A DNA stretch of 64,000 bases, from positions 451,755 to 515,754 of the forward strand of contig CBDBNN010000003.1 of the NCBI GenBank assembly GCA_965207895.1, read 5' to 3'. How positions within the stretch are numbered: the stretch's first letter is position 1; every line of letters starts with the position of its first letter. Of the stretch, positions 1 to 64,000 are shown one piece after another. The notes beneath the pieces are model-generated. The model was not told the DNA's origin. It ran no database searches and saw only the letters and a list, made by a program, of their open reading frames with translations. This DNA is from Dehalococcoidia bacterium. GTDB taxonomy: Bacteria > Chloroflexota > Dehalococcoidia > UBA6926. Position numbers and translations under genes: made by a program.

Positions 1-39
1 ACGGCAAGTCCGATAGCGCATCAAAGCCCGACAAGAAGG

Positions 40-804
40 GTGTTTCTCGTTCCCCACGCCGACAACGCGCAGGCGCGGCAGCGGACACCACGTAGACCAT
101 CCATGCCTGAAGCCGCTGGACCTGAGGTCGCGACGGGAGCGTCACTCCTCGACGAATTGATCCTGACCTATATCCCCGAAAGCCTCCCGTGGTGGCTCGC
201 CTGGCCGTTCGTGGCCCTCGGCCTCGCGCTCTGCTTGCTCGGTTACTACGCCTATCGGTTGGTCGTTGCGCTCGCGGCGGGCGTGTCCGGCGGCGCGGTG
301 GTTGTAATTTTTGGACCGGACCTGCTTGCGCTGGAGGGAACGGCGCTGCTGACGACGGCGGGTGGGGCGGGAATCATCCTGCTTGTTCTTGGATCAGTCT
401 TCTATCGCGCGTCCGTCTTCGTGGTCGGCACGGGAATCGGCTTCGGAATCGGCGCCGTGTTCTGGATCCTGGTATCAGGTGACGTGGAGCCGGGCGGCGG
501 AGGACTGACGCTCAGCGGATGGAATCGATTCCAGATATTTGTCGGCTCCCTTATCCCGGGGATTGTCATCGGCATCATCTTCCTGAACTGGGAGCGCCGG
601 TTGATGACGTTGAGCGCCGTGATCATTGGAGCGGGCCTCATGCTGTTTGGACTGCGGTACAGCGGGCTGCCCCTGGGCGTCCGTGAATGGACGCCCTTGC
701 TCGCAGGCGCGGCTATCACCGCCGGCCTCTGGCTAGGCCTGAGGGGCGAGAGTGAAGAGCCTGACGAGCTGGATGAGTCGGATTACTCCTACACGTATCA
801 TTGA
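40..804 (+). CDS. hypothetical integral membrane protein
   Basis: Long ORF with several hydrophobic Gly/Ala/Ile-rich predicted TM segments (WWLAWPFVALGLALCLLGYYAY, IGFGIGAVFWILV). No recognisable family. The true start may be the internal Met near 103. Confidence 0.4.
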   Translation: MFLVPHADNAQARQRTPRRPSMPEAAGPEVATGASLLDELILTYIPESLPWWLAWPFVALGLALCLLGYYAYRLVVALAAGVSGGAVVVIFGPDLLALEGTALLTTAGGAGIILLVLGSVFYRASVFVVGTGIGFGIGAVFWILVSGDVEPGGGGLTLSGWNRFQIFVGSLIPGIVIGIIFLNWERRLMTLSAVIIGAGLMLFGLRYSGLPLGVREWTPLLAGAAITAGLWLGLRGESEEPDELDESDYSYTYH

Positions 805-812
805 CCGCCACA

Positions 813-1469
813 ATGCCCCCACGCATCCTGCTGGGATCGACGAACCCCGCCAAGATTGACCGCCTCCGCGACTGCCTTGAGGGATGGGCGTTCGACTTCG
901 TAACCGTCAAGGAACTGCCGCCGCACGAGCCGCCGGAAGAAACGGGTCACTCACATCTGGAGATTGCCGAGACGAAAGCGGTCGACTGGGCGAAGATCAG
1001 CGGCGGTCTGGCAATAGCCTCCGACGGCGGCATCGATATTCCCGCGCTGGGCCCAAACTGGGACAGCCTGCTGACGCGGCGCGCGGCGGGCGAGGACGCC
1101 ACGGACGAGGATCGAATCCGGCATCTGCTGGCTCTGATGGAGCATCTGCACACCGACGCGGAACGTGAGGCCACGTGGAGGGAGGCCCTTGCAATAGCCT
1201 CGCCGTCCGGCATCCTCCAAACGTGGGAGGTCGTGGGCCCGACGGGCGTCATACGAAATGAACCGTCCTCAAAACGCATCAAGGGATTTTGGCTCGCGGG
1301 CCTTTGGTATATCCCGGCCCTTGGCAAGACTTACACGGAACTTTCGGTTGAGGAACTCAGGCCTGCAAGAGACCCGTGGCTACGGCTGAAGTCGCAGATT
1401 CAGACGTGGCTTGCGGGCGGGGGATATGAAACACTGCACACTCATTCTGGCAACCCTACTGAATCCTGA
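813..1469 (+). CDS. Ham1/RdgB-like non-canonical purine NTP pyrophosphatase family protein
   Basis: ILLGSTNPAKIDRL resembles the N-terminal TxNxxKxxE motif and ASDGGIDIPALG resembles the DDSGLxxDALxGxPG loop of Ham1/RdgB. Start moved to the internal ATG (MPPRILL). Confidence 0.5.
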   Translation: MPPRILLGSTNPAKIDRLRDCLEGWAFDFVTVKELPPHEPPEETGHSHLEIAETKAVDWAKISGGLAIASDGGIDIPALGPNWDSLLTRRAAGEDATDEDRIRHLLALMEHLHTDAEREATWREALAIASPSGILQTWEVVGPTGVIRNEPSSKRIKGFWLAGLWYIPALGKTYTELSVEELRPARDPWLRLKSQIQTWLAGGGYETLHTHSGNPTES

Positions 1470-2404
1470 CTCATCGCCACCAGGCCGTCTTTCTCCAGTG
1501 CGGCCAGCAGTTCCCGCAGCCACTCTGAGTGTAGAGCGGGGGTGTAGTCGTCTCTAGCTAGTGCTCCGAGGTCGTCCAGCGGTATTGCGCCGTTTGAGTG
1601 GTTGCGGAGGGCTTCGACGATGCGGCCGCGGTAGTAGCGTGTCGTTCCGACCCAGCCTTGCTGTGATTGACGAGGCCGCTCGGCGACCTTGAGCGATGGC
1701 AACGTATCGGAAAGCTCTGCATATCGGATCTGCGGCTCGTTTGCGCCGTCGAACAGCGGCCTTGCCGCGCAGAGGTCATTGACTGGACATTCGCCGCACT
1801 TGGGGCGACGTGCTGAGCAGACGGTCGCGCCGAGGTCCATCAGGGCCTGATGCCAGGCCGATGCGCGTACGCCGTCTGATGGGACTGCTGCCTCCGCGAG
1901 CGTCCAACCGACAGCGGCGTCAACGTCACTTTGACCTGCTATCAGCCTGCCCAGCACGCGGCGGATATTGGTGTCCATCACAGGGACAGGTCGTTGGAAA
2001 GCAAAGCAGGTAATCGCTGAGGCGGTATAGCGGCCAATGCCGGGGAGTTCTTGAAGGGTTTGGGGATCATTGGGAACGTGGCCGCCGTATTCGTCAATGA
2101 TGGCCCGCGCTGCGCGTTGGAGGTTGATGGCGCGGCGGTTGTAGCCCATCCCACTCCATGCTCGGATCACGTCTGACACCGACGCATCCGCCAGCGCCTG
2201 AAGCGTCGGGAATCGCTCAAGGAATGCTGAATACACCGGTAGCACGCGCCCGACTCCGGTTTGTTGAAGCATGAACTCCGCGACCATGGCGTGGTAGGGA
2301 TCGTCCGTCCTGCGCCACGGAAGATCGCGGCCATGTTTGCGGTACCACGCGAGCAGCCGACGGCGCAGTTTGGTCAAAGTTGGCCCTGTCAATTTGGGCA
2401 CCAA
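1442..2404 (-). CDS. HhH-GPD family base-excision DNA glycosylase with 4Fe-4S cluster (MutY/endonuclease III-like)
   Basis: Helix-hairpin-helix motif LQELPGIGRYTASAI, catalytic region VMDTNIRRV and a C-x6-C-x2-C-x5-C cluster (CSARRPKCGECPVNDLC). The C-terminal region does not look like a NUDIX domain, so a MutY assignment is tentative. Confidence 0.8.
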   Translation of the reverse strand: MVPKLTGPTLTKLRRRLLAWYRKHGRDLPWRRTDDPYHAMVAEFMLQQTGVGRVLPVYSAFLERFPTLQALADASVSDVIRAWSGMGYNRRAINLQRAARAIIDEYGGHVPNDPQTLQELPGIGRYTASAITCFAFQRPVPVMDTNIRRVLGRLIAGQSDVDAAVGWTLAEAAVPSDGVRASAWHQALMDLGATVCSARRPKCGECPVNDLCAARPLFDGANEPQIRYAELSDTLPSLKVAERPRQSQQGWVGTTRYYRGRIVEALRNHSNGAIPLDDLGALARDDYTPALHSEWLRELLAALEKDGLVAMSQDSVGLPE

Positions 2405-2464
2405 AGCCGGAACGCGGGATGAGAACTGTAGAAGGCGATCATTTCTGATCGCGAACCGGGAAAA

Positions 2465-2832
2465 TTAATCGTAGCCGAGGTCATGCAGGTGGTCTTCCGA
2501 AAAGCCGAGGTGGTGGGCAAGCTCGTGAAGCACCGTCTTACGTATCTCCTCCACCGTCTCGGCAGGGGGCAGTCGCAGCGCCTCGAGTGGTTTCTGAAAG
2601 ATGGTGATTTTGTCCGGCGCGACCATGTTGTAGCCCGTTCCGCGATCCGGCAGGGCAATGCCCTCGTAGAGCCCAAGCAGGCCGTGTCGATTCCGAATAT
2701 CGTTGTCTTCCATCTGCTCCGGCGATGGCCAATCCTGGATGATGATGGCGACGTTATCCAGCCCCGCCTCGATCTCCGGGGGCAGCGAATCCAGTGCCTG
2801 CCCAACCAGCTCTTCAAATTGTTCTGTATCCA
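2465..2832 (-). CDS. putative zinc metallopeptidase (DUF1025-like, HExxH)
   Basis: HELAHHLGF zinc-binding motif near the C-terminus. Start placed at the internal ATG (MDTEQFEEL). Confidence 0.55.
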
Positions 2833-2960
2833 TATGTAGACGGTACCACCCAACCCGCTGCGCCTCACCCCCAAAAGTGCTATCGTGTACTGGCTGGTAT
2901 CGACACAAGCGTATAGGTTCCTCTTGCCGCAAGAGGGAAACCGACTGAAGGAGTGGGGCG

Positions 2961-3392
2961 ATGACAGAGGGGCAGACGATACCGAAGCCGGTTCCGACGC
3001 CGGATCAGGTCACAGAGCCGTTCTGGGAGGCCACCAAAGAGGGCAGGCTGATGATTCAGCGTTGCGTGACCTGTGGCGATCGCTTCTTCTACCCGCGCGA
3101 GCGGTGCCCCAGTTGCCTCTCCGGTGACCTGGAATGGGGCGACGTTAGCGGCAAGGGACGTATCTACAGCTTCATTGTTGTGCGGCAGCCCGGCCATCCC
3201 GGGTTCAATGACGAGGTCCCCTACATATACGCCGTCATCACGCTTGATGAGGATGTCCGCATGAACGGGAACGTCAAGGGCATCGACATCGAGGCCTGTG
3301 AGATTGATATGCCCGTGGAGGTCTACTTCGAGGAGCGCGGCGACCAGATGCTGCCGCAGTGGAAACCCCTCGGCGCGCCCGATCCGTCCTAA
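2961..3392 (+). CDS. DUF35-type Zn-ribbon/OB-fold protein
   Basis: C-x2-C ... C-x2-C zinc ribbon (CVTCGDRFFYPRERCPSC) followed by an OB-fold-like region. Typical of the DUF35 proteins that partner with thiolase/SCP-x-like enzymes. Confidence 0.65.
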   Translation: MTEGQTIPKPVPTPDQVTEPFWEATKEGRLMIQRCVTCGDRFFYPRERCPSCLSGDLEWGDVSGKGRIYSFIVVRQPGHPGFNDEVPYIYAVITLDEDVRMNGNVKGIDIEACEIDMPVEVYFEERGDQMLPQWKPLGAPDPS

Positions 3393-3498
3393 TAAGCCGC
3401 TCGCCCTGAGCCTGTCGAAGGGCGGCCCCCTGCCCGTCATTCTGGCCGTAGGCCAGAATCTGATGCGCATTGTGCGGCTAAATCTGCCCTAATAAGCC
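3388..3498. repeat. ~100-bp segment bounded by 11-bp direct repeats (cctaataagcc) between two convergent genes, containing a 9-bp perfect hairpin
   Basis: cctaataagcc at 3388-3398 and 3488-3498. Each copy overlaps a stop codon (plus-strand gene and minus-strand gene). Internal cattctggcc gta ggccagaat inverted repeat. Confidence 0.4.
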
Positions 3499-4031
3499 AA
3501 ACTCGTTAGCGGCAGGATTTCAGCCGCTGCTTGACTGTCCTCGATGGTGAGGATTCCGACGTGGCCCGGCTCGCGGATGTTGCGTGGCAGGGCCGGACTG
3601 CCCGGGTTGACGATCAGTACTCCTGATTCCGTGCGCTCCACGTGAGCGACGTGCGTGTCGCCGCACACGATCACGTTCACCGGCCCGCCGAAATTGCGCT
3701 CCATCAGTGCCTCTGTCGTGATCCACGGCGTTTCTGCCGGCAGCGGGAACCCGTGAATAAGACCGACGCTGACTCCCTCTGCCTCCACGACGTGGGCGTG
3801 TTTGACGCGGGGATCATCGTCCGGGAACGGCGGTCGAAACCCGTCGCCGTCGCCATTGCCCCGCGCGCCAATGACAGGCGCGATAACTTCCAGCCAATCC
3901 AGAACGTCGATGATGTGCATATCGCCGCCATGCATGACCATGTCGACGCCGGCAAGCAGATCGAACACCTCGCCGGGCATTCGCTCCCCGGCCTCCGGCA
4001 CGTGTGTGTCTGAAATCAGGCCGATGCGCAT
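3489..4031 (-). CDS. YfcE/MJ0936-type metallophosphoesterase
   Basis: MRIGLISDTHVP ... GGDMHI ... IVCGDTHV metal-ligand motifs of the calcineurin-like phosphoesterase fold. Confidence 0.75.
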   Translation of the reverse strand: MRIGLISDTHVPEAGERMPGEVFDLLAGVDMVMHGGDMHIIDVLDWLEVIAPVIGARGNGDGDGFRPPFPDDDPRVKHAHVVEAEGVSVGLIHGFPLPAETPWITTEALMERNFGGPVNVIVCGDTHVAHVERTESGVLIVNPGSPALPRNIREPGHVGILTIEDSQAAAEILPLTSLAY

Positions 4032-4173
4032 CTATTTGTCCCGACCACCTTTCCCTCTCATTGAGACTACCAGCGCCAGTGTTGTTGACCATGCTGATGA
4101 ACCGATTCAAAATAGAAGAGAATGTCCAGCTAGCCCAACTGATCGTCTACCTTGCCACCAAGGAAATCAAGGC

Positions 4174-6534
4174 TTGCAACTCACCGACGAACAGAAGCAG
4201 ATTATTGCACATCCAGATGGATATCACGCCAAAGTCCTGTCGGTTGCTGGCTCTGGCAAGACAACTACGATGGCATACCGTATCAAACACCTGCTTGAAG
4301 AGAGGCAAGTTAGCCCAAAACAAATCCGGGTCTTGATGTTCAATCGAAATGCCAGAGAACAATTCGAGGCGAAACTTAGAGAGATAGGCATTCCAACTGG
4401 GCAAGGCCCACGGGTTGGAACTTTCCACAGCTATGCCCTCGAAGGAATTCGGGATGTATCCTACGTCCGCTGGTTCGACCAAGCACTACAGGAAGTGGCT
4501 CATCTAGAGCTTCGGAAAGCAGTCGACCTTGTGAGACGAAAGCTCCAACTGGACGAAGATGACTTGGACATAGGAGAAGCCGAACGAGCCATTTCTCTCT
4601 GGAAGAGTGAGTTGATTCCACCATCCCGGGCCGGATACCGTGGCAATCTTGGTGACGCATACGTGGCAATCTATAAAGACTTTGAGAGACGAAGAGGAGA
4701 TGTCAATGCCATCACATTCGACGATTTTGTCCCGCTCGCGATCAACAGACTTGAAAGTGATCAGTTGAGACGTCAGTCATTTGTGACCGGGGTGAATTAC
4801 ATCATTGTGGATGAATACCAAGACGTGAATTATGGTCAACAGAGACTGATCGAAATACTCGCGGGCAGCGGTGCCGATGTGATGGTTGTCGGCGACGATG
4901 ATCAGACCATTTACGAATGGCGTGGTGCTCGCAGTGACTACATTCTAGGCGAGTTCGATGCTGTATTCAGTAACAAACCGCACGGCCGGTATAAGCTGAC
5001 CAACTCCTTTCGTTTTGGGTACCTCATAGCTCAGTCCAGCTACAACGTCATTTCGCATAATGCGGAGCGTCTCGCCAAGGATGTACTTTCGAGCAAACCC
5101 GACGAGGATTCTAATATCGGAACATTTGTCGATTCACAGAATGGGGGCGGCGATTCAAATCGTGGTCTGGCAGAAGAGATAGTTACTTTGGTGAAGGCCA
5201 AGGGTGTTGCGCCTCCGGATATTCGTGTACTGGGGCGTACTTACGCGCAGCTCAGCGGCCTTCAGGCAGAACTCTTGCTCGGGAAAGTTCCATTCAGAGT
5301 CATTGGTCAGACATCCTTCCTACAGTCTAAGGAATGTATCTCCCTGCTCGACTATTTGCGGGTTGCGGCAGTGATTCATGAAGTACCAACTCAGATAACC
5401 CGGGACCAGTTCGTCAATATCGCTAACAAGCCACGCCGTTATTTGGCCCGACACGATCTTGAGAGAATGATAGATGAAGCAAGACTGACGAACATCTCCC
5501 TGTCAGAACACATAAATCTCGTGTTGGAAAAAGGCGAAGCATTCACCAATGCGCGTCAGCTCAGGAATTTGACAGAGATGAGAGATGTGCTGGGAGACCT
5601 TTACCAGATGCTGAATGGTCTGAAACCCGGTGCAAAGGTCGAATTGAGCGAACCCATAGGTACCTCATCGAAAATATCAGGGAATAAGACAACGTCTACT
5701 CAGGAGCCAAAAGTCGGCCCAATACTGACGTGGTTGGACGAGAGAGTTGGATTCCGGGAACACTACGAGGACTACTACGGAAGCGGTGAAGCTTCACTTG
5801 AACGTGTCGGCAATCTTAATGCTCTGATTAGTTATGCAGTGCGGCAAGAGGTCGGTTGGCGAGAATTCCTCAACCAGATGGAACAGGCTGATACAACCCT
5901 GGGCTTGCCTGACGACCACTGCATCCTGATGACCACCATTCATAGGGTCAAGGGTCTTGAGTTTGACTATGTGATCATTCCCAACTGTCAGGAAGGCCAC
6001 ATGCCTGTAATCCTTGGAAACGATGACCCGACCTACGATAAGAGCAATGAGAGACAAAAGCCCAAGCAAGCGGAATGGATTGAGAATGAGCGTCGATTGT
6101 TCTATGTCGGCGCTACACGCGCCAAAAAAACACTACTAATCGGCTCGCCGACGATTCCTTCAGGGGGCAAGAACAACTCAACTGGCACCTCATCCGATAC
6201 TGCAGTCAAGTCATCGCGATTTATTGAGGAGATGGAGCTGGAGCCAACGCGCGCAGTGGCCGAAGAACTGTTGAGGGCAGCTCGGGGGGAGTCTGACAAC
6301 AAATTAGCGGATGTTCTACAGGGACTCCCCGGTTATCACCTCATACTAAGCACGGCCAAGAGCTTTTATTCGCAATTCTTCTCTGCTAAGGACAAACAAC
6401 GTCTGGAAAGGGTCAAGATTGGGTCAGCCGAAAGGCCGTTCAGGTACAAGCAGGCTTACGATTCCCCCGAGAAGACTAAACCCAATGATGATGAAGGGAA
6501 CCGTCAGATTTGGGGCCACCTTGACCTCGACTGA
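4174..6534 (+). CDS. UvrD/Rep/PcrA-family SF1 DNA helicase
   Basis: Motif I AGSGKTT, motif II IIVDEYQD, motif III GDDDQTIYEWRGA, motif V TIHRVKGLEFD, motif VI YVGATRA. Start reassigned to the TTG at 4174 (MQLTDEQKQII), preceded by AAGGAAA. The ORF-track N-terminus is read-through over the convergent upstream gene. The gene sits on a visibly AT-richer segment. Confidence 0.85.
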   Translation: MQLTDEQKQIIAHPDGYHAKVLSVAGSGKTTTMAYRIKHLLEERQVSPKQIRVLMFNRNAREQFEAKLREIGIPTGQGPRVGTFHSYALEGIRDVSYVRWFDQALQEVAHLELRKAVDLVRRKLQLDEDDLDIGEAERAISLWKSELIPPSRAGYRGNLGDAYVAIYKDFERRRGDVNAITFDDFVPLAINRLESDQLRRQSFVTGVNYIIVDEYQDVNYGQQRLIEILAGSGADVMVVGDDDQTIYEWRGARSDYILGEFDAVFSNKPHGRYKLTNSFRFGYLIAQSSYNVISHNAERLAKDVLSSKPDEDSNIGTFVDSQNGGGDSNRGLAEEIVTLVKAKGVAPPDIRVLGRTYAQLSGLQAELLLGKVPFRVIGQTSFLQSKECISLLDYLRVAAVIHEVPTQITRDQFVNIANKPRRYLARHDLERMIDEARLTNISLSEHINLVLEKGEAFTNARQLRNLTEMRDVLGDLYQMLNGLKPGAKVELSEPIGTSSKISGNKTTSTQEPKVGPILTWLDERVGFREHYEDYYGSGEASLERVGNLNALISYAVRQEVGWREFLNQMEQADTTLGLPDDHCILMTTIHRVKGLEFDYVIIPNCQEGHMPVILGNDDPTYDKSNERQKPKQAEWIENERRLFYVGATRAKKTLLIGSPTIPSGGKNNSTGTSSDTAVKSSRFIEEMELEPTRAVAEELLRAARGESDNKLADVLQGLPGYHLILSTAKSFYSQFFSAKDKQRLERVKIGSAERPFRYKQAYDSPEKTKPNDDEGNRQIWGHLDLD

Positions 6535-6589
6535 CCTAACAGCCTGAACGGAAGCGTTGTGCTATCTCCTGCTGAAGCTTATCCACCGC

Positions 6590-7318
6590 CTACGGCAGAA
6601 TAATCCCACCCGGCGAGACGCCCGGTGTTTGCGAGTCCGCCGGGGGCAGGACACGGGCGACCCACTGTGAGAGGTCCCGCAGCTCCGTCGGAGTGATCTC
6701 ATGGCCTGCACCGGCGTATTCGTTGTAAATCAGGTCGCCGTAGCCCCACACCTCCAGTTGTGCGTGGGCAATCCGGCCCCGGTCGATCGGCACGACTTGG
6801 TCCTGGTCGCCGTGGCCGACGAAGATGGGCTGCGTCCGCTCCTCAGGCAGTTGGGCGGCAAGCTCTTCCATGTCGCTGATGGAGGCACTGAGCGCGCCTA
6901 TGCCTGCGAACACGTCGGGCCGGGGCAGGCCGTAGCGATAGGCCAGCCCGCCCCCCTGTGAGAAGCCGATAATCAGGATTTTGCCCGGCTCAAGCTTGTA
7001 CGGCTCGCGCATTTCCTCCATGAAGGCGTTAAAGGCCTCCTCCGTGCGCTTTGCCTCCTCCGGGTCATTGAAGCCGCCCGGCGTCGTCCAGCCGAAGCCG
7101 ATCTGCCCTCCGCCGATGTCCAGGGGAACCATGCCGTTCGGGCAGAGATATACGTAGCCCGTCTGGTGGATCGCGGGGGCGAGGCCCGCAAGGTCGTACA
7201 TGCTTGCGCCGAACCCATGCACAAGGATGACGACAGGATAGGAACGCGACTCGTCATAGTCCGTGGGGGTGATGCTGACGTAGTTGAGGGCGTTGCCCTC
7301 GTTTGCCGTTCCCTCCAA
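6590..7318 (-). CDS. alpha/beta hydrolase, phospholipase/carboxylesterase family
   Basis: Nucleophile elbow GFSQGG and downstream HG...D/H residues characteristic of esterase/lipase alpha/beta hydrolases. Confidence 0.7.
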   Translation of the reverse strand: MEGTANEGNALNYVSITPTDYDESRSYPVVILVHGFGASMYDLAGLAPAIHQTGYVYLCPNGMVPLDIGGGQIGFGWTTPGGFNDPEEAKRTEEAFNAFMEEMREPYKLEPGKILIIGFSQGGGLAYRYGLPRPDVFAGIGALSASISDMEELAAQLPEERTQPIFVGHGDQDQVVPIDRGRIAHAQLEVWGYGDLIYNEYAGAGHEITPTELRDLSQWVARVLPPADSQTPGVSPGGIILP

Positions 7319-7335
7319 CGGGCCGCTCCCTTCCT

Positions 7336-8334
7336 CTAGTCGCCGCGACGCGCAGCCCTGCGCGTGCGCGAGGCCAACTCACGGGCCAACAGCAGCGCTC
7401 CGCGCAGGCCGTTGTCGTCCCCGAGTTCCGTCACTTCAAATCGGACAGTGCGGTTCTGCAGCTTGAACGCCCGCTCCCTGGCAACGCTGATTCCGTGTTT
7501 CACGTATTCATCCTGGCCGCGGGCAAGTCCGCCACCAAGCACAATCAACTCCGGGTTGAATATGTTGACGATGTTGGCAAGGCCGACGCCCAGAGCGTAG
7601 CCAGCCTCATCAACTACGGTGCGAGCAAGGTCATCATCCTGAGCTGCAGCGTCGAAGACATCGCGCGCCGTTATGCTTTCGCTGCCCTCTGCTGCCACCT
7701 TTTCAGCGAGAATCGAATCGCCGCCAGCCTCGATCCGCATGCGGGCCATACGCGCGACGGCCGTTCCGGAGGCCATCGCTTCGAAGCAGCCGGACGACAG
7801 CCCACACGGGCACTGGATGCCAGTGTTCATGCTGATTGTCATGTGTCCGAACTCGCCCGCTGCCCCGGCGATGCCGCGCAGCAGCTTGCCGCCGGAGATG
7901 ATGCCGCCGCCGATGCCTGTGCTGATGGTCAGGTAGATCATCTCTGTCGTGCCGCGCCCCGCGCCCATCTGGTGGACGGCGTGCGCAGCGGCAGTGGCGT
8001 CATTTTCGATCTCGATGGGGATGTTCAGTCGCTCCTTGAGCGCGTCTGCCATCGCGAACTCGCGCACCATCGGCAGGTTCGGCGATTCAACGATGACACC
8101 GCTTGCCGTGTCCACCGTGCCCGCGCAGGCCACGACTCCGGCGACTATTTCGCCGTTCGTCCTGGCGATAAGGTCATGGGCGGCCTCAACGATGCCGTCG
8201 ATGAGCAGTTTGGGGTCAGAGCGGGCGGGAGATGAGAACACAGTGCGCCGCATGGCTCCGCGTGGCCTGCGAGCGATTGCGACCCGTGTTTGGGTTCCCC
8301 CAATATCAACACCGAGCAGGTACGGGTTGGCCAT
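7336..8334 (-). CDS. ROK family sugar kinase/regulator (glucokinase-like)
   Basis: N-terminal LGVDIGGTQTRVA ATP-binding motif and CPCGLSSGCFE zinc motif typical of ROK proteins. Confidence 0.8.
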   Translation of the reverse strand: MANPYLLGVDIGGTQTRVAIARRPRGAMRRTVFSSPARSDPKLLIDGIVEAAHDLIARTNGEIVAGVVACAGTVDTASGVIVESPNLPMVREFAMADALKERLNIPIEIENDATAAAHAVHQMGAGRGTTEMIYLTISTGIGGGIISGGKLLRGIAGAAGEFGHMTISMNTGIQCPCGLSSGCFEAMASGTAVARMARMRIEAGGDSILAEKVAAEGSESITARDVFDAAAQDDDLARTVVDEAGYALGVGLANIVNIFNPELIVLGGGLARGQDEYVKHGISVARERAFKLQNRTVRFEVTELGDDNGLRGALLLARELASRTRRAARRGD

Positions 8335-8425
8335 AATTGTGCGCGCTCTCGCTGCCTAATGCTGACGATGGGGGCTGTTGTGCCTGACTGGCGTCCTTGC
8401 TCGTGCAGTTCGACTCTAAAGAACC

Positions 8426-8504
8426 TGGCGACCCGGACGGGATTTGAACCCGTGATCTCTGCCGTGACAGGGCAGTATGTTAAGCCAGACTACACCACCG
8501 GGCC
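8426..8504 (-). tRNA. tRNA-Asp (GTC)
   Basis: Cloverleaf read by eye on the minus strand: acceptor GGCCCGG/CCGGGTC, anticodon stem CTGCC/GGCAG with loop CTGTCAC, T arm ACGGG-TTCAAAT-CCCGT, encoded CCA. Confidence 0.8.
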
Positions 8505-8517
8505 GCGCTTGCTCATG

Positions 8518-10065
8518 CTACGAACGTGCCAATTCCGTGTCAAGAAGAGCCGACGCTGCCGCGCGCGTCCTCGCCGCCGATCGATCCCGCCCGAGTGCTT
8601 CAAGCGTGACGAACAGTGGCGGCGCCGCTGTCCGCCCCGTTGTGGCGACGCGTATTGCGCCAAACAACTTGCGGCCGGACGTGCCAAGCTCTTCCACGAG
8701 TGCCCTGAAACGCGTCTCAATCGACTCATGATTCCACGGTTCGATCTTTTCAATGGCATTGGCGGCGGAGTTCAGCCACTCATGGACTACGTTCGCGTCA
8801 TCCGGCAATGAAATCTTCCACAGGTTCTCATTTGCGTCCGCCAAACGCTTCATTGCCTTGTCGCCCATCCCGGCCCAGATGAGCGCAGGAGGGAATGAGA
8901 CCTCATCAGTGAAGAAGAAGTCAGCCAGGTCCGGCAATTCACTCAGCACGCGCGCGCGATCCTGCGTCAGCGTGGCTGCTTGCCGGGCGAGTTCATTATC
9001 GAGCGGCCGGGCAATCTCGGGCGGCAGACCGCTATCCAGGTACGGGCGCGACGCCTCCACAAACGTCTCCGGCGCCATCTCGCGGATGTACACGCCGTTC
9101 AGCCATTCCAGCTTCTCGCGGTCGAACATTGCCGGTGAGGCCGAGACGCGGTCAAGCGAGAACCCCGCAATTAGTTCGTCTCGCGTCATCTGCGTCGTCT
9201 TGTCGTCCAGTGACCAACCTAAAAGGGCCAGGAAATTCAGCATCGCCTCGGGCAAGAATCCCTCATCACGGTAGTCGAGCAGCGAGACAGAGCCGTGCCG
9301 CTTGGACAACTTTGTCCGGTCTGAACCGAGAATCAGTGGAAGGTGCGCGAACACGGGTGGCGTATAGCCAAACGCCTCATAGATCATGGCGTGGCGCGGG
9401 GCGGATGACATCCACTCATCGCCGCGTATCACGTGCGTGATGGCCATAGCGACGTCATCCACCACGTTGGCGAGATGATAGGTGGGGAACCCGTCCGACT
9501 TGAGGATGACGAAATCGTCGATGAGCCGGTTCTCCCATGAAACATCACCCCGGATGATGTCCGTGAACGTTGTTCGTCCGCTGAGGGGAGTCTTGAAGCG
9601 TACGACGCGATGCTCGCTGTTCTCCGCCTCCTCCCGAGCGCGTTCCTCCGCGCTCAGGTTGCGGCAGCGGCGGTCATAGCCTGTGGGCACATTTCGTTTC
9701 TGCTGCGCGGCGCGGATTGCATCCAGCCTCTCAGGGGTGCAGTAGCAATAGTAGGCCGCGTCCAACTCGACGAGCCGCTCAGCCGCTACGCCGTAGCCCT
9801 CAAGCCGCTGCGACTGCACGTACGGCCCGTAGGGGCCGCCGATGTCCGGCCCTTCATCCCATTCAATGCCGAGCCATCGGAGGGAATCGAGAATCCGCTC
9901 CTCGCTGCCCGGGATGCGCCGCTCCTGGTCGGTGTCCTCAATCCGCACCGCGAAAACGCCGCCTGTGCTGCGCGCAAAGAGCCAGGCGAACAGCGCGCTC
10001 CGGATGTTGCCGACGTGCGGATCTCCCGTCGGGCTTGGCGCGTAGCGTGTTCGCGTCTCTGACAT
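8518..10065 (-). CDS. gltX: glutamate--tRNA ligase
   Basis: Class I HIGH motif HVGNIRSALF and KLSKRHG (KMSKS) motif. Length and overall layout of GluRS. Confidence 0.95.
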   Translation of the reverse strand: MSETRTRYAPSPTGDPHVGNIRSALFAWLFARSTGGVFAVRIEDTDQERRIPGSEERILDSLRWLGIEWDEGPDIGGPYGPYVQSQRLEGYGVAAERLVELDAAYYCYCTPERLDAIRAAQQKRNVPTGYDRRCRNLSAEERAREEAENSEHRVVRFKTPLSGRTTFTDIIRGDVSWENRLIDDFVILKSDGFPTYHLANVVDDVAMAITHVIRGDEWMSSAPRHAMIYEAFGYTPPVFAHLPLILGSDRTKLSKRHGSVSLLDYRDEGFLPEAMLNFLALLGWSLDDKTTQMTRDELIAGFSLDRVSASPAMFDREKLEWLNGVYIREMAPETFVEASRPYLDSGLPPEIARPLDNELARQAATLTQDRARVLSELPDLADFFFTDEVSFPPALIWAGMGDKAMKRLADANENLWKISLPDDANVVHEWLNSAANAIEKIEPWNHESIETRFRALVEELGTSGRKLFGAIRVATTGRTAAPPLFVTLEALGRDRSAARTRAAASALLDTELARS

Positions 10066-10077
10066 CGCAGTCTCATT

Positions 10078-11031
10078 CTAACCCAGCGAATCGACGAGCC
10101 GCGCATCCGTCGTCCCCGCCGTCAGCTCTGCCAGGCATTCTGAAAGGTCATCCGCGAGGGGTGACCGGACCACCAACGTTTCGCGGGTGACAGGATGCTC
10201 GAAGGTCAGGGAAAGCGCGTGCAAAAAGAGTCGCGGCACCGGATCACGACTGCCGCGCGCGTAGATGACGTCTCCGGCGACCGGGTGCCGCAGCGACGCG
10301 AAATGCACCCGAATCTGGTGTGGGCGTCCTGTTTGCGGCTTAGCCTCGGTCAGGGTGTAGCCGCCTTTCAGGTGCGCCAGCACGCTGTAGCGGGTTGTAG
10401 CGGGGCGGCCCGACGCCACGACGGCCATTCGTTGCCGATGCCTCGGATCGCGCCCCACTGATGCCTCAATGACGCCCGCCGGCGGTTCCAACAATCCTCG
10501 CAGCAGGGCGACGTACACCTTCTCTACGCTCCGGGACTGGAACTGCCGGGAAAGCGCCGTGTGCGCGGAGTCATTCTTGGCAATCAGCATCACGCCGGAC
10601 GTGTCCTTGTCCAGACGGTGGACGATTCCAGGCCTGTCATCGCCGCCAATCGTGGAAAGTGGACCCTCGCGGCCCAACAGCGCGTTCACTATGGTTCCTG
10701 TTGGGTGGCCGGGTCCGGGATGAACGGCGACGCCGGGCGGCTTGTCGATCGCGAGGATTTCGTCGTCCTCGTACAGCACAGGCAAGGGTGAATCTTCAGC
10801 GGACAGCCCAGCCGCACCGCCGGTTTCTATCTCGCCGATAATCGTGATCTCGTCGCCGGGTTCAATGCCATGCCCACGCTTGCGCGGTGTCACTCCGTTA
10901 ACACTCACGCGCCCATCCTGGATCAGCCGGCCAATCGCGGAACGTGAAACACTGGCGGTGAGCGTAGCAGCCAGATATCGATCGAGCCGCTTCTCCGCTG
11001 TGTCAGGCGGGACGGTCAGACGTGTCTCCAT
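10078..11031 (-). CDS. rluD: RluA-family 23S rRNA pseudouridine synthase (RluD-like)
   Basis: N-terminal S4 domain (RLDRYLA) and catalytic HRLDKDTSGVML motif. Confidence 0.85.
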   Translation of the reverse strand: METRLTVPPDTAEKRLDRYLAATLTASVSRSAIGRLIQDGRVSVNGVTPRKRGHGIEPGDEITIIGEIETGGAAGLSAEDSPLPVLYEDDEILAIDKPPGVAVHPGPGHPTGTIVNALLGREGPLSTIGGDDRPGIVHRLDKDTSGVMLIAKNDSAHTALSRQFQSRSVEKVYVALLRGLLEPPAGVIEASVGRDPRHRQRMAVVASGRPATTRYSVLAHLKGGYTLTEAKPQTGRPHQIRVHFASLRHPVAGDVIYARGSRDPVPRLFLHALSLTFEHPVTRETLVVRSPLADDLSECLAELTAGTTDARLVDSLG

Positions 11032-11695
11032 CCTCGGCCTTCTGCTCTTCCGTTAGCGGCTCGTCACCTGGCGATGTGTCGGTCGATTCCTCACCCGACT
11101 CATTCTCCGAGGAATCCTCTCCCCCTTCGTGGTGGAGGGTTAGGGTGGGGGTGACACTCCCTGCTGCCGCCTCCAGTTCAAGCCTCTTCTCTGATGCCCG
11201 ATTACGTAGCACGTAGAATGCCAATGCGAACAGCCCTATTGTCAGCGCGGAATCAGCCACATTGAATGTCGGAAAATAGTAGTCGCTCCACACCTGCACG
11301 CTGATGAAATCGACGACTGCGCCCCGGATAAGCCGATCCGCCAGATTCCCCAGCGCGCCCCCCAACAAGAGGGCGAGGGAGTAACGCAGCAGTGCGCTTT
11401 CCCGCCCATTTGTCCGGTAATAGAACAGCACGCCCAACACCCCGATGATGCTTACCAGGATCAGGAACTCCGTGTGACCGCGCAGCAGGCCGAACGCGCT
11501 CCCGGTGTTCGTTACATGCGTCAGCCTTATCAGGCCGGAATCCGGAATCGACTCATATAGGCGTAGATTGCTGACGATCAATAGCTTGGCCGCCTGGTCA
11601 GCGATGAAGATGACCATTGTGACCGCGGCGAATGGCAGAAAATGGCTGCCGAATCCCCTCGGCGTGTTTGGACGCGAGCCGCCGTCCTCTACCAC
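11003..11695 (-). CDS. lspA: lipoprotein signal peptidase (signal peptidase II) with acidic C-terminal tail
   Basis: Conserved LspA blocks NTGSAFGLL, FYYR, NLADR and FNVADSA. Overlaps rluD (classic lspA-rluD arrangement). The start may be the internal Met (MVIFIADQ). Confidence 0.85.
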   Translation of the reverse strand: MVEDGGSRPNTPRGFGSHFLPFAAVTMVIFIADQAAKLLIVSNLRLYESIPDSGLIRLTHVTNTGSAFGLLRGHTEFLILVSIIGVLGVLFYYRTNGRESALLRYSLALLLGGALGNLADRLIRGAVVDFISVQVWSDYYFPTFNVADSALTIGLFALAFYVLRNRASEKRLELEAAAGSVTPTLTLHHEGGEDSSENESGEESTDTSPGDEPLTEEQKAEDGDTSDRPA

Positions 11696-12624
11696 CAGAT
11701 CTTGCGCCCCATCTCCGCGTCGATTTCATCAAGCGGGCGTGTCCACAGGCCGGTGGACAGGTATTTCCAGCCTCCGTCCGCGAACAGGCAGACGATGTTG
11801 CCGCTGTCCATCCGCTCCGCCAGCCGCTGCGCGCAAGCCAGCACCGCGCCGGATGAGATGCCTGCGAAGATGCTCTCCGTCTGCAGCAGCTCCCTGGTCT
11901 TTTCGAACGATTCACGTGAGGTGATGATGAACTGGCCGTCCAGAACCGTCGTATCGAGAATTGGTGGAATGAATCCGTCCTCCAGCGACCGCAGCCCCTG
12001 GATGCGCTCCTCCGGGTGCGGGACGACGGCGATGATACGCGCGTCCGGGTTATGCTCCTTCAGGCGCCTTCCAACGCCAGTCAACGTCCCGCCCGTGCCA
12101 AGCCCCGCCACGAATGTATCAACCTCAGGTAGTTGTTGGATAATCTCCTCGCCCGTGCCGTCGTAGTGGGCGCGTGGATTCGCCTCATTGCCGTACTGGT
12201 ACAGCATCACGTACTTGTCCGGCTCTTTTGCGGCCATCCCCTGCGCGACCTCAATCGCCCCATTCGTCCCGTGACGGCCCTCGCTGAACACGACATTCGC
12301 GCCGAACGATTCAATCAGCGCCTGCCGCTCATCCGTCACGTTGTCCGGCAGGACGACAGTGACGCTGTAGCCCTTGTAGCGGGCGACCATTGCGAGAGAG
12401 ACCCCGGTGTTGCCGCTGGAGGGTTCAAGAATGATGCGGCCGTCGCCCAACGTCCCATCTGCCTCTGCGTTCTCCACCATGAGCAGGGCGATGCGATCCT
12501 TGACACTGCCGGTCGGGTTCTGGCCCTCCAGCTTGGCGAAAAGGCGAACGCCCGGCTTGGGTTGAAGCCGTTTCAGTTCAACGAGGGGTGTATTGCCGAT
12601 TGTGTCTAGTATGCTGCCGGTCAT
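11689..12624 (-). CDS. cysK: cysteine synthase (O-acetylserine sulfhydrylase)
   Basis: PLP-lysine motif NPTGSVKDR, glycine-rich loop SSGNTG and GTGGT motif. Confidence 0.9.
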   Translation of the reverse strand: MTGSILDTIGNTPLVELKRLQPKPGVRLFAKLEGQNPTGSVKDRIALLMVENAEADGTLGDGRIILEPSSGNTGVSLAMVARYKGYSVTVVLPDNVTDERQALIESFGANVVFSEGRHGTNGAIEVAQGMAAKEPDKYVMLYQYGNEANPRAHYDGTGEEIIQQLPEVDTFVAGLGTGGTLTGVGRRLKEHNPDARIIAVVPHPEERIQGLRSLEDGFIPPILDTTVLDGQFIITSRESFEKTRELLQTESIFAGISSGAVLACAQRLAERMDSGNIVCLFADGGWKYLSTGLWTRPLDEIDAEMGRKIWW

Positions 12625-12745
12625 GTGTTATCCGTCATTCTCACGAAAGAGGGAATCCATCGGGCACGGATGCGCCCGTTCGACTAGTGTATCGCGTTGG
12701 CAGTGCGCGTATGTAGGGGGCAAGCCCAAGGCGGAGAAGCGGGCG

Positions 12746-12916
12746 TCAGATAGCGATATCTTTCAGATATTCCTTGAGGTTCTTGGTCATGCTGCGCAGA
12801 GAGACTGCCGTAATTGATGCCGAGATGCCACCACCCGCAAGGGGAACTAGTTTGCCAAGTCCTTTCGCGAACGAGGTCTTTGTCAGCCGCACGCCGATCG
12901 TGCGGAAGAGGGCATA
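12746..12916 (-). pseudogene. displaced C-terminal fragment of an EcsC-family gene (56-codon ORF, below the track cutoff)
   Basis: Translation MPSSAPIGVRLTKTSFAKGLGKLVPLAGGGISASITAVSLRSMTKNLKEYLKDIAI resembles the glycine-rich C-terminal segment I recall for EcsC-family proteins. It begins immediately after, and in the same frame as, the recombinase stop codon. The matching N-terminal part is at 31174-31890. Confidence 0.4.
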
Positions 12917-12946
12917 GCGAAGCGGGATATAGAGTGGCGTCGCGGT

Positions 12947-14563
12947 CAGTCGGAGTTTGGCGATGCGATACGCGGCGTTTGAGTCTCTTGTTTGGCAATC
13001 GACACTACATCCTCGGTCGGGATGGCCAAGGTCAGTTCGACGTTGTTGCTCCCGTCGATGGTGGCCCCGTCCAGGAGCAGCCCCAGCGCCTCCTTGCGCT
13101 CCTCGTCGGTCAGGTCGTCAAGCCTGCCGCCGAGCCGGTGTGCCCACTCGACGATGTGCTCGCCCAGCGCCCGCTTCTCCGCCTCGGCCATCTCCCTGGC
13201 TCGGTAGTCGTCCAGCTTCAGCCGGAGCGTCTCCAGCCGTTCAGTGATGAACTTGCGCTGGCGGTCGAGCTGCTTCTCGGTGATCTTCCCCGACACGTAG
13301 AGCCTTATGGCCCGGTCCTCCTCCAACTGCACCTTTTGCAACTCCCGCTCCGCAATGGCGATCTCCTCGACCAGCTCGCCGTTGTCCGCCCGCGAGTCCA
13401 TGGCCTCGATGCCGGCGACGATGACGCCGGGGTTCTCCAGCACCTTCTTGACCTCGCCCCAGACAAGCGCCTCAAGCCGCTCGGCCCTGATGTTGGGACG
13501 CTCCCGGCATTGCACGCCCTCATTCTCCATTCCGTAGCACCGGTAGTAGCGGCGGGGGGTGTCCAGGTCGTAGATGTAAGCCTTGCCCTTTCGCCTGGAG
13601 GTCTGGCGTCTCGTCCCACGGCAGCCCATGAGGTACCCGCACTCGGCGCACCTGACCAGGTGCTGCAAGAGATAGAAGAGCTTGGTGTTGCGGCCCGAAC
13701 GGGTCAGACGCTTCTTCTTGGTCTCCTGCGCCAGGTCCCATATCTCCTCGTCCACCACCGGGGGGAAGGGCACCTCGACCCACTCGTCCTCGGGTCGGTC
13801 GTACCGCCTCATCCCGTTCTCGGTGGCGACGTGGCGGCGCTTGCCGAAATACCAGGTGCCCTTGTATGCCTCGGTGCGTAGGATGCGGGTGACTATGGCG
13901 TCGTACCAGGGACCGACGGCCCTGGGCGTGGGGACGCCCTCGGCATTCAACTGCTTGGCGATGGCCGGAGCGCCCATGTCTTCGCGGACGTACATGCGGA
14001 AGACGCGGCGTACGACCTCGGCCTCCTTCTCCACGATCTCCGGCCTGCGGTTCTCGCTGAGTTCGTAGCCGTAGGGGACGTTGTTGACAGGGATGCGGCC
14101 CTGCTTGGCCGAGCCCCGCTTGCCCATCGAGGCCCTCTCCCGGAAGTTGTCCAGCTCGATCTTGCCGATGGCCGCCATCAGGCCGAAGGTCTTCATGTCG
14201 ATGGCGTCAAGGACAGCTTCCAGTTCTATCTGGTACGCCTCGACGACCTCCATGAGAGCGGCTGCGGGGTACATGCCCCGGCTGAGCCGGTCGGACTTCC
14301 AGCAGACGATGGTGTCGAAACGTCCCTGGCGGGCGTCGGCCAGCATCCGCTGGAACTCCGGGCGGTTCTTGGACCATCCTCTGCCCACCTCCTGGTAGCG
14401 CGCGGTAATGGTCAGTCCCCTGCGCTCGCAGTGGGCCTCCATGTCGCTGATCTGCTCGGAGATGGAGGTCTTGTCCTCCGTGTCCTGGCTCTTGTCCGAG
14501 ACGCGGGCGTAGATGGCCGCCCGTTTCGTTCCCGTCTGCCTATCGGTGGTACTCGTCGCCATG
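12947..14563 (-). CDS. large serine recombinase (phage-type serine integrase)
   Basis: N-terminal resolvase domain with catalytic AAIYARVSDKSQ, a recombinase domain, a Cys-rich zinc-ribbon region (CAECGYL...C...C) and a coiled-coil C-terminus. Start set to ATG MATSTTDRQ with AGGAGG 6 nt upstream. The longer track ORF is read-through. Confidence 0.9.
12991..13010. repeat. left copy of terminal imperfect inverted repeat (candidate att half-site)
   Basis: 16/20 match to the reverse complement of 31288-31307. Confidence 0.4.
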
Positions 14564-14590
14564 TCTGCCTCCTGTCGTGTCCCTGAAATA

Positions 14591-14622
14591 AAGAAGACCC
14601 GCCTCCTGTCGGGAGCGGGTCT
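14591..14622 (-). promoter_or_regulatory. stem-loop followed by a T-tract immediately upstream of the integrase RBS (terminator/attenuator-like)
   Basis: Minus strand reads gacccgctcccgacaggaggcgggtc then cttctttatttc, then the RBS and ATG of the integrase. Confidence 0.35.
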
Positions 14623-14900
14623 GCGAGTAGTACAATCACTTCGCATCACCTGTTCCCGCAGGTGGCGCCACGGCCCGGGGTGTTTGCAGCACCGCCGGGT
14701 CAACTTCTATCTGCCCTCCATTTTACCGCGCTGGGCTGGAGGGAGTCAAAACGCGTCACCGGTCGGTGCTGCCTCCATTTGAATTGCTGACGCCAATCCC
14801 AGATTACCGACTAGACGCCGGTGAACCATGTCAACGGTCTTGGTGGCAGGTATTTCAGCCGAGCCTAGGTGCCGCCAATGGGTTCGGCGGGAACCGTCAT

Positions 14901-15188
14901 TTACCAGATCCGATACCAGCCGGGGCTGACCACGGACATGATCCCCATGACGAGGATTGCAGCCATGGTAAGGACCCCAACGGCCCAGGCCGCCCCCAGG
15001 TCCCCGCTCAATCGCCACGTGGCCAGGAATGTCAAAGCGCCGCCAAGGACAGCCCAGGGGAGGACGCCGCTCTCAATGATCCATATGGCGATCAGAATGG
15101 CAGAGACTAGACCCGCTCCGACGAGCAGATATGCAGCCGCCAAGTTATCGGTCCCAGCGCTGCTTCGGGCTGAACGCCGTCGCCCCAT
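14901..15188 (-). CDS. small two-TM membrane protein
   Basis: Strong RBS AAGGGAGG 7 nt upstream of the ATG. Two hydrophobic helices (LAAAYLLVGAGLVSAILIAIWII, VGVLTMAAILVMGIMSVV). Confidence 0.45.
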   Translation of the reverse strand: MGRRRSARSSAGTDNLAAAYLLVGAGLVSAILIAIWIIESGVLPWAVLGGALTFLATWRLSGDLGAAWAVGVLTMAAILVMGIMSVVSPGWYRIW

Positions 15189-15383
15189 GCCCGTGCCTCC
15201 CTTTTTGAGATAGAATATCAGAGTTTTCTATCGGCACCAAGACCTTCTTGGTCCGAGTTTGGCACCCCTGGTCCACGATAGGGACTTCAAGAACTCCTTC
15301 AGGTCAGTGGAGGAAGCAGCACCTCCGCTGACAGAGGCGGAAAGCCCGTAGACCCTACCCTCCGCTCCTTACGGTGCGTTCGT

Positions 15384-16589
15384 TCACTCCTCCCGGTCGT
15401 TTCCCGAGAGTGCGCCTCGCAGCTCTATCGCCTGCCGCGTCCGGTCGAGTTCCGCGGCTAGGATCGTCTCCTCTGGCAGGGTGATGCGGTACTCCCCGGC
15501 CATGACGTTGTTGGGCAGGCCGTCGAGGGCGTACCGCGCCAACGCCTCGTCCTTCTCGGAGCAGAGGATGAGTCCCACGGGCGGGTTCTCGCCCTCTCGA
15601 ACCCAGTGCTCCCGCGCGTAGTTCAGGTAGAGGTGCATCTGTCCGGCGTCGGCGTGGGTGAACGCCCCGATCTTCAGGTCGATGACCACGAGACACCGCA
15701 GACCACGGTGGTAGAAGAGCAGGTCCACCCTGTACCACCTGTTGCCGATGCGCAGGCGCCTCTGCCTGCCCATGAAGCAGAAGTCGTCCCCCAGCTCCAT
15801 GAGAAAGGTCTCCAGGTGGCGGATGAGCGCGTCTTCAAGATCGCTCTCGGAGTACTCGTCCTTGAGGCCGAGGAACTCCAGGACGAAGGGGTCCTTGATC
15901 TGCTCCTGGGGCAGCACGGCGTCTTCGGCATTGGGCTTCCGTCCCGACGTGAGCATGGCAGCCTTGTTCTTGGACAGGGCGGTGCGCTCGTAGAACTGGG
16001 AGGCGATCTGTCGGTCTAGCTGACGGACCGACCACCCTCCCCTCAGCGCCTCCGTCTCGTAGAACTCGCGGGCCTGCTCGTCCCTGACCGACAGCAGCCT
16101 CACGTAGGCCGACCAGGGCAACGGGAAGGCTGACAGCAGGTCTTCGAAGCCTACGCCGTCCGATGCGGTCATGAATTCTCCCGACGCCGTCGAGAGAATC
16201 CTCTGTCGATGGGATGAAGCCGATTTTCCCGACACTGTCGGGAGAATCCGGTCAGACGGGAACGAGAGGTAGAAGAGACGCATCTTGTAGATGCCCTGGA
16301 GGGAGAAGCCCCGACCGAACCTTCCGGTCAGGTCCTCAGCCAGTCTCTCGATGAGCGCCGCCCCGTACTCGGCCCGCTCCTCTCCCGACTGCTCGAACTC
16401 GACGATGCGACGTCCTATCAGCCAGTACGCGGCGGTCATGGCGGCGTTCACCGACCGAGCGGCAGAGTCTCTGGCCGCGTCGATGATTCTCGACACGTCT
16501 CCGAAGACAGCCTCGTACGGGGCGTCGTGACTGAGGGTTGAACGCCTCAGTGATGGCTGATTGCGGTTGGGGGACATCTCGGATGGCAT
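15384..16589 (-). CDS. DUF1016 (YhcG/RhuM-like) PDDEXK-fold nuclease family protein
   Basis: C-terminal block RVDLLFYHRGLRCLVVIDLKIGAFTHADAGQMHLYLNY matches the restriction-endonuclease-like core of DUF1016 proteins (D...D/E-x-K arrangement: DLLFY ... IDLK). Confidence 0.75.
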   Translation of the reverse strand: MPSEMSPNRNQPSLRRSTLSHDAPYEAVFGDVSRIIDAARDSAARSVNAAMTAAYWLIGRRIVEFEQSGEERAEYGAALIERLAEDLTGRFGRGFSLQGIYKMRLFYLSFPSDRILPTVSGKSASSHRQRILSTASGEFMTASDGVGFEDLLSAFPLPWSAYVRLLSVRDEQAREFYETEALRGGWSVRQLDRQIASQFYERTALSKNKAAMLTSGRKPNAEDAVLPQEQIKDPFVLEFLGLKDEYSESDLEDALIRHLETFLMELGDDFCFMGRQRRLRIGNRWYRVDLLFYHRGLRCLVVIDLKIGAFTHADAGQMHLYLNYAREHWVREGENPPVGLILCSEKDEALARYALDGLPNNVMAGEYRITLPEETILAAELDRTRQAIELRGALSGNDREE

Positions 16590-16813
16590 CAGGCTTCCTC
16601 CTCCAAGTGGTTGTCCACTTGGACGTCCGGGAGCGCGTCCTTCTCGGACTCCGCTTGCCCGTCGCCGGCCGAGGGCCTGAGCAGCAGGGTGAAGAGACGG
16701 AGCAGCCGGTCCTCGGCGTCGGGTGCGGGCCTGGAGATGACCCTCACCTCCCCAAACTCCGAGAAGTCCTCTTCGGGCATCCGTCGCACTTTCGGTCTCC
16801 TCTTGTCGTTCAT
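16589..16813 (-). CDS. small ORF (73 aa, MNDKRRPKVRRMPEEDF...) translationally coupled to the DUF1016 nuclease
   Basis: Its TGA stop overlaps the ATG of the nuclease (TGATG). A diverged paralogous copy at about 18310-18095 lacks a stop, so that copy is decayed. Substitutions between the copies are enriched at third codon positions in this frame. Confidence 0.3.
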   Translation of the reverse strand: MNDKRRPKVRRMPEEDFSEFGEVRVISRPAPDAEDRLLRLFTLLLRPSAGDGQAESEKDALPDVQVDNHLEEEA

Positions 16814-17060
16814 CGTTCTCTTCGCCGGGCTCTCGTGAGCCCGCACCGGGCTGTCAATGTCGGCGGATCGCAGCCCTCGCCAGAGAGTGTGAACAACTCG
16901 AACGCCGAAAAAGACCTCACGCGTGGTGGCGCCACGGAAGGTCGCCAACGAACAAGCCTCTTCGCGCAGTATTGGGGGTGTACAGGAAATGGAGTTTGGT
17001 GACGAAGTGGCCTGAGTCGTGATTTCGTAGCTGAATCAGGGGCAAATCGCCCTCTACAGG
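16596..17060. repeat. copy A of a diverged ~450-bp duplication
   Basis: Aligns by eye to 18096-18560 at roughly 70-80% identity. Both copies end in gtga(t/g)ttcgtagctgaatcagg ... ctctacagg. Confidence 0.6.
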
Positions 17061-18095
17061 AGGTGGTCGGCGAGCAATCTGTTGAAAGGGTGGAGTTCGG
17101 TCGGCAATGACAAAAGCAGGCTTGAGGTGGGGGTGCATGACGCGGCCCAAATCGGCGGCCCGATGACAAAAGCGGCCAAAAGATGCGCTTGAGGTGGGGG
17201 TGCGTTACACCGGGCGAGACATCGCAAGAAACGCGGACCTGGTGGAAGGCAAAGCTGAAACGAGTTTGCGGGGAAGCAGGAAACTGCCATAGAGACGACC
17301 CAACACGGCCTCTAGGACAGCAAAGACCTGGAGCACATGTACCCCATGAGGCCCGGTCAGCTGGCACCACGCGGCGCTTTACGACACGCAGAGAGCGCGG
17401 GGCAGAAGCGAGGTTGCGTCCAGGGTGTGGCGGGCGCTCACGCAGAGGTGGTTGTGGCGGTAGTTGTGGAGCAATACGTTGCCCAAGGTCGCGCTGGAGC
17501 AATATCCGGGGTGGGGGCACGCATGGGGTCTTCTTGGTCTCGCAGATCGGTGATAATGACCTCACTGTTTGGCTTTCTCCAAGGTTTCCGACCACAGAAA
17601 CCTGGGTGCGTGATCCCTGTTGCACGGGCTTCGCCCAAGAGGGAATGCTGGCGATGCGGAGTTTGACGTTGGTCCTCCGCAACCAGCGCGGGCCGGATCG
17701 ACGGAGTTGACGCAGGGGCCTCCGTTTTCGGTCCAGTCCAGCGGGTTGGAGTTTGACGTTGGTCCTCCACTCGAAGGACATCTGCCTGACGTTCGGCGTT
17801 GATCGCTCCCTCCGTTGGGCACCGGTCTGACGGCTGGGGTTGATCGCCTCGCAGTCTGACCAGGGGGACGACGTGTTAGCGCATCGTCCCCGGCAAACTG
17901 GCCAAAGTGCGCCTGTCGCTTTGGCCAGTTCAGCACGTCTGCGGGATGGCTGGAACGCAGCCGCACCGCAGCTTCCGCACGCAGTTGATGGGGTGCGGTC
18001 CTGGCTGAGGGTTGACCGCCTCGCCGGAGACAGATGACGTTCGGATGCCAATGCTAAGTTGGAATTGACCCACCCCGATAGCGGGCGCATTGGGC

Positions 18096-18560
18096 TTCTG
18101 CCTCCAGGTGGTTGTCCACGAGTCGGTGATCCGAGGGCGGGTCCTTCTGGGACTTCCGCCTGCCTCTCCTCGTCCGTGGGCCTGAGCGGCAGGATGAAGA
18201 GGCGGCGCAGCCGGCCCTCGGCGTCGGGGGCAAGCCTGGAGATGACCCTGACCACGCCGCATTCGGAGAATCCCTCCTCGTGTATCCGTTGTCCGCTCCG
18301 TCTGCTCCTGTCGTTCATCACTCTCTTCACCGGGCTCGCGTGAGCCCCAAAAGGGCTATCAATGTCGGTCTGAATGCCATTGAGTCTGGGGAGCCGAGGG
18401 GCGAAAAAACACGGTCCGTGAGGGGGGCGCTCGCGGGATGCTCCCTCACGAGGTCTCCATCCCAAATGGCCGGATGTGATGTACTACCCGTGTACAAGGA
18501 AATGCGCCGGTTGCATAAATGCAAGTCGGTGGTGAGTTCGTAGCTGAATCAGGTTGGAGT
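18096..18560. repeat. copy B of the diverged ~450-bp duplication
   Basis: See copy A. Confidence 0.6.
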
Positions 18561-18775
18561 GGAGGGGTGTGGGGCCGTTGTTGCGAGCACTTCGAGATAA
18601 GGGCGGGTTCACCCGATTTGGGCGGAAGTTGCAGAAATGCAAGTCGGAAAAGCGGAACAGCGGAGCGCATCGCTGCTAAATCGGAGCGAGCGATTTGGGG
18701 AACGAGGCCTAAACCGGGCCGTGATGGCCTCTACAGGACGCCCCTATCGGACATGAACATGAGGAGGTTTGACGC

Positions 18776-19705
18776 ATGAACGAGGCAGAGTTGAACGGCA
18801 CGCGGGTTGAGGAGACCCAGGATGGCGGGAACCAGGACACCGACGTGTTGGACGATGAAACCCTGACGAGCGAAGTCGGGGACGGTGACGACGCGGACAA
18901 GGAGCGGATGCGGCGGCACAGGTTGAGGGGGTTCCTGCGGGAGCTGGTGCGGGAGGAGGGCCGGATGGAGGCTGCGGAACTACTGGGCGTTGCCTACCGC
19001 ACGCTGGTCAAGGCCGAGGAGACCGGCGAGATCACGGGACGCATGGGCGACGCCATCGAACGGCTGTCGAGCGCGGGCGACAGCCCGGAGGTGAAGCGGC
19101 TCAGGGAGTCGGTCGGAATGGTCGAGGAACGCATGGCCGCGTTGGAATCCGGCATGGGGGCGCTGGGGAAGGAGCTCCGGGACGGACTGGACAAGTTGCG
19201 CATTGCGGCGGCCGGCAAGTCCGATGCCGAGGGCGGCGGCGAGGAAGGGACCCAAGCGGAGGACGCGGGTGAGAAGAAGGCGGGCCGGTCGGAGACCGGG
19301 GCCGCACCTCCGGTGGCGGGCCTGCGCCCCAAAAAGCCCTTCAGGGAGCGGCGCAAGGAGCCCGAGGTGGTCACGGTGAAGCCTGCCGACGACGACCGGG
19401 AGGTCTACGGCAAAGCCTGGCCGCTCATCGAGGAGTGGCGCAGCCTGCGGACAGGTCACCCCAATGAAGGCAAGAGCCTGTCGTGGCTCACGACGCATGA
19501 GCGGCTGCTCGTGCTGGAACTGGCGATGCTGGAGGAGCACGGGCTGACCCTGCCGCCGGAGAAGCAGGCGCTCAGGGGGTTCGGGCGCAGTGGCCAGACC
19601 ACCTGGCGGTGGACGGCGCTGGCGGACACGAGGAAGTCCCTGGCAAGGCGGGAACTGCTGCGCTGGGTGCGCCGGGTCCTCACCGTGGGACTGTGGCGGG
19701 AGTAG
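18776..19705 (+). CDS. hypothetical DNA-binding protein with putative HTH and coiled-coil/charged regions
   Basis: Strong RBS GAGGAGG before the ATG. Segment AAELLGVAYRTLVKAEETGEI resembles an HTH. Flanked on both sides by related repeats (gctgctaaa ... cggagcgag(c/t)gatt). Confidence 0.55.
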   Translation: MNEAELNGTRVEETQDGGNQDTDVLDDETLTSEVGDGDDADKERMRRHRLRGFLRELVREEGRMEAAELLGVAYRTLVKAEETGEITGRMGDAIERLSSAGDSPEVKRLRESVGMVEERMAALESGMGALGKELRDGLDKLRIAAAGKSDAEGGGEEGTQAEDAGEKKAGRSETGAAPPVAGLRPKKPFRERRKEPEVVTVKPADDDREVYGKAWPLIEEWRSLRTGHPNEGKSLSWLTTHERLLVLELAMLEEHGLTLPPEKQALRGFGRSGQTTWRWTALADTRKSLARRELLRWVRRVLTVGLWRE

Positions 19706-19931
19706 GCCCCGGAGCCTGCCTTCGGGGCCGGTTTTCGGCGGCTGCTAAAGCGCAGCGACATGGGCGCTAACTCGGAGCGAGTGATTCACGCTGGGTTGAC
19801 CTGAAACCCCTTCCGAAGCCTTCCATTGCCTGTCCGACCAGGCGATAATTGACGCAGTTTCTGGCTTTTCCAGCGTTTCGTGCCGAGAAACCTGGAGGGT
19901 TCCCGTCCCCCGAATCCGGGACCGGCTGCAT

Positions 19932-20080
19932 AGGATCGAGCCTCGCTCTCCGAACAGCCGCCCAGGGGTCAGACCGGAAGGATTGAGCCTCGCTCTCCCG
20001 ATGGTCTCCCCGGAGGGACAAACGCCTTCCCGCTGCGTGAGCCGGTCGAGGGGTCGAGCCGTTGCTCCTCCGATGCCGTC
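19932..20080. repeat. three imperfect ~30-bp direct repeats (iteron-like) upstream of the 4xHTH gene
   Basis: ggatcgagcctcgctctccgaacagccgcc / ggattgagcctcgctctcccgatggtctcc / gggtcgagccgttgctcctccgatgccgtc at about 50-70 bp spacing. Confidence 0.5.
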
Positions 20081-20749
20081 TCGGAAGTCGGGACACCACC
20101 GTAGCGAGTACGGTGCAGACTCTCGCCGAGGTGCGCCCAGCGTCCCGGCCATTCCTCATGCCTGCGGCGCAAACGTCACGCGGTTGGGTCGCAGCTTCAA
20201 CGCACGCCGTCCTGCTATGACTCCGCATGGCTGCGTCGCTCTCACGGCACCGGTCTCGGACCGATCTGCAGGCCGGACGCATTTCCTCTCACAGCAGCTC
20301 CCCGGTCCGCATCCCCGTGATATGACCCTGGACGAGCTGCGTTTTTCTCACCCCACTTCGTCCCCGCGTCCGGCATCCGACCGTGGGCGAAGTGCGTCTT
20401 GCGTCAAACGAACCCATCACACACACAACCCGCGCCCCGGATGCCGCGCGGGTCAGCAACATCAATATCAAGGAGGTGCACATGCACGTTGAGTAGTTAG
20501 TAGGCGAGACCAAGGGCGCCGGAGTCGGCATTGACGGCTTCACGCCCCCGCCTCTCGCACACAAGGCCCCCATAACAGTTGGCGAGCAAAGGGCCGCTTC
20601 TTCCTCCGCGCGAGGAAGGGTGGCCCTTCTCTTTGCCAGCAACGAACCCACGGAGACGGTCCCGGCTGCCGGGACATCAATTCGAGCGGGACTGTCTCCG
20701 CCCCACGGGGTGGCGGCCGTCCCGCTTCTTCATTGAAAGGAGAAGCGAC

Positions 20750-21907
20750 ATGACGACGGCAACCACACCAACGACCAATCGGCAGAACACGACGGAGACA
20801 ACGACGGATGCGGCAACGCCCGTTGAGGCCATGGGCAAGCCTGAGAGCGAACTCAGGGCGGTGGCCAGGAAGAAGGGCCTCACCATGAGGGAGCTTGCGG
20901 CCCTGATGGGCGTGAGCGCCAGCCACCTCTCCCAGGTCGGCACGGGCAAGAAGCCCTGGACCCCCAACCTGCGGGAGAAGGCGATGGCTGTGCTGGGCGA
21001 GGTCCCAGGACAGGGCTTCGTCTACCGACAGCGCGGCGAGGTCAATTCGGAGAGCAGCTACATCCGGGAGCAGGCACGGACGATGGGCTACACCATGCGG
21101 GAACTCTCCGACCGGTCGGGGGTGAGCTACTCCTACCTCACCCAGGTGGCCCGTGGCCGCCGCAACATGGGCGTCAAGGTGCAGGCCAGCATCGAATCGG
21201 CTCTTGGGGTGGCGGCCAGGGTCGCTCCGGCCAAGCTCGCCAACCGTCAGGGCGAGGTGGTCGAAGGGACGGACAGCAGCTTCATCCGGGAGACCGCCCG
21301 CGCCCTCGGCATCACCATGCGGGAGCTGGCCGAGAAGGTGGGCGTGTCCGCCGGGTACCTGTCCCAGGTGTCACGCGGGCACAGGAGCATGGGCGTGAAG
21401 CTTCAGGCTCGGGTCGAGGCTGTGCTTGGAGGGCGTGCGAAGGTCGCTTCCGCCCAGTGCCCCGACATCGACCGCCAGTTCATCTGGGAGCAGATGGACG
21501 CGCTAAACGTCAGCCAGAACGAGGTCGCGAGGCGGGCGGGCATCAGCTCCGGTCACCTCTCCCAGATCATGAACGGCCAGCGCAGCCCGTCCGCCGTGGT
21601 CATCAGAAAGCTGCACGGGGCGCTGTTCCGGCGCAGCCAAGACCCGCAGCGGGTGATGCCCGTTGCCATGAAGGTCCTGGGCTGGAAGAAGGGTGAGCGC
21701 AGCGGGATGGTGGTGCACGGCGCCCGTGGCCGGGACGGCACTGCCAGGGGCGGCGCGGTGCGCGTCGGCGGCCGGGTGCCCTGGGGCGCGAAGGTGGAGT
21801 ACGCCTTCCGCGCCGGGTACGACGGCAGGGGCAAGGTGTCGGTGGACCACGTGGTGGCGCCGAGCTGCTCCGCCCTGTTGATGCGGCCGGAGCCTACGAC
21901 CGCTTAA
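20750..21907 (+). CDS. protein with four tandem XRE-type helix-turn-helix domains
   Basis: Four repeats of the pattern (L/Y/I)TMRELAxxxGVSxxYLSQVxRGxR(S/N)M. RBS AAAGGAGAAG before the ATG at 20750. Gly/Arg-rich C-terminus. Confidence 0.75.
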   Translation: MTTATTPTTNRQNTTETTTDAATPVEAMGKPESELRAVARKKGLTMRELAALMGVSASHLSQVGTGKKPWTPNLREKAMAVLGEVPGQGFVYRQRGEVNSESSYIREQARTMGYTMRELSDRSGVSYSYLTQVARGRRNMGVKVQASIESALGVAARVAPAKLANRQGEVVEGTDSSFIRETARALGITMRELAEKVGVSAGYLSQVSRGHRSMGVKLQARVEAVLGGRAKVASAQCPDIDRQFIWEQMDALNVSQNEVARRAGISSGHLSQIMNGQRSPSAVVIRKLHGALFRRSQDPQRVMPVAMKVLGWKKGERSGMVVHGARGRDGTARGGAVRVGGRVPWGAKVEYAFRAGYDGRGKVSVDHVVAPSCSALLMRPEPTTA

Positions 21908-21915
21908 GCGCAAAG

Positions 21916-21954
21916 AGAGGGAGGCCATCGGAAGTTGATGGTCTCCCTCTCTAC
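21916..21954. terminator. strong hairpin (16-bp stem, one mismatch) followed by a T-run
   Basis: agagagggaggccatc ggaagtt gatggtctccctctct, then cgctttttgg. Sits between the convergent 4xHTH gene and the R-M operon end. Confidence 0.6.
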
Positions 21955-22274
21955 CGGGCACATATATGTCGCTTTTTGGCGTTGCCGAAATGTCTACGCT
22001 CGTATCAGACGTGTACTGAGAGACAATTGGCGCCAGTTGGCTGCGGCAATAAGCAGTCTCCCGAAAAGCGGCATCACCTGCCGGTTCAACATCCGCTCGT
22101 CTCTAGCTTCGGTAGCCCCTTGTTCTCTCCTTAGACCAGCGCCAGGATAGCCTCAATCTGTCCCACATCTATCTGAGAGGGTACAGCGATATTCTTCTGC
22201 GGCCCTGAGGCGGGCTGAACGGCGGGCGAGGCTTGGCTCACAGTCGGAGTCCCGCTCATTTGTCCGTGCAGCCA

Positions 22275-23003
22275 TCACAGGGGCAGCGACTCTCCGCTCT
22301 CCCGAAGATGCTGGCGACGCCGCTGCGCGTCCGGCATCACCGAAGCAATGAGTGTCCAGAACTCCGGTGAGTGGTCCCGGTGGGTCAGGTGCGCCAATTC
22401 GTGGACGACGACGTATTCCATCAGCGCCGGTTTCACCATCATGGCGCGCCAGTTGAAGCGCAGCGTCCCGTCGGGCGCGCAACTTCCCCAACGCTGACGC
22501 TGGTCGCGCACCAGCACACGAATCCTATCTCCATGTCCAAGCCGCGGCGTCCACCGTTCGACGACCTCTTCAAGTCTCTCTTGGGCGCGCGAGCGGTACC
22601 AGCGCACTACTGCTCGGCGGATCGACTCGTAGCGTTCATCGCCGCTCAGTCCCTTCGGGGCGGCGACCCGGAACCTCCAGTGATCGAAGCGGACTTCCGC
22701 CCTGCGCACGTCTGCGTCCTCCACAACCATGCGGACGTTGCGGCCCAGATAGGGTAGCGTCTCCCCGCTCACGAAGCGCTTGGGGGCGGTTTCCAGCATC
22801 CGGTCCGAGGCGTGACTCAGTATCCAGCCAGCCCGCTTCCGCACAATGGCGCGCAATTCGTTGACGGGCGTGGTCGTCGGCGCGACGACCTGCACCCCGC
22901 CGCCATCCACCGTGATCTGGACGGTCTTCCTGCGCCGACTGCTGCGTCGCACCTCGTAGTCGATGCTGGTATCGCCGAAGCGTACACGGCCCTCCTCGGT
23001 CAC
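22275..23003 (-). CDS. DUF45/YgjP-like zinc metallopeptidase (WLM/SprT-like)
   Basis: HELAHLTHRDHSPEFW zinc-binding motif. GTG start overlaps the hsdR stop (GTGA). This family is commonly linked to Type I R-M loci. Confidence 0.8.
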   Translation of the reverse strand: MTEEGRVRFGDTSIDYEVRRSSRRRKTVQITVDGGGVQVVAPTTTPVNELRAIVRKRAGWILSHASDRMLETAPKRFVSGETLPYLGRNVRMVVEDADVRRAEVRFDHWRFRVAAPKGLSGDERYESIRRAVVRWYRSRAQERLEEVVERWTPRLGHGDRIRVLVRDQRQRWGSCAPDGTLRFNWRAMMVKPALMEYVVVHELAHLTHRDHSPEFWTLIASVMPDAQRRRQHLRESGESLPL

Positions 23004-26000
23004 TGCCCGCTCCGGCGGCTGGCAAGCTCGACTATCCGGCTGGCCAACTCCTCCAGCTGGTCTTCGGTGTAGTCGCCCTTGGGTCTGAGTTCGCGCTTGA
23101 TGTCCCGGCGCATCAGCCGCCTGACATCCTCGTTCACATGCCAATCCACGACCCTGCTGCGCTGGGCGACGACCGACTCGATCCTCAGGGCAACGCTCCT
23201 GGCCTCCTCATCTATCTGAACGTGGTAAACGCCCTGCTCCTCTGCGATGTGCCGGGGAGGAACCTCTCCATTCTCCGGGCGTCTTTCCAGCAGCGCGTAG
23301 ATGGCGAAGGAGGTGGGTGAGAGACCGAACTCCGCCGCGATGTCGGCCTCGCTTCGCATCCGTCCCCGCACCTCAGCGTAGCGCCGGCACGCCTCGGCAG
23401 CGTCTATCACCCTGTTGCGCAGATCGTCGATGATGCGGGCCAGCTGTTCGGACAAGCGCTCGTAGAATGCGGGATTGTCTCCCAGACTCTCGTGGATCTG
23501 GGAGCGGATGGCGTGCTCCATGATGGACGCCCGCGCCTCGTCGTGGGGCAGGGCGGCGATCTTCTGGTCGAAGTCCCGGTCGAGGATGGACACCGGCCGC
23601 ATCATCTCCCGCACCTGGGCGCTGATGCGCTCGTCCACCAGCTTCTTCACCTTGGCCCCAATCTCCGTCCAGTCGATGTCGGCGTCCTCGCGAAGGAATT
23701 GGGCGCGCACGTAGGCGCGTATCTCCGTGAGCCGCGCCAGCCGGTCCGTGTAGTCCAGCGCGCGCGGGTCCGGCAGGAATCGGTCCATGAGACGGGAGAA
23801 ACCCCGGTAGTCGGCGTTGAACCGCTCGAATACGTGAGCCTTGAGGTTGCCCTCGGTGCTGGCGTCGGGCGCGAAGACGCTGACGCACGCCCAGGTGTCG
23901 CTCAGGTCCCGGCCCTTGAAGTGTGACTCGGCCTGGACGGCCGCGGCCTCGACGACCGACGCCGGGTCCTCGTCCATCTCCTGCATCGTGCCCTGCACAT
24001 CCGACCAGTCGAATGTTGAAAGAACGTCTTCGAGGTCCCGAGATACGCCGTGGTAGTCCACGACCAAGCCGTGGGTCTTTTCGGTCTCCGCCCCGTCCTT
24101 TCTATGCGAGAACCGGCGGTTGACCCTCGCAACGGCCTGAAGCAGCCCGTGCTCCCGCAGCGCTCTATCCAGGTAGAGCACCTGCTCCACGGGCGCGTCG
24201 AACCCGGTCAGCAGCATGTCCACCACGACCAGCACCTCCGGCTCGCCCTCCGGATCGACGAAGGCGCTTTCGACCTGTCCCTGGTCGAGTTCGCGCGCCG
24301 CCTTGAACTCCGGCCCGTCGTTTGGGGCTGTGGTGATGATGGGATAGGCGCTGAGGCCGAAATCCTTCAGTCGGCTGGCGTACCGGAGGGCGGCTACCCG
24401 GCTGGGCGCAACCACCTGGGCCTTGAACCCGTTGGGGCGAATCTTCGCCTTGAAATGCTCGGCGATGTCTAGGGCGATCATCTCGATGCGTCGCTCCGCC
24501 TCAGCCACCGTCTCTTTGTTGGCGTAGCGTCGGCGAATCTGCGCTTGGACAGCGGGCGGCTCGTCGCCGAACATGGCATCGTAGAGCTTGTCCAGGGTCT
24601 CCGGCCCCTCGATGGCAAGCTCGGGCAGGCGCGCCTCGTAGAAGATGGGCACCGTCGCGCCGTCGGCCACCGACTGGGGGATGGTGTAGGTGTCGATGAG
24701 CGAGCCAAAGCGCCCTATGGTGTTGCGCTTGAAGCCCTTCTCTATGGGCGTTCCGGTGAACCCGATGAGCGCCGCGTTGGGCAGCGCTTTGGAGAGCCGT
24801 CCCCCGAGGATGCCGTACTGCGTGCGGTGCGCCTCGTCCACCATGACGATGACGTTCTCCGAGGCGTTGAGCACGTCAAGCTCGCCCTCGGGGGTCGTCA
24901 GCGCCTCCTCGAACTTCTGGATGGTCGTCATGATCGTGCGGCCCGCGCCCGTGGTGAGCAGACGACGCAGGTCCCGGCTGGTCGCCGCCCGCTCCGGCGC
25001 AGGGAAGCCGCAACGCTCGAAGGTGCCGGTGATCTGCCGGTCCAGTTGCGTGCGGTCGGTCACCACGACAATCGTGGGATTGCCCAGACGAGGCTCCCGA
25101 CGCAGCCTCGTCGCCAACCACAGCATGGTCAGGGACTTGCCCGAACCCTGCGTGTGCCAGACCACGCCGCCCCGTTCCTCCGGCTTCAGGCCGGTGAGCA
25201 ATCGCTCCAACCCAGCGCGAACCGTGCGGTACTGCTGGTAGCGTGGCAGCTTCTTAACCACACGTCCCCGCTCCGGCTCATAGACCACATAGTCGCGGAG
25301 GATGTCCAGCAGGGTTGCGGGAGGCAGCAGGCCGACGATGAGCTGGGCCTGCCCCTGGGGTTCGACCCCGTACCTCTGCCTCACGTCGTCCTCGGAATGG
25401 CTCCCAAGCCATTTCCACTCGAAGTAGGCGTTCTCCGGCGCGCCGATGGAGGCGTACGCGGCAGCGGCCCCGCAGTGTGCGACGCACAGCAGGTTGTAAT
25501 GGAAGAGCTCGGGAGCGCCGCTCCCGCGCCACTCCGGCCCTGCCTCCTGGTAACGTCGCAACTGCCGCACCGCGTTGGTCTTCCACACGTCCAACAAGGA
25601 AGGCGACTTCGCCTCCATCACCACTAGGGGGATGCCGTTGACGAACAGCACGATGTCGGGAATGACCATGCGTTCGTCGTCCTCGGCGCCGCCTCTCTCG
25701 TTGGCGCGGCGGACGCGGAACTGGGTGGTGACGACGTACTCGTTGAGTCCGCCTTCAGGATGGTCGAAGTCGAAGAAACGAACGATCCGCGAATCCCTGC
25801 CCTGCGGCCCGTCAACGGTCAAGGGCTTGCCATAGGTCAGATACTCGTGGACCGCCTGGTTGCGGCCCATGCCGGTGGCGTCGATGTGCTCAAGGTCGAA
25901 GATGACCCGCCCGGCCTGGGCCTCGGTCATCCATTCGTTCAGACGAAGCAGGGCCGCTCTCAGGCGCCCCTTCAAGAGCACCTCCCGCTCGTCGCCTCGC

Positions 26001-26131
26001 TCCGCCGCCAGCGCCTCGCGCGGCACGTAGGTCCAACCCAGCTTCTCCAGCAAGCGCCTCGCTGGGTCCTCGGCGTGGTTGAATTCGTTGAGCTTGGAGG
26101 GTGTGGTCATAGGACTCCTAGCTACCCTCAT
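23000..26131 (-). CDS. hsdR: Type I restriction enzyme R subunit
   Basis: N-terminal nuclease motif (PDIVLFVNGIPLVVMEAK), SF2 helicase motifs (WHTQGSGKSLTM; VIVMVDEAHRTQ) and a long C-terminal domain. The start may be the internal MTTPSKL (about 26110). Confidence 0.95.
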   Translation of the reverse strand: MRVARSPMTTPSKLNEFNHAEDPARRLLEKLGWTYVPREALAAERGDEREVLLKGRLRAALLRLNEWMTEAQAGRVIFDLEHIDATGMGRNQAVHEYLTYGKPLTVDGPQGRDSRIVRFFDFDHPEGGLNEYVVTTQFRVRRANERGGAEDDERMVIPDIVLFVNGIPLVVMEAKSPSLLDVWKTNAVRQLRRYQEAGPEWRGSGAPELFHYNLLCVAHCGAAAAYASIGAPENAYFEWKWLGSHSEDDVRQRYGVEPQGQAQLIVGLLPPATLLDILRDYVVYEPERGRVVKKLPRYQQYRTVRAGLERLLTGLKPEERGGVVWHTQGSGKSLTMLWLATRLRREPRLGNPTIVVVTDRTQLDRQITGTFERCGFPAPERAATSRDLRRLLTTGAGRTIMTTIQKFEEALTTPEGELDVLNASENVIVMVDEAHRTQYGILGGRLSKALPNAALIGFTGTPIEKGFKRNTIGRFGSLIDTYTIPQSVADGATVPIFYEARLPELAIEGPETLDKLYDAMFGDEPPAVQAQIRRRYANKETVAEAERRIEMIALDIAEHFKAKIRPNGFKAQVVAPSRVAALRYASRLKDFGLSAYPIITTAPNDGPEFKAARELDQGQVESAFVDPEGEPEVLVVVDMLLTGFDAPVEQVLYLDRALREHGLLQAVARVNRRFSHRKDGAETEKTHGLVVDYHGVSRDLEDVLSTFDWSDVQGTMQEMDEDPASVVEAAAVQAESHFKGRDLSDTWACVSVFAPDASTEGNLKAHVFERFNADYRGFSRLMDRFLPDPRALDYTDRLARLTEIRAYVRAQFLREDADIDWTEIGAKVKKLVDERISAQVREMMRPVSILDRDFDQKIAALPHDEARASIMEHAIRSQIHESLGDNPAFYERLSEQLARIIDDLRNRVIDAAEACRRYAEVRGRMRSEADIAAEFGLSPTSFAIYALLERRPENGEVPPRHIAEEQGVYHVQIDEEARSVALRIESVVAQRSRVVDWHVNEDVRRLMRRDIKRELRPKGDYTEDQLEELASRIVELASRRSGQ

Positions 26132-27086
26132 CGAAAGTAGTTGAACTCCAATGACTGGCTACCCTAAGCACGTAATCGGCACAGATTATGGCATTCAGGG
26201 CTTGCCTGCTTGTATTGTATGCAGCAAAACCGTGACTAGCCGCATGGCGATTCGGTGTCGGACTGTGCCTGATTTCTTCCAGGTTCTCGCTCTCCACCCG
26301 AGCGTAGAGTTCGTGCATGATGTATTTGATGACGACCCACTCGTGGCGACCATCCCAGATCAAATTTCTAAACGGTGTATGACCTACTCGCTCCTGGATT
26401 TCTCCGTACTGCCCGCTCTTCGTTCCTTCGATACCGAGCAAGTCCTCACGAATCACTTTCTCGATTAGAGGCAATACTCCGTAACAGGCTGAGCGAAAAT
26501 AACCTAGCCTATAGACCTCCAACGCTTCACGGACCGCGCTCTTGTCTTCGTCATCTACTGAGTAATCCGATAAGCGCGTGGATATGTCTTCAACTATCTC
26601 GCTTGTACATTCACTGTAATACCGGTCTACGAGGTCGCTGAACGTGCTCTCGTCGTAACTTGAGTCGTCCAAGAACTGTGCAAACGGAACAGTTCTATAT
26701 GGGAGCCATCCGGTGGTTGTGCTTGCCTCTTCCATTCGTTGTTCAAATGCAAATGGATTGGGAAGCTTCAGCACGTCCAACGAGGGGAGCCAGGTGTTTG
26801 GCTGCAAGGTAATCTGGGTTATCTCTGATATGGCCCCCAATTGTTGTGTCAACAGGTGAGCCATAAGGGAAGTCATGCGACTCTGGTCAAGGATCGACTG
26901 TAGACCGCTCGTCATGTGTGCCAACGAGCTTTGCCATCTACCCAATTGCCCTTCCATGATACTGGCCTGAATCTTGAAGGAGTCATCCCACAGCTTGCTG
27001 AATGACGCTGTTATCTGATTCATATCGCTCATCACGTGACGCAGGTCCTCATGGGAGGTACCGCGAACATCATCTTCAGTGCTCAT
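26118..27086 (-). CDS. hypothetical protein on an AT-richer segment inside the R-M operon; possible HEPN-like (R-x4-H) protein
   Basis: Clean 322-codon ORF with 14-nt and 4-nt overlaps with neighbours. C-terminal NRHAASHG fits the Rx4-6H HEPN signature. Composition is clearly AT-richer than hsdS/hsdR. Confidence 0.6.
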   Translation of the reverse strand: MSTEDDVRGTSHEDLRHVMSDMNQITASFSKLWDDSFKIQASIMEGQLGRWQSSLAHMTSGLQSILDQSRMTSLMAHLLTQQLGAISEITQITLQPNTWLPSLDVLKLPNPFAFEQRMEEASTTTGWLPYRTVPFAQFLDDSSYDESTFSDLVDRYYSECTSEIVEDISTRLSDYSVDDEDKSAVREALEVYRLGYFRSACYGVLPLIEKVIREDLLGIEGTKSGQYGEIQERVGHTPFRNLIWDGRHEWVVIKYIMHELYARVESENLEEIRHSPTPNRHAASHGFAAYNTSRQALNAIICADYVLRVASHWSSTTFDEGS

Positions 27087-28351
27087 AGCTGCTTTGCCGC
27101 CGTCCTTCCATGCATACGAACGCGACCCGTCAGCAGCGCCTCTGACGCCGATCCCTTCAGTGCTTGCAGCCTTTCCCGCTCCTCGTGCCCCTGCTCAATG
27201 GCCGAGTCTACGCCAGTCAGCACTGAGGCGATGGTCTGCTGCTCTCGCAACGCCGGAAGTGGAATCGAAAGAGAGTTTGTAGCACCCAGCGTCAGGCCAA
27301 AGCGAGTGACTCCATTGGCGATGCGAGCAAACCGGCTTGCCGTCCGTGGAGACCCTAGTAGCTCAGCCAGATACGCGCCATCGGCTAGCTCCATGCGCGG
27401 TCGTGCCAATCCCAGGTGATAGCCACACAGGACTGTTGGCATATCCGCAGTCACATAGGCGGGAATCCCGATTTCATCTGGCGTTTCCGAGTCCTTCGTG
27501 AAGAGAACGTCGTTCTTCCGCAACGCCCATCGGTCACACTCAACCGGGCTAGCGGTCGCAGCCATAAAGCGCATTCCAGGTCGGATTCGGCGACTGTAGA
27601 AGACATCCGTGTAGTTGCAGAGTTCAACCGGAACCTCGCCGTCCACGGTTCTCTTATCGACGCTACTGAAAGCTACCTCCGTCACATCCCCCAGCCGTAC
27701 CACCTCCCAGTTCGCCGGTATCGTCCCGATGCCCGGCGCTTCCTTCCACTCTGTGTGCCAGCCGGGGACACCGCGGGTGAGGAGTTCGTGTAGTAGAGAG
27801 TCGCGCAGTTGCTCGGTGGCGGCGATGGCTGCATCCGTCCTCTCGATTGCTTCATCGATGCCGTCCAGCACGGCGGCGATGGCCCGCTGTTCGGGTAGTG
27901 GGGGGAGTAGGATGGGGAGATTGCGCAAGTGTGTCCAGGATGTTCTTGGCATCTTGGTCCCACCGACTCCACGCATCGCGTATTCATAGGTCTGGTCGCC
28001 ACGAAGCAAGTGACTGAGAAAGGAACTGTCTGCCTCGCTGCCACCGAATATGGCGAGGATGTCGGTCGAGCAAACGCCGTCAAACTGTGCTCGAATCACT
28101 TTTCTCAGGTTTGGACGAAGCTTCCCGTAAAGCGTGTCACCCTCTCGGAAGAGAGTCTTGTTGCTGATCGACTCTCCCGCTCTTCCGTACCCGTTCAAAG
28201 CCCCCTCAGCAATGATGTGTTCAAGGGCAATGTAAGGCCGGTGATCGTGTTTCGTGGGTTTGACTTGCTCCATGCGGAGATTCGCCACATCCCCCAACTG
28301 CACTACCTGCCAGCCGTCGGGTATCGTCCCATTGTCTCCTGAACGTCCCAT
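27083..28351 (-). CDS. hsdS: Type I restriction specificity subunit (two TRDs)
   Basis: Two target-recognition domains each followed by the conserved L-x-x-L-P-x-L-x-E-Q-x-x-I block (LPPLPEQRAIAAVL; LPALREQQTIASVL). Confidence 0.9.
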   Translation of the reverse strand: MGRSGDNGTIPDGWQVVQLGDVANLRMEQVKPTKHDHRPYIALEHIIAEGALNGYGRAGESISNKTLFREGDTLYGKLRPNLRKVIRAQFDGVCSTDILAIFGGSEADSSFLSHLLRGDQTYEYAMRGVGGTKMPRTSWTHLRNLPILLPPLPEQRAIAAVLDGIDEAIERTDAAIAATEQLRDSLLHELLTRGVPGWHTEWKEAPGIGTIPANWEVVRLGDVTEVAFSSVDKRTVDGEVPVELCNYTDVFYSRRIRPGMRFMAATASPVECDRWALRKNDVLFTKDSETPDEIGIPAYVTADMPTVLCGYHLGLARPRMELADGAYLAELLGSPRTASRFARIANGVTRFGLTLGATNSLSIPLPALREQQTIASVLTGVDSAIEQGHEERERLQALKGSASEALLTGRVRMHGRTAAKQL

Positions 28352-28359
28352 CGGTCTCT

Positions 28360-28710
28360 TCAGTTACCTTCGTCCGTGGGCGGGCGTATCTCGTGGATGG
28401 TCACCGGAAGTCCTGCCCGCTTAGCTTCCAGCCAGCGTTTGAAGGAACGCTGGCTTTCTCCGGAGGGCCATCCTCCCAACAGCATTTCCACGCTGATGTC
28501 CTCATCCAGGGCAGGCCAGTGGATGCCCTCGCCAGCGCCTATCAGCCGCCAGTTGTGGCGTTCCTCAGGCGTGGCGTGGATGAGCCTGGGATACCAGGAC
28601 AGTGGCACCGACACGGTCCGCCCGTCGGAGAGCTCTGCGGTCAGGGTATCGTCGGTCACCTCGACCGTCATGGCCTCCGGCACACTCACCTTAAGCGTTG
28701 AAACGTTCAT
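28360..28710 (-). CDS. DUF2442 family protein
   Basis: Size and sequence pattern of DUF2442. Overlaps the DUF4160 gene by 20 nt, the usual pairing. Confidence 0.65.
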   Translation of the reverse strand: MNVSTLKVSVPEAMTVEVTDDTLTAELSDGRTVSVPLSWYPRLIHATPEERHNWRLIGAGEGIHWPALDEDISVEMLLGGWPSGESQRSFKRWLEAKRAGLPVTIHEIRPPTDEGN

Positions 28711-28927
28711 TCCAAGCCTCCAGAAACGAATTCTGATTTTCCTCGACTATCTTCTCGATGCGGCGTATCTCATGCCGCCTCAATCCGCCTGTCTGTTGAA
28801 GCCTGACCGGCTCCAGCCAAAACTTGGCGATGCGGTCATCGCGTTCGACGTGAATGTGGGGAGGCTCTCCCCGGTCGCTCGCGTAGAAGAAGAACCGGTA
28901 CGGCCCCTCCCTCAGTATGACCGGCAT
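28691..28927 (-). CDS. DUF4160 family protein
   Basis: MPVILREGPYRFFFYASDRGEPPHIHVE is the hallmark N-terminus of DUF4160. Confidence 0.7.
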   Translation of the reverse strand: MPVILREGPYRFFFYASDRGEPPHIHVERDDRIAKFWLEPVRLQQTGGLRRHEIRRIEKIVEENQNSFLEAWNERFNA

Positions 28928-28942
28928 GGTCCACCAAGCCTC

Positions 28943-30469
28943 CTATCTGGCATAGCCCATCTCCGCCAGAAGTTCGTCCATCCTGGCCACCGCCTCATCC
29001 CGCCGCTGCTCCGCCTCTCTCAGTTGAGCCAGCGCCTCCTCTACCGGCATCACCTCAACCGGTTCCGTGGTGTCCACGTAGCGGCTGATGTTCAGGTTGA
29101 AGTCGTTGCCCTGTATCTCCTCAAGCTCTGCGACGTGGGCGAATCGCTTCACGTCCTCGAAGTCCCTGTACGCCTCAACGATCCTGCTTATGTGCTCCGG
29201 GTCGATGAAGTTTTGAGCCTTGCCGGGACGGAAGTAACCCTCTTGGGCCGCGTCCACGAACAGCACCTTCCCCCGCCTCTCCACAGGCTTGGCCTTGTTC
29301 AGCACGCAGATGGCGACGGGGATGCTGGCCCCGAAGAAGAGATTTGGGGTTAGGCCGATCACCGCCTCGAACAGGTCGGCCTCAACGATGCCCCGCCGTA
29401 TCCTTCCCTCCGCTCCGCCACGGAACAGGATTCCGTGGGGCATGACCACGCCCACCATGCCCTGGGAGTTGGTCACTCCCAGCATGTGCAGCAGGAAGGC
29501 GAGGTCGCCCCTGGTTCTGGGCGGCGTTGCACCGTAGCGGTCAAAGCGGTGGTGCGGGTCGTTGGGAGCGAAGTCATGCCCCCAGTTTTTGAGGCTGAAG
29601 GGAGGATTGGCGATAACCCGGTCGTAGGACAGTAGCCGTCCTGACTGGTCCACAAGACCCGGCTCCGCTATCACGTCACCAGCCTCCAATCGACCGGCGC
29701 GGAGCCCGTGAAGGAGCAGGTTGAGCTTGCCGATTGCCAGAGTACCGAGGTTCCGCTCTTGGCCATGCAGCGCGAGGTTCCGGTAGTCTCCGCCCTGTTC
29801 CCGCACGTACTGCGCCGCATAGATGAGCATCCCCCCGGAACCGGCTGTCGGATCGCAGATGCGCATCCCTTCTCGGGGTTGGAGTAACTCGATGATGAGC
29901 CGCACCACCGAGCGGGGCGTGTAGAACTCGCCGCCCTTCTTGCCGGCGTCGTCGGCGAACCGGTTGATCAGGTACTCGTAAGCGTCTCCCAGCACGTCAC
30001 CGCCCCCTGCCGCGTCCCTGCGCAGGTTCTCGTCGCTCAGGTCCAAGTCGCCAAAGTGGTTCAATAGGCTGCGGATGATGCGCTCCCGGTTGGCCGGACT
30101 GCCCAGCTTCGACTCGTCGTTCCAGTTGTTCGGAGCCAGTACGCCTTCCAGCCTGGGGTTGGCCTCTTCAATCGCATGGCTGGCCACGTTGAGCGCCTCT
30201 CCCAAGCCCATGGTGGCTCCCAGGAGAGTGGTCCATCGGGCGGATTCAGGGACGAAGAACTCGTGCTCGTCCTGGTCGGTGAGCGCAACCTCACGGGCAA
30301 CGCCCGACTCCACCGCGCCCTCAACCTCCTCGTCGAAGCGGTCGGAGAGCCGCTTGAGGAAGAGGATGGAGAAGATGTAATTCTTGTAGTCGGCGGCGTC
30401 GATCTGCCCGCGCAGAATGTCGGCGGCCTGCCACAGCTTGGACTCAAGCTCCTGTTTAGTGAGTGGCAA
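28943..30469 (-). CDS. hsdM: Type I R-M N6-adenine DNA methyltransferase subunit
   Basis: N-terminal HsdM_N block (LWQAADILRG ... YKNYIFSILFLKRLSD), AdoMet motif and NPPF catalytic motif. Confidence 0.95.
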   Translation of the reverse strand: MPLTKQELESKLWQAADILRGQIDAADYKNYIFSILFLKRLSDRFDEEVEGAVESGVAREVALTDQDEHEFFVPESARWTTLLGATMGLGEALNVASHAIEEANPRLEGVLAPNNWNDESKLGSPANRERIIRSLLNHFGDLDLSDENLRRDAAGGGDVLGDAYEYLINRFADDAGKKGGEFYTPRSVVRLIIELLQPREGMRICDPTAGSGGMLIYAAQYVREQGGDYRNLALHGQERNLGTLAIGKLNLLLHGLRAGRLEAGDVIAEPGLVDQSGRLLSYDRVIANPPFSLKNWGHDFAPNDPHHRFDRYGATPPRTRGDLAFLLHMLGVTNSQGMVGVVMPHGILFRGGAEGRIRRGIVEADLFEAVIGLTPNLFFGASIPVAICVLNKAKPVERRGKVLFVDAAQEGYFRPGKAQNFIDPEHISRIVEAYRDFEDVKRFAHVAELEEIQGNDFNLNISRYVDTTEPVEVMPVEEALAQLREAEQRRDEAVARMDELLAEMGYAR

Positions 30470-31088
30470 CTAGCGCCTCTCCCATTGATGTGTATACGGC
30501 CCTGCGGCCGATGTCATGGATTACGGAGTCCCTAAGTGTCTCGCGTCGCAGGCGGGCGACCTCGACCGCCGCAACGTAGGCATCCTCGGACACCTCCACG
30601 AGTCTGGCCACTGCATCAAGCTCTCCGTCGGACAGTAATGGAATCTCGATCTCTCCCAAGCTACGTGCGGATAGAGTCGTCACCGTGGCGTTGACCACCA
30701 GCCGCTTGGCGAGTTGCGCTCGGCCCTGGGAGGAAGTGAGGAAATACCAGAGCCAGTGTCCCAAGCCGGATTCGGGTCGCTTGGGCCGCACCACCAGCAA
30801 GGTTACACCTGCAACCGTACGCGACACGCCGGGTGGCACAAGCGCGGTCTGAAGCGACCCTGCGCGGGCCGTCACCAGTATGTCGAAGGGTCTCAGCAGG
30901 TGGCGCTCGGTGCGCAGGGTGCGCACGACTCCCACTTCCCGAAGACCGTGTGATTCCAGCCAACCGTCGTCACGCAGGTCGCCGCTCTCGACGATGCGGA
31001 GCATCCAGTCGCCGCGTTGCGATCCGGCCCCGCGTCCAGCTTGGGCGAGGCCCTGGTGTACATGGGCGAGGTCTGCAACACATGCCAT
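30456..31088 (-). CDS. HsdS-like protein with a single target-recognition domain (half-S)
   Basis: FDILVTARAGSL ... VVRPK ... WLWYFLTS ... IEIPLLSDGELDAVARLVE follows the TRD plus conserved-linker pattern of HsdS. It is only about 210 aa and overlaps the hsdM start. Confidence 0.5.
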   Translation of the reverse strand: MACVADLAHVHQGLAQAGRGAGSQRGDWMLRIVESGDLRDDGWLESHGLREVGVVRTLRTERHLLRPFDILVTARAGSLQTALVPPGVSRTVAGVTLLVVRPKRPESGLGHWLWYFLTSSQGRAQLAKRLVVNATVTTLSARSLGEIEIPLLSDGELDAVARLVEVSEDAYVAAVEVARLRRETLRDSVIHDIGRRAVYTSMGEALVATH

Positions 31089-31173
31089 GCGAGTAACATA
31101 GCAGTGTATGGCTATTCAGTCAATGCTTGACATTGTTACAGGGTCAGTAAGCTGCCGAACATAGGAACATGGC

Positions 31174-31890
31174 CTAGCCTCGCCTCCAAAGCTTACCTCG
31201 TCGGGCCGGAGAGGTCTGTAAGGCTACCCTACCTTCTATCGATCCTCGGCTGCTTCCAAATCGGCTGTCCATGAGAACCGTATTTTTTTGTGTCCGCTTT
31301 CGTGTCGATTGGCAGACGAAGAAGGACTTTGATGCATACGCGATCTCTCTCAGGCTGTCAGTCGCCTGGCGTACCCCGAAGACTGCGCCGACCAACAGCC
31401 ATATCCTGACCTCTGTTTCCTCGTTCAGCTGCAGAACACCCTCCTCGAACAGGTCGTCCCACCCATACAGGTACATCAACTTCTGGGCGCATACCACCGC
31501 ATGCCAATTGAGTTGGGCAATGTCTGCCGGAAGCGTCGCTGCCATCAGCCATCCCCCAGGCAGACCGGCGGCGAAGGAAACGCTGGATGACTTGACGATA
31601 TGCGACATGATGATCGCATCGGCCATCCGGTCAAGCGTTTCCATAGGCACGCCGGCCGCAAGAGGCGTTGTCGCGATCGCCTTCCCGACCTCGATGCTGT
31701 TCTGGGCATAGTAGCGATCCAGCTGTTTCCCCAGGAACGTTCTGCGGTCCACCTTCAGTCCTGGGATAGCCGTCATCGCAGGCAGCAGCCGTCGCAGAAT
31801 GGGGTGAGAATGACTATCCCCACGCCCGTTCTTGCTCTCACTTTCCACGCCGCCATCCTCGTCTTGCGTCCGCGTTGATATGTCGGTCAC
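31174..31890 (-). pseudogene. EcsC-family gene, N-terminal part, disrupted by the integrative element
   Basis: The first ~190 residues look protein-like (AAGLPGGWLMAATLP ... LMYLYGWDD). From about residue 192 the ORF reads low-complexity junk (STRKRTQKNTVLMDSRFGSSRGS...). The displaced C-terminus is at 12746-12916. Confidence 0.45.
31288..31307. repeat. right copy of terminal imperfect inverted repeat (candidate att half-site)
   Basis: 16/20 match to the reverse complement of 12991-13010. Confidence 0.4.
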
Positions 31891-32012
31891 GATTATCTCC
31901 CCACGCTTGTCACATCTATTTTAACTGGTCCGCGCGTGCCCACCTAGTCTACGTGTCTGTAGGATCGGTATCGGCGAGGAATGTAGGTAACGTCACGGCA
32001 ATTGTGGAGCAG

Positions 32013-32291
32013 TTACTTGAGCTTTATGTGCTGAATCAATTCTAGGAATTTTGTGGCATCCTTTTCCCGCTCACTAAGGGTAGTCGTATGGATATAGAGA
32101 TCCGGCGAACGCTCAAGAAACCTCTCCATGAGCCGTCGCTTCTCGCTTTCGACTCGATTCAACTGAGAGGGTTCATATACTAGCAACAGGTCGATGTCGT
32201 TTGGGGAGTCGACGCGAAGGCCTGAACCAAACAAATATGCTTCACTGAAACAGTCGCTGATCAGCGAAGCGATAAAAGAGTAGTCTTGCAC
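32013..32291 (-). CDS. minimal nucleotidyltransferase (MNT, Pol-beta superfamily)
   Basis: hG[GS] and DxD signature LFGSGLRVDSPNDIDLLLVY. AT-rich segment. Confidence 0.75.
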   Translation of the reverse strand: MQDYSFIASLISDCFSEAYLFGSGLRVDSPNDIDLLLVYEPSQLNRVESEKRRLMERFLERSPDLYIHTTTLSEREKDATKFLELIQHIKLK

Positions 32292-32298
32292 CGTTCAT

Positions 32299-33474
32299 CT
32301 ACTTCAGATTGTTATGGGCATAGGCGAAAAACGCAGTTTGATTCGCGAGCCAAACGCCAATCGACTCAGCAAAGTCTTGAGCATCCGCACTTACTGGGCC
32401 GCCATTCCAGTTATGTAGATTTATCACGATGTCACCTTTGTCCAAGGTCATTCCGTGGAGATCAGAGAGAGAAAGTACGTATTTGTAGCACAGGATTACC
32501 GTAACCTTGTCCGCTATAAGCAATTTGGTCAGCTGAGGGAAGTCCGGGAAGCTGTAGCGAATCTGATTCCTTTCCAGCCAATTCGCGAAGAAGACGAGAT
32601 CACTTAGGCGTACATCTGTCGTATGTGCCCTATAATGATGACCATTCCAAAAGATTTGCTGCAGCCTTGGGCGGTCTTCCAAGCTCATTTCAACTACCTC
32701 CCCGTCTTGGAGGTATGCGACGCTTGGGTGGTCTCTAAAGTTCAACGTAACGAGGTTGTCATTAGCAGAGATGACCGACAAAAAGTTCTGGAAAGCTGAC
32801 AGGCTAGGGGGATAGCCGCGCCTCTGAGGTTTAATGCCGAAAAGGGATAATAGACCATCCGGGAAAAATAATATGCGCTCCATAGGCTGGTCTGCTCTCG
32901 TGTGGAGAAACTCATGGGAATGGGCAACGAACTGCTCGACCACGTTTTTGTTCTCGCGGTGCAGGAGGTGTTTGTTCTTAGTCAATAAGAGCTCTAGACG
33001 TTGGTTGTTGCTAACCAGTGCGTTTTCAAATTGACGCCACAGTTTCCCGCTGATGGCTTCTTGGTTTTCGCTATGGGGACCGTAGTCATCAAAAATCTGT
33101 TCATTTCGTTGCAAGAGAGGGACTACGGCACGCTCTAAATCTGCAAAAGAGTTGAATCTCTTTGCAAAGAGGGCATCTAGAGATTTCTTTCTGGAGGCTT
33201 TCCATTGCTGGAGCATCAAGATTGTAGTAGAGGTCCTGTCACTATCTGTAGTTCTGTGGCAGTTGGGGCAGAGGAGGAGTAGGTTATTGGGCTCTATAGA
33301 GCCTCCCCCTGCATGCGGTTCAATGTGAGCAATGTCGGCAATACTCTGCCCATCAACTATGAGTTCGGATTGACAGCTCGGATTCATGCATAGGCCTGCC
33401 GATTCGGACCAAAGTAGTCGCTGGGTGGTAAGTGGGACTGGGGGTCTAGTCATCACAGATACCCAGCGAATCAT
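32299..33474 (-). CDS. HNH endonuclease-domain protein with an uncharacterised ~280-aa C-terminal domain
   Basis: N-terminal C-x4-C ... IAHIEPHAGGGSIEPNNLLLLCPNCH HNH motif. AT-rich. 7-bp gap to the downstream MNT gene, so an operon. Confidence 0.75.
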   Translation of the reverse strand: MIRWVSVMTRPPVPLTTQRLLWSESAGLCMNPSCQSELIVDGQSIADIAHIEPHAGGGSIEPNNLLLLCPNCHRTTDSDRTSTTILMLQQWKASRKKSLDALFAKRFNSFADLERAVVPLLQRNEQIFDDYGPHSENQEAISGKLWRQFENALVSNNQRLELLLTKNKHLLHRENKNVVEQFVAHSHEFLHTRADQPMERILFFPDGLLSLFGIKPQRRGYPPSLSAFQNFLSVISANDNLVTLNFRDHPSVAYLQDGEVVEMSLEDRPRLQQIFWNGHHYRAHTTDVRLSDLVFFANWLERNQIRYSFPDFPQLTKLLIADKVTVILCYKYVLSLSDLHGMTLDKGDIVINLHNWNGGPVSADAQDFAESIGVWLANQTAFFAYAHNNLK

Positions 33475-33530
33475 GCCCTTACTTCACCTCACAAAGCACG
33501 AGGGAAGATTGGTGAGCGTCTAGCTTTGTT

Positions 33531-34406
33531 CTATTCGAACGCGGGCATGCCGCAGAAGGCTTCGTAGTCGATGAGTTCCGTCACCGTCGGGTTCTCGCCG
33601 CATGCGGGGCAATTCGGATCCTTGCGGATCTTGACCGTCCGCATGTCCATGTCCAGCGCATCGACCATCAGCAGTCGATTCACCAGCGGCTTGCCGACGC
33701 CCAGGATCAGCTTGATGGCCTCTGTGGCCATGAGGGAGCCGATGATGCCCGGCAGCACGCCAAGCACGCCAGCCTCCGCGCAGGAGGGAACCATGCCGGG
33801 GGGCGGCGGCGCGGGGTACAGGCAGCGGTAGCAGCCCTTCTCGGGCAGGAACGTCGTTACCTGCCCGTCAAACATGAAGATTGAACCGTGCACGACGGGC
33901 TTGCCCGTCAGCACGCCGAGGTCGTTGATGAGGTACCGCGTGGGGAAGTTGTCCGTCCCGTCGATGAGGATGTCAAACTCCTCCGCGATCTCCATGGCGT
34001 TCTCAGAGTTGATATGCTTGGCGATCTTGACGATGTCTGCGTCCGGGTTGATCTCCCGGATGGTGTCCTCGGCGGAGTCGACCTTGGGGCGGCCGATGTC
34101 ATCGTGCCCGTGCAGTAGTTGTCGGTGCAGGTTGGTGATATCGACGTCATCGAAATCGACGATGCCGATCTTGCCGACACCGGCGGCGGCCAGGTACATG
34201 GCGAGCGGGGAACCGAGCCCGCCGGCCCCGATGAGCAGCACGCTCGCGTCCATCAGCTTGCGCTGCCCGATGCTGCCGACCTGCGGCATGATGATGTGCC
34301 GACTGAATCGTTGCACCTGCTGCGGCGTCATCACGCGCGGGGGGTCAATCGGAGCGGTTGCCGCGACACCGTTCGCAGTCGTTGTCCTCTCTGTTGTCGT
34401 CGCCAT
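33531..34406 (-). CDS. moeB: molybdopterin-synthase adenylyltransferase MoeB/ThiF (E1-like)
   Basis: Rossmann GAGGLGS, ThiF-family core and a C-terminal CxxC...CxxC zinc motif (CYRC ... CPAC). Confidence 0.85.
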   Translation of the reverse strand: MATTTERTTTANGVAATAPIDPPRVMTPQQVQRFSRHIIMPQVGSIGQRKLMDASVLLIGAGGLGSPLAMYLAAAGVGKIGIVDFDDVDITNLHRQLLHGHDDIGRPKVDSAEDTIREINPDADIVKIAKHINSENAMEIAEEFDILIDGTDNFPTRYLINDLGVLTGKPVVHGSIFMFDGQVTTFLPEKGCYRCLYPAPPPPGMVPSCAEAGVLGVLPGIIGSLMATEAIKLILGVGKPLVNRLLMVDALDMDMRTVKIRKDPNCPACGENPTVTELIDYEAFCGMPAFE

Positions 34407-34547
34407 TACTGATGTCTCCAGTTATCCCTAGCGGTATCCCGTTCAGACAGTATAGGGGATTGGGGGTGGGGGTGGGGGGGGATTCTGTTGGCACGCCCGT
34501 TGCCAAAAACGTTACGCTAGTAACGTTACGCAATAACCGCCACACTT

Positions 34548-35255
34548 TTGGAGGGAGAGATGGCAACAGCGACGCGGGAGCAGGTACCGCGGGAAGCATT
34601 TCGGGGTATGTATTTGGCCCCGAATGCTTCGTTGTACATCCGAGCAACTTTCCCCCCAGAAACTCACTTAAGCCTACCTTCAACCAAGCTACTTAGGTGG
34701 ATACGAACTGGTGTAGCTGGCGATTCGTACCAAGGCATCCCGGGTAAGGACATCTTGATTGACTTCGAAGACCTGATTTCAATGCGAGTCATTTCTGCGC
34801 TGCGGGGTGCCGGTGTGACCTGGCCCAAGATTTGGGAAGGAGAGAACTGGCTAAAGGAGAATACGACTGCTAGGAAACCTTTCGCCACGATGCACATTTG
34901 GAGCGGTTCGGGTGACATCTTTACGGAGTGGTCTAGGAGGCTGATTGCTGCTAGTCGGCATGGCCAACTTGCGTTCGACATATTGCGCGATTTCATAATT
35001 CCAGTTCATGGCCTGGGTTTCGATGAGCACAGCAAAGTAGCTAGATGGTGGGAGCCGTCTTCGGAAGTAAGACTCCATCCAGAAATCCAGTTTGGTGCGC
35101 CATGCATAGCGGGGACACGAATTCCCACACAGGCGGTTGTAGGAGCCGTAAACGCTGGGGATCCCAAAGAGCTTGTGCAAAAGGCCTACGAGATTACTGC
35201 GGAACAACTGGAGGCCGCACTTGTCTGGGAATCGCGACTCCGTTCTGCAGCCTAA
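34548..35255 (+). CDS. DUF433 domain protein with N-terminal extension
   Basis: C-terminal PEIQFGAPCIAGTRIPTQAVVGAVNAGDPKELVQKAYEITAEQLEAAL matches DUF433. AT-rich islet. Confidence 0.65.
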   Translation: MEGEMATATREQVPREAFRGMYLAPNASLYIRATFPPETHLSLPSTKLLRWIRTGVAGDSYQGIPGKDILIDFEDLISMRVISALRGAGVTWPKIWEGENWLKENTTARKPFATMHIWSGSGDIFTEWSRRLIAASRHGQLAFDILRDFIIPVHGLGFDEHSKVARWWEPSSEVRLHPEIQFGAPCIAGTRIPTQAVVGAVNAGDPKELVQKAYEITAEQLEAALVWESRLRSAA

Positions 35256-35649
35256 CCCTCGGTACGCTTTAGATGAATCTTTGTCGCGGCCTGTCGCTCA
35301 GGCCTTGGCTAGTGTAGGTATTCCGATCTTCTCAGTAATTGACATTCTTGGGAAAGAGGGCGCAACCGACAAAGAGATCTTAACGTGGTGCCTAAACGAA
35401 GATGGAATCTGGATACATGCGGATGACATTCGACATAGGAGATTGTTGCGCGAAGGTTCAGCTGGTGCCAAGACAGTTTGGGTGTTTAGGCCTGATGGCA
35501 AACTAGGTGTAGCTGAGCAACTCCGCATACTCGCTGTAGTGCTACCACGCCTCGAAGATAGGATTGAATCTAACCCTTCGACACTTCACTACATAGCGAG
35601 CGCTGTTAATTCGCTCGCGACTCCCAAGCTAACGGCAATTAGGGGTTGA
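35173..35649 (+). CDS. DUF5615 (PIN-like, Mut7-C-type) protein, partner of DUF433
   Basis: LDESLSRPVAQALASVGIPIFSVIDILG matches the DUF5615 N-terminus. Start is uncertain (no clean ATG; possibly TTG near 35219). Overlaps the upstream gene as DUF433/DUF5615 pairs usually do. Confidence 0.5.
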   Translation: MCKRPTRLLRNNWRPHLSGNRDSVLQPNPRYALDESLSRPVAQALASVGIPIFSVIDILGKEGATDKEILTWCLNEDGIWIHADDIRHRRLLREGSAGAKTVWVFRPDGKLGVAEQLRILAVVLPRLEDRIESNPSTLHYIASAVNSLATPKLTAIRG

Positions 35650-35735
35650 GGTTTTCTCTTCAGGCCCCACTCTTCGTTCTATTCATACTCATGCGTACTT
35701 TGCTCTGCTGCTGCGTGGTACCTAGGGCACATGAT

Positions 35736-36020
35736 TCAGCTTATCCGAGCGCTGATTGATGAACGGGCGACAATTACACGTCTTGCAGCTAGCCTGACGT
35801 CGTCGGCTGCGTCCTTGAGCACTTTGATATCGCCAAGTGCGTAGTCATAGTCGCTGGCATCTGAGTCCATGTCAGCCACGCTCTCTTGCAGGAAGTTTTG
35901 CTGGCTTACGATAGCCTCTTCAAGCAGTTGGAGTGCCTTTTCAGCGGCGGTGGCGATGCCGTCCAGAAAAAACAGTTCGTGTAGCCCACTATGTTCGATA
36001 TCACTCATTTGGTACCTCAA
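35736..36020 (-). CDS. hypothetical small acidic protein
   Basis: ORF on the AT-rich islet. No family recognised. Confidence 0.3.
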   Translation of the reverse strand: MRYQMSDIEHSGLHELFFLDGIATAAEKALQLLEEAIVSQQNFLQESVADMDSDASDYDYALGDIKVLKDAADDVRLAARRVIVARSSISARIS

Positions 36021-36107
36021 GACTGCCTAGTTGATTTGTAGTCCGGTGACCGGAACACAGGAGGCTGGCCGGTGTCAAGGTGGTCTTGGCGGTGTACGAA
36101 CAAAAGG

Positions 36108-36184
36108 TGGCGCGCCCGGCAGGATTCGAACCCGCGACCCTCGGTTCCGAAGACCGATGCTCTACTCCACTGAGCTACGGGCGC
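36108..36184 (-). tRNA. tRNA-Arg (TCG)
   Basis: Cloverleaf by eye: acceptor GCGCCCG/CGGGCGC, D arm GCTCAGTGGAGTAGAGC, anticodon stem TCGGT/ACCGA with loop CTTCGGA, T arm GCGGG-TTCGAAT-CCTGC, discriminator G and encoded CCA. Confidence 0.8.
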
Positions 36185-36395
36185 GCGCCATCAGTACAGA
36201 ACAGTATCCATCGTAACGCTGATTGGGGCGAGGGGGCTTTTGGTACCCGCTCCTCCTTCGACAGGATCGGGGCGAGCGGGGGAGAGATTCCTCGGCTGTG
36301 CTCGGAATGACAGGGGAAGGCAGCGCTGCGCGCCGCACTGGATCCCCGCTTTCGCGGGAATGACGAAAGGGATGCGGGGATGACGGTTAAAGACT

Positions 36396-36423
36396 GGGGG
36401 CGCCCACCACGGTGGGCGCCCCC
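36396..36423 (-). terminator. GC-rich hairpin downstream of the substrate-binding-protein gene
   Basis: ggcgcccacc ac ggtgggcgcc perfect inverted repeat, followed on the minus strand by a short T-rich run. Confidence 0.4.
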
Positions 36424-36484
36424 TTCAACTCGATCACTCTGCGAGCCTCACATGGCTCGTGTCATGTCAGGTTGTCTGTTTGAG

Positions 36485-38278
36485 CTAGTTGTCCTCCAGC
36501 AGGTACGTGTGCGCATGGCGGTAGAAGTTGCCGTAGGACTGTGACGGAATCGTCGGCATCACGCCGCCGACCCGGTCGGAGAAGACCGGAATCGCCAACT
36601 GGAAGCCGCCCATCGTGCGCACCTGATCCTTCAGGACGATCTCTGCCGCCTGCCACGCCAACTCGCGCCGCGCCTCGCGGTCGAGCTCAATGGACTGCGC
36701 GTCGATCAGCCTGTCCAGCTCAGGGTTGGAGTACTTGCCGTAGTTCCTGCCGGAACCGGAGTAGAAGTACTCATACAGGATGAAGTCCGGGTCAAACCCG
36801 CCGATCCATCCCGCGTGGCCGCCCAGATCGAAGTCGCCGGCGTTCATCCGTGTGTAGTAGTCGGCCGTTTCGAGTTGGCCGGCAACGACATTGAAGCCGA
36901 CCTTCTCAAGGTCTTCAATCACGGTGACTGCGTACACGCTGTAGAACGGGGCGTAAATCATGGTGGCGGACAACTCACCCTGCTCATAGCCCGCGTCCGC
37001 CAGGATCTGGCGCGCCTGCTCCTGGTTCGCCTCAGGATCGCTGTAGTCGTGGCCTGTGATGGCCTTCAGCCGCTCCTCCGGCAGCGCGAAGTAGCTAGTG
37101 GGCAGGAACGGGCCGCCGGTGCCGGGAGCGATCCAGTCGTTGTATCCGAGCTTGATGAGCTTGTTCCGATCAATCGCCAGGCTGATGGCGTCACGCACCG
37201 GCTGGGTGTTCCACGGCTCGCGATTGAAGTTCGGGATGGCGGAGAACATCATGCCGGGGTGAACGGCGGACGCCCACTTCTGGCAGACGTCGCACTCGCG
37301 CAGGAGGGTGTTGGCGTTCGCCCCGTTCCAACCGCCGGCGCTGCCGCCGATGTGGATGCGGCCGGAGCGAAGGCCGGCAACCTGCGACTGGTTGTTGAGA
37401 ATCAGGATCTCGATTCCGTCAAGGTACGGGAACGGCTGATCCCAATAGTCGTCCTTGCGCTCCATGACCATCTTCTCGCCGGAGAGCCAATCTGCGACCA
37501 CGAACGGTCCGGTCCCGATTGGCGGCTCCTCGCGCATTCTATTTGTGTCCTCGGCGTAGAGGTGGCTTGGCTTGACCACGTGATAGGGCAGCCCGATCAC
37601 TTCCAGCATCGACGGCTTGGGGCGGTCCAGATGGAATACCGCCGTCAGGTCGTCTGCGCACGTCACGTTATTCAGAACTGCGAAGTGGGCTGAGCGCGGG
37701 TTGCGCAACAGCCCGTCGCCTGTGCGCAGCGTGTTATACATCCATTCGATATCCGCGCAGGAGAACGCGACGCCATCCGAGAACGTGACGCCATCACGTA
37801 GATTGAACGTCCACGTCAAGCCGTCTTCTGCCTGCTCCCAGTCGGTGGCCAGGTCAGGAACGATGGTCCAATATGCCCCGTCAATGAAGTCCTGCTTGTC
37901 ACCCCAGTCTTGCTTGGAGACGAGCATATTGCCCACCGGATGGCCGTAATGCGGCGCGCTTCCGGCTGCCTCCTCCCAGTTGCTGAAGGTAGGGCCTTCG
38001 GACGTCGTCGCCATGATCAGCGTTCCGCCGTAGCTCGCGTTCGGATCAATCGGAACGCCGCTGATGGAATGGGTCATCATGTCGGTGCTCATGTCGTCGT
38101 CCATGTCATCGTCCATGTCCGTTTCTTCATCCATGTCATCGTCGTCCATGGACGTATCTTCGCTGGACGTGTCAGTGGACGTGTCGTCGTCGTCTGATGT
38201 TGTTCCGCACGCGGACGCAACGACGAGGAACGCCGCCGCCACAAGCGTGAGCAACAGTAGTAACATCCGATTTGTCAT
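36485..38278 (-). CDS. ABC transporter substrate-binding lipoprotein, family 5 (peptide/nickel type)
   Basis: Lipoprotein signal peptide with lipobox VASAC, then a poly-acidic Asp/Met/Thr low-complexity linker, then the SBP_bac_5 fold. Confidence 0.85.
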   Translation of the reverse strand: MTNRMLLLLLTLVAAAFLVVASACGTTSDDDDTSTDTSSEDTSMDDDDMDEETDMDDDMDDDMSTDMMTHSISGVPIDPNASYGGTLIMATTSEGPTFSNWEEAAGSAPHYGHPVGNMLVSKQDWGDKQDFIDGAYWTIVPDLATDWEQAEDGLTWTFNLRDGVTFSDGVAFSCADIEWMYNTLRTGDGLLRNPRSAHFAVLNNVTCADDLTAVFHLDRPKPSMLEVIGLPYHVVKPSHLYAEDTNRMREEPPIGTGPFVVADWLSGEKMVMERKDDYWDQPFPYLDGIEILILNNQSQVAGLRSGRIHIGGSAGGWNGANANTLLRECDVCQKWASAVHPGMMFSAIPNFNREPWNTQPVRDAISLAIDRNKLIKLGYNDWIAPGTGGPFLPTSYFALPEERLKAITGHDYSDPEANQEQARQILADAGYEQGELSATMIYAPFYSVYAVTVIEDLEKVGFNVVAGQLETADYYTRMNAGDFDLGGHAGWIGGFDPDFILYEYFYSGSGRNYGKYSNPELDRLIDAQSIELDREARRELAWQAAEIVLKDQVRTMGGFQLAIPVFSDRVGGVMPTIPSQSYGNFYRHAHTYLLEDN

Positions 38279-38387
38279 TAACCAGCCTCCTCCCCTTTAA
38301 AGGGCTGTTGGTACTAGACGATAATGAACCGCCTACAGACAAGGGTCAATACCTAGTTATGCAAAGTTGTGTGGGGAGAAGGGGCCG

Positions 38388-40052
38388 TCACATGGATTCC
38401 GGCGCTGTCATCCCCATCAACGTCAACGCGTTTCGCAGAACCGTGCCCGCCGCCTGTGTGAGTCGCAGCCGTGCCAGCGTCACGTGTGATTCTTCTCCCA
38501 AAACGCGATGTTTCGTATAGAAATCATGAAATGCCGTGGCGAGTTCATAGGAATAGTGCGGCAGATGGTGCGGCTCCAGGTTGCGCGCTGCCAGTTCCAC
38601 AACTTCCGGAAAACGGAGCATCGTGCGAGCCAGCTGAAGCTCTGCGTCTTCAGTCAGCGCGTCGAAGTCGGCGTCCTGCGACGTATCGTCAGGGTCGATG
38701 CCATTTTCTCGAGCATTGCGAAGGATGGATGAGATGCGGGCGAAGGCGTACTGGATGTAGTAGACGGGGTTATCGGGAGCTTCTTTCTTGGCCAACTCAA
38801 GATCGAAATCCATCTGGGAATCCGCCGACCGCGCCAGGAAGAAATACCGGCAGGCATCCGGGCCCACCTCGCTAATCACCTCTGCCAGTGTGATGATGTC
38901 GCCCGTCCGCTTGGATACCCGCACGACCTCATCCCCACGCTTGAGGGTGACAAGCTGGACGAGGATGAATTGCAGACGTTCCGGGTCGACGTCCAGCGCC
39001 TTAACCACCGCCTTCATGCGCGGCACGTGCCCCTGGTGATCCGCGCCCCATACGTTGACCACGCGATCGAAACTCCGCCCCAGGAACTTGTCGTAGTGAT
39101 AGGCGATGTCTGAGGCGAAATACGTTGGCGCGCCAGTTTGTCGTACCAGCACACTGTCACGTTCGTCGCCCAGATCGGTGCCGGTGAACCAGACTGCACC
39201 CTCGCGCTCAGCCGTGTAGCCGTTTGCGCGAACCTCGTCGATCGCCTTTTCGTATGTCCCGTCCGCAAACAGGGAGCGCTCACTGAACCAGCGGTCAAAG
39301 CGAACGTCGATGAGTTCGAGGTCTTCGCGGATAGAGTCAATCATCCGCGCCATGCCGATTTCGCCGAGCTCACGGATGCCGTCCTCGCCGTCTGCGAATT
39401 GCTCACCGTAATCCGAGGCCAGCTCTTGTCCGAGCTCTACGAGGTACGCGCCGTGGTAGCCCTCCGTCGGAAATTCCGCGTCTCTCTCCAACGCCTGCAG
39501 GTAGCGGGCGTGGAGGGACTCAAAGAAATTGTCCATCTGGCTGCCGGCGTCATTCACGTAGTATTCGCGCTGGACGGCGTAGCCGGACGCCTCCAGCACG
39601 TTCGCGACGGCGCTGCCCTGTACCGCCCCGCGACCATGGCCGACGTGAACGGGGCCCGTTGGATTCACACTGACGAACTCAACCTGTGCGCTGATGCCCG
39701 TTCCGCTCGTTCCGTGCCCGAAGCGGTCTCCCTCGGCCAGGATCGTACCCACCTGCTGCATGATCCAGCGCGCATCCAGACCGAAATTGACAAATCCGGG
39801 CGGCGCGACGGTCACCGAGGTGACCTCCTCTTGCTCCGGCAGACGCTCACGCAAGATTTCCGCGATGGCCAGCGGTGACATCCGCGCGGATCGGGCCATT
39901 TTAAGCGGCAGACTGGAGGCGTAGTCGCCGTGTTCCTGGTTCTGTGGCCGCTCCACGGCGGGGTCCTGGTGCTCAAGGGCAGGCAGCGCGCCATCGGCCT
40001 GCGCGCGGCGCAGCGCCTCGGAGAGCATGTCAGAGATTGTGTCCTTGATCAT
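38388..40052 (-). CDS. argS: arginine--tRNA ligase
   Basis: HIGH-type motif PTGPVHVGHGRG and a C-terminal DALR anticodon-binding region. Confidence 0.95.
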   Translation of the reverse strand: MIKDTISDMLSEALRRAQADGALPALEHQDPAVERPQNQEHGDYASSLPLKMARSARMSPLAIAEILRERLPEQEEVTSVTVAPPGFVNFGLDARWIMQQVGTILAEGDRFGHGTSGTGISAQVEFVSVNPTGPVHVGHGRGAVQGSAVANVLEASGYAVQREYYVNDAGSQMDNFFESLHARYLQALERDAEFPTEGYHGAYLVELGQELASDYGEQFADGEDGIRELGEIGMARMIDSIREDLELIDVRFDRWFSERSLFADGTYEKAIDEVRANGYTAEREGAVWFTGTDLGDERDSVLVRQTGAPTYFASDIAYHYDKFLGRSFDRVVNVWGADHQGHVPRMKAVVKALDVDPERLQFILVQLVTLKRGDEVVRVSKRTGDIITLAEVISEVGPDACRYFFLARSADSQMDFDLELAKKEAPDNPVYYIQYAFARISSILRNARENGIDPDDTSQDADFDALTEDAELQLARTMLRFPEVVELAARNLEPHHLPHYSYELATAFHDFYTKHRVLGEESHVTLARLRLTQAAGTVLRNALTLMGMTAPESM

Positions 40053-40194
40053 GGGAACTTAAAGTATGCCACCTAAGGGAATTCGGAGCGAAACGAGAAA
40101 CCTATAGAGGGTGTGACTGTTTGAGAGCCGGAACGCGGCACACAACCTATTCCAAGGTCAAAGCCTGACCGCGAACCTTGGCTGTCGGCACTGC

Positions 40195-42894
40195 CTACCC
40201 GCCCTCCGGCGCGTCGCTCACACGCTCCCAGAATCGCTTTAGTTCTACCTTCAGGGGCGCATGTTTGTCCTGCGATAACTCCGGGTCATGCGCCGCGACG
40301 GCCAGCGCATGCCGCCGCGCCTCTTCAATGAGCGCCAGATCGGCGAATGTCGCGACCTGCAGGTCCGGCAGTCCGCTTTGTCGCGTGCCAAGAAGTTCTC
40401 CCGGTCCGCGCAATTGAAGGTCGGCCTCCGCCACCTTGAATCCGTCGCTCGTGTTCTCCATCACCGATAGCCGTTTATTGACCTCTTCCGTGTCTGACTC
40501 AGAGACAAGGATGCAGTAGCTGTTCTCCGTGCCGCGCCCCACTCGTCCCCGGTACTGGTGCAGCTGGGACAGGCCGAAGCGATCCGCTCCGTCAATCATC
40601 ATCACCGTCGCGTTGGGAACGTCGATACCGACCTCTACAACAGCAGTAGACACAAGCACGTCAACATCACCCCCGTGCAGCGCGTCCATGACGCGATCCT
40701 TCTCCGCAGCCCGCATCCGGCCGTGGAGCAGCCCAACGCTCAGGTCAGGAAAGACCTCCCGGGAGAGTCGTTCATGCTCTGCCACCGCCGCCTTGGCCGC
40801 CACAGCCTCGGACTCCTCGACCAGTGGGCAGATGATGAATGATTGCCGACCCTCTCCCGCCTCTCTGCGGATGAATCCGTAAGCCCGCTCGCGCTCGTGC
40901 GGCGGGACAATGGCAGTTCTGATGGGCGGCCTTCCGGGTGGCATCTCATGAATGGTTGAAACATCCAGGTCGCCATAGATCGCAAGCGCCAGCGTGCGCG
41001 GGATAGGGGTTGCGGTCATGACGAGCAGGTGTGGTGCAAAGCCCTTGTTGCGGAGCGAGGCCCGCTGCTCAACGCCAAACCGGTGCTGCTCGTCCACCAC
41101 CGCAAGTCCGAGATTATTGAAAGCGACCCCTTCCTGGATCAGCGCGTGTGTGCCGATGACGATATCAACGTCGCCCCGGGCGATGAGATCATGCAGCTGC
41201 GATTTCGCGCCTGCCGCCATGCTGCCCGTCAGGCGAGCGATGCGGAGCGGTCTGTCCGGCAGGATTCCGCTGAAGCCTCGATAGGGACCTCCGTCATTCG
41301 CCTCCCGGTTTCCGTAACTGAAGACGCCCGTGAGGGTACGGAAATGCTGTTCCGCAAGCACCTCCGTCGGGGCCATCAAAGCACCCTGGAAGCCGTTCGC
41401 CGCGGCTGTCACGAGGGCCAGCGCCGCGACAACCGTCTTGCCACTGCCAACGTCGCCCTGCAAGAGCCGCATCATCGGCGCGCTCCCGCCAATGTCCGTC
41501 AGTATCTCTTCCACCACATGATCCTGGTCGGCCGTCAGCGTGAAGGGCAGGGCGCTCAGCACATTCTTGACAGCCTCGTCGCTGCGCGGGATCGGCGCGC
41601 CAAGCTCTCGCTGCTGCTGCCTCCGCCGTTCCAGCAAACCGAGTTGGAGGAGGAAGAGTTCATCGAACGCCAGCCGACGGCGCGCCCGCTCGTCGTCGGA
41701 CAAGTCCGAGGGGTGATGAATGAGGCCGAGGGCCTGTCGCAGCCCCGGCAGGTTCGCCGTTCGAATGATGTCATCCGGCAAGAATTCCTCTACGAGCGGC
41801 AGCGCCCGTTCCGCCGCCGGGCCGATCAGCCGCCTCATCCCGCTCTGTGTCACCCCTTTGGTAAGCGGGTAAATGGGGACTAACTCGCCGGCAGCCATCC
41901 TGTCCTCAGCCCGAAGCTGCTCATACGTCTCCACCTGGAACTGCGCCCGGTTGCGATATTCTCCAAGCCGACCAATCAGGAGCAGCCGCGCCCCTTTCTT
42001 GAGATTTCTCATGACCCACGGGTTGCCGAACCAGACCGCCTTCACCTGCCCCGTGGCATCGCTGACCGCCGCCTCGACGCGCATGACCTGGCGGCCCCTG
42101 GTGTAGCCTCCCCCGCCCGCCCTCTCAACGCGAACGGAGATAGCGGTCTGCTCCCCGTAGGTCAGCCGTGCGATGGGTGAGACGGGCACGTACCGCCGTG
42201 GAAAAGCCCAGAGCGCATCGCGATACGTCTCAACGCCCAGCTTTCCAAGGCCCGCCTTCATTCGCGATGGCGCGTCCAACGGGTCATCGAGCGACGTGAC
42301 CGGCGTCACCTTTGGAGCGGGCTTGGGAACATTGCGCCGCGTTGGTTTGGGCGGCGCGATCCTCTCTGCCGGGGATCGATGTTCCGTTCTCGAACGAGTA
42401 GTCGAGACTTCTTCCACCCGATCCCAACCCGGGTCGGGCGGCACGTCCATCCGTTGCGGAGGCTGTCGTCGTTCCACCGTGTCCGCGGTGACAGGGCCAC
42501 GTGTGGCGCCGGGATTTTCTGACGGTTCGTGCACTCTCTCCGTCTGAGGCCGCTCCGAATCCGAGACTGGCTCGGAATCGCGCAGTTGTTCCAGTGTCTC
42601 GCGTATCCACGCTGCGCGCGCGTCCGGCAGCAGATCGTCATAACCTGGCAGACCGATGCCCGCTACATCCAACGCGCGCTTAACGTCCGGGTCTTCAATC
42701 CATCTCTCAAGGAATGCGTCCAGTCCGCCGATGACGGCGCGGTTTGCGTGGTTCTGGTCGCGTTCAAGGCGCAGAACATGGCGAATTGTTTCAACTTTGC
42801 GCGTGACGCGCTCGTCCTGTGCCGCAGGGGTAGACGATGGCTCGCTTTGAGATGCGCGGCTGGGGCCGACAGGCAAGCGGCCCTGTGTCATGGT
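40195..42894 (-). CDS. recG: ATP-dependent DNA helicase RecG with a long low-complexity N-terminal extension
   Basis: Walker A GDVGSGKT, DEQHRFG motif, TATPIPRTL and RGRVGRG motifs. Start moved to MTQGRL, just downstream of the DegV stop. About 240 N-terminal residues are Pro/Glu/Arg/Thr-rich. Confidence 0.9.
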   Translation of the reverse strand, partial: TMTQGRLPVGPSRASQSEPSSTPAAQDERVTRKVETIRHVLRLERDQNHANRAVIGGLDAFLERWIEDPDVKRALDVAGIGLPGYDDLLPDARAAWIRETLEQLRDSEPVSDSERPQTERVHEPSENPGATRGPVTADTVERRQPPQRMDVPPDPGWDRVEEVSTTRSRTEHRSPAERIAPPKPTRRNVPKPAPKVTPVTSLDDPLDAPSRMKAGLGKLGVETYRDALWAFPRRYVPVSPIARLTYGEQTAISVRVERAGGGGYTRGRQVMRVEAAVSDATGQVKAVWFGNPWVMRNLKKGARLLLIGRLGEYRNRAQFQVETYEQLRAEDRMAAGELVPIYPLTKGVTQSGMRRLIGPAAERALPLVEEFLPDDIIRTANLPGLRQALGLIHHPSDLSDDERARRRLAFDELFLLQLGLLERRRQQQRELGAPIPRSDEAVKNVLSALPFTLTADQDHVVEEILTDIGGSAPMMRLLQGDVGSGKTVVAALALVTAAANGFQGALMAPTEVLAEQHFRTLTGVFSYGNREANDGGPYRGFSGILPDRPLRIARLTGSMAAGAKSQLHDLIARGDVDIVIGTHALIQEGVAFNNLGLAVVDEQHRFGVEQRASLRNKGFAPHLLVMTATPIPRTLALAIYGDLDVSTIHEMPPGRPPIRTAIVPPHERERAYGFIRREAGEGRQSFIICPLVEESEAVAAKAAVAEHERLSREVFPDLSVGLLHGRMRAAEKDRVMDALHGGDVDVLVSTAVVEVGIDVPNATVMMIDGADRFGLSQLHQYRGRVGRGTENSYCILVSESDTEEVNKRLSVMENTSDGFKVAEADLQLRGPGELLGTRQSGLPDLQVATFADLALIEEARRHALAVAAHDPELSQDKHAPLKVELKRFWERVSDAPEGG

Positions 42895-42904
42895 TGAATC
42901 CCCG

Positions 42905-43822
42905 TCACCGTCCGGGCGGCGAAACAATTGCGACGCCAATGCACCCCGGCCCGGCGTAGGTTCCCACCGCCGCGCCGATTGTATAGACGGGCACGTCATC
43001 AAGGCTGAGGCGCTCCTTGGCGCGGCCAGCCATCTCTTGTGCCCGATCATGATCTGTCGTGCTGGCGTAGGCGAGCTGTTCAAGGTCTCCGCTTTCTAGC
43101 GCCAGTGACTCAAGGCGCGCATGCGCCTTGGCGCGAGAGCGTACACGTTCCAATGGATGAACCTCGCCGTCGCGAAACTCCAGCACCGGCTTGACACTCA
43201 GCAGCCCGCCAAGGAACCGCTGTGCCTTGCCGATCCGGCCGCCACGGGCCAGGTATTCCAGAGTATCGACTGCGAAATAGATGCGGGTTCGGCTAGCCGT
43301 ATCGCGCGCCCATTCAGCGAGTTCCTCAATCCCCATTCCGTCCTGCGCCCTTTGCACAGCGCCTTGCGCAAGAACCCCGAGGCCCATCGCGACCAGCAGG
43401 GAGTCCACAACCTCAATGACGGCGTCGGGATGGTCTTTCAGAGTCATATCCCTGCCAATCAGCGCTGAGTTGTATGTTCCACTCAGCTTGGACGAGCAGG
43501 TCAGTGCCAAAACAGGGCCGTTGGGCGCCAACGCAGAGAATGCGTCGGCGAAGTCCTGTGGCGACGGCTGTGCCGTCTTTGGGAAAGTGCGTCCCTGTTG
43601 CAGACGATCATAGAACTCTCCACTGCGGATGGTGACACCATCGCGGAATTGTTCCTCGCCGAAAAAGACATACGCCGGGACAATTGTGATTCCGGCTCGC
43701 TCGGCGTCCTCCTGACCGATATCGGACGTGCTGTCGGTGACGATCTGTACCGTGCTCTGGGATGCGCTTGTCACATGAACCTCCGGATGGTCCCCGCGCG
43801 CCCGTGCGGACGCTATTGGCAC
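42905..43822 (-). CDS. DegV family fatty-acid-binding protein
   Basis: DegV hallmark IVTDSTSDI near the N-terminus and overall DegV length. Confidence 0.85.
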   Translation of the reverse strand: MPIASARARGDHPEVHVTSASQSTVQIVTDSTSDIGQEDAERAGITIVPAYVFFGEEQFRDGVTIRSGEFYDRLQQGRTFPKTAQPSPQDFADAFSALAPNGPVLALTCSSKLSGTYNSALIGRDMTLKDHPDAVIEVVDSLLVAMGLGVLAQGAVQRAQDGMGIEELAEWARDTASRTRIYFAVDTLEYLARGGRIGKAQRFLGGLLSVKPVLEFRDGEVHPLERVRSRAKAHARLESLALESGDLEQLAYASTTDHDRAQEMAGRAKERLSLDDVPVYTIGAAVGTYAGPGCIGVAIVSPPGR

Positions 43823-43963
43823 AATGCCAACAACCCGTCACCCTGTCAACGCAAGTGAGGACATCAGTGCGAGGCCGATTACACTTGGTTCACGCCATAA
43901 ACCGTGCAGGTCGTGATGTTCTGAGTAGTCTTGAGCGCATAGGATCTGTTCAGGCCACGGCGT

Positions 43964-45490
43964 GTGGAGGTTGGGCGTCGAATGAAAGGGCTATTCGCCG
44001 CGGGCACGCTGTTTCTGTTGGTTGTTATTGCGATCACCTTGGCTGGAGCTTTCCCCTCTGTTTGGGATTACACATTCACGGGGTTTTGCGGCCAACTCTG
44101 TGAGGAGGATTTTTGGGAATCAGCAACGTTGGAGGATGTAAGAGCGAAGATTGACGGCGGCACTAACGTCAATGCGAGGAGGACGCACGACGAGAATTCG
44201 CCACTGCACGTTGCGCTGCGACAGGCCGTCGATCCTGCAATCGTCGAACTTCTGCTAATCTCCGGGGCAGACCCGAATGCAGCCGGCTACAGGCACCTTG
44301 GAAACCGAAGACTCCCAAAGCGGCTGAGTCCAAGAAGCCCCCTGCAAATGGCCACAGAATACGGTGAGCATGATCCGGCCGTCATACGACTCCTTCTGGA
44401 ATATGGCGCTGACCCCAACCCCGAAACCGAGGCCCAGGATGGCAGCTACGCTCTAAGATCAAACTCCCCACTTGTCTACGCTACCTTGCGCCCGACCACA
44501 TATGGCCGTGAAATTATCGACGCCCTGCTGAGTTACGGGGCGGATCACGAGGCACGGGCAAAAACCCGGAGCGGCCTTGGCGCAACACCACTTCAACTCG
44601 CGGCGGCACACGCGGATGCCGCCACCCTCAATGTGTTTGGGCAACACGGGGTGGGCATCAATAGCCAGTTAGACAGTGAGGGATCCGGAGAACATTGCAA
44701 GTATGGATGGATTCTGCGTACGGCGGCCCAGTATAATCCGCACCCTGACACTGTCAATTTCATCGTTGAACAAGGAGTTGGCGTCAACTGCGTGAATGAC
44801 GAAGGTGTAACTCCCCTCCACCTAGCGGCTCAACACAATGGGAATCTCGAAGTGGTTCAAGCTCTGCTGGAACTCGGGGCGGATGTCAACGCAAGAACCA
44901 TTCGATATGCGTATGGTTCTCCGCTCTCGCTACATACTGGTGTTACGCCCCTCCACGCGGCTCTCTTAGGCGACCATTGTCAGGAGGTGGGCCACTGCCT
45001 GAGTGTCGGAGCCCGACTGCTGTCACACGGCGCTAATGCCGATGCGCATACCTCGGGAGACGTAACTCCTCTTCACCTGGGTGCCACAACTGGAGTTGAC
45101 GCCGAAGTGATCCGGTTGCTGCTACATCAGGGCGCCGACGCTTCAGTTGTGACATCTAGGGGTAAAGGTAAATCTGTATTGCATTCCGCGCTATCCGGAA
45201 CCCGCGAAGCCAATCCTGAAGTAATCGCCCTGTTGTTGGACAACGGCGCGCCAATCCCTTGGCGGACGAAGAGTAGAGGATACGGTAACGCTAACCTGCA
45301 CCAAGCTCAAGCGATCCACTGGGCGGTATTCAACGAGGCTCCACTTGAGGTACTCAAAATACTCATCGACCGCGGCGCCAATCTGAATTCGAAAAATGCG
45401 GTGGGCAACACGCCATGCAAACTGGCCCAGAGGGACAGCTACGTGAGAAGCAGTTACTGGGACGCCGCCGCCGAGTTGCTCTGCCACTAG
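43964..45490 (+). CDS. secreted/membrane-anchored ankyrin-repeat protein
   Basis: N-terminal hydrophobic signal/anchor (LFAAGTLFLLVVIAITLAGA). About 12 ANK repeats (SPLHVALRQAVDPAIVELLLISGADPNA; TPLHLAAQHNGNLEVVQALLELGADVNA, and so on). Confidence 0.8.
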   Translation: MEVGRRMKGLFAAGTLFLLVVIAITLAGAFPSVWDYTFTGFCGQLCEEDFWESATLEDVRAKIDGGTNVNARRTHDENSPLHVALRQAVDPAIVELLLISGADPNAAGYRHLGNRRLPKRLSPRSPLQMATEYGEHDPAVIRLLLEYGADPNPETEAQDGSYALRSNSPLVYATLRPTTYGREIIDALLSYGADHEARAKTRSGLGATPLQLAAAHADAATLNVFGQHGVGINSQLDSEGSGEHCKYGWILRTAAQYNPHPDTVNFIVEQGVGVNCVNDEGVTPLHLAAQHNGNLEVVQALLELGADVNARTIRYAYGSPLSLHTGVTPLHAALLGDHCQEVGHCLSVGARLLSHGANADAHTSGDVTPLHLGATTGVDAEVIRLLLHQGADASVVTSRGKGKSVLHSALSGTREANPEVIALLLDNGAPIPWRTKSRGYGNANLHQAQAIHWAVFNEAPLEVLKILIDRGANLNSKNAVGNTPCKLAQRDSYVRSSYWDAAAELLCH

Positions 45491-45873
45491 TTCCTCTGTG
45501 ATGCAACCGCGCTCCCATATGACATGGGTCCGGCGTTAGGCAGCCCTCCGAACTCCGCGCCGTCGCTCCGCCGGGGATGGCGTCTGCCTGAGGCCCCACT
45601 GGACCTCGCGCCGATACCTCGCCGGACCGTAGGCGGCAGGGCTCCGAGTGGCTGTGCTGCCGGTTGATGGCTTGCCCTGTGGCCTCATTGGTGTCGTCGT
45701 CATGTTTATCCCCTGTCTCCCTCTGAGCGCCCCTTACTGCCATTCAACGCATGCATGCAAACGGGATGCGCTCGTGTGTTCTATTACATACAGAATAGCA
45801 CGGGCGTTCCATAATGCAAGTCTTGGACAAACGTGCAGTAGGCGACCGTTCGGCGGATGTATAGTGAGGCAAG

Positions 45874-46605
45874 TTGGAGACTAGTAAGGACACGGTCGTG
45901 ATTGAACTTGAAGGTATTGCCAAGCGCTACGAGGTTGGCGCAATCACCGTTACCGCCCTGGAAAATGTCGACCTGACCATCAATGAGGGTGAATTTGTGG
46001 TCGTTCTCGGCCCATCCGGCAGTGGCAAGACAACGCTGCTGAATATGATTGGGGCGTTGGATACCCCCACCGAGGGTCGCATAACGGTGCATGGGCAGGA
46101 GGTCACGGGCGCGTCAAAGGGTCAACTCTTTGCGTATCGCCGCTCTAAGGTGAGTTTCATCTTCCAGAGCTTCAACCTGTTCCCCGGACTTACTGCACGT
46201 GAAAACGTGCAATTCGGGATTGATGCCGCCGAGAAGCGCAACGGTAATGGGCCCGGGGCAGTCGATGTGCTAACGGATGTCGGTCTTGGCGAGCGCGTCG
46301 CTCATTTCCCACATGAACTCTCCGGCGGCGAGCAGCAGCGCGTGGCCATTGCTCGTGCCCTCGCAACGGGCAATCCCGTTGTTCTTGCCGATGAGCCGAC
46401 CGGCGAACTGGATTTCACCACCGGCGCCCAGATCCTTGAGCTGCTGCGCCGCCAGTCAGAATCCGGAAAGACAATCCTGGTTGTCACACACAACAGGGAG
46501 ATCTCCCGCATGGCGGATCGTGTCATCGAGCTGAGCAGCGGCAACATTGTTCATGACGGGCCGCCGGAGGGCGGCCGTGCCGCCATCTCTGATCTGCGCT
46601 GGTAG
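45874..46605 (+). CDS. ABC transporter ATP-binding protein (MacB/LolD-like)
   Basis: Walker A GPSGSGKTT, ABC signature LSGGEQQRVAIARAL, Walker B VLADEPTGELD. Confidence 0.9.
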   Translation: METSKDTVVIELEGIAKRYEVGAITVTALENVDLTINEGEFVVVLGPSGSGKTTLLNMIGALDTPTEGRITVHGQEVTGASKGQLFAYRRSKVSFIFQSFNLFPGLTARENVQFGIDAAEKRNGNGPGAVDVLTDVGLGERVAHFPHELSGGEQQRVAIARALATGNPVVLADEPTGELDFTTGAQILELLRRQSESGKTILVVTHNREISRMADRVIELSSGNIVHDGPPEGGRAAISDLRW

Positions 46606-46618
46606 TCGGATCCCATCA

Positions 46619-49102
46619 ATGACACTCCGCTTACTGATCAAATGGTCCCTGCGTGACCTGCGGTCGCGCTGGATTCAGGTGCTCACCATCGCCCTGGTTA
46701 TCGGTCTGGGCATTGGCAGCTTCGCCTCGTTCAACAGCATGACGGCGTGGCGTTTGGCTTCAAATGACGCCAGCTTTGAGGCCACCCGCATGTACGACCT
46801 GCGTGTTGGCCTCAGTGACAACAGCTTTGTTCCTACCGGACAACTGACTGAGGCAATCGAGTCCATCCCCTCCGCGCAGAGCATCGAGGGCATCGAAGAG
46901 CGGCTTTCGATTCCTACTCAACTCAAGCTCAATTACGAGGTGGAGGACGAGGAAACGGGCGAGACCCGGACTGAAACACTGCTTGTGCCCGGGCTGCTGG
47001 TTGGCATGGACTTTGCAGACCCCGAAGGTATTTCCGTCAACCGCGTTCATCTGACCGAAGGACGTGAACTTGGCCCCTCTGACGCCGGCCAATTCAACGT
47101 TTTGTTTGAGCACAAATTTGCGCTCGCATACAGCCTGCCGCCCGAGGGAGAGGCTCTTCTGGCAGGAGGGCGAACGGTCCGCTATGTCGGCCACGTTCTT
47201 GCGCCGGAGCATTTCCTGGTGCTCACGGAAACCGGCGCCTTCTTTGCCCATGCCAGTTATGCCGTCGTCTTCGCCTCACTGGAAACCGTGCAGACTGTCG
47301 CTGAACGTCCTGGCCTTGTGCATGAGGCGATTATTCGCATCAACGATGACGCATCGAGGGAGGCAATCATCGGGGAGCTGGAAAGCGCCTTGCGTACCGC
47401 GCTCCCGCAGGTTGGGTTTGAAGTGACGCAGGACATTGATCATCCCTCATATCGTTCCATCACGGAGGATGTTGAGGGCGACCAACAGACAACGAACATC
47501 ATCGCATTTGCCCTCTTCATCGGCGCAGTCTTTGCTGCGTTCAACCTCACGTCCCGGATGGTGGAGACGCAGCGACGGGAGATCGGCGTGGCGATGGCGC
47601 TTGGCGTCACACCGAAACAGATCGCTCTCCGTCCGCTCATCGCGGGCGCGCAGATAGCCGTTACGGGTGTCGTCTTCGGCTTGATTGTCGGATGGCTGTT
47701 GGCACAAGCCCTGAAGAGTGTGCTAAATGAGTTTGTTCCGCTGCCCATCTGGGTTTCGCCGTTCCAGTACGGGATATTCGGAACCGTTACGGTCGTCGGA
47801 CTGCTTGTCATGTTCATCGCTATCGGCTATCCGGTCTGGCGCGCCGTCAGGGTCAATCCGATTGACGCCATCAAAACTGGACACCTGGCCGCGCGGGGCG
47901 GCGGGCTCGCGCCGCTGCTTACCCGGCTGCCAATTCCGGGCGCGACCTTTGCTCAACTGCCGTTCCGCAACGTTGCGCGAGCGCCGCGCCGTGTTTTCCT
48001 CACCGTCATGGGCATCGCTGCGGCCGTCGCCGTCACCGTCGTTCTTGTTGGGATACTCGACTCCTACCTGGAGACTCTTCGGCAGGGCCGTGACGAGGTG
48101 CTGAGCACGGCTCCGGAACGCCTGGAAATCGATCTTGCTCTGCCGGTACCGGTCAATTCGTCCATCGTCGAAAATGTCCGTGACGCCGAAACGATCACCG
48201 CAATTGAACCGGGGCTGCGCACGTTCGCGTCACTCTCAGTGCCGGAGGGCGACGTGGAAATCGACGGTCTTCTCAGGTTCATGGACTTTGACAGCGATAT
48301 CTGGACTCCGACGTCCATTGAAGGTTCACTGGATACCGATAGACGAGGCGTTGTTATCGCTCGAAAGGCAGCTGCCGACCTGGGTGTTGATGTTGGAGAC
48401 TCCATCGTTCTTACGCATCCCGTGCGAGAAGGACTGACATCATTCTCGCTGCAGGACACCATTCTGCCTGTACTCGCTATCCATCCGCACTACATCCGCA
48501 ACTCTGCGTATATGGACAACCGCCATCTGGATCTGCTGAATATCCCCACAATGACCAATCGCATCACTGCGGTGGCGAAACCGGGAGCGGCGGTTGTGGA
48601 CATCAAGGAAGAGCTGTTCCCGATAAGCGGAGTGGTGTCCGTTGCGACGGTCGCCGAAGAGGCCAACCTTACCGAGGAGTTGCTCAATCAGTTCATCAGC
48701 GTGATGCGGCTGATGCAGTTGATTCCGTTGCTGCTGGCAATCTTGATTGCCTACAACACCGCGAACATTGCCATGGATGAGCGCCGCCGTGAGCATGCGA
48801 CGATGGCCGCGTTTGGCGTTCCTTATAGGACCGTGCTTCGCATGGCCGTCGTGGAGAGCGCGATTCTGGGCGCGCTGGCCACTATTGTCGGGGCGATGCT
48901 CGGCTTTGGGCTGATGCTCTACATCACGGAAGTGCTGCTGCCGCGAACGACGCCTGATCTGGGTCTGGTCATCACATTCTCCGTGACATCCGTGTTGACG
49001 GTCGTCATCCTGGGCGTGGTAGCCGTGGGCCTGGCCCCGCTCCTGACGACGCGCCGCCTCCGCCGCGCGGACATCCCCTCCACGCTGCGGGTGATGGAGT
49101 AG
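46619..49102 (+). CDS. ABC transporter permease with two FtsX-like domains
   Basis: Two blocks of four TM helices separated by large extracytoplasmic domains. Start moved to ATG MTLRLLIKW, after the ATPase stop. Confidence 0.85.
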   Translation: MTLRLLIKWSLRDLRSRWIQVLTIALVIGLGIGSFASFNSMTAWRLASNDASFEATRMYDLRVGLSDNSFVPTGQLTEAIESIPSAQSIEGIEERLSIPTQLKLNYEVEDEETGETRTETLLVPGLLVGMDFADPEGISVNRVHLTEGRELGPSDAGQFNVLFEHKFALAYSLPPEGEALLAGGRTVRYVGHVLAPEHFLVLTETGAFFAHASYAVVFASLETVQTVAERPGLVHEAIIRINDDASREAIIGELESALRTALPQVGFEVTQDIDHPSYRSITEDVEGDQQTTNIIAFALFIGAVFAAFNLTSRMVETQRREIGVAMALGVTPKQIALRPLIAGAQIAVTGVVFGLIVGWLLAQALKSVLNEFVPLPIWVSPFQYGIFGTVTVVGLLVMFIAIGYPVWRAVRVNPIDAIKTGHLAARGGGLAPLLTRLPIPGATFAQLPFRNVARAPRRVFLTVMGIAAAVAVTVVLVGILDSYLETLRQGRDEVLSTAPERLEIDLALPVPVNSSIVENVRDAETITAIEPGLRTFASLSVPEGDVEIDGLLRFMDFDSDIWTPTSIEGSLDTDRRGVVIARKAAADLGVDVGDSIVLTHPVREGLTSFSLQDTILPVLAIHPHYIRNSAYMDNRHLDLLNIPTMTNRITAVAKPGAAVVDIKEELFPISGVVSVATVAEEANLTEELLNQFISVMRLMQLIPLLLAILIAYNTANIAMDERRREHATMAAFGVPYRTVLRMAVVESAILGALATIVGAMLGFGLMLYITEVLLPRTTPDLGLVITFSVTSVLTVVILGVVAVGLAPLLTTRRLRRADIPSTLRVME

Positions 49103-49123
49103 TTAGTAGCGCGGCTAGATGGA

Positions 49124-49375
49124 CTACCTTCCAAATAGCACCTGAATAAGCTCGTCCTTCGTAACCTCAAGATAATTGGCAACATCCCGCAAAATGCTAT
49201 CCAGAGTACCCACCGGCAGTGGGTCGTTCTTGGGCACTGTTACATGGTGAGGAGCACCCATCTCATCACTTACGAGCCGCATATGACTTCCCCGTTGACG
49301 CCGAGAGTTGTAACCATAGTGTCTACGCAACAGCGCGGCCAACTCTTGCCCCGAGAGATCGCGGGGTGCCCTCAC
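49124..49375 (-). CDS. hicA: HicA-family toxin (YcfA-like mRNA interferase)
   Basis: RQRGSHMRL ... HHVTVPKNDPLPVGTLDSILRD fits the HicA GSH motif. 4-nt overlap with the upstream HicB gene. Confidence 0.65.
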   Translation of the reverse strand: MRAPRDLSGQELAALLRRHYGYNSRRQRGSHMRLVSDEMGAPHHVTVPKNDPLPVGTLDSILRDVANYLEVTKDELIQVLFGR

Positions 49376-49599
49376 ACTGCAATAACTTCCTTGTCAGTGA
49401 CGCGCTCGATAGAGATTGTCTCCGGCGCTTCTCCGTCCTCGAAGTGGCATAATACGGCGTCACGGATCATGAATTTGATCCCATTCCAGTCGTCCGCGAA
49501 TGTGAAAATGCTGTAACCAAGGGCCTGCGCCTCGAAGCCACCCTCCGGTGATTCCCGTACAAGAAACGTGATTTCCTTAGGTGCTATGTCCATGGCCAC
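49372..49599 (-). CDS. hicB: HicB-family antitoxin
   Basis: Small acidic protein (ESPEGGFEAQALGYSIFTFADDWNGIKFMIRDA) of the HicB/UPF0150 type. Confidence 0.65.
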   Translation of the reverse strand: MAMDIAPKEITFLVRESPEGGFEAQALGYSIFTFADDWNGIKFMIRDAVLCHFEDGEAPETISIERVTDKEVIAV

Positions 49600-49638
49600 T
49601 GCCTCCCTTGCCCAACAGTATAGTCAGGCGTGGACAGC

Positions 49639-51882
49639 CTACCCACCGTTGCGCTTCTCCTGGAGGGCCGCGTAGACTTTCTCAGCTGTGATTGGCAGCG
49701 ACGTGATTCGTACGCCCACGGCGTCCTCAATGGCGTTTGCAATGGCGGGCGCGGTCATGATGTTCGTGTGCTCGCCGATGCCGCGGACTGCGTATGGTCC
49801 GTCGCCCACATCCGACTCCAACACAATCTCGTTCAGCTCCGGCAGATCACGAATGGTCGGGAGTTTCATGTCCGCGAATGACGGGTTTGTGACGCGGCCC
49901 GATTCGTCGTAGACCGTCTCCGTCATCACCGTCTCGCCGAAGCCGTATACGACGCCGCCCTCAAGCTGGCCGTAGAAAGCGACAGGGTTCAGCACGCGGC
50001 CCGTCTCATGGACGGCGGTGATCTTGACCACGCGGACCTCGCCCGTCTCAGGGTCGACCTCAACCTCGGCGATCTGCGTGCCGAATGCGGTGTAGGGGCT
50101 TGTCCCCTCCTGGATATCCACGCGAGTCACCATAGGCTCGCCGGTCCGCGCCACAAGCTGACCGAAAGAGATGCTCTCGCCGCTCTCATTGGTCACGTTG
50201 CCGCCCGTGAGCGTCAGACGCTCCTCATCCCAGCCCTGGAACTCTGCCGCAAGACGCCGCAGCTTGTCCGCCGTGTCCGATGCAGCCATGTGGCCGACAG
50301 TGCTCGTCACACGCGCGCCGCGGCTGCCGCCGATGCCCTGCAATGGTCCAAGCTGGCTGCTAGGGAAGGACAGCGCCTCCACATCCTGCGGCGAAACACC
50401 AAGCTGCTCCGCGACAACCTGGGCGATGATCGTGAACGTCCCCCCGCCGGTATCAAATGTGGAGAAGTGGGCGGTGATTGAGCCGTCTGCCGCAATCGTC
50501 ACCTGGCAGGCCGCCGCGCCGCCTCCCTGCGAGTGGTGGCCGGTGCCAATGCCGCGCCCGACATTCGTCGTCTTGGCTGCAGAATAGTCCGCCGCCTGAA
50601 GCGCCTCCTCCAGTGTGGTGTCTGCCCGAAGCGCCTGATATTCATCACCGTTCATCAGTGGCTCGCCTTCGTGGACGATATTCCGGGTGCGGAACTCCGC
50701 CGGCTCCATGCCGATGGCCCGCGCGCAAAGGTCGATGTGTGACTCTCCGGCCCACAACCCCTGCGGCATCCCCGGCGCCCGCGCGAAACCGCACGGTACA
50801 AGGTTGGCGTATGTGTGCGTGATGGACATGGCAACGTTTTCGCAGCGGTATGCCCCGCCCATTTCGAATACGCCCCGCAGGCCGTTCGGGACAGGCGCGT
50901 AGGACACGTAGCCCCCGATGGCCAGATATGCGTCCGCCTGCCACGCCGTGATCGTCCCATCGTGCTTGACCCCCGCCTTGATGCGAATCTCAGACGGATG
51001 CCTCGGGTTGGACGCCATCAACTCTTCGGAATAATCAAAGAGTAGCTTGATGGGGCGACCCGTCCTCTTGGCGAACTCATACATGATGTACACGCCCACC
51101 GCGTCCGTCTTGCCGCCAAAAGACCCGCCGATGTACGAGGTGTTGATGACTACCTTTTCCTGGGGCAGTTCAAGAACCCGCGTCAGTTCCCCAATGTTCA
51201 TGGCTGGCAACTGGCACGACATCCAGATCTGCGCCGTGCCATCCGCCTCAACGTCAATGAGAACGGCGTGCGGCTCCAAATATGCCTGATGCTGGTGCGG
51301 TGTCGAGTAAGACTCCTCGACAATCACGTCCGCCTCTGCGAATCCTGCCTCAATGTCGCCACGGCCACGATCCAGCGCGACAACAATGTTTGTCGGCGTC
51401 TCCGGCGCGTCCTTGACGCCGATGTAGTTCGCAAAATCCGGATGCAGAATTGGCGCGTCCGGCTGTGCAGCCTCCCGAGCAGAAAGCACGGCTGGCAACT
51501 CTTCATATTCCACCTGGATCAGCTCAAGTGCGCGCTCGGCGATGTCCTCGTCCTCCGCAACGACTGCCGCCACCTTGTCGCCTACGTACATCACTTTGTC
51601 CCAGCACAGCGCGGGCTCATCCTTGATTGGCGCTCGACTCGTTCGCACACCCTCCAGGTCTTTGCCCGTCAGCACCAGATGGACGCCGGGCAAAGCCGAC
51701 GCCTCGGTCGTATCGATATTCACGATGCGCGCATGGGCGAACGGGCTGCGCAGGATCTTGCACCACAGCATCCCCGGCAGCGCGCGATCCATCCCATAGA
51801 TACCGCTGCCAGTCACCTTGTCAGGGCCCTCCGCCCGCGGTGTCGCCCGACCGACGATGTTGTAGGACGCAAGTTGTGTCAC
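49639..51882 (-). CDS. xanthine dehydrogenase/aldehyde oxidase family molybdopterin-binding subunit
   Basis: Ald_Xan_dh_C and molybdopterin-binding domain pattern. About 747 aa. Confidence 0.9.
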   Translation of the reverse strand: MTQLASYNIVGRATPRAEGPDKVTGSGIYGMDRALPGMLWCKILRSPFAHARIVNIDTTEASALPGVHLVLTGKDLEGVRTSRAPIKDEPALCWDKVMYVGDKVAAVVAEDEDIAERALELIQVEYEELPAVLSAREAAQPDAPILHPDFANYIGVKDAPETPTNIVVALDRGRGDIEAGFAEADVIVEESYSTPHQHQAYLEPHAVLIDVEADGTAQIWMSCQLPAMNIGELTRVLELPQEKVVINTSYIGGSFGGKTDAVGVYIMYEFAKRTGRPIKLLFDYSEELMASNPRHPSEIRIKAGVKHDGTITAWQADAYLAIGGYVSYAPVPNGLRGVFEMGGAYRCENVAMSITHTYANLVPCGFARAPGMPQGLWAGESHIDLCARAIGMEPAEFRTRNIVHEGEPLMNGDEYQALRADTTLEEALQAADYSAAKTTNVGRGIGTGHHSQGGGAAACQVTIAADGSITAHFSTFDTGGGTFTIIAQVVAEQLGVSPQDVEALSFPSSQLGPLQGIGGSRGARVTSTVGHMAASDTADKLRRLAAEFQGWDEERLTLTGGNVTNESGESISFGQLVARTGEPMVTRVDIQEGTSPYTAFGTQIAEVEVDPETGEVRVVKITAVHETGRVLNPVAFYGQLEGGVVYGFGETVMTETVYDESGRVTNPSFADMKLPTIRDLPELNEIVLESDVGDGPYAVRGIGEHTNIMTAPAIANAIEDAVGVRITSLPITAEKVYAALQEKRNGG

Positions 51883-51995
51883 GCTGTTACCCCCATTGGA
51901 CTGCCTCGAGCCGGAACGCGGCGGCCAAACGACTTGTATATTCGGCGCCTGAGCGCGAACTTCAAAAAACGCCGCACCTGAATCATACCGCGAAA

Positions 51996-53114
51996 CTAGA
52001 ATCGCATCCGTATCTGGCCGCCCGCCGCCGGCCCGGTCTCAACATGCTGCGGCTGATCAAGCGCAGGCTCCAAAGACGCCACCGCAACGCCAATCAGGCG
52101 GAACTCCCGCCCCGGCTCGAGTTCGCGACGCAAGAGCTCATCCGCCAGGCCAAGCACTGCGGCCTCATCATCGGTGGGGCGTGGCAACGATTGTTGCCGC
52201 GTGAACGTTGTGAAATCCGAGAGACGCAACTTGAGGCGGACAGTCCGCGCCCGCAGGCCCTTGGTCCGCATCTGACGAACCACGTCTGCTCCTTGCTCAC
52301 GAACCAAATTGAGCAAGACTTCCCCGTCAGCAGTGTCCGTGCGCATCGTCGTCTCGCTACTGATGGACTTGACTTGGCGCTCGTCCTCGAACTCCAACTC
52401 AGATGAGCCGCCGCCGAGTGCTCGCTCCTTCAGCCATGCCCCCCGCGCCCCGAACTCCCTGGTGAGCCAGTCACTGTCTGCTGTGGCAAGGTCTCCCATG
52501 GTGCGAATGCCGCGGGCGTTGAGCGCACGGAGCGCCACCGGCCCGACACCGCTCAGCAGGGAAACGTCCAGTGGCGCAAGGAATTCGTCTTCGGTTGCGG
52601 GGGGCACAAGCAGCAGCCCGTCAGGCTTACCGACCTGTGACGCTACTTTTGCCACGGTCCGGTTGACGCCACCGCCGATTGTCACGGCGAGACCCGTGGC
52701 GCGCCGTACACGCCTCTTGATCTCCATGCCCAGGGGCTCCAGCATCTCCGGCCCGGCTACGTCTGTGACATCCACGTATGCCTCATCCACGGAGATCTGC
52801 TGCACCATTGGGGTTACACGACGCAGTATGGTCATAACTTGCCGCGAGATGTTGCCGTATCCTCCGGGACGATGTCCGACGCGAATGATGTCAGGGCTGA
52901 GACGCAGCGCGGTCGCCATGGGCATCGCAGAGCGGGCTCCCAGCTTGCGCGCTTCATACGACGCGGCGGCAACTACTCCGCGCGATTCCGGCGGCCCGCC
53001 CACAACGATGGGTTTGCCGCGCAGGCTGGGATCATCACGCTGCGCGACAGCCGCGAAAAACGCGTCCATATCCGCGTGAAAGATGTATCTCCACGGCCGC
53101 GGCCACTCACTCAT
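51996..53114 (-). CDS. dinB: DNA polymerase IV
   Basis: Y-family N-terminus YIFHADMDAFFAAV and a little-finger region. Confidence 0.9.
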   Translation of the reverse strand: MSEWPRPWRYIFHADMDAFFAAVAQRDDPSLRGKPIVVGGPPESRGVVAAASYEARKLGARSAMPMATALRLSPDIIRVGHRPGGYGNISRQVMTILRRVTPMVQQISVDEAYVDVTDVAGPEMLEPLGMEIKRRVRRATGLAVTIGGGVNRTVAKVASQVGKPDGLLLVPPATEDEFLAPLDVSLLSGVGPVALRALNARGIRTMGDLATADSDWLTREFGARGAWLKERALGGGSSELEFEDERQVKSISSETTMRTDTADGEVLLNLVREQGADVVRQMRTKGLRARTVRLKLRLSDFTTFTRQQSLPRPTDDEAAVLGLADELLRRELEPGREFRLIGVAVASLEPALDQPQHVETGPAAGGQIRMRF

Positions 53115-53194
53115 GCCAGCATTCTACCCAGCTGTTGTCATTCTGAGCGCAGCGAAGAATCTAGAGACTCAATCTGCAAGCAACGCCGGAACGC

Positions 53195-53330
53195 GGCAGA
53201 CCTACGTATGTGGCCGTCCAATCTGGTTTGCGAACCGGGGAAAAAGCCGCCGACGCCGGAACGCGGCGGACTAACGAAAAGGACTGTCCAATCCGGATCG
53301 CGAACCGAGAAAACAATTAGCTGAAATTAG
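53195..53330. repeat. two imperfect tandem ~60-bp repeats in the dinB-MFS intergenic region
   Basis: gccggaacgcggcagacctacgtatgtggccgtccaatctggtttgcgaaccgggg and gccggaacgcggcggactaacgaaaaggactgtccaatccggatcgcgaaccgag. Confidence 0.5.
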
Positions 53331-54603
53331 GGCGCCGAAGCGTGAGAATAAGCACGATGCACAGGAGCAGAGGCATGAATAGCAACAGGATCGGTGTCTT
53401 GTATTCGTCGTGTGTGTCGAACCACCAGCCGACGAATATCGGGGAGAGGATGGACCCGATGGCAGATGTCCCTGTCTGTATTCCCATCAACCGACCAAAG
53501 ATGGCCCGACCCCAGAGCTCGCCCTGCAGCGCCAGCCGGGACGGCGTTGTCATTCCCCAGCCGATTCCGTGGGTGACGCCGTACAAGATTGCGCCATTCA
53601 GATTTGTTGTCGTCAAGAAGAAGTACAAGCCGATGAGCTGCATGATGAATGCCGCCGCCAGCACATATCGCTTGTCAAACTTGTCGGCCAGGAAGCCCGA
53701 GCCAAGGCGGCCCGGCAGCCCGCCGATTGTCCAAATCAACACGGCCAGCCCGGCCTCGGTTGCCGAAAGTCCAAAGGTCTGCAGCGCGGGAATCTGGAAG
53801 ATGACCAGCGCCGAGAAGCCCATCTGCTGCATGCCGCTTGCAAGGACATACTGGTAATATCCAGGGCTTCGCAGCACATTGCCGATACCAATCAGCGAAG
53901 CCTCTCCGACCGGTACCCCTCCCCCTGTCAATGTGACCGGCGCGCCCGATGAGTCTTCAGTCGGCGGGTCCCCGTCCGGACGTTGGCCATACGCCTCCGG
54001 CGCGCGCCGCGTGATCAGCGCCAATGGGATGCAGATCACCCACATGGCAACCCCGATGCCGGCTAGTGTGGGTCGCCAGCCGAACATCTCGACCAACGCG
54101 ACAATTCCGAAAACAAGGAAACCGGCAAAGCCCGGCCCGAGGAGCATGAATCCGAGCGCGCGGCCACGCATGCGGTTGAACCAATTCGTGACTGCTGTGC
54201 TGATGATCAGGAATGACCCTGCGCCGAGCCCCAGGGCCAACAACATATACGCCGCATAAAATTGCACGACGTTCTGAGTGAGCGACACCAGGATGAAGCC
54301 TATTCCGCCGATGATAAAGCCAAAAATGAGGATGATTCTCGGGCCTACCCGATCGACGAGAAATCCCATGATCGGCCCCAGGACTCCCGATTCGGCACGT
54401 TGAATTGCTACTGCTCCCGAGACGACAGTTCGACTACCTCCTGCCACAGAGTCCGCAATAGGATTCACGAAGGCAGAGAAGCCGTAGAAACCGACGCCAG
54501 TGGAAAAGAGCATCAACAGGAAGCCGGACAGAACGATCCACCACCCGTAGAACACGCGACGGGGATTCAATATCCCGAGTGACGACCGCGGCTGAACCGT
54601 CAT
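53317..54603 (-). CDS. MFS transporter
   Basis: Twelve predicted TM helices and an MFS loop motif (GFLVDRVGPR). Confidence 0.85.
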   Translation of the reverse strand: MTVQPRSSLGILNPRRVFYGWWIVLSGFLLMLFSTGVGFYGFSAFVNPIADSVAGGSRTVVSGAVAIQRAESGVLGPIMGFLVDRVGPRIILIFGFIIGGIGFILVSLTQNVVQFYAAYMLLALGLGAGSFLIISTAVTNWFNRMRGRALGFMLLGPGFAGFLVFGIVALVEMFGWRPTLAGIGVAMWVICIPLALITRRAPEAYGQRPDGDPPTEDSSGAPVTLTGGGVPVGEASLIGIGNVLRSPGYYQYVLASGMQQMGFSALVIFQIPALQTFGLSATEAGLAVLIWTIGGLPGRLGSGFLADKFDKRYVLAAAFIMQLIGLYFFLTTTNLNGAILYGVTHGIGWGMTTPSRLALQGELWGRAIFGRLMGIQTGTSAIGSILSPIFVGWWFDTHDEYKTPILLLFMPLLLCIVLILTLRRPNFS

Positions 54604-54709
54604 TTATCGTCCACTAGTCCGTGGGCGCCACCAAAGAAGTGTCACGCGCCCGCCACTTATACTGGCGTGAGCGTGAGCGCAACGCTAACCCCTGTCAAGC
54701 CGCGCGCGG

Positions 54710-56335
54710 CTATTCGACAGAGATAAGGTAGGGATACAGCGGTTGGCCGCCGTTCTGGATTTCCACCTCGACATCATCCGGGCAGACGGCGCTTATGGCC
54801 TCGGCGGCGGATTCAGCCTGCTCTTCTGTGATTCCTGCGCCGTAGTACAGCGTGACGATCATTTCGCCCTCGGGTGCGATGCGCTCAACAAGTGACTGTG
54901 CCACTGCCTCCGGAGTTTCACCGGACACAACCAAGTCACCTTCAAGCAGGCCGATTGGCTGCTCCGCCGCGTACGTCACGTCGCCGGCCTGGCCGCTGCG
55001 GACGGCAAATGTCACCTCCGCCCATCGGAGTTCATCAACCGCGCCCTGCATGCCGTCAACGTTGTCCTGGACAGTGTCGGTCGCTGAGTAGGTCAACAGA
55101 GCCGCGATGCCCTGCTGCACGGACTCTGTCGGTAGCACGGTGACAGTCTTGGTGTGGATGAGGTCGCGCGAGACCTCTGCCGTTGCGGAGATGTTCTTGT
55201 TGTTGGGCAGGATGATGATGTCCGGGGCGGGTATTGACTCCACCGCCTCCGCGATCTCCTCTGCGGACGGGTTCATGGATTGTCCGCCCCAGATAATCGA
55301 GCCCGCGCCAAGCCCTCGCATGATGCGCACAAATCCGGGGCCGGACGCTACCGATACGACGCCGCAGACCACGTCTTCGATGTCCTCGCCGTGTCCCGCG
55401 AGAAACTGCTGGTGTTGTTGATCCATGTCCCGGATGGAGACCTGCTCCAGCCGTCCCATCCCTTCGGCCTCGGTCAGCACGATCTCCGGTTCTGAGGTGT
55501 GCAGGTGGACGCGAATCAACCCATCTCCCTCAACGATGGACTCGGACTCGCCGAACAGCGCCATCGTTGCGCGAACAGTGTCCATGTTGGACGTGGGCTC
55601 CATCAGCACGAACTCCGTGCAATAGCCCCATGCCTCCCCTTCGCCGCCTGCGTACAGGCTTGGGTCGATGGCGGATATTGTGGGGGCTTCAAGGGCCGGG
55701 CCGGGGTCTTCTCCCGTCAGCCGGGAGAGCGCTCCACGCAGCAGCACCGCAATGCCCTGTCCGCCGGAATCAACGACGCCTGCGCTTGCGAGCACGGGCA
55801 ACAACTCCGGCGTCCGAGCGGTGGACGCGTCAGCCTCATCGGCAGCGGCACGTAGAGTGTCGATAACGTCCGCCGAGTCGCTCGCATTTGCCGCCTCGCC
55901 CGCCTCGCGCCCAACGGTCAGCATCGTGCCTTCGACGGGCTTGCTCATTGCTCCATAGGCGGCGTCAGACGCGGCCTGCAGCCCCTTCGCAAGCGCCGGC
56001 CCGTCCATGACGCCAACACCGTCCAGCCCTTGTGCGAGGCCCTTCAGATACTGCGAGAGGATGACGCCGCTGTTGCCGCGGGCCCCACGCAACGCCCCCT
56101 GCCCAATGGTGTGTGACATCGCGCCGACAGTGCCGTCGCCGGGGTTCTCCTGTGCGTCTCGGAGAGCCGTTTGGATCGTGAGCATCATGTTCGTGCCCGT
56201 GTCGCCGTCCGGCACTGGATACACATTGAGCGCGTTCACGGCGTCAACATTCGTTTGAAGCCACTCTGCGCCGCCCGTTAAGGCCTCAAGCAGCTCCTGT
56301 CCATTGAGAGTTCCGTCGCCGCCCGAAGTCGTCAT
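54710..56335 (-). CDS. DAK2-domain fusion protein (YloV/FakA-like fatty acid kinase subunit)
   Basis: N-terminal Dak2 domain (DGDTGTNM) plus a C-terminal DegV-interacting domain. Start moved to MTTSGGD with GGGGAGG RBS. Confidence 0.8.
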   Translation of the reverse strand: MTTSGGDGTLNGQELLEALTGGAEWLQTNVDAVNALNVYPVPDGDTGTNMMLTIQTALRDAQENPGDGTVGAMSHTIGQGALRGARGNSGVILSQYLKGLAQGLDGVGVMDGPALAKGLQAASDAAYGAMSKPVEGTMLTVGREAGEAANASDSADVIDTLRAAADEADASTARTPELLPVLASAGVVDSGGQGIAVLLRGALSRLTGEDPGPALEAPTISAIDPSLYAGGEGEAWGYCTEFVLMEPTSNMDTVRATMALFGESESIVEGDGLIRVHLHTSEPEIVLTEAEGMGRLEQVSIRDMDQQHQQFLAGHGEDIEDVVCGVVSVASGPGFVRIMRGLGAGSIIWGGQSMNPSAEEIAEAVESIPAPDIIILPNNKNISATAEVSRDLIHTKTVTVLPTESVQQGIAALLTYSATDTVQDNVDGMQGAVDELRWAEVTFAVRSGQAGDVTYAAEQPIGLLEGDLVVSGETPEAVAQSLVERIAPEGEMIVTLYYGAGITEEQAESAAEAISAVCPDDVEVEIQNGGQPLYPYLISVE

Positions 56336-56461
56336 CGATCCTCCCCGCCTTATTGCCTCACTCCCATCACTCTGGTAGCATACGTCCTCGTGCAGTAACG
56401 GTGCAGCCGCCCTTTTTGGGCGCGCGAGAATCAACCTAAAGACAACGATAGATTAGTAACC

Positions 56462-56659
56462 ATGGCAAAGTGTCAATTCTGCGACAAAGGTCCCCAATTC
56501 GGTAACCGCGTCAGCCACTCGAATCGCAAGACGCGTCGACGCTGGAACGTGAACATGCAGCGCGTCTCCCAGTACGACGAGAACGGTGTTCGCACGCAGG
56601 TGCGCATGTGTACCCGCTGCATCCGAACACTCGCCAAGACGGGGAAGTTGCCCACCTAG
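56462..56659 (+). CDS. rpmB: 50S ribosomal protein L28
   Basis: MAKCQFCDKGPQFGNRVSHSNRKTRRRWNVN is the canonical L28 N-terminus. Confidence 0.9.
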   Translation: MAKCQFCDKGPQFGNRVSHSNRKTRRRWNVNMQRVSQYDENGVRTQVRMCTRCIRTLAKTGKLPT

Positions 56660-56757
56660 GGCTTCCGTACGACTGCCCGCCATTCCACGCTAGAATGACT
56701 AGGCGCTTTGGCTAATGACGCCGAGGCGTCCCGATTCAGATACCAAGGTGGGGGTTC

Positions 56758-57955
56758 AATGGCGGAGAAACTTGTTCTTGCGTATAGCGGTGGATTAGAT
56801 ACGTCCGTTGCCGTGCGGTGGATCCAGGAGAACTACGGCTACGATGTCGTCACGCTGACGGCCAACCTCGGCAACGTTGATAACCTCGATGAGATTCGCC
56901 AGCGCGCGCTGGAGTCCGGCGCGGTCGGGGCGCACGTCGCCGATGTCCGTGATGACTTCATCCGCGAGTTTGTTTTCCCCGCCCTCAAGGCTAACGCCCT
57001 CTATCAGGGCGTCTATCCTGTCGCTACTGCGCTCGGTCGCCCGCTGATCGCCCGGCTGATGGTCGAGGCGGCTCGGCAGGAGGGCGCGACGGCAGTCGCG
57101 CACGGTTGCACCGGCAAGGGCAATGACCAGGTTCGCCTCGATGTGTCCGTTGGCGCGCTCGCCCCGGATCTCAAGGTTGTCGCGCCCGCCCGCGAGTGGG
57201 GCATGACACGCGTCGAAGAGATTGCCTACGCCAGGGAACATGAGATTCCTGTCCCATCCACGCTCGAAAAGCCGTATTCGACCGATGACAACCTGTGGGG
57301 CCGCAGCATCGAGGCCGGCGTGCTTGAGGACGCGTGGCGGGAGCCACCGGAGAACGCCTACGAGTGGACGGTCGCGCCGCACGAAGCGCCGGATGAGCCG
57401 CGCTACGTCGAATTGCAGTTTGAAGAGGGCCTGCCCATCGCGCTGGACGGCGCGGAGATGGAGCCGGTTGACCTGGTGGAGACGCTATCAAACATTGGCG
57501 GCGAGCACGGTGTTGGCCGCATCGACCACATCGAGGATCGGCTCGTCGGCATCAAGTCGCGCGAGATCTATGAGGCCCCCGCTGCGACCATCCTGATCCA
57601 CGCGCACAAGGCGTTGGAAGGCATGGTTCTCACCAAGGACCAGGTGAGGTTCGGCGAGACCGTATCCCGTGAGTACGCGCAGCTTGTGTACGATGGCCTG
57701 TGGTTCAGCCAGTTGCGGGAGGACTTGCAGGCGTACGTGGATAGCAGCCAGCGGGCGGTGACCGGCGCGGTGCGGGTCAAGCTGCATAAGGGCCACGCGA
57801 CGGTGGTTGGGCGAAAGAGCGATTACGCCCTCTACCAGCACGCGCTCGCCACCTACGACGAGGGTGATGTCTTTGATCAATCAGCCTCTCCGGGCTTCAT
57901 CCACCTTTGGGGCCTCCCCATCCGCACACAGGCGCGCGTCCGTCCGGAGGAGTAG
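56758..57955 (+). CDS. argG: argininosuccinate synthase
   Basis: AYSGGLDTS PP-loop and downstream ArgG blocks. Start at ATG MAEKLVLA. Confidence 0.95.
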
Positions 57956-57966
57956 GGGGTACACCC

Positions 57967-58356
57967 CTAGTACATAATCAGTTCGCGCGGAACGAGGGTT
58001 TCGCCCCTCGGATCGACAGCGAGGGCAAATGCCTCTAGGGTCAGAGCACCCAGCAGGAGAGGTGAATCTTCGTCTCCGAAAGCGGCATAAGTGATGAGAC
58101 TCTGGTCGCCAATCGTAGCTACGGCGTAGCCAATGTCTCGTTCGATGCGCTGTCCATTCGCAATTGTAAATGACTGCCTGGCAACGGGTTCTACGCCTAG
58201 TTCCTGCAACATCGTTGCGGGAAGTGTTGTCATGGACGCGCCCGTATCAACAAAGGCGTCAACATCCAGCGATTGTTCGCCATCCAAACTCGCCAAACGT
58301 ATTGGCCACGTAAACGTACTCACGAAGAAGTCCTTAGTCCAACTGCGTCCTTCCAT
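57967..58356 (-). CDS. retropepsin-like aspartic protease family protein
   Basis: DTGAS active-site motif in a roughly 130-aa clan AA-like protein. Confidence 0.65.
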   Translation of the reverse strand: MEGRSWTKDFFVSTFTWPIRLASLDGEQSLDVDAFVDTGASMTTLPATMLQELGVEPVARQSFTIANGQRIERDIGYAVATIGDQSLITYAAFGDEDSPLLLGALTLEAFALAVDPRGETLVPRELIMY

Positions 58357-58428
58357 AGTCTAATGATATTCGAGAGATCCAGAGGGACGATTCCAAGCCA
58401 CCGCTCCCCCGCGCCGTATCCTGTGTGT

Positions 58429-58527
58429 ATGGCGAATGAATTGAGTACGAACCCCGCGGATTTTCTTGCCTCGCTGCCGTTTGACCGGCGGTTGGCCACG
58501 CATGATGTCAAAGGATCGATTGCGTGA
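58429..58527 (+). pseudogene. duplicated 5' fragment of argH (33 codons, premature stop)
   Basis: MANELSTNPADFLASLPFDRRLATHDVKGSIA* matches the argH N-terminus at 61962. The nucleotide duplication spans about 58405-58560 versus 61940-62095, close to 88% identity by eye. Confidence 0.6.
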
Positions 58528-58589
58528 GCACTGGCGCTTGGGCGGGCGAACGTGCTGACGTCGACGAACTGGGAACCCGACGTTACGTC

Positions 58590-59048
58590 TTACCCACTCG
58601 TCTTCTTACTTCTGGACTCCTCGTAAGAAGTGAGAAAATCATCCACGCTCGTGCGGGCGATGGCCTGACCGACCACGTCCAGCGGCAGATCATCGAGGCG
58701 CTTGAAACGCACACATGACTTGCCCATGTTCAGCCGCTTACCGCTCGCCGTGTATGCGGACGTGAACCACTCCAACGTCTCGGGGTTGTCATAGACATTG
58801 TTTAGATAGAGCGACATGTATTGCTTCTGGGACGCGAGCGCTGCGAATCCGAGCGGCTGCTTGTTATACGTGTCGGGATAACGGCTGAGCGGCACAACGT
58901 AGCCGATCATCCCATAGGCCATGCACTCCTCGTAGCCGTCCGGGAGATTGGCCAATACAACCTGCCGTACTGCTTGCATTGCCTCCCGCCGCTCCTCCGG
59001 CAGGCCGGCCAGATACTCCTCAACCGTTGCGGCGTCACTCTTCACCAT
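58590..59048 (-). CDS. DUF1801 (YdhG-like) domain protein
   Basis: Sequence pattern EEYLAGLPEERREAMQAVRQVV ... GMIGY typical of DUF1801. Confidence 0.65.
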   Translation of the reverse strand: MVKSDAATVEEYLAGLPEERREAMQAVRQVVLANLPDGYEECMAYGMIGYVVPLSRYPDTYNKQPLGFAALASQKQYMSLYLNNVYDNPETLEWFTSAYTASGKRLNMGKSCVRFKRLDDLPLDVVGQAIARTSVDDFLTSYEESRSKKTSG

Positions 59049-59492
59049 CTCACTGTCCTTCGACCCATCTTTTCCCGACGTAATCCTCCCATCGGCTGCC
59101 TGCCAATGTTGTGCAGGTACTGTAGCAAACAGCCCTGACGATACTAATAATTGGGGACTTATATCGAATCTTACCCAAACGAGGATAGGGGTTAGCTATG
59201 ACTGAGACAGAGCAATTTGCGCCTGATACAACAAAGTGTGAAGAGCATCACGTGACAGACGAAGAGAGACTTGCGGCTCTTGGCCTGACCGGCGGGCTTC
59301 TGGGGAAGGCCAAAATGCGGCTACGTATTCTTCCTGAGCAGGATGAACCTCCACGTAAAGACTCTGATAAGCACGATATTCAAACTCAGTCATGCCCACC
59401 TCCCGTAGACGTAGCCTAACAGGACTTGACATCGCACGGAAGTTCGGGTAAAATAGTACCATAAAGTCGAGTAGGGGGGGCAGGGAGAAGAC

Positions 59493-60431
59493 ATGGCAAG
59501 AAACGCACCAGGTAAGCACTACCGCAAGGGTATGTCCCTTGTGGAGGCGGTCAAGGCATTCTCGGATGAAGAGGCGGTTGAGGCGATGTTCGTCTCGGCT
59601 CGATGGCCTGACGGCGTGCGTTGCCCTGAGTGCGATTCCGAGAACATCCAGGAGCGCCCGACACGCAAGCCACAGCCATTCCGTTGCCGAACGTGCCGCA
59701 AGGATTTCAGCGTCAAGACAGGAACGGTGATGCAGGGGTCTAACCTGCCACTAGGGACATGGGCGCTGGCCTCTTACCTGCTCACGACGAACCTCAAGAG
59801 CGTATCCAGCATGAAGCTACATCGTGACTTGGGAATCGGGCAGAAGGCCGCGTGGCATCTAGCCCATCGCATTCGCAAGGCATGGGAATCGGATAACGGG
59901 CTGTTCTCCGGTCCAGTCGAGTCAGATGAGACGGCGATAGGCGGTGTAGAGAAGAATAAACACGCGAACAAGAAGAATCGGCAAGGCCGCGGATCGGTTG
60001 GCAAGACCATCGTTCACGGTATGCTTGACCGCCCCACGAATCAGGTTGTGGCGGACGTTGTGGACACGCCGGACGCGACAACGCTACAGGGGCGCGTGCT
60101 AGACGCTACTGAGACGACAGCGCAGGTCTACACGGACGATGCGACAGCCTACAAGGGCATGGCACGCCGCCACTCGGCAGTCAGTCACAGCGCAGGCGAG
60201 TACGTGCGCGAGCAAGCCCACACGAACGGGATTGAGTCGTTCTGGGCGATGCTCGACCGAGGAATCATGGGAACGTTCCACCATGTCAGCCCGAAGCATC
60301 TGGGGCGCTACGTCACGGAGTTTGCCGAGCGGCACAATGACCGCATGGAAGACACGCAGGAGCAGATTCTACGGCTGGTTCGTGGCATGGACGGTAAGCG
60401 CCTGCGATACCAAGACTTGATAGAGGGGTAA
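59493..60431 (+). CDS. IS1595-family (ISXO2-like) transposase
   Basis: N-terminal zinc ribbon (CPECDS ... CRTCRKDF), DDE region with TDDATAYKG and ISXO2-like C-terminus. Moderately AT-richer than the flanks. Confidence 0.85.
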   Translation: MARNAPGKHYRKGMSLVEAVKAFSDEEAVEAMFVSARWPDGVRCPECDSENIQERPTRKPQPFRCRTCRKDFSVKTGTVMQGSNLPLGTWALASYLLTTNLKSVSSMKLHRDLGIGQKAAWHLAHRIRKAWESDNGLFSGPVESDETAIGGVEKNKHANKKNRQGRGSVGKTIVHGMLDRPTNQVVADVVDTPDATTLQGRVLDATETTAQVYTDDATAYKGMARRHSAVSHSAGEYVREQAHTNGIESFWAMLDRGIMGTFHHVSPKHLGRYVTEFAERHNDRMEDTQEQILRLVRGMDGKRLRYQDLIEG

Positions 60432-60444
60432 ACGGGGGAACAGA

Positions 60445-60711
60445 ATGAACAGAGACAGGAAATTGATTCGCGGCATCCTTGCGTATACAAAGGCAAATGC
60501 GTGCGGAGAGCCTATAGATGCGCCTGAAATTGACAATTACACGGCGATTCAGATTCATTATCATATCCGTCTTTGCACCGAGGCTGGATTCATTCGGTCA
60601 AGGGAAATCACCACAAAGGCGGATGCCCATGAACGCTATCAGATTCTAGACCTCACATGGCAGGGGCATGAGGAACTCGCCAAGATGAATAATCCTCAGG
60701 TATATCTGTGA
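60445..60711 (+). CDS. DUF2513-like small protein (passenger of the IS1595-family element)
   Basis: MNRDRKLIRGILAYTK resembles the DUF2513 N-terminus. Immediately downstream of the transposase. Confidence 0.5.
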   Translation: MNRDRKLIRGILAYTKANACGEPIDAPEIDNYTAIQIHYHIRLCTEAGFIRSREITTKADAHERYQILDLTWQGHEELAKMNNPQVYL

Positions 60712-60712
60712 A

Positions 60713-61111
60713 TCACCCTGACGCCCTGCAATCATTGAGGAACATGGTTCCGAGCACGTATAGGCCGACAACGCATGTGGCCTCGAAGCGCTGTCCTTTG
60801 TCGAGTCGGATGATTTCAGCTTCTGAGAGGTCGTTCAACCTCATGCTGTCCATTAATCCATCAACTCGTAGATACACGGATTCGCTCTCGATTCGCTCGA
60901 TGCGCCCGTACACCGTTATCCATTTGTCCTTGCGTTGCGCGTCGAATCGAACGGCGTTGCTATCGCGCTCATTGAAGAGCGTCTGCGCGGAAACCCTTGG
61001 GATTGGCGTGGGCGTGGCAGTCGGGGCACTTGGTGTTGGCGTTGGCTCTGCACCGCACCCCATGATGATGAGCGCGAACACGAAAACGGACACGGCAAAC
61101 AGGATTCTCAC
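60713..61111 (-). CDS. hypothetical lipoprotein
   Basis: Signal peptide with lipobox (FALIIMGCGAEP) then a Pro/Thr linker. Start placed at a GTG (VRILFAV). Confidence 0.45.
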   Translation of the reverse strand: MRILFAVSVFVFALIIMGCGAEPTPTPSAPTATPTPIPRVSAQTLFNERDSNAVRFDAQRKDKWITVYGRIERIESESVYLRVDGLMDSMRLNDLSEAEIIRLDKGQRFEATCVVGLYVLGTMFLNDCRASG

Positions 61112-61329
61112 GCAGGTACCCCCTTGTGGCAAGGATCGGACTATGTTTGCGTACCACAGCCACAAGCCTCGTTGAGCCACAAGGGGGCATGTTTAGCCCA
61201 TCCCTGCATCGCTCAACGGCGTCAGGACTGTGGTACGCACGGGTAGACTAGGAGTTGGTACGGGGCGATGTCAAATTGCGGAACACACCAGCATTACAGG
61301 ACGGACGCTGGGGCATGGGGGTAAAGGAT

Positions 61330-61737
61330 ATGGCTATGCCGAAACAAGATTTTGAGAATCACTACACGAAGTGGCACAAGCCGAACGAAGAACAGAACGA
61401 CACTGTTTGCGGTCTTCTCGCAGGCAGTGACAGCTACACTGGCCAGTACTTTGTTTATGAAGGTAGGTGGATATGCAGTGATTGCCTTGAATTCTCGAAC
61501 ACGAGACTCTACAGCCGCCTTGAGCAAGGTGTGACTCTCAATGCTGGGGAGTTGGGTCAATGGCTTGGAGGTAAGGCGTTTCTCGTACCCACCTTATTGA
61601 GTCTTATTAACAGTCGTGTTGCAACGACAGCCAAAAGATTCGCCGACTATCGGCGTGAGCAGGAGGGATTGAATCTCGCGGCTCGTGTAGAGGAACTTGA
61701 AAAAATCGTCGAGAGGCTATTGAACAATGTCGAGTAA
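61330..61737 (+). CDS. hypothetical protein
   Basis: ORF on the inserted AT-richer DNA. Start at internal ATG (MAMPKQDF). Cys-containing, no family recognised. Confidence 0.35.
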   Translation: MAMPKQDFENHYTKWHKPNEEQNDTVCGLLAGSDSYTGQYFVYEGRWICSDCLEFSNTRLYSRLEQGVTLNAGELGQWLGGKAFLVPTLLSLINSRVATTAKRFADYRREQEGLNLAARVEELEKIVERLLNNVE

Positions 61738-61961
61738 GAAACCCAAGCGCAAGACCGGCAGACCACCCAAGCAAGTGGAGAAGATACCCGACACGTTCGA
61801 GAACGTGGTCAAGGCTCTGGTCAAGCCATCACCGAAGAAGAAGCCGCCCAAGGCGGGAACTTAGTGGGGCTTGGGTAAGATTCGATATAAGTCCCAATAA
61901 TTGCATCCGCGCTTGCCCGGGCGCCGTCATGTCCTCTCGTTCCACCCGCTATCCTGTATGT

Positions 61962-63320
61962 ATGGCGGATGAATTGAGTACGAACCCGGCGGATTTTCTT
62001 GCCTCGCTGCCGTTTGACCGGCGGGTGGCCATGCATGACGTCGTCGGCTCTATTGCATGGGCACGGGCATTGACGCGCGCTGATGTGCTGACAAGTGATG
62101 AAGAGCAGTCAATCGTTGATGGCCTGGAGTCCATCCGCGCCGAGCTTGAATCAGGAGAGTTCCCGTTCCGCCCCGAACTCGAAGACATCCACTTCAATGT
62201 TGAGCGGCGGCTGATCGAGCTTATCGGCCCTGTTGGCGGCAAGCTGCATACCGGCCGCTCTCGCAACGACCAGGTCGCGACGGATTCCCGCCTCTATGTA
62301 AAGGACGCTATTGCCGCCGCGCTGGAACGCCTGAATTCATATTGCCGTGCCCTTTTGGATCAAGCGGAGCAGGGCATGGACGTCATCTTGCCCGGCTATA
62401 CGCATCTCCAACGCGCCCAGCCCGTCTTGCTCGCCCACCACCTGCTCGCCTATGTTGAGATGGCGGATCGCGACGCGGGCCGTTTGCGGGATGCGCTCAC
62501 ACGTACAGACGTGATGCCTCTTGGCAGCGCTGCCCTCACCGGCACGGCCTACCCAATCGACCGTGAGGCGCTGGCCGCCGATCTTGGGTTCGCCGCCGTT
62601 AGCCGCAACAGCATGGACGCCGTGGCTGATCGCGACTACATCATTGAGTTCCTGTCCGCCGCCGCGCTGACGATGACGCATCTTTCGCGTTTCTGCGAGG
62701 AGATCATCCTGTGGTCGTCGGATGAATTCGGCTTCGTGCGCGTTGGCGGAGACTATGCCTCCGGTTCCAGCATCATGCCGCAGAAGCGCAACCCGGACAT
62801 CGCAGAGTTGGTGCGCGGAAAGACGGGGCGCGTAGTGGGCGACCTGGTCGCCCTTGTTACCAGCGCCAAGGCGCTGCCGCTCGCCTACAACCGTGACCTG
62901 CAGGAAGACAAGGAGCCGCTGTTCGACGCGGCGGATACTCTACTTGGCAGCCTTGTAATGATGGTCGGCATGGTTCCGACGCTGGAGTTCCAGCCGGACA
63001 AGATGCGTGCTGCTGCTGAGAGCGGCTTTCTGTTGGCGACGGAGTTGGCAGATTATCTCGCCGCAAAAGGCGTCCCCTTCCGGGAGGCCCATGGCATCGT
63101 CAACGTTTTGGTGGAGTCGACGTTGGCAGATGGCAAGGAACTACGCGACCTGACTCTCGACGATTACAAGCGCGCCTCGGAGCACTTTGAGCAGGATGTC
63201 CTGGACATTACAGTCGAGTCCGCAGTCGCCAAGCGAGATACCACCGGCGGTACCGCCCCTAACCGCGTGCGAGATGCCATCGCTGCTGCGCGGGCGCGTC
63301 TCGACGCGGAAAAACCCTAA
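61962..63320 (+). CDS. argH: argininosuccinate lyase
   Basis: Fumarate-lyase family signature GSSIMPQKRNPD and the ArgH N-terminus. Start set to MADELSTNP. Confidence 0.95.
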   Translation: MADELSTNPADFLASLPFDRRVAMHDVVGSIAWARALTRADVLTSDEEQSIVDGLESIRAELESGEFPFRPELEDIHFNVERRLIELIGPVGGKLHTGRSRNDQVATDSRLYVKDAIAAALERLNSYCRALLDQAEQGMDVILPGYTHLQRAQPVLLAHHLLAYVEMADRDAGRLRDALTRTDVMPLGSAALTGTAYPIDREALAADLGFAAVSRNSMDAVADRDYIIEFLSAAALTMTHLSRFCEEIILWSSDEFGFVRVGGDYASGSSIMPQKRNPDIAELVRGKTGRVVGDLVALVTSAKALPLAYNRDLQEDKEPLFDAADTLLGSLVMMVGMVPTLEFQPDKMRAAAESGFLLATELADYLAAKGVPFREAHGIVNVLVESTLADGKELRDLTLDDYKRASEHFEQDVLDITVESAVAKRDTTGGTAPNRVRDAIAAARARLDAEKP

Positions 63321-63329
63321 GCGCCACAC

Positions 63330-64000
63330 ATGTCTTGCCGCGATCACATCAAGATCGGCCCGTCCATCCTTGCTGCCGACTTTGCGCGGCTTGGCGAAGA
63401 GGTAGAGGCGGCGGCTCGGGGCGGCGCAGACTACATTCACGTCGATGTGATGGACGGAAATTTTGTTCCCCCCATCACGTTTGGCGCGCAGATGATCGAG
63501 GCCATCAAACCGTATGCCGGCGGCCTGCCCCTCGTCATCCACATGATGGTTACCGAGCCCGCGCGACAGGTTGAACATATTGCTAAGGCTGGCGGCGACG
63601 TCATCGTCGTCCACGCCGAGGCCTGCGTGGATCTGGCCGGAACAATTGCCGCGATACGCAAGGCGGGGGTACGGGCGGGCATCGCCGTCAAGCCGGACAC
63701 GCCTATCGACCCTATCCTGCCATTTCTGGACGACATCGCCACTGCGCTTCTGATGACAGTGAATCCGGGCTACGGCGGACAACCATACCAGCCAGAGGTG
63801 GAATCCAAGATTGCCGAAATGCGCAGGATCATCGACAAGCGCGGCGTCGACGTCAGCATCGAAGTCGATGGGGGTATCAACGAGAACACGGTTGAACAAG
63901 TAGTGCGGGCCGGCGCCCGCCTGCTCGTTGCCGGAACAGCCGTCTACGGTCGCCCGGAACCCGTTCCGGAGCGCATTGCTTTACTTCGGCAGATGGCGGA
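63330..64000 (+). CDS. rpe: ribulose-phosphate 3-epimerase (partial; runs off the window end)
   Basis: IGPSILAADFARLGEE ... DVMDGNFVP ... VHAE motifs of Rpe. No stop codon before the end of the window. Confidence 0.85.
   Translation, partial: MSCRDHIKIGPSILAADFARLGEEVEAAARGGADYIHVDVMDGNFVPPITFGAQMIEAIKPYAGGLPLVIHMMVTEPARQVEHIAKAGGDVIVVHAEACVDLAGTIAAIRKAGVRAGIAVKPDTPIDPILPFLDDIATALLMTVNPGYGGQPYQPEVESKIAEMRRIIDKRGVDVSIEVDGGINENTVEQVVRAGARLLVAGTAVYGRPEPVPERIALLRQMA

Follow-up and report, generated by a model that had tools for sequence, protein, structure and literature searches.

A conserved, hairpin-bearing non-coding region beside an HTH regulator gene in an integrative conjugative element family of uncultured Dehalococcoidia

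The locus described here lies in a 64 kb stretch of a Dehalococcoidia contig (the window), and centres on p309, a gene for an HTH regulator, and on the roughly 770 bases of non-coding sequence that follow it, which are conserved more strictly than p309 itself. Its features, numbered from the first letter of the window, are as follows:

18510-18526, no strand: palindrome 1, GTTGCATAAATGCAAGT, an operator-like site in the p309 upstream region
18628-18644, no strand: palindrome 2, GTTGCAGAAATGCAAGT, 118 bp after palindrome 1
18675-18695, + strand: upstream copy of a 21-nt box, GCTAAATCGGAGCGAGCGATT, about 80 nt 5' of the p309 start codon
18776-19705, + strand: p309, HTH regulator in which a coiled coil and a disordered linker join a Cro/XRE-like N-terminal domain to a helical C-terminal domain
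19705-19738, + strand: intrinsic-terminator-like hairpin of p309 as read from the sequence, GGCCCCG..CGGGGCC then GGTTTTCGG
19741-19786, + strand: downstream box, GCTAACTCGGAGCGAGTGATT, with a weaker half copy (19741-19758) and a full copy (19766-19786)
19817-20013, + strand: near-invariant non-coding core, majority base frequency 0.92
19828-19843, + strand: hairpin P0, GCCTG tccgac CAGGC
19870-19895, + strand: helix Pa, CCAG c GTTTC ... GAAAC CTGG
19897-19917, + strand: helix Pb, GGGTT ... AATCC
19919-19964, + strand: hairpin unit U1 (31.2 bits), basal stem CGGCTG/CAGCCG
19967-20011, + strand: unit U2 (65.9 bits), architecture as in U1, basal stem AGACCG/TGGTCT
20038-20083, + strand: unit U3 (34.8 bits), architecture as in U1, inside a 77-nt indel (20014-20090)
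20091-20472, + strand: rest of the conserved non-coding region, with predicted hairpins at 20096-20114 and 20162-20194
20470-20496, + strand: what is left of the downstream operon's first gene, AAGGAGG then ATG CAC GTT GAG TAG
20637-20749, + strand: attenuator-like leader of the 4xHTH gene
20750-21907, + strand: gene with four HTH_3 domains (4xHTH), a variable cargo gene present in about 28 of 80 loci

Comparison of the p309 protein with Pfam, NCBIfam and PHROG gave no family, a weak HTH hint apart, and a profile search against the PDB returned coiled-coil noise only. The structure model is poor (pLDDT 57), and Foldseek searches with the N-terminal domain yielded only weak Cro/XRE-like matches. 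More than 800 relatives of the protein exist, with several copies per genome.

The 17-nt palindromes upstream of p309 (family consensus TTCCCAAAAGGGAA) occur twice in the window, against 0.04 copies expected by chance. Where the p309 HTH reads LGVAYRTLVK, both arms of both palindromes are switched to TTGCA..TGCAA, and across loci the palindrome type tracks the p309 HTH type, a pattern of which shared ancestry is also a possible cause. Given this covariation with the HTH, the palindromes at 18510 and 18628 are plausible candidates for the operators of p309. Neither palindrome was listed in the initial annotation of this DNA. Further upstream, a 551-aa ORF on the - strand (16810-18465) was rejected as spurious.

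The initial annotation had also proposed that related sequences bracket p309, and it placed them correctly at 18668-18698 and 19737-19790: a 21-nt box, GCTAAMTCGGAGCGAGYGATT, is present in exactly two copies in 64 kb (18675-18695 and 19766-19786, both on the + strand), with 0 occurrences in 100 shuffles. The box is conserved across loci at both places, that is, in the p309 upstream region and at the start of the downstream non-coding region; its core, CATCGGAGCRAGCAAT, is kept in 75 loci without hairpin covariation. A hairpin at the box was ruled out, given that the 5' half varies without compensation, and we suggest that the box may act as a promoter or an operator. The downstream box is preceded by the terminator-like hairpin, which has the consensus GCCCCGGAG..CTCCGGGGC then CGGTTTTCGG across loci, and the order before the region is therefore terminator, then shared box. 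An autoregulated operator, one of the roles first proposed for the repeats described below, is improbable for those repeats, which are not tied to the 4xHTH gene, but on sequence grounds it is plausible for the box and the upstream palindromes.

Conservation in the near-invariant core (19817-20013) exceeds that of codon positions 1 and 2 of p309, since the majority base frequencies in the p309 C-terminal domain are 0.88, 0.89 and 0.80 at codon positions 1, 2 and 3. The core sits 450-650 nt before the next start codon, and conservation extends to the ribosome-binding site of the next gene, with a conserved block, TCCGACCGTGGGCGAAGTGCGTC, at about 20374-20398. The GC content of the region is 0.64-0.70. 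A protein-coding reading of the gap was rejected: there is no ORF with a coding GC1/GC2/GC3 pattern, and the 77-nt indel would shift the frame. Promoter and terminator scans of the window and two related loci found no sigma-70-like promoter, no terminator after the units and nothing above shuffles. In searches against Rfam 15, the only hits in the window at gathering score are tRNAs, and nothing relevant was returned for 14500-22500 at E <= 1.

Within the region, the existence of three imperfect direct repeats, as reported in the initial annotation, is confirmed: a covariance model, built from related units but excluding U1-type and 46-nt units, recovers U1, U2 and U3. The next best match of the model in the window reaches 17 bits (E = 0.026), such that only these three stand out. 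The repeats start at 19933, 19980 and 20051 (start-to-start spacing of 47 and 71 nt), and Tandem Repeats Finder does not detect them because they are not head-to-tail. Each unit forms a three-tier hairpin with a sequence-conserved top. In U1 the basal stem is followed by the internal loops CATA and GAA, the stem GGA/TCC, a 2-nt bulge, the stem GAGC/GCTC and the loop CTC. The basal stems vary by unit and by lineage yet stay complementary (that of U1 reads CGACCG/CGGTCG in distant loci), and the loops vary while the stems are kept. Across 86 related loci the model gives 167 matches, all on the + strand and all at the same position, with a single array in each locus over the 5-6 kb to each side. 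There are 2 units in 53 loci and 3 in 22, the 77-nt segment that holds U3 being present in only about 40% of related loci. Conservation in related elements, on which the importance first attached to the repeats depended, is borne out: the repeats are kept in the 86 loci and are under purifying selection. The units are also unchanged across p309 HTH types.

The pattern of sequence change in this region is that of folded single strands. Unit hairpins are 80% paired, against 36-49% in slid registers, and have 54 double-change cells against 29.9 +/- 4 in shuffles, with 0 of 500 shuffles reaching the observed value. For the core helices the corresponding figures are 97% of cells paired against 29-50%, and 30 double-change cells against 5.7 +/- 3.0 (again 0/500). 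Covariation thus supports helices Pa and Pb in addition to the unit hairpins. Pa is paired in 97.8% of cells, and its one double change (from U-A to G-C) is that of locus L084, whereas in Pb pair 54-71 occurs as AU 16, GU 11 and GC 9 times, and pair 56-69 as UA 27, CG 6 and UG 2 times. The P0 stem also appears to be kept with changes (GCTCG/CGGGC, GCCCG/CGGGC, GCCTG/CAGGC) while its loop varies, and it is followed on its 3' side by the invariant sequences GATAAT (19844-19849) and TTGACG (19849-19854). Compensatory change in the variable basal stems argues for a folded single strand rather than a double-stranded protein site.

Which strand folds is less clearly marked. Wobble-type cells outnumber A.C-type cells by about 2:1 on the operon-sense strand, a modest excess that is uncorrected for shared ancestry, and G.T wobbles are tolerated in single-stranded DNA too. 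The folding energy of the units is equal on either strand, alignment-level z-scores do not separate the strands, and segment C, which kept only 4 sequences, is unusable.

The 1-kb gap that contains the repeats had been taken for the leader of the 4xHTH gene, an assignment that does not hold. The repeats follow p309 with or without that gene, which is missing from 52 of the 80 loci that keep the units, and where it is present in related loci it lies about 2.4 kb from the repeats, with two other genes between. The real leader (20637-20749) was compared across 23 loci. Here, 20685-20700 could pair alternatively with 20651-20664 or with 20707-20726, then CTTCTTCATT, and the small hairpin and the long-range stem each show compensatory changes; the arrangement looks like an attenuator. 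The start of the downstream operon can be recognised in locus L081, where AGGAGG precedes ATGCACGTTTGG..., with which a 76-aa membrane protein begins. In the window, by contrast, this operon is deleted to the short remnant at 20470-20496, and as a result the control region now abuts the 4xHTH gene. As a lesson for annotation, a 1-kb "leader" may turn out to be the scar of a deletion. The units, then, are single-strand modules with a defined structure, and their place is with p309 and the establishment operon rather than with the 4xHTH gene.

The genomic context of p309, read from the 86 related loci, places the initial annotation's integrative element in a multi-copy integrative conjugative element (ICE) family of uncultured Dehalococcoidia, although the copy in the window is a cut-down derivative that lacks secretion genes and adjoins a large serine recombinase. 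The position of p309 is the divergence point of a type IV secretion (T4SS) operon and a primase/Rad52/SSB/RadC operon. On one side lie VirB4/TraC, pilins and TrbL_3, and on the other primase, Rad52, DUF7007, TSCPD, SSB and RadC; the establishment operon comprises a small membrane protein, p150, a DnaG-like primase, Rad52, SSB and RadC. The window copy has neither the T4SS operon nor the primase operon, and no p197, p150 or primase genes were found in the window. The region and p309 are likewise kept in a diverse T4SS-less lineage that carries a serine recombinase, whose p309 proteins are only 58-63% identical to that of the window, and the region is nearly unchanged in elements without the T4SS and primase operons (the window, L020, L029 and L051). 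In locus L084, other genes lie between p309 and the units, and the units still adjoin the downstream operon. Among the genes within 5-6 kb on either side of the p309 loci, no relaxase or coupling protein was seen. A literature search for a described Dehalococcoidia conjugative element gave nothing relevant; searches of PLSDB plasmids gave no DNA or protein match, and the core motif had no match in viral contigs. The 260 protein relatives in the genome collection suggest an element family far larger than the 86 loci examined, and the T4SS-less derivatives that keep the regulator and the region are candidate mobilisable elements.

We consider that 19739-20472 is a cis-acting control region, a structured 5' leader that heads the ICE establishment operon, and give this reading a probability of roughly 45%; it is the most likely explanation, its main rival being an oriT or a priming signal on transferred single-stranded DNA. 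It draws on the gene context, the strict conservation of a core that lacks coding signal, the covarying hairpins, their single position and strand, the modest wobble excess, the terminator-then-box order, the run of conservation up to the next ribosome-binding site, the attenuator-like leader that this family has ahead of the 4xHTH gene, and the EGeRS1 and pLS20 precedents; the failure to detect a sigma-70-like promoter, the equal folding of the units on both strands and the lack of an Rfam match tell against it. As a leader, the region might work as follows. The HTH regulator p309 would most likely repress its own divergent promoter region via the palindromes at 18510 and 18628, and p309 transcription would end at the hairpin at 19705-19738. 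The second copy of the box, the first of which precedes p309, would mark a new transcription start, and the transcript would open with a leader of about 700 nt, whose first 250-330 nt would fold into P0, Pa, Pb and two or three modules (U1-U3). The folded molecule would accordingly be RNA. The conserved top of each module (GGAUYGAGC-loop-GCUCUCC, with a 2-nt bulge) is probably the binding site for a protein or for RNA polymerase, and the bound top would set the transcription or translation that reaches the downstream genes, whether by processive antitermination, attenuation or transcript stability; the regulatory target of the hairpins is thus one that we infer. With nothing in Rfam to match it, the region cannot be tied to any known RNA mechanism. 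A more specific and rather doubtful proposal is that the region encodes an undescribed structured RNA of about 250-450 nt, in which 2-3 tandem protein-binding hairpins gate establishment genes in Chloroflexota, for example through a factor loaded onto RNA polymerase for processive antitermination.

The same hairpins could act in DNA during transfer, as an oriT (with a relaxase hairpin and nick site), as priming or ssi sites for the DnaG-like primase, or as both, in which case p309 would be a relaxosome accessory protein. We regard this as possible rather than probable. The region sits exactly at the junction of the T4SS operon and the leading/establishment-type genes, its bulged, internal-looped hairpins have a fixed polarity, in 45 of 80 loci the region is followed by a primase gene, and no sigma-70 promoter was found. 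A transfer signal would also suit a region that is near-invariant although the proteins of the element have diverged, and one that is kept with p309 in the T4SS-less lineage, as a mobilisable element would need; indeed, retention in elements without T4SS and primase is explained by a DNA-transfer signal at least as well as by a leader. However, no relaxase or coupling protein was seen within 5-6 kb on either side, an oriT would not usually carry one hairpin in two or three tandem copies, and the number of units varies between loci. Furthermore, conservation that reaches the ribosome-binding site of the next gene, and a terminator and promoter-like box ahead of the region, fit poorly with a signal of this kind.

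Two further explanations make the region neither an operon leader nor a transfer signal, and we consider both improbable. Double-stranded sites, either operators or the replication iterons suggested in the initial annotation, could be bound by p309 or by the 4xHTH protein: with its imperfect palindrome (GGAtcGAGC-ctc-GCTCtCC), the top of the unit could accommodate a dimer, there are HTH genes on both sides of the region, most loci have a primase gene close by and a separate box is common to the p309 upstream region and the control region. Yet compensatory changes in the basal stems, Pa and Pb, together with loops that vary over kept stems, are unneeded for double-stranded recognition and amount to selection for within-strand complementarity, which iterons would not be expected to show. 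The units are moreover only two or three in number and irregularly spaced, with no Rep-type initiator (p309 has no Rep domain) and no AT-rich unwinding region; they remain invariant across p309 HTH types, whereas the palindromes switch, and more than half of the unit-bearing loci have no 4xHTH gene. A stand-alone small RNA, such as one that serves immunity or copy control or that partners a protein, would account for the compactness of the most conserved part, for its distance from the next start codon and for its survival of the downstream-operon deletion in the window, but the scans detected no terminator after the units, conservation goes on downstream and Rfam gave no match. The structured 5' leader thus remains our preferred reading.

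Only for a few plasmids is it understood how conjugative elements turn on their establishment genes after entering a new host, and to our knowledge one widespread solution, EGeRS1, is still without a known mechanism. The analysis defines a covariation-supported, structured non-coding element that is absent from Rfam and more strictly conserved than the neighbouring protein, and it outlines an element family that includes T4SS-less serine-recombinase derivatives which keep just the regulator and the control region. Several described systems share parts of this arrangement. As in lambda nut, HK022 put and pLS20 conAn (PMC8191782), hairpins follow a Cro-like regulator gene and a terminator and precede replication and recombination genes of a mobile element, although we find no sequence or Rfam similarity to these, and no N-like or ConAn1-like partner. 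The pLS20 conjugation operon has long structured leaders and antitermination (PMC8191782, PMC13401043). Frpo, of the leading regions of F and ColIb-P9, consists of a single long hairpin in which -35 and -10 boxes are rebuilt (PMC9849209); it resembles our region as strand-specific, hairpin-forming non-coding DNA before early genes (ssb) and beside transfer machinery, yet no -35/-10 boxes or other promoter-like sites are found here and the wobble pairs mildly favour the sense strand, not the template. The position between transfer genes and leading region is that of an oriT, and conserved hairpins of fixed polarity with an element primase close by recall oriT and ssi sites of the G4/RSF1010 type, but no relaxase is found within 5-6 kb on either side and repeated identical modules are atypical for either.

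Closer likenesses are found among plasmid establishment systems. Reg576 is a ribbon-helix-helix protein of plasmid p576 that binds dual TTATCCC heptamers (PMC6294495), and as in the Reg576/EGeRS2 arrangement the sequence before the regulator gene and that before the operon have a short motif in common. Expression would then be transient after transfer, a logic that the 21-nt box would fit, as the palindromes would fit autoregulation, although p309 belongs to an unnamed family of HTH proteins and the box is invariant to its HTH type. EGeRS1, in pLS20-type plasmids, is a conserved, inverted-repeat-rich region of 400-600 bp upstream of establishment genes, with no strong promoter (PMC8708921). 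Our region is likewise non-coding and conserved over several hundred bp, lies immediately before the establishment genes of a conjugative element, carries several inverted repeats that are predicted to fold as RNA or single-stranded DNA, and shows no detectable strong sigma-A (housekeeping) promoter. It differs in that EGeRS1 occurs in 4-5 copies per plasmid before different operons, against one per locus within about 6 kb here, in its host phylum (that of EGeRS1 is Bacillota) and base composition, and in its tandem copies of one module, which are not described for EGeRS1. As it is not multi-copy in this sense, the likeness drawn here is one of architecture, and PLSDB plasmids gave no DNA match, we file the region as an analogue and not a member of EGeRS1. 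If the proposal of an undescribed structured RNA is true, the EGeRS1-type regions of Gram-positive plasmids, so far unexplained, would gain a mechanistic model from it.

p309 encodes an HTH regulator that matched no Pfam family; its predicted structure, from a weak model, comprises a Cro/XRE-like N-terminal HTH, a coiled coil, a disordered linker and a helical C-terminal domain. Its family exceeds 800 relatives, several in each genome. We compared the window with 80 loci fetched from assembled genomes, of which almost all are Dehalococcoidia MAGs, plus six loci around far more distant p309 homologues (~35% identical); the nearest public sequence is OZ242299.1, in which the p309 protein is 98% identical. 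Gene order is constant across the fetched related loci. A type IV secretion (T4SS) operon occupies the minus strand (VirB4/TraC ATPase, two pilin-like genes, a ~575-aa gene, TrbL_3/VirB6 and a ~200-aa gene), and the plus strand carries p309, a 650-770-nt non-coding gap and the establishment genes (small membrane protein, 150-aa protein, DnaG-like primase, Rad52, DUF7007, TSCPD, SSB, and RadC or a Cas4-like exonuclease). The elements are integrative conjugative elements, and p309 marks the point from which transfer and establishment genes diverge. In L016 (4810-5772), as in L022 and L024, an IS110-family transposase lies between the T4SS operon and p309. A distant copy, L086, has a DACNG/DACNH-domain gene (9045-10736) at the primase/Rad52 place of other copies, so the cargo that follows the control region is variable. 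All loci derive from Dehalococcoidia or Chloroflexota other than L004 (JAPPFQ010000604.1), a 2.6-kb contig with p309 and the non-coding region whose binning as Acidobacteriota is probably an error for a multi-copy mobile element.

The features of the window copy are as follows.
18510 and 18628: two palindromes
18675-18695 and 19766-19786: copies of a 21-nt box, GCTAAMTCGGAGCGAGYGATT
18776-19705, plus strand: p309
19870-19895 and 19897-19917: helices Pa and Pb
19919-19964, 19967-20011 and 20038-20083, plus strand: hairpin units U1, U2 and U3
20470-20496: remnant of a gene start
20637-20749: leader of the 4xHTH gene
20750-21907, plus strand: 4xHTH gene, with four HTH_3 domains

No ORF with the GC1/GC2/GC3 pattern of real genes was found in 19706-20579. 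The non-coding region is under selection: majority-base frequency across its core (19817-20013; 78 sequences) is 0.92-0.93, as against 0.88/0.89/0.80 at codon positions 1/2/3 of the best-conserved p309 domain, and the core is recognisable even in the six distant loci.

The initial annotation had described a box flanking p309 and three imperfect repeats beyond it, and both are real. The box has no third copy anywhere in the 64 kb (GC ~62%, in a Dehalococcoidia genome) and none arose in 100 shuffles, with a half copy at 19741-19758; the related repeat units begin at 19933, 19980 and 20051. Every unit adopts one shared three-tier hairpin architecture: from base to top, a basal stem, an internal loop of 3-4 nt per side, GGA/UCC, a 2-nt bulge, GAGC/GCUC and a loop of 3-4 nt. 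In the top the sequence is conserved except for the loop, which varies, and the basal stem differs among U1, U2 and U3 and among lineages with complementarity kept (for U1, CGGCUG/CAGCCG in the window versus CGACCG/CGGUCG in distant loci). Among 41 distinct U2/U3-type units, 79.9% of cells are paired, compared with 36-49% in slid registers, and 54 cells carry double changes, compared with 29.9 +/- 4.0 in shuffles (0/500 as high); in their top helix A-U alternates with G-C. In a second alignment (36 sequences of 19853-19965, distant loci included), 97.2% of the cells of Pa, Pb and U1 together are paired (slid registers, 29-50%), with double changes at 7 pairs and in 30 cells, against 3.2 +/- 1.1 and 5.7 +/- 3.0 in shuffles (0/500).

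A covariance model trained on 41 related units, leaving out U1-type and 46-nt units, gave the three units of the window 65.9, 34.8 and 31.2 bits; the next-best window match (41698-41739, 17 bits, E = 0.026, within a long ORF) is marginal and most likely due to chance. Across 86 loci the model found 167 units, all on the p309 strand and all in this non-coding region; a motif count gives two units in 53 loci and three in 22. In L084, inserted genes part p309 from the units, which remain with the downstream operon. The units are structured single-strand modules and lack the defining features of iterons, one of two roles earlier suggested for them.

Neither unit folding energy, which is equal on both strands, nor alignment-level z-scores separated the strands. 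Wobble-type cells exceed A.C-type cells (25 vs 9 in the core alignment, 59 vs 34 in the unit alignment, uncorrected for shared ancestry), which would mildly favour the plus strand (sense for the downstream genes). G.T pairs occur in folded DNA too.

The first box is conserved in sequence ~80 nt 5' of the p309 start codon, and the downstream copy, directly 3' of the p309 terminator hairpin, less strictly. A hairpin was ruled out for the box: its 5' half varies without compensation, and it is therefore a sequence motif. Both arms of both palindromes switch together, from TTCCC..GGGAA in the family consensus to TTGCA..TGCAA in the window, and palindrome type tracks the p309 HTH sequence (LGVN[YH]KTL[AT]R vs LGVAYRTLVK, in the same order). 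This points to p309 as the putative ligand of both palindromes, with the reservation that palindrome and HTH are also linked by ancestry. The family consensus further contains a two-copy tandem of CCCCTACAGGACA just 5' of the p309 ribosome-binding site, ~40 nt before the start, of which window 18728-18755 holds a degenerate version (gcctctacaggacgcccctatcggaca).

The window copy is a reduced derivative: homologues of the T4SS, primase, Rad52 and SSB genes are all absent from the window. To the left of p309 stand instead a large serine recombinase, a YhcG nuclease and a 75-aa gene; to its right the first establishment-operon genes are deleted and the 4xHTH gene follows. The remnant, a ribosome-binding site and ATG CAC GTT GAG TAG (a 4-codon ORF, MHVE, then TAGTTAGTAG, to 20500), represents the decayed 5' end of the gene for a small membrane protein with which the operon begins in related elements. 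Since the 4xHTH gene occurs in only ~28/80 loci, there behind two other genes, what had been read as its 1-kb leader is a deletion product. The 115 nt preceding it are predicted to form alternative hairpins, in which 20685-20700 has two alternative partners, 20651-20664 and 20707-20726, the latter followed by CTTCTTCATT. Conserved in 23 loci with compensatory changes, this leader looks like an attenuator-like terminator/antiterminator switch.

The p309 module belongs to an island (12946-35255) that adjoins housekeeping genes and ends before tRNA-Arg (36108-36184). Its cargo comprises the recombinase and YhcG, a YgjP metallopeptidase, an HNH protein, ThiF, a DUF433 protein and a type I restriction-modification system whose hsdR, hsdS and hsdM are separated by unknown genes. 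A ~520-bp duplication (16524-17040 and 17998-18553; ~80% identity, 1.5 kb apart) spans the YhcG 5' end, the minus-strand 75-aa gene (16589-16815) and its upstream region; the second copy of that gene (~18090-18320) no longer has a stop codon and seems degenerate. Another ~1.1-kb stretch without coding signature (16950-18090) has almost no DNA match among related loci and has repeats of its own: GGAGTTTGACGTTGGTCCTCC, a perfect direct repeat of 21 nt, starts at 17658 and 17748, and GCTTGAGGTGGGGGTGC at 17120 and 17187.

We favour, with a probability of roughly 0.45, the reading that the region is a structured 5' leader of the establishment operon whose transcription would start at the second box. 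This is argued for by the terminator-then-box arrangement, by conservation that runs on to the next ribosome-binding site, by the mild wobble bias to the sense strand and by the attenuator-like leader that the same family has before the 4xHTH gene. The main rival, that the region acts as an oriT or a priming signal on the transferred single-stranded DNA, would suit its position at the junction of transfer and establishment genes, the neighbouring primase gene, and the retention of p309 with the region in diverse derivatives without a T4SS; yet no relaxase was found within 5-6 kb on either side and the same module is repeated in tandem, and we regard this explanation as less likely than the leader reading.

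The region matched nothing in Rfam, PLSDB or viral contigs, and a literature search found no description of such an element; the hairpin-region family, its modular hairpin and the host group are new. As a kind, a structured regulatory or processing region heading the establishment genes of a conjugative element is already known, and the 5' leader reading is further favoured by the precedents of EGeRS1 and the long leaders of pLS20-type plasmids (PMC8708921, PMC8191782, PMC13401043).

Follow-up and report, generated by a model that had tools for sequence, protein, structure and literature searches.

XRE-type regulators are the commonest switches of phages and conjugative elements, and they are understood as dimers acting on palindromes. 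The locus described here raises the question of what a single chain carrying four such domains does, and on behalf of which genetic element. The gene lies on the plus strand of the window (the whole stretch of 64,000 nt that was analysed), at 20750..21907 with the stop codon included, and encodes a protein of 385 aa, whose exact match is labelled 'MAG: helix-turn-helix domain-containing protein [Chloroflexota bacterium]' (P0001). A Shine-Dalgarno sequence, AAGGAG, is found at 20737-20742, 7 nt ahead of the ATG. Because all homologues begin with MTTAT, the start was assigned to the ATG at 20750, and a TTG at 20579, considered as an alternative start, was ruled out on the same ground.

The earlier note had described four XRE-type HTH domains on one chain, and the domain searches bear this out. 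Specifically, Pfam HTH_3 (PF01381) matched with 98.7 bits, against a cut-off of 23 (E 1.9e-28), over four stretches, each of them significant separately, and HTH_31 likewise matched four stretches of the protein. The AlphaFold2 model shows four bundles of four helices, at residues 34-82, 104-152, 178-225 and 242-292, with pLDDT values of about 70-85; no fifth helix is predicted. By profile match and by their lambda-repressor-like helical bundle, the modules are XRE/Cro-C1-type HTH domains, with predicted DNA binding. A sequence search of the PDB returned only single-domain ClgR-like matches, the ClgR proteins being the best.

All four modules lie on the plus strand. Module 1 spans 20843..21007 (residues 32-86, from the Pfam HTH_3 stretch), and its helices are modelled at residues 34-41, 46-53, 57-64 and 72-82. 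Modules 2 and 3, both delimited by Pfam and AlphaFold2, span 21050..21214 (residues 101-155) and 21272..21436 (residues 175-229), respectively, while the divergent module 4 occupies 21470..21634 (residues 241-295, the best Pfam stretch covering residues 249-292). Modules 2 and 3 are 58% identical to each other, module 1 shares 41-46% identity with these two, and module 4 shows 20-35% identity. The sequence motif that had been proposed as common to all four modules holds for modules 2 and 3, is partial in module 1 and fits module 4 only loosely. As DNA, the four modules make up one family of 62-nt repeats that are 65-76% identical. Tandem Repeats Finder detected no repeat in the window copy of the gene, which argues that the module duplication is old in this copy.

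The conservation of the protein was assessed by column entropy over 144 four-module relatives. The most conserved parts are the recognition helices (0.27-0.61 bits, the lowest value being that of module 4) and the C-terminal domain (0.49 bits), while the linkers and the N-terminal tail range from 0.9 to 1.7 bits. The linkers joining the HTH domains are variable and 15-25 residues long. The tail (20750..20842, plus strand, residues 1-31) is Thr-rich, variable and predicted to be disordered (AlphaFold2 pLDDT of about 30), and has the highest mean entropy of any region, 1.27 bits. Conserved helices and a conserved C-terminal domain, together with variable linkers and tail, fit a conserved nucleic-acid target contacted through flexible tethers.

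What follows module 4 had been described as a Gly/Arg-rich tail, and proves instead to be a strongly conserved domain of roughly 85 aa (21650..21865, plus strand, residues about 301-372), predicted to be beta-rich with 4-5 beta strands. It has no match in Pfam or PHROG, and among 1.84 billion proteins only 121 clusters at 50% identity match it. HTH modules precede the domain in every relative long enough to show that region, and the few exceptions look like chimeric or miscalled genes. The full-length AlphaFold2 model gives the domain a pLDDT below 40, and a model of the domain only, built on a more diverse alignment, reaches a pLDDT of 57.8 and a pTM of 0.43. A Foldseek search of this region against the PDB returned nothing below an E value of 0.9. 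In view of the low model confidence and the lack of matches in Pfam, PHROGs and Foldseek, we assigned no fold. The domain would most likely serve in self-association, or in binding a partner or a signal.

A search for homologues with the same architecture, covering one genome per species, recovered 341 loci, whose proteins carry 3 to 7 HTH modules, four being the commonest number. All of the best 80 of these 341 loci come from MAGs of Dehalococcoidia or Chloroflexota, one MAG holds at least nine copies of the gene, and no member of the family was found in the viral contigs or in the plasmids searched. The organisms that carry the family are known as MAGs only. Its limitation to one lineage and its multiple copies are as expected for a gene of a mobile element. 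The number of modules changes through in-frame tandem duplications of 219 bp, which retain up to 93-94% DNA identity (loci L086 and L002), and the module type duplicated in relatives with five to seven modules is that of module 2. Family members are labelled only 'helix-turn-helix domain-containing protein', and our literature search found no paper on the multi-HTH family, nor any on Dehalococcoidia conjugative elements. A four-fold array, which the earlier note had considered unusual, is therefore not rare in its own lineage, where it occurs in hundreds of copies, and tandem HTH chains have published precedents.

The neighbourhood of the gene supports the proposal that it belongs to a mobile element: its position is constant, the cargo beside it varies and the family is multi-copy. 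The conserved block comprises, in order, secretion genes or a large serine recombinase, a gene of 267-309 aa, a promoter-like element with repeats, a leader and the multi-HTH gene, which is always the last member of the block, with variable cargo beyond. Genes of type IV secretion (TraC/VirB4, pilin, TrbL) flank the multi-HTH gene in 38 loci, and homologues of the serine recombinase lie 5-7 kb upstream of it in 26; a single 20-kb locus has both. In the window, where secretion genes are lacking, the copy is accompanied by the recombinase only (12946..14703, minus strand, with Resolvase, Recombinase and Zn_ribbon_recom domains), which is likely the integrase of this secretion-less island. The conserved upstream partner in the window is a gene of 309 aa (18776..19705, plus strand) with no assigned function and no match in Pfam or PHROG; it is 38-42% identical to the genes of 275 and 267 aa that occupy this position in L001 and L002, and as cluster 5 it was found in 34 loci. 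Upstream of the four-HTH gene, about 1 kb is free of credible ORFs; downstream, the neighbouring gene is convergent. A 551-aa ORF on the minus strand (16810-18465) overlies a plus-strand promoter-like element and tandem array and was set aside as spurious.

On the other side of the gene, the similarity between element copies stops about 50 bp past the stop codon, at about 21957, the position at which the alignments of 7 loci end. A hairpin with a 16-bp stem lies just past the stop codon (21914..21952, plus strand; inverted repeat I1, 94% complementary). The cargo of the window is a type I restriction-modification system on the minus strand (22275..30469), composed of a YgjP-like gene, HsdR, one gene with no assignment, HsdS and HsdM. 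The YgjP-like hydrolase is part of this cargo and clusters with fewer than 4 of the 83 loci compared. Related restriction-modification genes follow the HTH gene in loci whose upstream context differs, such as L006, L018 and L031, and L003 and L004, which are near-identical, have the same gene order as the window. Elsewhere the cargo consists of giant Calx-beta and fibronectin-type-3 proteins, helicases, a hybrid kinase, a group II intron and transposases. As read from the flanking genes, the carriers would be putative integrative conjugative elements of Dehalococcoidia, together with derivatives that lack secretion genes.

Directly ahead of the gene lies a conserved leader (20641..20749, plus strand) that is significantly structured (structure z = -3.75); Rfam gave no match in 16500-22100. 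Three hairpins were recognised in it. A 13-bp hairpin pairs 20651-20664 with 20687-20700, an alternative terminator-like hairpin spans 20685-20726 and is followed by CTTCTTCATT, and a hairpin at 20723-20747 sequesters the Shine-Dalgarno sequence. At one stem position both sides are changed in two loci, and the window shows a G-U pair. Immediately downstream of the terminator-like hairpin, L086 carries a group II intron without an ORF, in sense orientation, and this placement supports both the hairpin and sense transcription through the leader. The leader may gate expression by a choice between the terminator-like hairpin and the long hairpin combined with the one over the ribosome-binding site. 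The leader also carries four GTCCCG hexamers, which were considered as four half-sites for the four modules; this was rejected, as they are absent from the second leader type and fit the alternative RNA pairings better than half-sites.

Further upstream, 58 of the 74 loci with enough flank have repeats on the strand of the gene, which belong to one or the other of two related types. In the window, an 'alpha-type' tandem array of five units of 41-47 nt occupies 17658..17875 (plus strand), its last two units carrying the core GTTGATCGC at 17798 and 17839. The alpha family has the consensus GGAGTTGATCGCTTCATCCGCTGGACACCGGTCTGGCGGTT, and its 118 units in 57 sequences are all on the plus strand; the second type of leader always occurs with alpha arrays. 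Degenerate 'beta-type' repeats lie at 19932..20070 (plus strand), with GGAT(C/T)GAGCCTCGCTCTCC at 19932 and 19979 and GGGTCGAGCC at 20051, and are spaced by 47-51 nt in 30 of the 74 loci. A promoter-like element stands ahead of the repeats (19844..19895, plus strand), made of a -10 box, GATAAT, at 19844-19849 and a conserved stem-loop, CCAGCGTTTC...GAAACCTGG, at 19870-19895; a second copy of the -10 box is found at 17552-17557. As a strict sigma-70 scan did not detect it and the comparison was made by eye on eight upstream sequences, this element is a putative one.

The widespread 41-50-nt repeats are almost entirely on the strand of the multi-HTH gene and pair as hairpins, in which 23% of the paired cells are G-U, that is, mismatches on the other strand; stem substitutions run through G-U intermediates. 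G-U pairs that exist on the plus strand only are the pattern of single-stranded hairpins rather than of a double-stranded operator, so that, from their sequence, the repeats look more like plus-strand hairpins than like protein operators. In addition, we compared the repeat geometry across loci with 3-, 4-, 5-, 6- and 7-module proteins. The period of 41-46 nt and the 3.5-6 copies are the same with proteins of four, five, six or seven modules, and a scaling of one module per sub-site, or of one protein per unit, was therefore discarded. No short DNA motif common to all loci was found. TTGCA-N4-TGCAA palindromes (TTGCATAAATGCAA, at 18511 and 18629) were rejected as a family operator, being present in only 9 of 88 sequences. 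The earlier note had considered the four-fold array suited to reading repeated sites; such a link to the upstream repeats would be weaker than it assumed. A co-variation between array type and protein clade is inseparable from linkage, the entire upstream module being co-inherited.

The protein can be compared with several known systems. Dimeric XRE/Cro-C1 repressors (phage 434 and lambda CI, SinR, ICEBs1 ImmR, ClgR) share the HTH_3-type DNA-binding domain, and their genes likewise lie in the regulatory regions of mobile elements. However, they have one HTH per chain and reach two or four half-sites through non-covalent oligomerisation, whereas here 3-7 domains are covalently linked; moreover, the multi-HTH protein has neither an S24 peptidase domain nor an ImmA-type partner, and its C-terminal domain is unrelated to anything described. 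In engineered single-chain 434 repressors, and in Myb repeats, POU and Paired domains, linked HTH units give extended, asymmetric recognition without dimerisation. These share the principle of covalent linkage, but are artificial or eukaryotic, with no homology implied. Cbp1, the CRISPR-repeat-binding protein of Sulfolobales, has three tandem HTH domains, the product of internal duplication, which align 5' to 3' on one DNA repeat (PMC10883916). It resembles the present protein as a single chain of tandem HTH domains, and here too tandem DNA repeats lie near the gene; it differs in being archaeal, in its three modules, short linkers and known target, while the repeats described here look like single-strand hairpins. 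CasPRIB2 of Listeria prophages carries four consecutive HTH domains, suggested by its authors to be autoregulatory, as an appendage to CapR and AP2 domains that is dispensable for the known activity (bioRxiv 10.64898/2026.02.23.707548). It is thus also a mobile-element protein with four consecutive HTH domains, but is phage-borne and from Bacillota, whereas the viral contigs searched yielded no member of the present family. Wmk of the Wolbachia prophage WO is likewise a mobile-element protein whose single chain bears tandem XRE-type HTH domains, two in its case. Its NCBIfam model matched the four-HTH protein weakly (22.1 bits, cut-off 300), and its biology is unrelated.

These data lead us to favour, with moderate confidence, the view that the multi-HTH protein is a resident DNA-binding regulator of the Dehalococcoidia integrative conjugative elements and their secretion-less derivatives. 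A regulatory role, as the earlier note had proposed, remains the most economical reading. The four HTH_3 matches far above the cut-off and the four modelled bundles count in its favour, as do the constant position of the gene with secretion genes or recombinase upstream and variable cargo downstream, the conserved and significantly structured leader, and the precedent of Cbp1, with its tandem HTH domains along one DNA site. Against it count the lack of a motif common to all loci, the patchy distribution of the GTCCCG hexamers and of the palindromes, the hairpin-like repeats, whose period and copies are independent of module number, and the low confidence of the C-terminal model. As a regulator, one chain of four XRE domains would stand in for the usual non-covalent dimer or tetramer, a monomer would contact four half-sites over roughly 40 bp, and the protein would regulate transcription of element or cargo genes. 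The more specific suggestion of an immunity repressor did not fare as well: a CI/ImmR-type protein finds no specific support, as there is neither an S24 autopeptidase domain nor an ImmA-type (M78) partner, and the recognition helices are conserved, not diversified, across the 144 relatives, which include many copies from single genomes.

The same upstream repeats that weigh against a regulator could suggest an architectural protein that coats them, either as a Cbp1-like chromatin patch or as a centromere or iteron complex of the ParR/parC kind. Each unit holds two imperfect dyads, GGAG-N7-CTCC and CGCTGGAC-N4-GTCTGGCG, which would offer four half-sites to four heads, four heads, each covering one helical turn, would span a 41-bp unit, and the C-terminal domain would join neighbouring molecules. 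The same-strand repeats of the 58 loci and the example of Cbp1, with tandem HTH domains on tandem repeats, agree with this, as does the established arrangement of partition loci, which carry repeats upstream of the gene for the binding protein. We nevertheless regard it as unlikely, given that period and copy number stay unchanged with five, six or seven modules, that the plus-strand-only G-U pairs and G-U intermediates are the pattern of single-stranded hairpins, and that array type follows the whole upstream module, with no signal of co-evolution apart from linkage. Nor was any ParA, ParM or TubZ-type NTPase, or replication initiator, identified among the neighbours scanned, and the lack of a partner NTPase gene there speaks against a centromere-binding protein of ParR, TubR or ParB type. 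Strand-specific hairpins would fit an accessory factor of conjugation, that is, a relaxosome component at an origin of transfer, or an establishment protein made early in, or transferred to, the recipient, with the arrays as single-stranded-DNA signals in the leading region; in 38 loci the gene and its arrays do adjoin the operon for type IV secretion. They are, however, equally conserved in recombinase-only islands devoid of secretion genes, the window included, neither a relaxase nor a coupling protein could be identified in flanks of 6-10 kb, and known relaxosome accessory proteins are mostly ribbon-helix-helix, which makes this role very unlikely.

It is hardly probable at all that the protein is dedicated to the adjacent cargo, as the controller (C) protein of the type I restriction-modification system or as a HigA-type antitoxin. 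C proteins of restriction systems are indeed XRE-type, a restriction-modification system adjoins the gene in the window and in a small number of further loci, and NCBIfam HigA (TIGR02607) scored 68.5 bits against a cut-off of 47.7, summed over the four stretches. Yet the gene is constant while the cargo differs among loci, and four generic HTH matches simply add up to the HigA score. Moreover, no toxin-sized ORF is adjacent, the upstream 1 kb being non-coding and the downstream gene convergent; an antitoxin of this type was rejected, the protein having 385 aa and a summed score instead of being a single-domain protein of about 100 aa, and having no small toxin gene beside it. Beyond the regulator that we prefer, the family could be a natural modular DNA reader, with one sub-site per XRE module, in which the 219-bp duplications would lengthen or retune the site; we consider this a decidedly doubtful extension.

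Tandem HTH chains as such are known; what is new is a large natural family with 3-7 linked XRE domains and recent changes in copy number. No gap in current understanding hinges on this family, whose function we infer. The family offers a means to study the evolution of multivalent, asymmetric recognition, and its gene is a convenient marker of a mobile-element family that can reach nine or more copies in a genome of uncultured Dehalococcoidia. If the protein were indeed a modular reader, bacteria would have an equivalent of zinc-finger or Myb arrays that uses the DNA-binding domain most common in prokaryotes, and this reader would belong to a conjugative-element family of Dehalococcoidia that is highly proliferative and had not been described before. 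With its restriction systems, giant adhesin-like proteins and other cargo, this element family probably shapes the genome plasticity of the Dehalococcoidia.

The multi-HTH gene (20750–21907, plus strand) is an intact open reading frame of 385 codons plus a stop, with an AAGGAG sequence 7 nt upstream of its ATG. Since all relatives of its product begin with MTTAT, the start was placed at the ATG at 20750 and not at the TTG at 20579. The protein belongs to the HTH_3 domain family, and the four HTH domains on one chain proposed in an earlier note, made from the sequence alone, are real: the Pfam HTH_3 model, whose cut-off is 23 bits, matches with 98.7 bits (E 1.9e-28) over four stretches, each significant by itself, and HTH_31 likewise gives four matches. 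AlphaFold2, run on a family alignment of 29 sequences, predicts four four-helix bundles (residues 34–82, 104–152, 178–225 and 242–292; pLDDT about 70–85) joined by linkers of low confidence. Modules 2 and 3 share 58% identity, and module 1 is 41–46% identical to these two. The literal motif which the note had assigned to all modules holds for modules 2 and 3, partly for module 1 and only loosely for module 4, which has no more than 20–35% identity to the others. The only sequence relatives in the PDB are single-domain proteins of the ClgR type.

What had been described as a Gly/Arg-rich tail turned out to be a conserved C-terminal domain of about 75–85 residues, carrying the motif ERVMP..KVLGWKKGERSGMVV...GGRVPWGA.VEYA.R.GYDG.G.VSV.HVV and predicted by AlphaFold2 to contain four or five beta strands. 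For this domain no Pfam or PHROG match was found, and a structure search returned no match. Searched alone against 1.84 billion cluster representatives, it retrieved only 121 clusters, fragments for the most part; HTH modules precede it in every sufficiently long match, apart from a few apparently chimeric or miscalled genes.

The number of modules is variable. Alignment of the length variants gave three modules in P0112 (311 aa), four in the window protein, five in P0110 and others (445 aa), six in P0003 (518 aa) and seven in P0002 (591 aa). The first module, the last module and the C-terminal domain are constant throughout, and it is an internal module type that is repeated. At the DNA level the extra modules are in-frame tandem copies of 219 bp, present 3.9 times at 93% identity in locus L086 and 5.0 times at 82% identity in locus L002, where a 438-bp double unit reaches 94%. 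The module number is therefore changing on a recent time scale. The duplication in the window gene is instead old, because the repeat family is 65–76% identical and Tandem Repeats Finder detects no repeat in it.

A protein identical to that of the window is already recorded in the database as a "helix-turn-helix domain-containing protein", and a protein search returned more than 100 relatives of about 385 aa at 75–88% identity. A scan of one genome per species identified 341 encoding loci; therefore, the four-fold array, previously held to be unusual, is not rare in its own lineage. All 80 loci fetched out of the 341 lie in MAGs of Dehalococcoidia or Chloroflexota, with nine copies in one MAG (CBDBLV...), six in another and three to four in several more, and many loci are found at contig ends, as expected for repeated elements. 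Neither the viral contigs of IMG/VR nor the plasmids of PLSDB contain any relative. The two closest loci (L003 and L004) are 97% identical to the window over 10.8 kb, which indicates that the window comes from a related strain.

Gene order around the multi-HTH gene is constant, as judged from loci with called genes and from ORF clustering of 83 loci. Specifically, type IV secretion genes on the minus strand (TraC/VirB4, a pilin, TrbL and a PrgI-like gene) are followed on the plus strand by a gene of 267–309 aa with no assigned function and about 0.5–1 kb of non-coding DNA. Two small genes (about 164 and 160 aa) may come next; a conserved leader and the multi-HTH gene follow, and a hairpin and variable genes close the series. 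A large serine recombinase occurs in 26 loci, 5–7 kb upstream, replacing the secretion genes or beyond them. The window belongs to this kind: it carries the recombinase (12946–14703), a YhcG/DUF1016 nuclease (15384–16589) and a 309-aa version of the upstream gene (18776–19705, plus strand; 38–42% identity to its counterparts), and no secretion genes were found in its whole 64 kb. Many secretion-type loci contain two small conserved genes (about 164–186 and 159–168 aa) between the repeat array and the multi-HTH gene (L001, 6361–6921 and 7053–7544; L083, 4402–4896 and 5031–5510). The product of one contains a Cys-rich motif and, at its C terminus, a hydrophobic helix; both genes are absent from the window and gave no Pfam or PHROG match.

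The downstream genes differ from locus to locus. The window and a small number of other loci have a type I restriction-modification system; also represented are Calx-beta and fibronectin-type-3 proteins (1,600–3,000 aa in length), as well as ResIII helicases, a hybrid histidine kinase, a group II intron reverse transcriptase and transposases. Because several of them recur beside the multi-HTH gene in unrelated upstream contexts, they are cargo and not host flank. DNA similarity between copies stops at about 21957, just past a hairpin at 21914–21952, so that the multi-HTH gene marks the junction between backbone and cargo. In the window a YgjP-like metal-dependent hydrolase with a HEAH motif (22275–23144, minus strand) is encoded convergently with the multi-HTH gene, overlapping the beginning of hsdR; it goes with the restriction-modification cargo and not with the multi-HTH gene. 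The segment 26110–28281, which holds a 322-aa gene with no assigned function and most of hsdS, has no reported alignment to L003 and L004, both flanks being 93–97% identical, which points to an exchange of restriction specificity among islands that are closely related. Other acquired DNA may include a 508-aa ankyrin-repeat protein gene (43964–45490, plus strand), an IS1595-family transposase gene (59493–60431, plus strand) and two stretches of low G+C content (0.50–0.55; 4001–6000 and 32001–36000), one with a UvrD-like helicase gene and the other with HNH, ThiF and DUF433 genes adjoining a tRNA-Arg.

Upstream of the multi-HTH gene, and invariably on its strand, are repeat units in tandem, of two kinds that are related to each other; 58 of the 74 loci with enough flank have at least two units of one kind or the other. 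The alpha type (consensus GGAGTTGATCGCTTCATCCGCTGGACACCGGTCTGGCGGTT) has a period of 40–42 nt, and all 118 units recognised in 57 sequences are on the plus strand; across 1.79 Mb, the plus strand has 132 occurrences of its core GTTGATCGC and the minus strand 11. Units of the beta type, GG(A/G)T(C/T)GAGC-loop-GCTC(T/C)CC, are spaced about 47–51 nt apart. The window carries both, namely an alpha array of five units of 41–47 nt (17658–17875), the last two with the core, and degenerate beta units at 19932, 19979 and 20051. Its alpha array falls within a second, incomplete copy of the upstream module (16586–17975), and a 280-bp segment is duplicated at 16586–16863 and 18087–18368 (78% identity, 1.5 kb apart); by this comparison, the island holds two consecutive partial copies of a putative regulatory module. 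A by-eye comparison of eight upstream sequences showed a conserved A+T-rich hexamer ahead of every array, GATAAT in the window (17552–17557 and 19844–19849) and AATAAT or TAATAAT elsewhere, with a conserved stem-loop after it. We take these for a candidate promoter and a long leader's 5' end; a strict sigma-70 scan makes no call at the GATAAT hexamers. A 551-aa minus-strand ORF (16810–18465) overlying the promoter-like element, the array and the duplicated segment is probably not a gene, and has no Pfam match. In many loci with the second leader version described below, the 41-nt array is separated from the leader by another repeat, of 98–103 nt in 2–2.7 copies (L063, 9395–9623; L083, 4130–4333; L086, 4800–5083).

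Each alpha unit contains two imperfect dyads, that is, four half-sites per 41 bp, an attractive fit to a protein with four heads reading the upstream repeats, as the earlier note had proposed. However, the comparisons do not support this reading and lean the other way. Scoring the units as two hairpins gives 81.6% paired cells, compared with 40–53% in slid controls, and 23% of all cells are G-U; these would be mismatched on the opposite strand, or would make a duplex site asymmetric. Substitutions follow the path C-G to U-G to U-A. In addition, array period and copy number are unchanged across proteins of four, five, six and seven modules, and since array type is tied to the whole upstream module, co-evolution is inseparable from linkage. 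Two copies of GTTGCA(T/G)AAATGCAAGTCGG (18511–18524 and 18629–18642), 118 bp apart and just upstream of the 309-aa gene, each carry a perfect or near-perfect 14-bp palindrome (TTGCA-N4-TGCAA) and look like the operator of a dimeric regulator; as targets of the multi-HTH protein they are weak candidates, being found in only 9 of 88 related sequences. Also weak are the four GTCCCG hexamers of the leader, which are missing from its second version.

The 110 nt preceding the multi-HTH ATG are conserved across distant loci and exist in two versions. In the window, a 13-bp stem (20651–20664 with 20687–20700) competes with a terminator-like hairpin (20685–20726) followed by CTTCTTCATT, while a third hairpin (20723–20747) masks the Shine-Dalgarno sequence. 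The fold is more stable than those of shuffled sequences (z = −3.75), and one stem position, G-U in the window, is changed on both sides in two loci. In the second version CTTCTTCTT follows a classical G+C-rich hairpin, and in the alignment the upper part of that hairpin's stem varies yet stays paired. In L086 an ORF-less group II intron (5313–5990), matching the Rfam models of D1–D4 and domain V/VI (RF02001, RF01998 and RF00029; E 5e-28 to 4e-06), lies in sense orientation directly after this hairpin. Terminator stem-loops are targets of some bacterial group II introns, and the insertion site therefore supports the hairpin as well as transcription in the sense direction. The leader would gate expression of the multi-HTH gene after initiation. 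A four-codon mini-ORF (20482–20496; ATG CAC GTT GAG TAG) after a strong AAGGAGG is conserved in about 15 related loci, with nine codons in L086; lying about 250 nt before the start of the multi-HTH gene, it may encode a leader peptide.

Among 144 four-module relatives, the recognition helices (0.27–0.61 bits) and the C-terminal domain (0.49) are most conserved, and the N-terminal tail (1.27 bits) and linkers (0.9–1.7) most variable. This pattern is consistent with four tethered heads, both the nucleic-acid target and an interaction domain being conserved, and it argues against diversified immunity specificities among many co-resident copies. A regulatory role is thus reasonable, as previously suggested, while that of an immunity repressor loses ground through the conserved recognition helices and the lack of an S24 or ImmA module, which also speaks against a CI/ImmR-type repressor. 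A HigA antitoxin was rejected, the score being additive and the toxin gene absent, as was a partition protein, no NTPase partner being found among the neighbouring genes scanned. Several HTH domains on one chain are known from Cbp1, with three in line along a CRISPR repeat (PMC10883916), from CasPRIB2, with four in tandem (bioRxiv 10.64898/2026.02.23.707548), and from Wmk, with two in tandem; unlike these likenesses in architecture, kinship in sequence or context with the multi-HTH protein is lacking, as far as tested. We propose that the protein would work as an XRE-type repressor or activator, with covalent linkage standing in for oligomerisation. In conclusion, the finding is of moderate interest, which rests on the varying number of modules, a novel C-terminal domain and an undescribed family of elements.

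What the first reader, a model, noticed from the sequence alone, without database searches (positions are those of the whole stretch)
22275..31088. Eight-gene, translationally coupled Type I R-M operon with three intercalated accessory cassettes
All eight genes are on the minus strand with 4-20 nt overlaps: half-HsdS -> hsdM -> DUF4160 -> DUF2442 -> hsdS -> AT-rich HEPN-like ORF -> hsdR -> DUF45 zinc peptidase. Type I loci are known hotspots for embedded defence genes. Here, however, every junction in the operon (M/S, S/R and after R) is occupied, and all reading frames are fused by overlapping stop/start codons. This suggests co-expression and possibly functional coupling, such as a backup abortive-infection or toxin module triggered when restriction is subverted.
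Basis: partly seen in the sequence, partly recalled or inferred. Interest (0 to 1): 0.6.

Follow-up and report, generated by a model that had tools for sequence, protein, structure and literature searches.

The report
Type I restriction operon carrying guest genes
This is an intact Type I restriction-modification operon from a sponge-associated Chloroflexota lineage; it carries a toxin-antitoxin pair and a previously undescribed, probably RNA-cutting, defence gene in two slots that hold different guest genes in related genomes, which is a known arrangement containing one new gene family.

Summary
The eight co-directional genes are real and the domain calls are correct. The junctions are four overlaps (14, 20, 4 and 4 nt) and three short gaps (15, 8 and 7 nt), not all overlaps. 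I compared 78 orthologous loci chosen by HsdM alone. These show the three "cassettes" are not equivalent.

- **Conserved frame:** the half-S gene (57/76 loci) and the YgjP/SprT-like peptidase (59/63).
- **M/S junction:** a slot for small toxin-antitoxin pairs. The DUF4160-DUF2442 pair sits there in 23/71 loci; elsewhere it holds HicAB or Phd-PIN.
- **S/R junction:** a hypervariable slot, occupied in 66/72 loci by about 60 families, including TIR, DUF3644-HEPN, SIR2-like, OLD and trypsin-like proteins.

The 322-aa ORF was found in the slot in none of the 78 loci; one has a distant relative just outside the operon. It belongs to a large uncharacterised family: 845 clusters, with no Pfam, NCBIfam or PADLOC hit. 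The family has an invariant R-x4-H motif, and its best, though weak, fold matches are HEPN proteins.

One leaderless promoter precedes half-S, and no internal terminator-like site was found. Co-expression is therefore likely. PrrC-like functional coupling remains untested. This is a known kind of system (PrrC, the EPEC RRDM island, "guilt by embedding") with a new cargo family.

The parts
31095..31135 (-). Operon promoter. It has a -35 TTGACT, a 17-nt spacer and a -10 TATGTT, and the -10 ends 6 nt before the half-S ATG, which implies a leaderless mRNA. A palindrome CAATG-N5-CATTG (31121-31135) overlaps the -35.
   Evidence: Promoter scan. In 49 orthologous loci a TANNNT hexamer ends exactly 6 nt before the half-S start in 20, against 0-3 at neighbouring offsets. 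A palindrome occupies the same place in other loci.
30456..31088 (-). Half-size HsdS-like gene (210 aa): one TRD-like head plus a C-terminal helix. It is conserved, not hypervariable.
   Evidence: Weak PADLOC Specificity_I/mad5 hits. The family profile A3 hits Esub1 (8vsr/8vsq) and HsdS (5ybb/3okg) at E about 4e-10. Mean column identity is 57% over 30 loci. Present in 57/76 orthologous loci.
28943..30469 (-). hsdM, the Type I N6-adenine methyltransferase (508 aa). It has a TTG start that overlaps half-S by 14 nt, with GGGAGAGG upstream.
   Evidence: Pfam HsdM_N plus N6_Mtase, E 6e-94. PADLOC MTase_I, E 1e-144. The NPPF motif is visible in the translation.
28691..28927 (-). DUF4160 protein (78 aa), the DhiT-type toxin candidate. 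A 15-nt gap follows hsdM, with an AGGAGG Shine-Dalgarno sequence.
   Evidence: Pfam PF13711, 71 bits. NCBIfam toxin_DhiT, 24.6 bits, below its 100-bit cut-off. dhiTA literature: PMC8198452.
28360..28710 (-). DUF2442 protein (116 aa), the DhiA-type antitoxin candidate. It overlaps DUF4160 by 20 nt.
   Evidence: Pfam PF10387, 80 bits. The pair occurs in the same slot in 23/71 orthologous loci.
27083..28351 (-). hsdS, a full-length specificity subunit with two TRDs (422 aa).
   Evidence: Pfam Methylase_S, two stretches. PADLOC Specificity_I, E 2e-49. The TRDs are unrelated to those of the closest locus L009, while the central conserved region is 90% identical at DNA level.
26118..27086 (-). orf322 (orfX), the cargo gene in the S/R slot. 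It belongs to an uncharacterised all-helical family with the motif PNRHAAxHG (R280-x4-H285), which is HEPN-like. Its start overlaps the hsdS stop (ATGA), and its TAG stop lies inside the hsdR Shine-Dalgarno sequence.
   Evidence: No Pfam, NCBIfam or PADLOC hit. 44 close homologues. 845 clusters at 50% identity. Invariant residues. AlphaFold2 models with pLDDT 81 and 89. HEPN proteins are the top Foldseek hits. GC is 0.50.
23000..26110 (-). hsdR, the Type I restriction/translocase subunit (1036 aa from the ATG at 26110).
   Evidence: Pfam HSDR_N, SWI2_SNF2/ResIII, T1R_D3-like and T1RH-like_C. PADLOC REase_I, E 1e-133. The start is fixed by the homology break in the comparison with six orthologous loci.
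22275..23003 (-). YgjP-like/DUF45 (SprT-family) zinc metallopeptidase (242 aa) with an HELAH motif. Its GTG start overlaps the hsdR stop (GTGA).
   Evidence: Pfam PF01863, 186 bits. The exact 242-aa product is in the public collection, and a member of its cluster is named 'SprT family zinc-dependent metalloprotease'. It follows hsdR in 59/63 orthologous loci.

Best explanation
The locus is a functional-looking Type I restriction-modification operon. It belongs to a lineage that has spread horizontally among Chloroflexota (Dehalococcoidia/SAR202, Caldilineaceae), Acidimicrobiia and other MAGs, several of them named as sponge-associated.

The lineage has a conserved frame: half-S - hsdM - [slot 1] - hsdS - [slot 2] - hsdR - YgjP/SprT-like peptidase. 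The frame is transcribed from one leaderless promoter in front of half-S.

- **Slot 1 (M/S)** holds small toxin-antitoxin pairs. Here it holds a DhiT/DhiA-type DUF4160-DUF2442 pair.
- **Slot 2 (S/R)** is a recombination hotspot that holds one or more low-GC defence-type effectors. Here it holds orf322.

orf322 is a member of a large, undescribed helical family with an invariant R-x4-H motif. I infer that it is a HEPN-type, metal-independent RNase acting as an abortive-infection effector.

Shown:
- gene content and tight spacing;
- promoter geometry;
- which parts are conserved and which vary;
- cargo diversity and the low GC of cargo genes;
- the swap boundary at the hsdR start codon.

Inferred:
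- a single polycistronic mRNA with translational coupling;
- RNase activity of orf322;
- a defence role for the cargo genes.

My preferred reading is that the cargo genes act as autonomous second-line defences. On this view they use the R-M operon as an insertion site and for co-regulation, and they are not physically held in check by the R-M complex. The peptidase is most likely an accessory factor of HsdR, perhaps controlling or removing stalled or self-attacking enzyme, but this is inference only.
For: - Domain content of all eight ORFs.
- Junctions of 15 nt or less, with Shine-Dalgarno-like sequences.
- One promoter-like site immediately before half-S and no coding-strand terminator-like site inside the operon.
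- A -10 hexamer placed 6 nt before the start codon in 20/49 loci.
- An unbiased set of 80 loci selected by HsdM, mapped: half-S in 57/76, YgjP in 59/63, the DUF4160+DUF2442 pair in 23/71, M/S occupied in 64/78, S/R occupied in 66/72, 61 cargo clusters, and 68/76 large cargo ORFs on the operon strand.
- Slot 2 cargo families: CAP12/Pycsar-type TIR, DUF2971, DUF3644 (HEPN), Trypsin_2, DUF6414, AbiJ_NTD4+DUF7014, Mrr_cat, DUF3800, OLD-type AAA_15+TOPRIM, DUF4917/SIR2, ApeA_NTD1, plus MazE-PIN and MNT-HepT.
- Slot 1 alternatives: Phd-PIN, HicA-HicB, DUF4062 and an insertion sequence.
- Cargo GC averages 0.517 against 0.65 for hsdR, and is lower by more than 0.05 in 64/66 cases.
- The closest locus, L009 (HsdM 96% identical, flanks 93-97% identical at DNA level), carries a DUF6414 gene where orf322 sits. 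Homology resumes exactly at the hsdR ATG.
- orf322 family: R280 and H285 are invariant across 126 divergent members. HEPN proteins are the top PDB fold hits for both models.
- Family members elsewhere sit beside Cap4 nuclease, Abi_C, DUF4062 and DUF4145 genes in viral contigs, and in a prophage-like region and a conjugative element.
- Literature: embedded genes in Type I R-M are usually defence genes and are co-oriented in 96.7% of cases, and a DUF3644 HEPN protein has been validated as a defence (10.1101/2024.01.29.577857). The EPEC island rptR-hsdM-hsdS-darTG-hsdR-M48 has the same layout (PMC12255303). At least 16 HEPN clades are linked to R-M systems (PMC3710099). dhiTA is a DUF4160/DUF2442 toxin-antitoxin system with the toxin gene first (PMC8198452).
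Against: - There are no expression data, so the single transcript and the translational coupling are inferred from spacing only.
- The simple scans cover only sigma-70-type promoters and canonical intrinsic terminators, and they did give a 9-of-12 promoter-like match on the coding strand inside orf322 (26897-26924). An internal promoter is therefore not excluded.
- Nine of the ten contexts seen for close relatives of orf322 are the Type I S/R slot. This could instead mean real dependence on the R-M complex.
- The roles of half-S and of the peptidase are unknown.
Confidence: 0.6

Rival explanations
1. PrrC-like guard. orf322 is kept latent by binding the HsdM2S(R) complex. It is released as an RNase when a phage anti-restriction protein disables the enzyme, so restriction and abortive infection are mechanistically coupled.
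For: - It occupies the same position as prrC, between hsdS and hsdR. Its start overlaps the hsdS stop and its stop lies in the hsdR Shine-Dalgarno sequence.
- Nine of the ten contexts seen for close relatives are this same slot.
- The subfamily that includes the window protein has an extra N-terminal pair of long helices, which could be an interaction module.
- The PrrC precedent is documented in PMC12707154 and PMC3710099.
Against: - There is no ABC-ATPase or other nucleotide-sensing domain like that of PrrC/RloC.
- The wider family is found outside R-M loci: beside orphan methyltransferases, in viral contigs and in a conjugative element.
- The same slot holds about 60 unrelated families. It is unlikely that all of them have evolved a specific interaction with this enzyme.
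- In L003 and L007 the homologue is separated from hsdS by 58-485 nt.
Confidence: 0.2
2. Addiction/selfish-cargo reading. The DUF4160-DUF2442 pair, and possibly orf322, mainly stabilise the locus or hitch-hike in a recombination hotspot, and have no anti-phage role of their own.
For: - dhiTA behaves as a classical type II toxin-antitoxin system (PMC8198452).
- Slot 1 is filled almost only with toxin-antitoxin pairs.
- An insertion-sequence transposase occurs in each of the two slots (L063 rve in slot 1; L045 in slot 2, identified by eye only), which shows the slots also accept purely selfish DNA.
- Several orthologous loci have a fragmented hsdR (L010, L016, L082, L083).
Against: - Most identifiable slot 2 cargo genes are known defence effectors: TIR, SIR2-like, OLD, HEPN, Mrr.
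- Embedded genes have been shown experimentally to be enriched for defence functions.
- In that work, dhiTA did not clearly stabilise a plasmid; only ccdAB2 is reported to improve plasmid maintenance.
Confidence: 0.12
3. orf322 is not a nuclease. It is a regulatory or structural accessory of the R-M system, for example a modulator of HsdR loading or an anti-anti-restriction decoy.
For: - The fold evidence for HEPN is weak.
- The family has no annotated relatives.
- One family member is fused to a winged-helix DNA-binding domain.
Against: - The invariant set G, E, P-N-R, H and Y across members 20-36% identical looks like an active site rather than a binding surface.
- The gene is absent from the slot in all 78 HsdM-selected orthologous loci; one has a distant homologue downstream of the peptidase gene. 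The enzyme therefore does not need it.
Confidence: 0.08

Closest known systems
EcoprrI-PrrC (prrA-prrB-prrC-prrD) locus of E. coli
   Same: A guest gene with a HEPN-type nuclease signature sits between hsdS and hsdR of a Type I operon, on the same strand and tightly packed.
   Different: orf322 has no ABC-ATPase domain and no detectable sequence similarity to PrrC. Its wider family is not restricted to R-M loci. The locus also carries a toxin-antitoxin pair, a half-S gene and a peptidase.
RRDM island of EPEC E2348/69 (rptR-hsdM-hsdS-darT-darG-hsdR-M48 peptidase; PMC12255303)
   Same: The overall layout is the same: a first gene upstream of hsdM, a toxin-type module embedded before hsdR, a zinc metallopeptidase directly after hsdR, and one upstream promoter.
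   Different: The first gene here is a half-S-like protein, not an HTH repressor. The embedded module is different: a HEPN-like single gene, plus a DhiTA-type pair at a second slot. I did not test sequence homology between the two peptidases.
Embedded defence genes in Type I R-M/BREX/DISARM/Hachiman ('guilt by embedding', 10.1101/2024.01.29.577857), including HEC-08 (DUF3644 HEPN)
   Same: The guest genes are co-oriented, diverse and low-GC, and they sit inside a multi-gene defence system. DUF3644 HEPN proteins occupy the same slot in seven of the orthologous loci examined here.
   Different: The orf322 family is not hit by any PADLOC v2 model. It therefore appears to be outside the catalogued candidate sets.
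DhiTA toxin-antitoxin system of Dickeya dadantii (DUF4160/DUF2442; PMC8198452)
   Same: The same two Pfam domains, the same toxin-first order, and overlapping genes.
   Different: The score is only 24.6 bits against the NCBIfam DhiT equivalog (cut-off 100), so this is a distant family member. It is embedded in an R-M operon rather than being a free-standing two-gene operon.
Esub1 of Streptococcus pyogenes (PDB 8VSQ/8VSR; PMC11754733)
   Same: A half-size S-subunit-like protein with one TRD-like head plus a dimerisation helix. The profile match has E 3e-10.
   Different: Esub1 is encoded away from hsd genes. Here the half-S gene is the first gene of the hsd operon and overlaps hsdM.

Membership tests
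Type I restriction-modification system | HsdM with an HsdM_N domain plus an N6-adenine methyltransferase domain (NPPF motif) | tested here: met
   Pfam PF12161 plus PF02384, E 6e-94. 'ANPPFS' is present in the translation.
Type I restriction-modification system | HsdS with two target-recognition domains | tested here: met
   Pfam Methylase_S, two stretches. PADLOC Specificity_I covers residues 9-407.
Type I restriction-modification system | HsdR with an N-terminal nuclease domain and an SF2 translocase | tested here: met
   HSDR_N, SWI2_SNF2/ResIII, T1R_D3-like and T1RH-like_C. GSGKS and DEAH motifs are visible in the translation.
Type I restriction-modification system | Sequence-specific m6A methylation and ATP-dependent restriction | not testable with these tools
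   Requires methylome data or enzyme assays.
HEPN superfamily (for orf322) | A conserved R-x4-6-H motif | tested here: met
   N279-R280-H281-A282-x-x-H285. R280 and H285 are invariant in 126 family representatives.
HEPN superfamily (for orf322) | A four-helix up-down bundle fold similar to solved HEPN domains | tested here: inconclusive
HEPN superfamily (for orf322) | A sequence-profile match to a described HEPN family | tested here: not met
   No Pfam family at E<=0.1 is shared by more than two of the 126 members, none of the 25 listed is a HEPN family, and no profile hit to a PDB sequence is meaningful. hhalign against one DUF3644 and one AbiJ-like cargo protein was negative.
HEPN superfamily (for orf322) | Metal-independent RNase activity | not testable with these tools
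   A biochemical assay is needed.
PrrC/RloC anticodon-nuclease guards | An N-terminal ABC-ATPase sensor domain | tested here: not met
   No P-loop or AAA family hit. The model is all-helical, with two long N-terminal helices.
PrrC/RloC anticodon-nuclease guards | Gene embedded between hsdS and hsdR | tested here: met
   the same holds for homologues.
PrrC/RloC anticodon-nuclease guards | Latency imposed by the R-M complex and activation by anti-restriction | not testable with these tools
   Requires genetics or biochemistry.
DhiTA (DUF4160/DUF2442) type II toxin-antitoxin | A DUF4160 toxin gene followed by an overlapping DUF2442 antitoxin gene | tested here: met
   PF13711 at 71 bits and PF10387 at 80 bits. 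20-nt overlap. Organisation as described in PMC8198452.
DhiTA (DUF4160/DUF2442) type II toxin-antitoxin | Equivalog-level similarity to DhiT | tested here: not met
   NF048015 at 24.6 bits against a cut-off of 100.
DhiTA (DUF4160/DUF2442) type II toxin-antitoxin | Toxicity that is neutralised by the partner | not testable with these tools
   Requires expression assays.
YgjP-like/DUF45 zinc metallopeptidase (PF01863) | A domain match above the curated cut-off, plus an HExxH motif | tested here: met
   185.7 bits against a cut-off of 26. 'HELAH' is in the translation.
Half-size S-subunit-like proteins (Esub1-like) | A single TRD-like domain plus one conserved-region helix, about 200 aa | tested here: met
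   Profile A3 hits Esub1 at E 3.4e-10 and HsdS 5ybb at 4.1e-10, covering positions 29-187.
Half-size S-subunit-like proteins (Esub1-like) | Homodimerisation and DNA binding | not testable with these tools
   No structure of a complex and no assay.

The most novel reading that the evidence does not exclude
The conserved half-S protein may not be a spare specificity subunit. It may be the operon's own regulator. On this reading a homodimer of single TRDs binds the symmetric bipartite palindrome that overlaps the -35 of the leaderless promoter. That palindrome is CAATG-N5-CATTG here and ACAC-N4-8-GTGT in 14 of 61 orthologous loci.

If so, the lineage would be a self-regulated two-slot carrier. 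It would move between phyla among the Chloroflexota, Acidimicrobiia and other MAGs sampled here, some of them sponge-associated, and exchange toxin-antitoxin and effector cargo genes. One of those cargo genes, orf322, would found a new HEPN-like abortive-infection family of more than 800 clusters.
Probability: 0.15. Interest if true: 0.7.

Novelty: new member of a known kind. Interest (0 to 1): 0.42.

Why it matters
Type I R-M operons that carry embedded defence genes are already documented (PrrC, DarTG in the EPEC RRDM island, the 'guilt by embedding' survey). The architecture itself is therefore not new.

Three things are useful here.

1. **A clean natural experiment.** About 80 orthologous loci share one frame, with HsdM 57-96% identical (at least 72% in all but three). 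They have two defined insertion slots with different cargo classes and base-precise boundaries. This suits the study of how defence cargo genes are exchanged.

2. **A new candidate family.** orf322 belongs to a sizeable family: 845 clusters at 50% identity. The family is missed by Pfam, NCBIfam and PADLOC. It has a catalytic-looking invariant R-x4-H signature and sits in defence or mobile-element contexts, which makes it a concrete candidate for a new HEPN-type defence gene.

3. **Two unexplained frame genes.** The half-S gene and the YgjP/SprT-like peptidase travel with this Type I lineage, and their functions are unknown.

Tried and rejected
- **Eight-gene order as an invariant unit: rejected.** The first contexts, found through orf322 homologues, suggested that all eight genes always travel together. 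That set was biased by the way it was selected. The HsdM-selected survey found orf322 in the slot in none of the 78 loci. Even with a broader HMM, only one distant homologue appeared, outside the operon in L071.
- **Cargo genes swapped together with TRD2 of hsdS: rejected.** Loci that share a cargo family do not share TRD2 more often than other pairs (Mann-Whitney p=0.56).
- **Sequence-level links of orf322 to known families: none found.** I tried Pfam, NCBIfam, PADLOC and PDB sequences. hhalign against single DUF3644 and AbiJ-like cargo proteins was negative. One 377-aa cargo protein (L039) aligned both motif regions at E 0.007, which is only suggestive.
- **Metagenome scans:** the scan with A4 had no usable pattern. 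The scan with A2 matched 85 stretches, but none was confirmed.
- **Exact look-up of the window's orf322 product:** no contig was on record.
- **Other features in the region:** the Rfam and tRNA scans found only tRNA-Arg at 36108-36184 and tRNA-Asp at 8426-8504, with nothing inside the operon.
- **Half-S and the promoter palindrome:** loci that lack half-S also lack the GTGTTGAC promoter and palindrome. This is uninformative, because the promoter would be lost along with the gene.

Full report
**Observation**

ORF listing shows eight consecutive minus-strand ORFs between 22275 and 31088. Pfam and PADLOC confirm the following:

| Gene | Evidence |
|---|---|
| hsdM | HsdM_N + N6_Mtase |
| DUF4160 | 71 bits |
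| DUF2442 | 80 bits |
| hsdS | two Methylase_S stretches |
| hsdR | HSDR_N, SWI2_SNF2/ResIII, T1R_D3-like, T1RH-like_C |
| YgjP-like/DUF45 peptidase | 186 bits |

The first ORF (210 aa) has no Pfam hit. A profile built from 30 orthologues matches the half-size S-like protein Esub1 (PDB 8VSR/8VSQ) and true HsdS chains at E about 4e-10. The label 'half-HsdS' is therefore fair. The 322-aa ORF has GC 0.50 against 0.63-0.65 for its neighbours.

The junctions are as follows:

| Junction | Spacing |
|---|---|
| half-S / hsdM | 14-nt overlap |
| hsdM / DUF4160 | 15-nt gap |
| DUF4160 / DUF2442 | 20-nt overlap |
| DUF2442 / hsdS | 8-nt gap |
| hsdS / orf322 | 4-nt overlap (ATGA) |
| orf322 / hsdR | 7-nt gap |
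| hsdR / YgjP | 4-nt overlap (GTGA) |

Two starts had to be corrected:
- hsdR begins at the ATG at 26110. DNA homology to six orthologous loci starts between 26089 and 26112, exactly at 26110 in two of them, and an AGGAG lies 5 nt upstream.
- The peptidase begins at the GTG at 23003. The resulting 242-aa product exists verbatim in the public collection.

The claim that every frame is fused by an overlap is therefore wrong in detail. The tight packing is real.

**Transcription**

The simple scan finds one sigma-70-like site directly in front of half-S: TTGACT-17-TATGTT at 31123-31095. It finds no terminator-like site on the coding strand inside the operon. Its only other coding-strand promoter-like site in the operon is a 9-of-12 match inside orf322, at 26897-26924.

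The -10 ends 6 nt before the ATG, which implies a leaderless mRNA. Comparison supports this. In 49 orthologous loci a TANNNT hexamer ends exactly 6 nt before the half-S start in 20, with only 0-3 at neighbouring offsets. A single operon is thus the most economical reading, but it remains an inference.

**Orthologous loci**

Homologues of orf322 were first used to find contexts. Nearly all sat between hsdS and hsdR, and several loci repeated the whole eight-gene order. That set was biased by its selection.

I therefore searched one genome per species with HsdM alone. This returned 80 loci with HsdM identity of 57-96% (at least 72% in all but three). They come from Dehalococcoidia/SAR202, Caldilineaceae, Acidimicrobiia, an acidobacterial MAG and others. 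Several record titles point to sponges (Candidatus Poriferisodalis, Candidatus Spongiisociaceae), and I take the RHO and COS bin names to be sponge labels, which is my reading. The closest locus, L009 (Chloroflexota RHO1_bin_9), is 93-97% identical to the window at DNA level across the flanks.

Mapping the loci gave these counts:

| Feature | Count |
|---|---|
| half-S present | 57/76 |
| YgjP after an intact hsdR | 59/63 |
| DUF4160+DUF2442 pair | 23/71 |
| DUF2442 alone | 10/71 |
| M/S junction occupied (>150 nt) | 64/78 |
| S/R junction occupied (>150 nt) | 66/72 |
| S/R cargo clusters | 61 |
| Large S/R ORFs on the operon strand | 68/76 |

orf322 was found in none of these loci. A broader HMM added only a distant homologue about 900 nt downstream of the peptidase in L071.

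Per-gene identity between the window and the orf322-selected loci:

| Gene | Identity |
|---|---|
| hsdM | 69-85% |
| hsdR | 69-80% |
| YgjP | 65-72% |
| half-S | 54-70% |
| DUF4160/DUF2442 | 57-84% |
| hsdS | 33-41% |
| orf322 | 34-48% |

**The two slots**

Slot 2 (S/R) representatives carry these domains:
- CAP12/Pycsar-type TIR (14 loci)
- DUF2971 (9)
- DUF3644, which is HEPN (7)
- Trypsin_2 (5)
- DUF6414 (4, including L009)
- AbiJ_NTD4 + DUF7014
- Mrr_cat
- DUF3800
- OLD-type AAA_15 + TOPRIM
- DUF4917/SIR2-like
- ApeA_NTD1

MazE-PIN and MNT-HepT also occur in this slot.

Slot 1 (M/S) holds DUF4160-DUF2442, Phd-PIN, HicA-HicB, multiple HicB-like genes, DUF4062 or an insertion sequence.

Cargo genes are low in GC: mean 0.517 against 0.65 for hsdR, and lower by more than 0.05 in 64/66 cases. 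The AT-richness of orf322 is therefore a general property of cargo genes.

Between the window and L009, homology is lost over TRD1 (27920-28289) and over TRD2 plus orf322 (26111-27682). It is kept in the central hsdS conserved region and resumes at the hsdR ATG. A test for co-transfer of cargo genes with TRD2 across loci was negative.

**orf322**

- **Sequence searches.** No Pfam, NCBIfam, PADLOC or PDB sequence hit was found. The word-index search found 44 relatives. The exhaustive profile search found 845 clusters at 50% identity with E<=1e-3, and 296 with E<=1e-30. None of 126 diverse representatives matches a Pfam or PADLOC family, apart from one winged-helix fusion.
- **Conserved residues.** The invariant residues are G126, E209, P278, N279, R280, H285 and Y290. 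The motif is PNRHAxxHG, which is an R-x4-H signature.
- **Structure.** AlphaFold2 gives a confident all-helical C-terminal domain (pLDDT 89, pTM 0.89) preceded by two long, lower-confidence helices.
- **Fold comparison.** Foldseek against the PDB ranks small HEPN proteins first for both models (1ufb, 1wol, 1o3u, 2hsb). Sacsin HEPN, AbiV and HepT rank lower. E-values are only 0.7-5. BFVD returns two uncharacterised siphovirus proteins with the same fold.
- **Assessment.** I rate HEPN membership as probable, about 0.65, but not established.
- **Contexts outside R-M loci.** These comprise a prophage-like region next to a Dam methyltransferase, a ParB-methyltransferase neighbour, a conjugative element, and six IMG/VR contigs where neighbours include Cap4 nuclease, Abi_C, DUF4062, DUF4145 and phage structural genes.
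- **One further context.** Another relative again lies directly before hsdR-YgjP.

**Literature**

- The DUF4160/DUF2442 pair is the DhiTA toxin-antitoxin type, with the toxin gene first (PMC8198452; PMC12065111).
- Genes embedded in Type I R-M, BREX, DISARM and Hachiman systems are mostly defence genes and are co-oriented in 96.7% of cases. A DUF3644 HEPN protein was validated, and its activity depends on the histidine of the motif (10.1101/2024.01.29.577857).
- The EPEC RRDM island has the layout rptR-hsdM-hsdS-darTG-hsdR-M48 peptidase, with one upstream promoter (PMC12255303).
- At least 16 HEPN clades are linked to R-M systems, with PrrC as the paradigm (PMC3710099; PMC12707154).
- Esub1 is a half-S homodimer that is suspected to be a DNA-binding regulator (PMC11754733).
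- A literature search returned papers on defence-gene enrichment in sponge symbionts (PMC5649159, PMC5099237, PMC8163846). I did not read them.

**Interpretation**

The locus is a Type I R-M operon of a horizontally mobile lineage with a conserved frame and two cargo slots. Occupied junctions, however, are the rule in this lineage, and the three 'cassettes' have different evolutionary status.

Co-expression is likely. A PrrC-like physical coupling is possible (about 0.2) but disfavoured, for three reasons: orf322 lacks a sensor ATPase, slot 2 holds a very wide range of cargo families, and the orf322 family also occurs outside R-M loci.

The functions of half-S and of the peptidase remain open. 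A palindrome overlapping the -35 could be an operator: CAATG-N5-CATTG here, and ACAC-N4-8-GTGT in 14/61 loci against a 3.5% background. The idea that half-S binds it is speculative.

**Verdict**

This is a correct observation with minor errors and an ordinary kind of system. It contains one new and sizeable candidate defence family, and it provides an unusually clear comparative picture of cargo exchange.

Noticed in passing
window 31095-31135 (-), and the equivalent positions upstream of half-S in L006, L010, L011, L015, L020, L024, L036, L040, L049, L058, L065, L067, L073: A palindrome overlaps the -35 of the operon promoter. It is CAATG-N5-CATTG in the window and L009, and ACAC-N4-8-GTGT(TGAC) in 14 of 61 loci that have half-S, against a 3.5% background per 900 nt. 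GTGTTGAC occurs in 13 of 49 upstream regions against a 0.24% background. It may be an operator for a dimeric regulator. The binder is unknown.
   Followed up: partly
window 31174-33474 (-): A low-GC patch (0.47-0.50) lies upstream of the operon. It holds a 238-aa ORF with no family hit, a 92-aa ORF with weak nucleotidyltransferase similarity, and a 391-aa HNH-domain protein. The closest relative, L009, loses homology at 31326, so this patch is another variable, possibly defence-related, region.
   Followed up: partly
window 20579-21907 (+): A 442-aa protein with four tandem HTH_3 (XRE-type) repeats lies convergent to the end of the operon. It is shared with L009 and partly with L012. Its internal repeats are about 69% identical at DNA level (21048-21235 against 21270-21457).
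   Followed up: no
L009-L088: The same Type I lineage occurs in different phyla: Chloroflexota, Actinomycetota (Acidimicrobiia, Ca. Poriferisodalis), an acidobacterial MAG, and a Polyangiaceae MAG at 57% HsdM identity. This implies inter-phylum horizontal transfer. Several of the MAGs are named as sponge-associated.
   Followed up: partly
L010, L016, L082, L083: In several orthologous loci hsdR, and sometimes hsdM or YgjP, is broken into many short ORFs. These are decaying copies or assembly frameshifts.
   Followed up: no
L039:14364-15497: A 377-aa slot 2 cargo protein with no Pfam hit carries 'SRHSVGHG'. It aligns with the orf322 family over both conserved motif regions (hhalign E 0.007), so it may be a remote relative.
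   Followed up: partly
L071:17769-18881: A distant orf322-family member (E 3e-10 with the broad HMM) lies about 900 nt downstream of the peptidase gene, next to the R-M operon rather than inside it.
   Followed up: no
L005, L097: Outside Type I loci, orf322-family genes sit next to orphan DNA methyltransferases: Dam/MethyltransfD12 in L005 and ParB_N-N6_N4_Mtase in L097. This hints at a recurrent link with methyltransferases.
   Followed up: no
window 36108-36184 (-): tRNA-Arg (TCG) lies about 5 kb upstream of the operon, beyond a ThiF/MoeB gene (33531-34406). I did not examine it as an island boundary.
   Followed up: no
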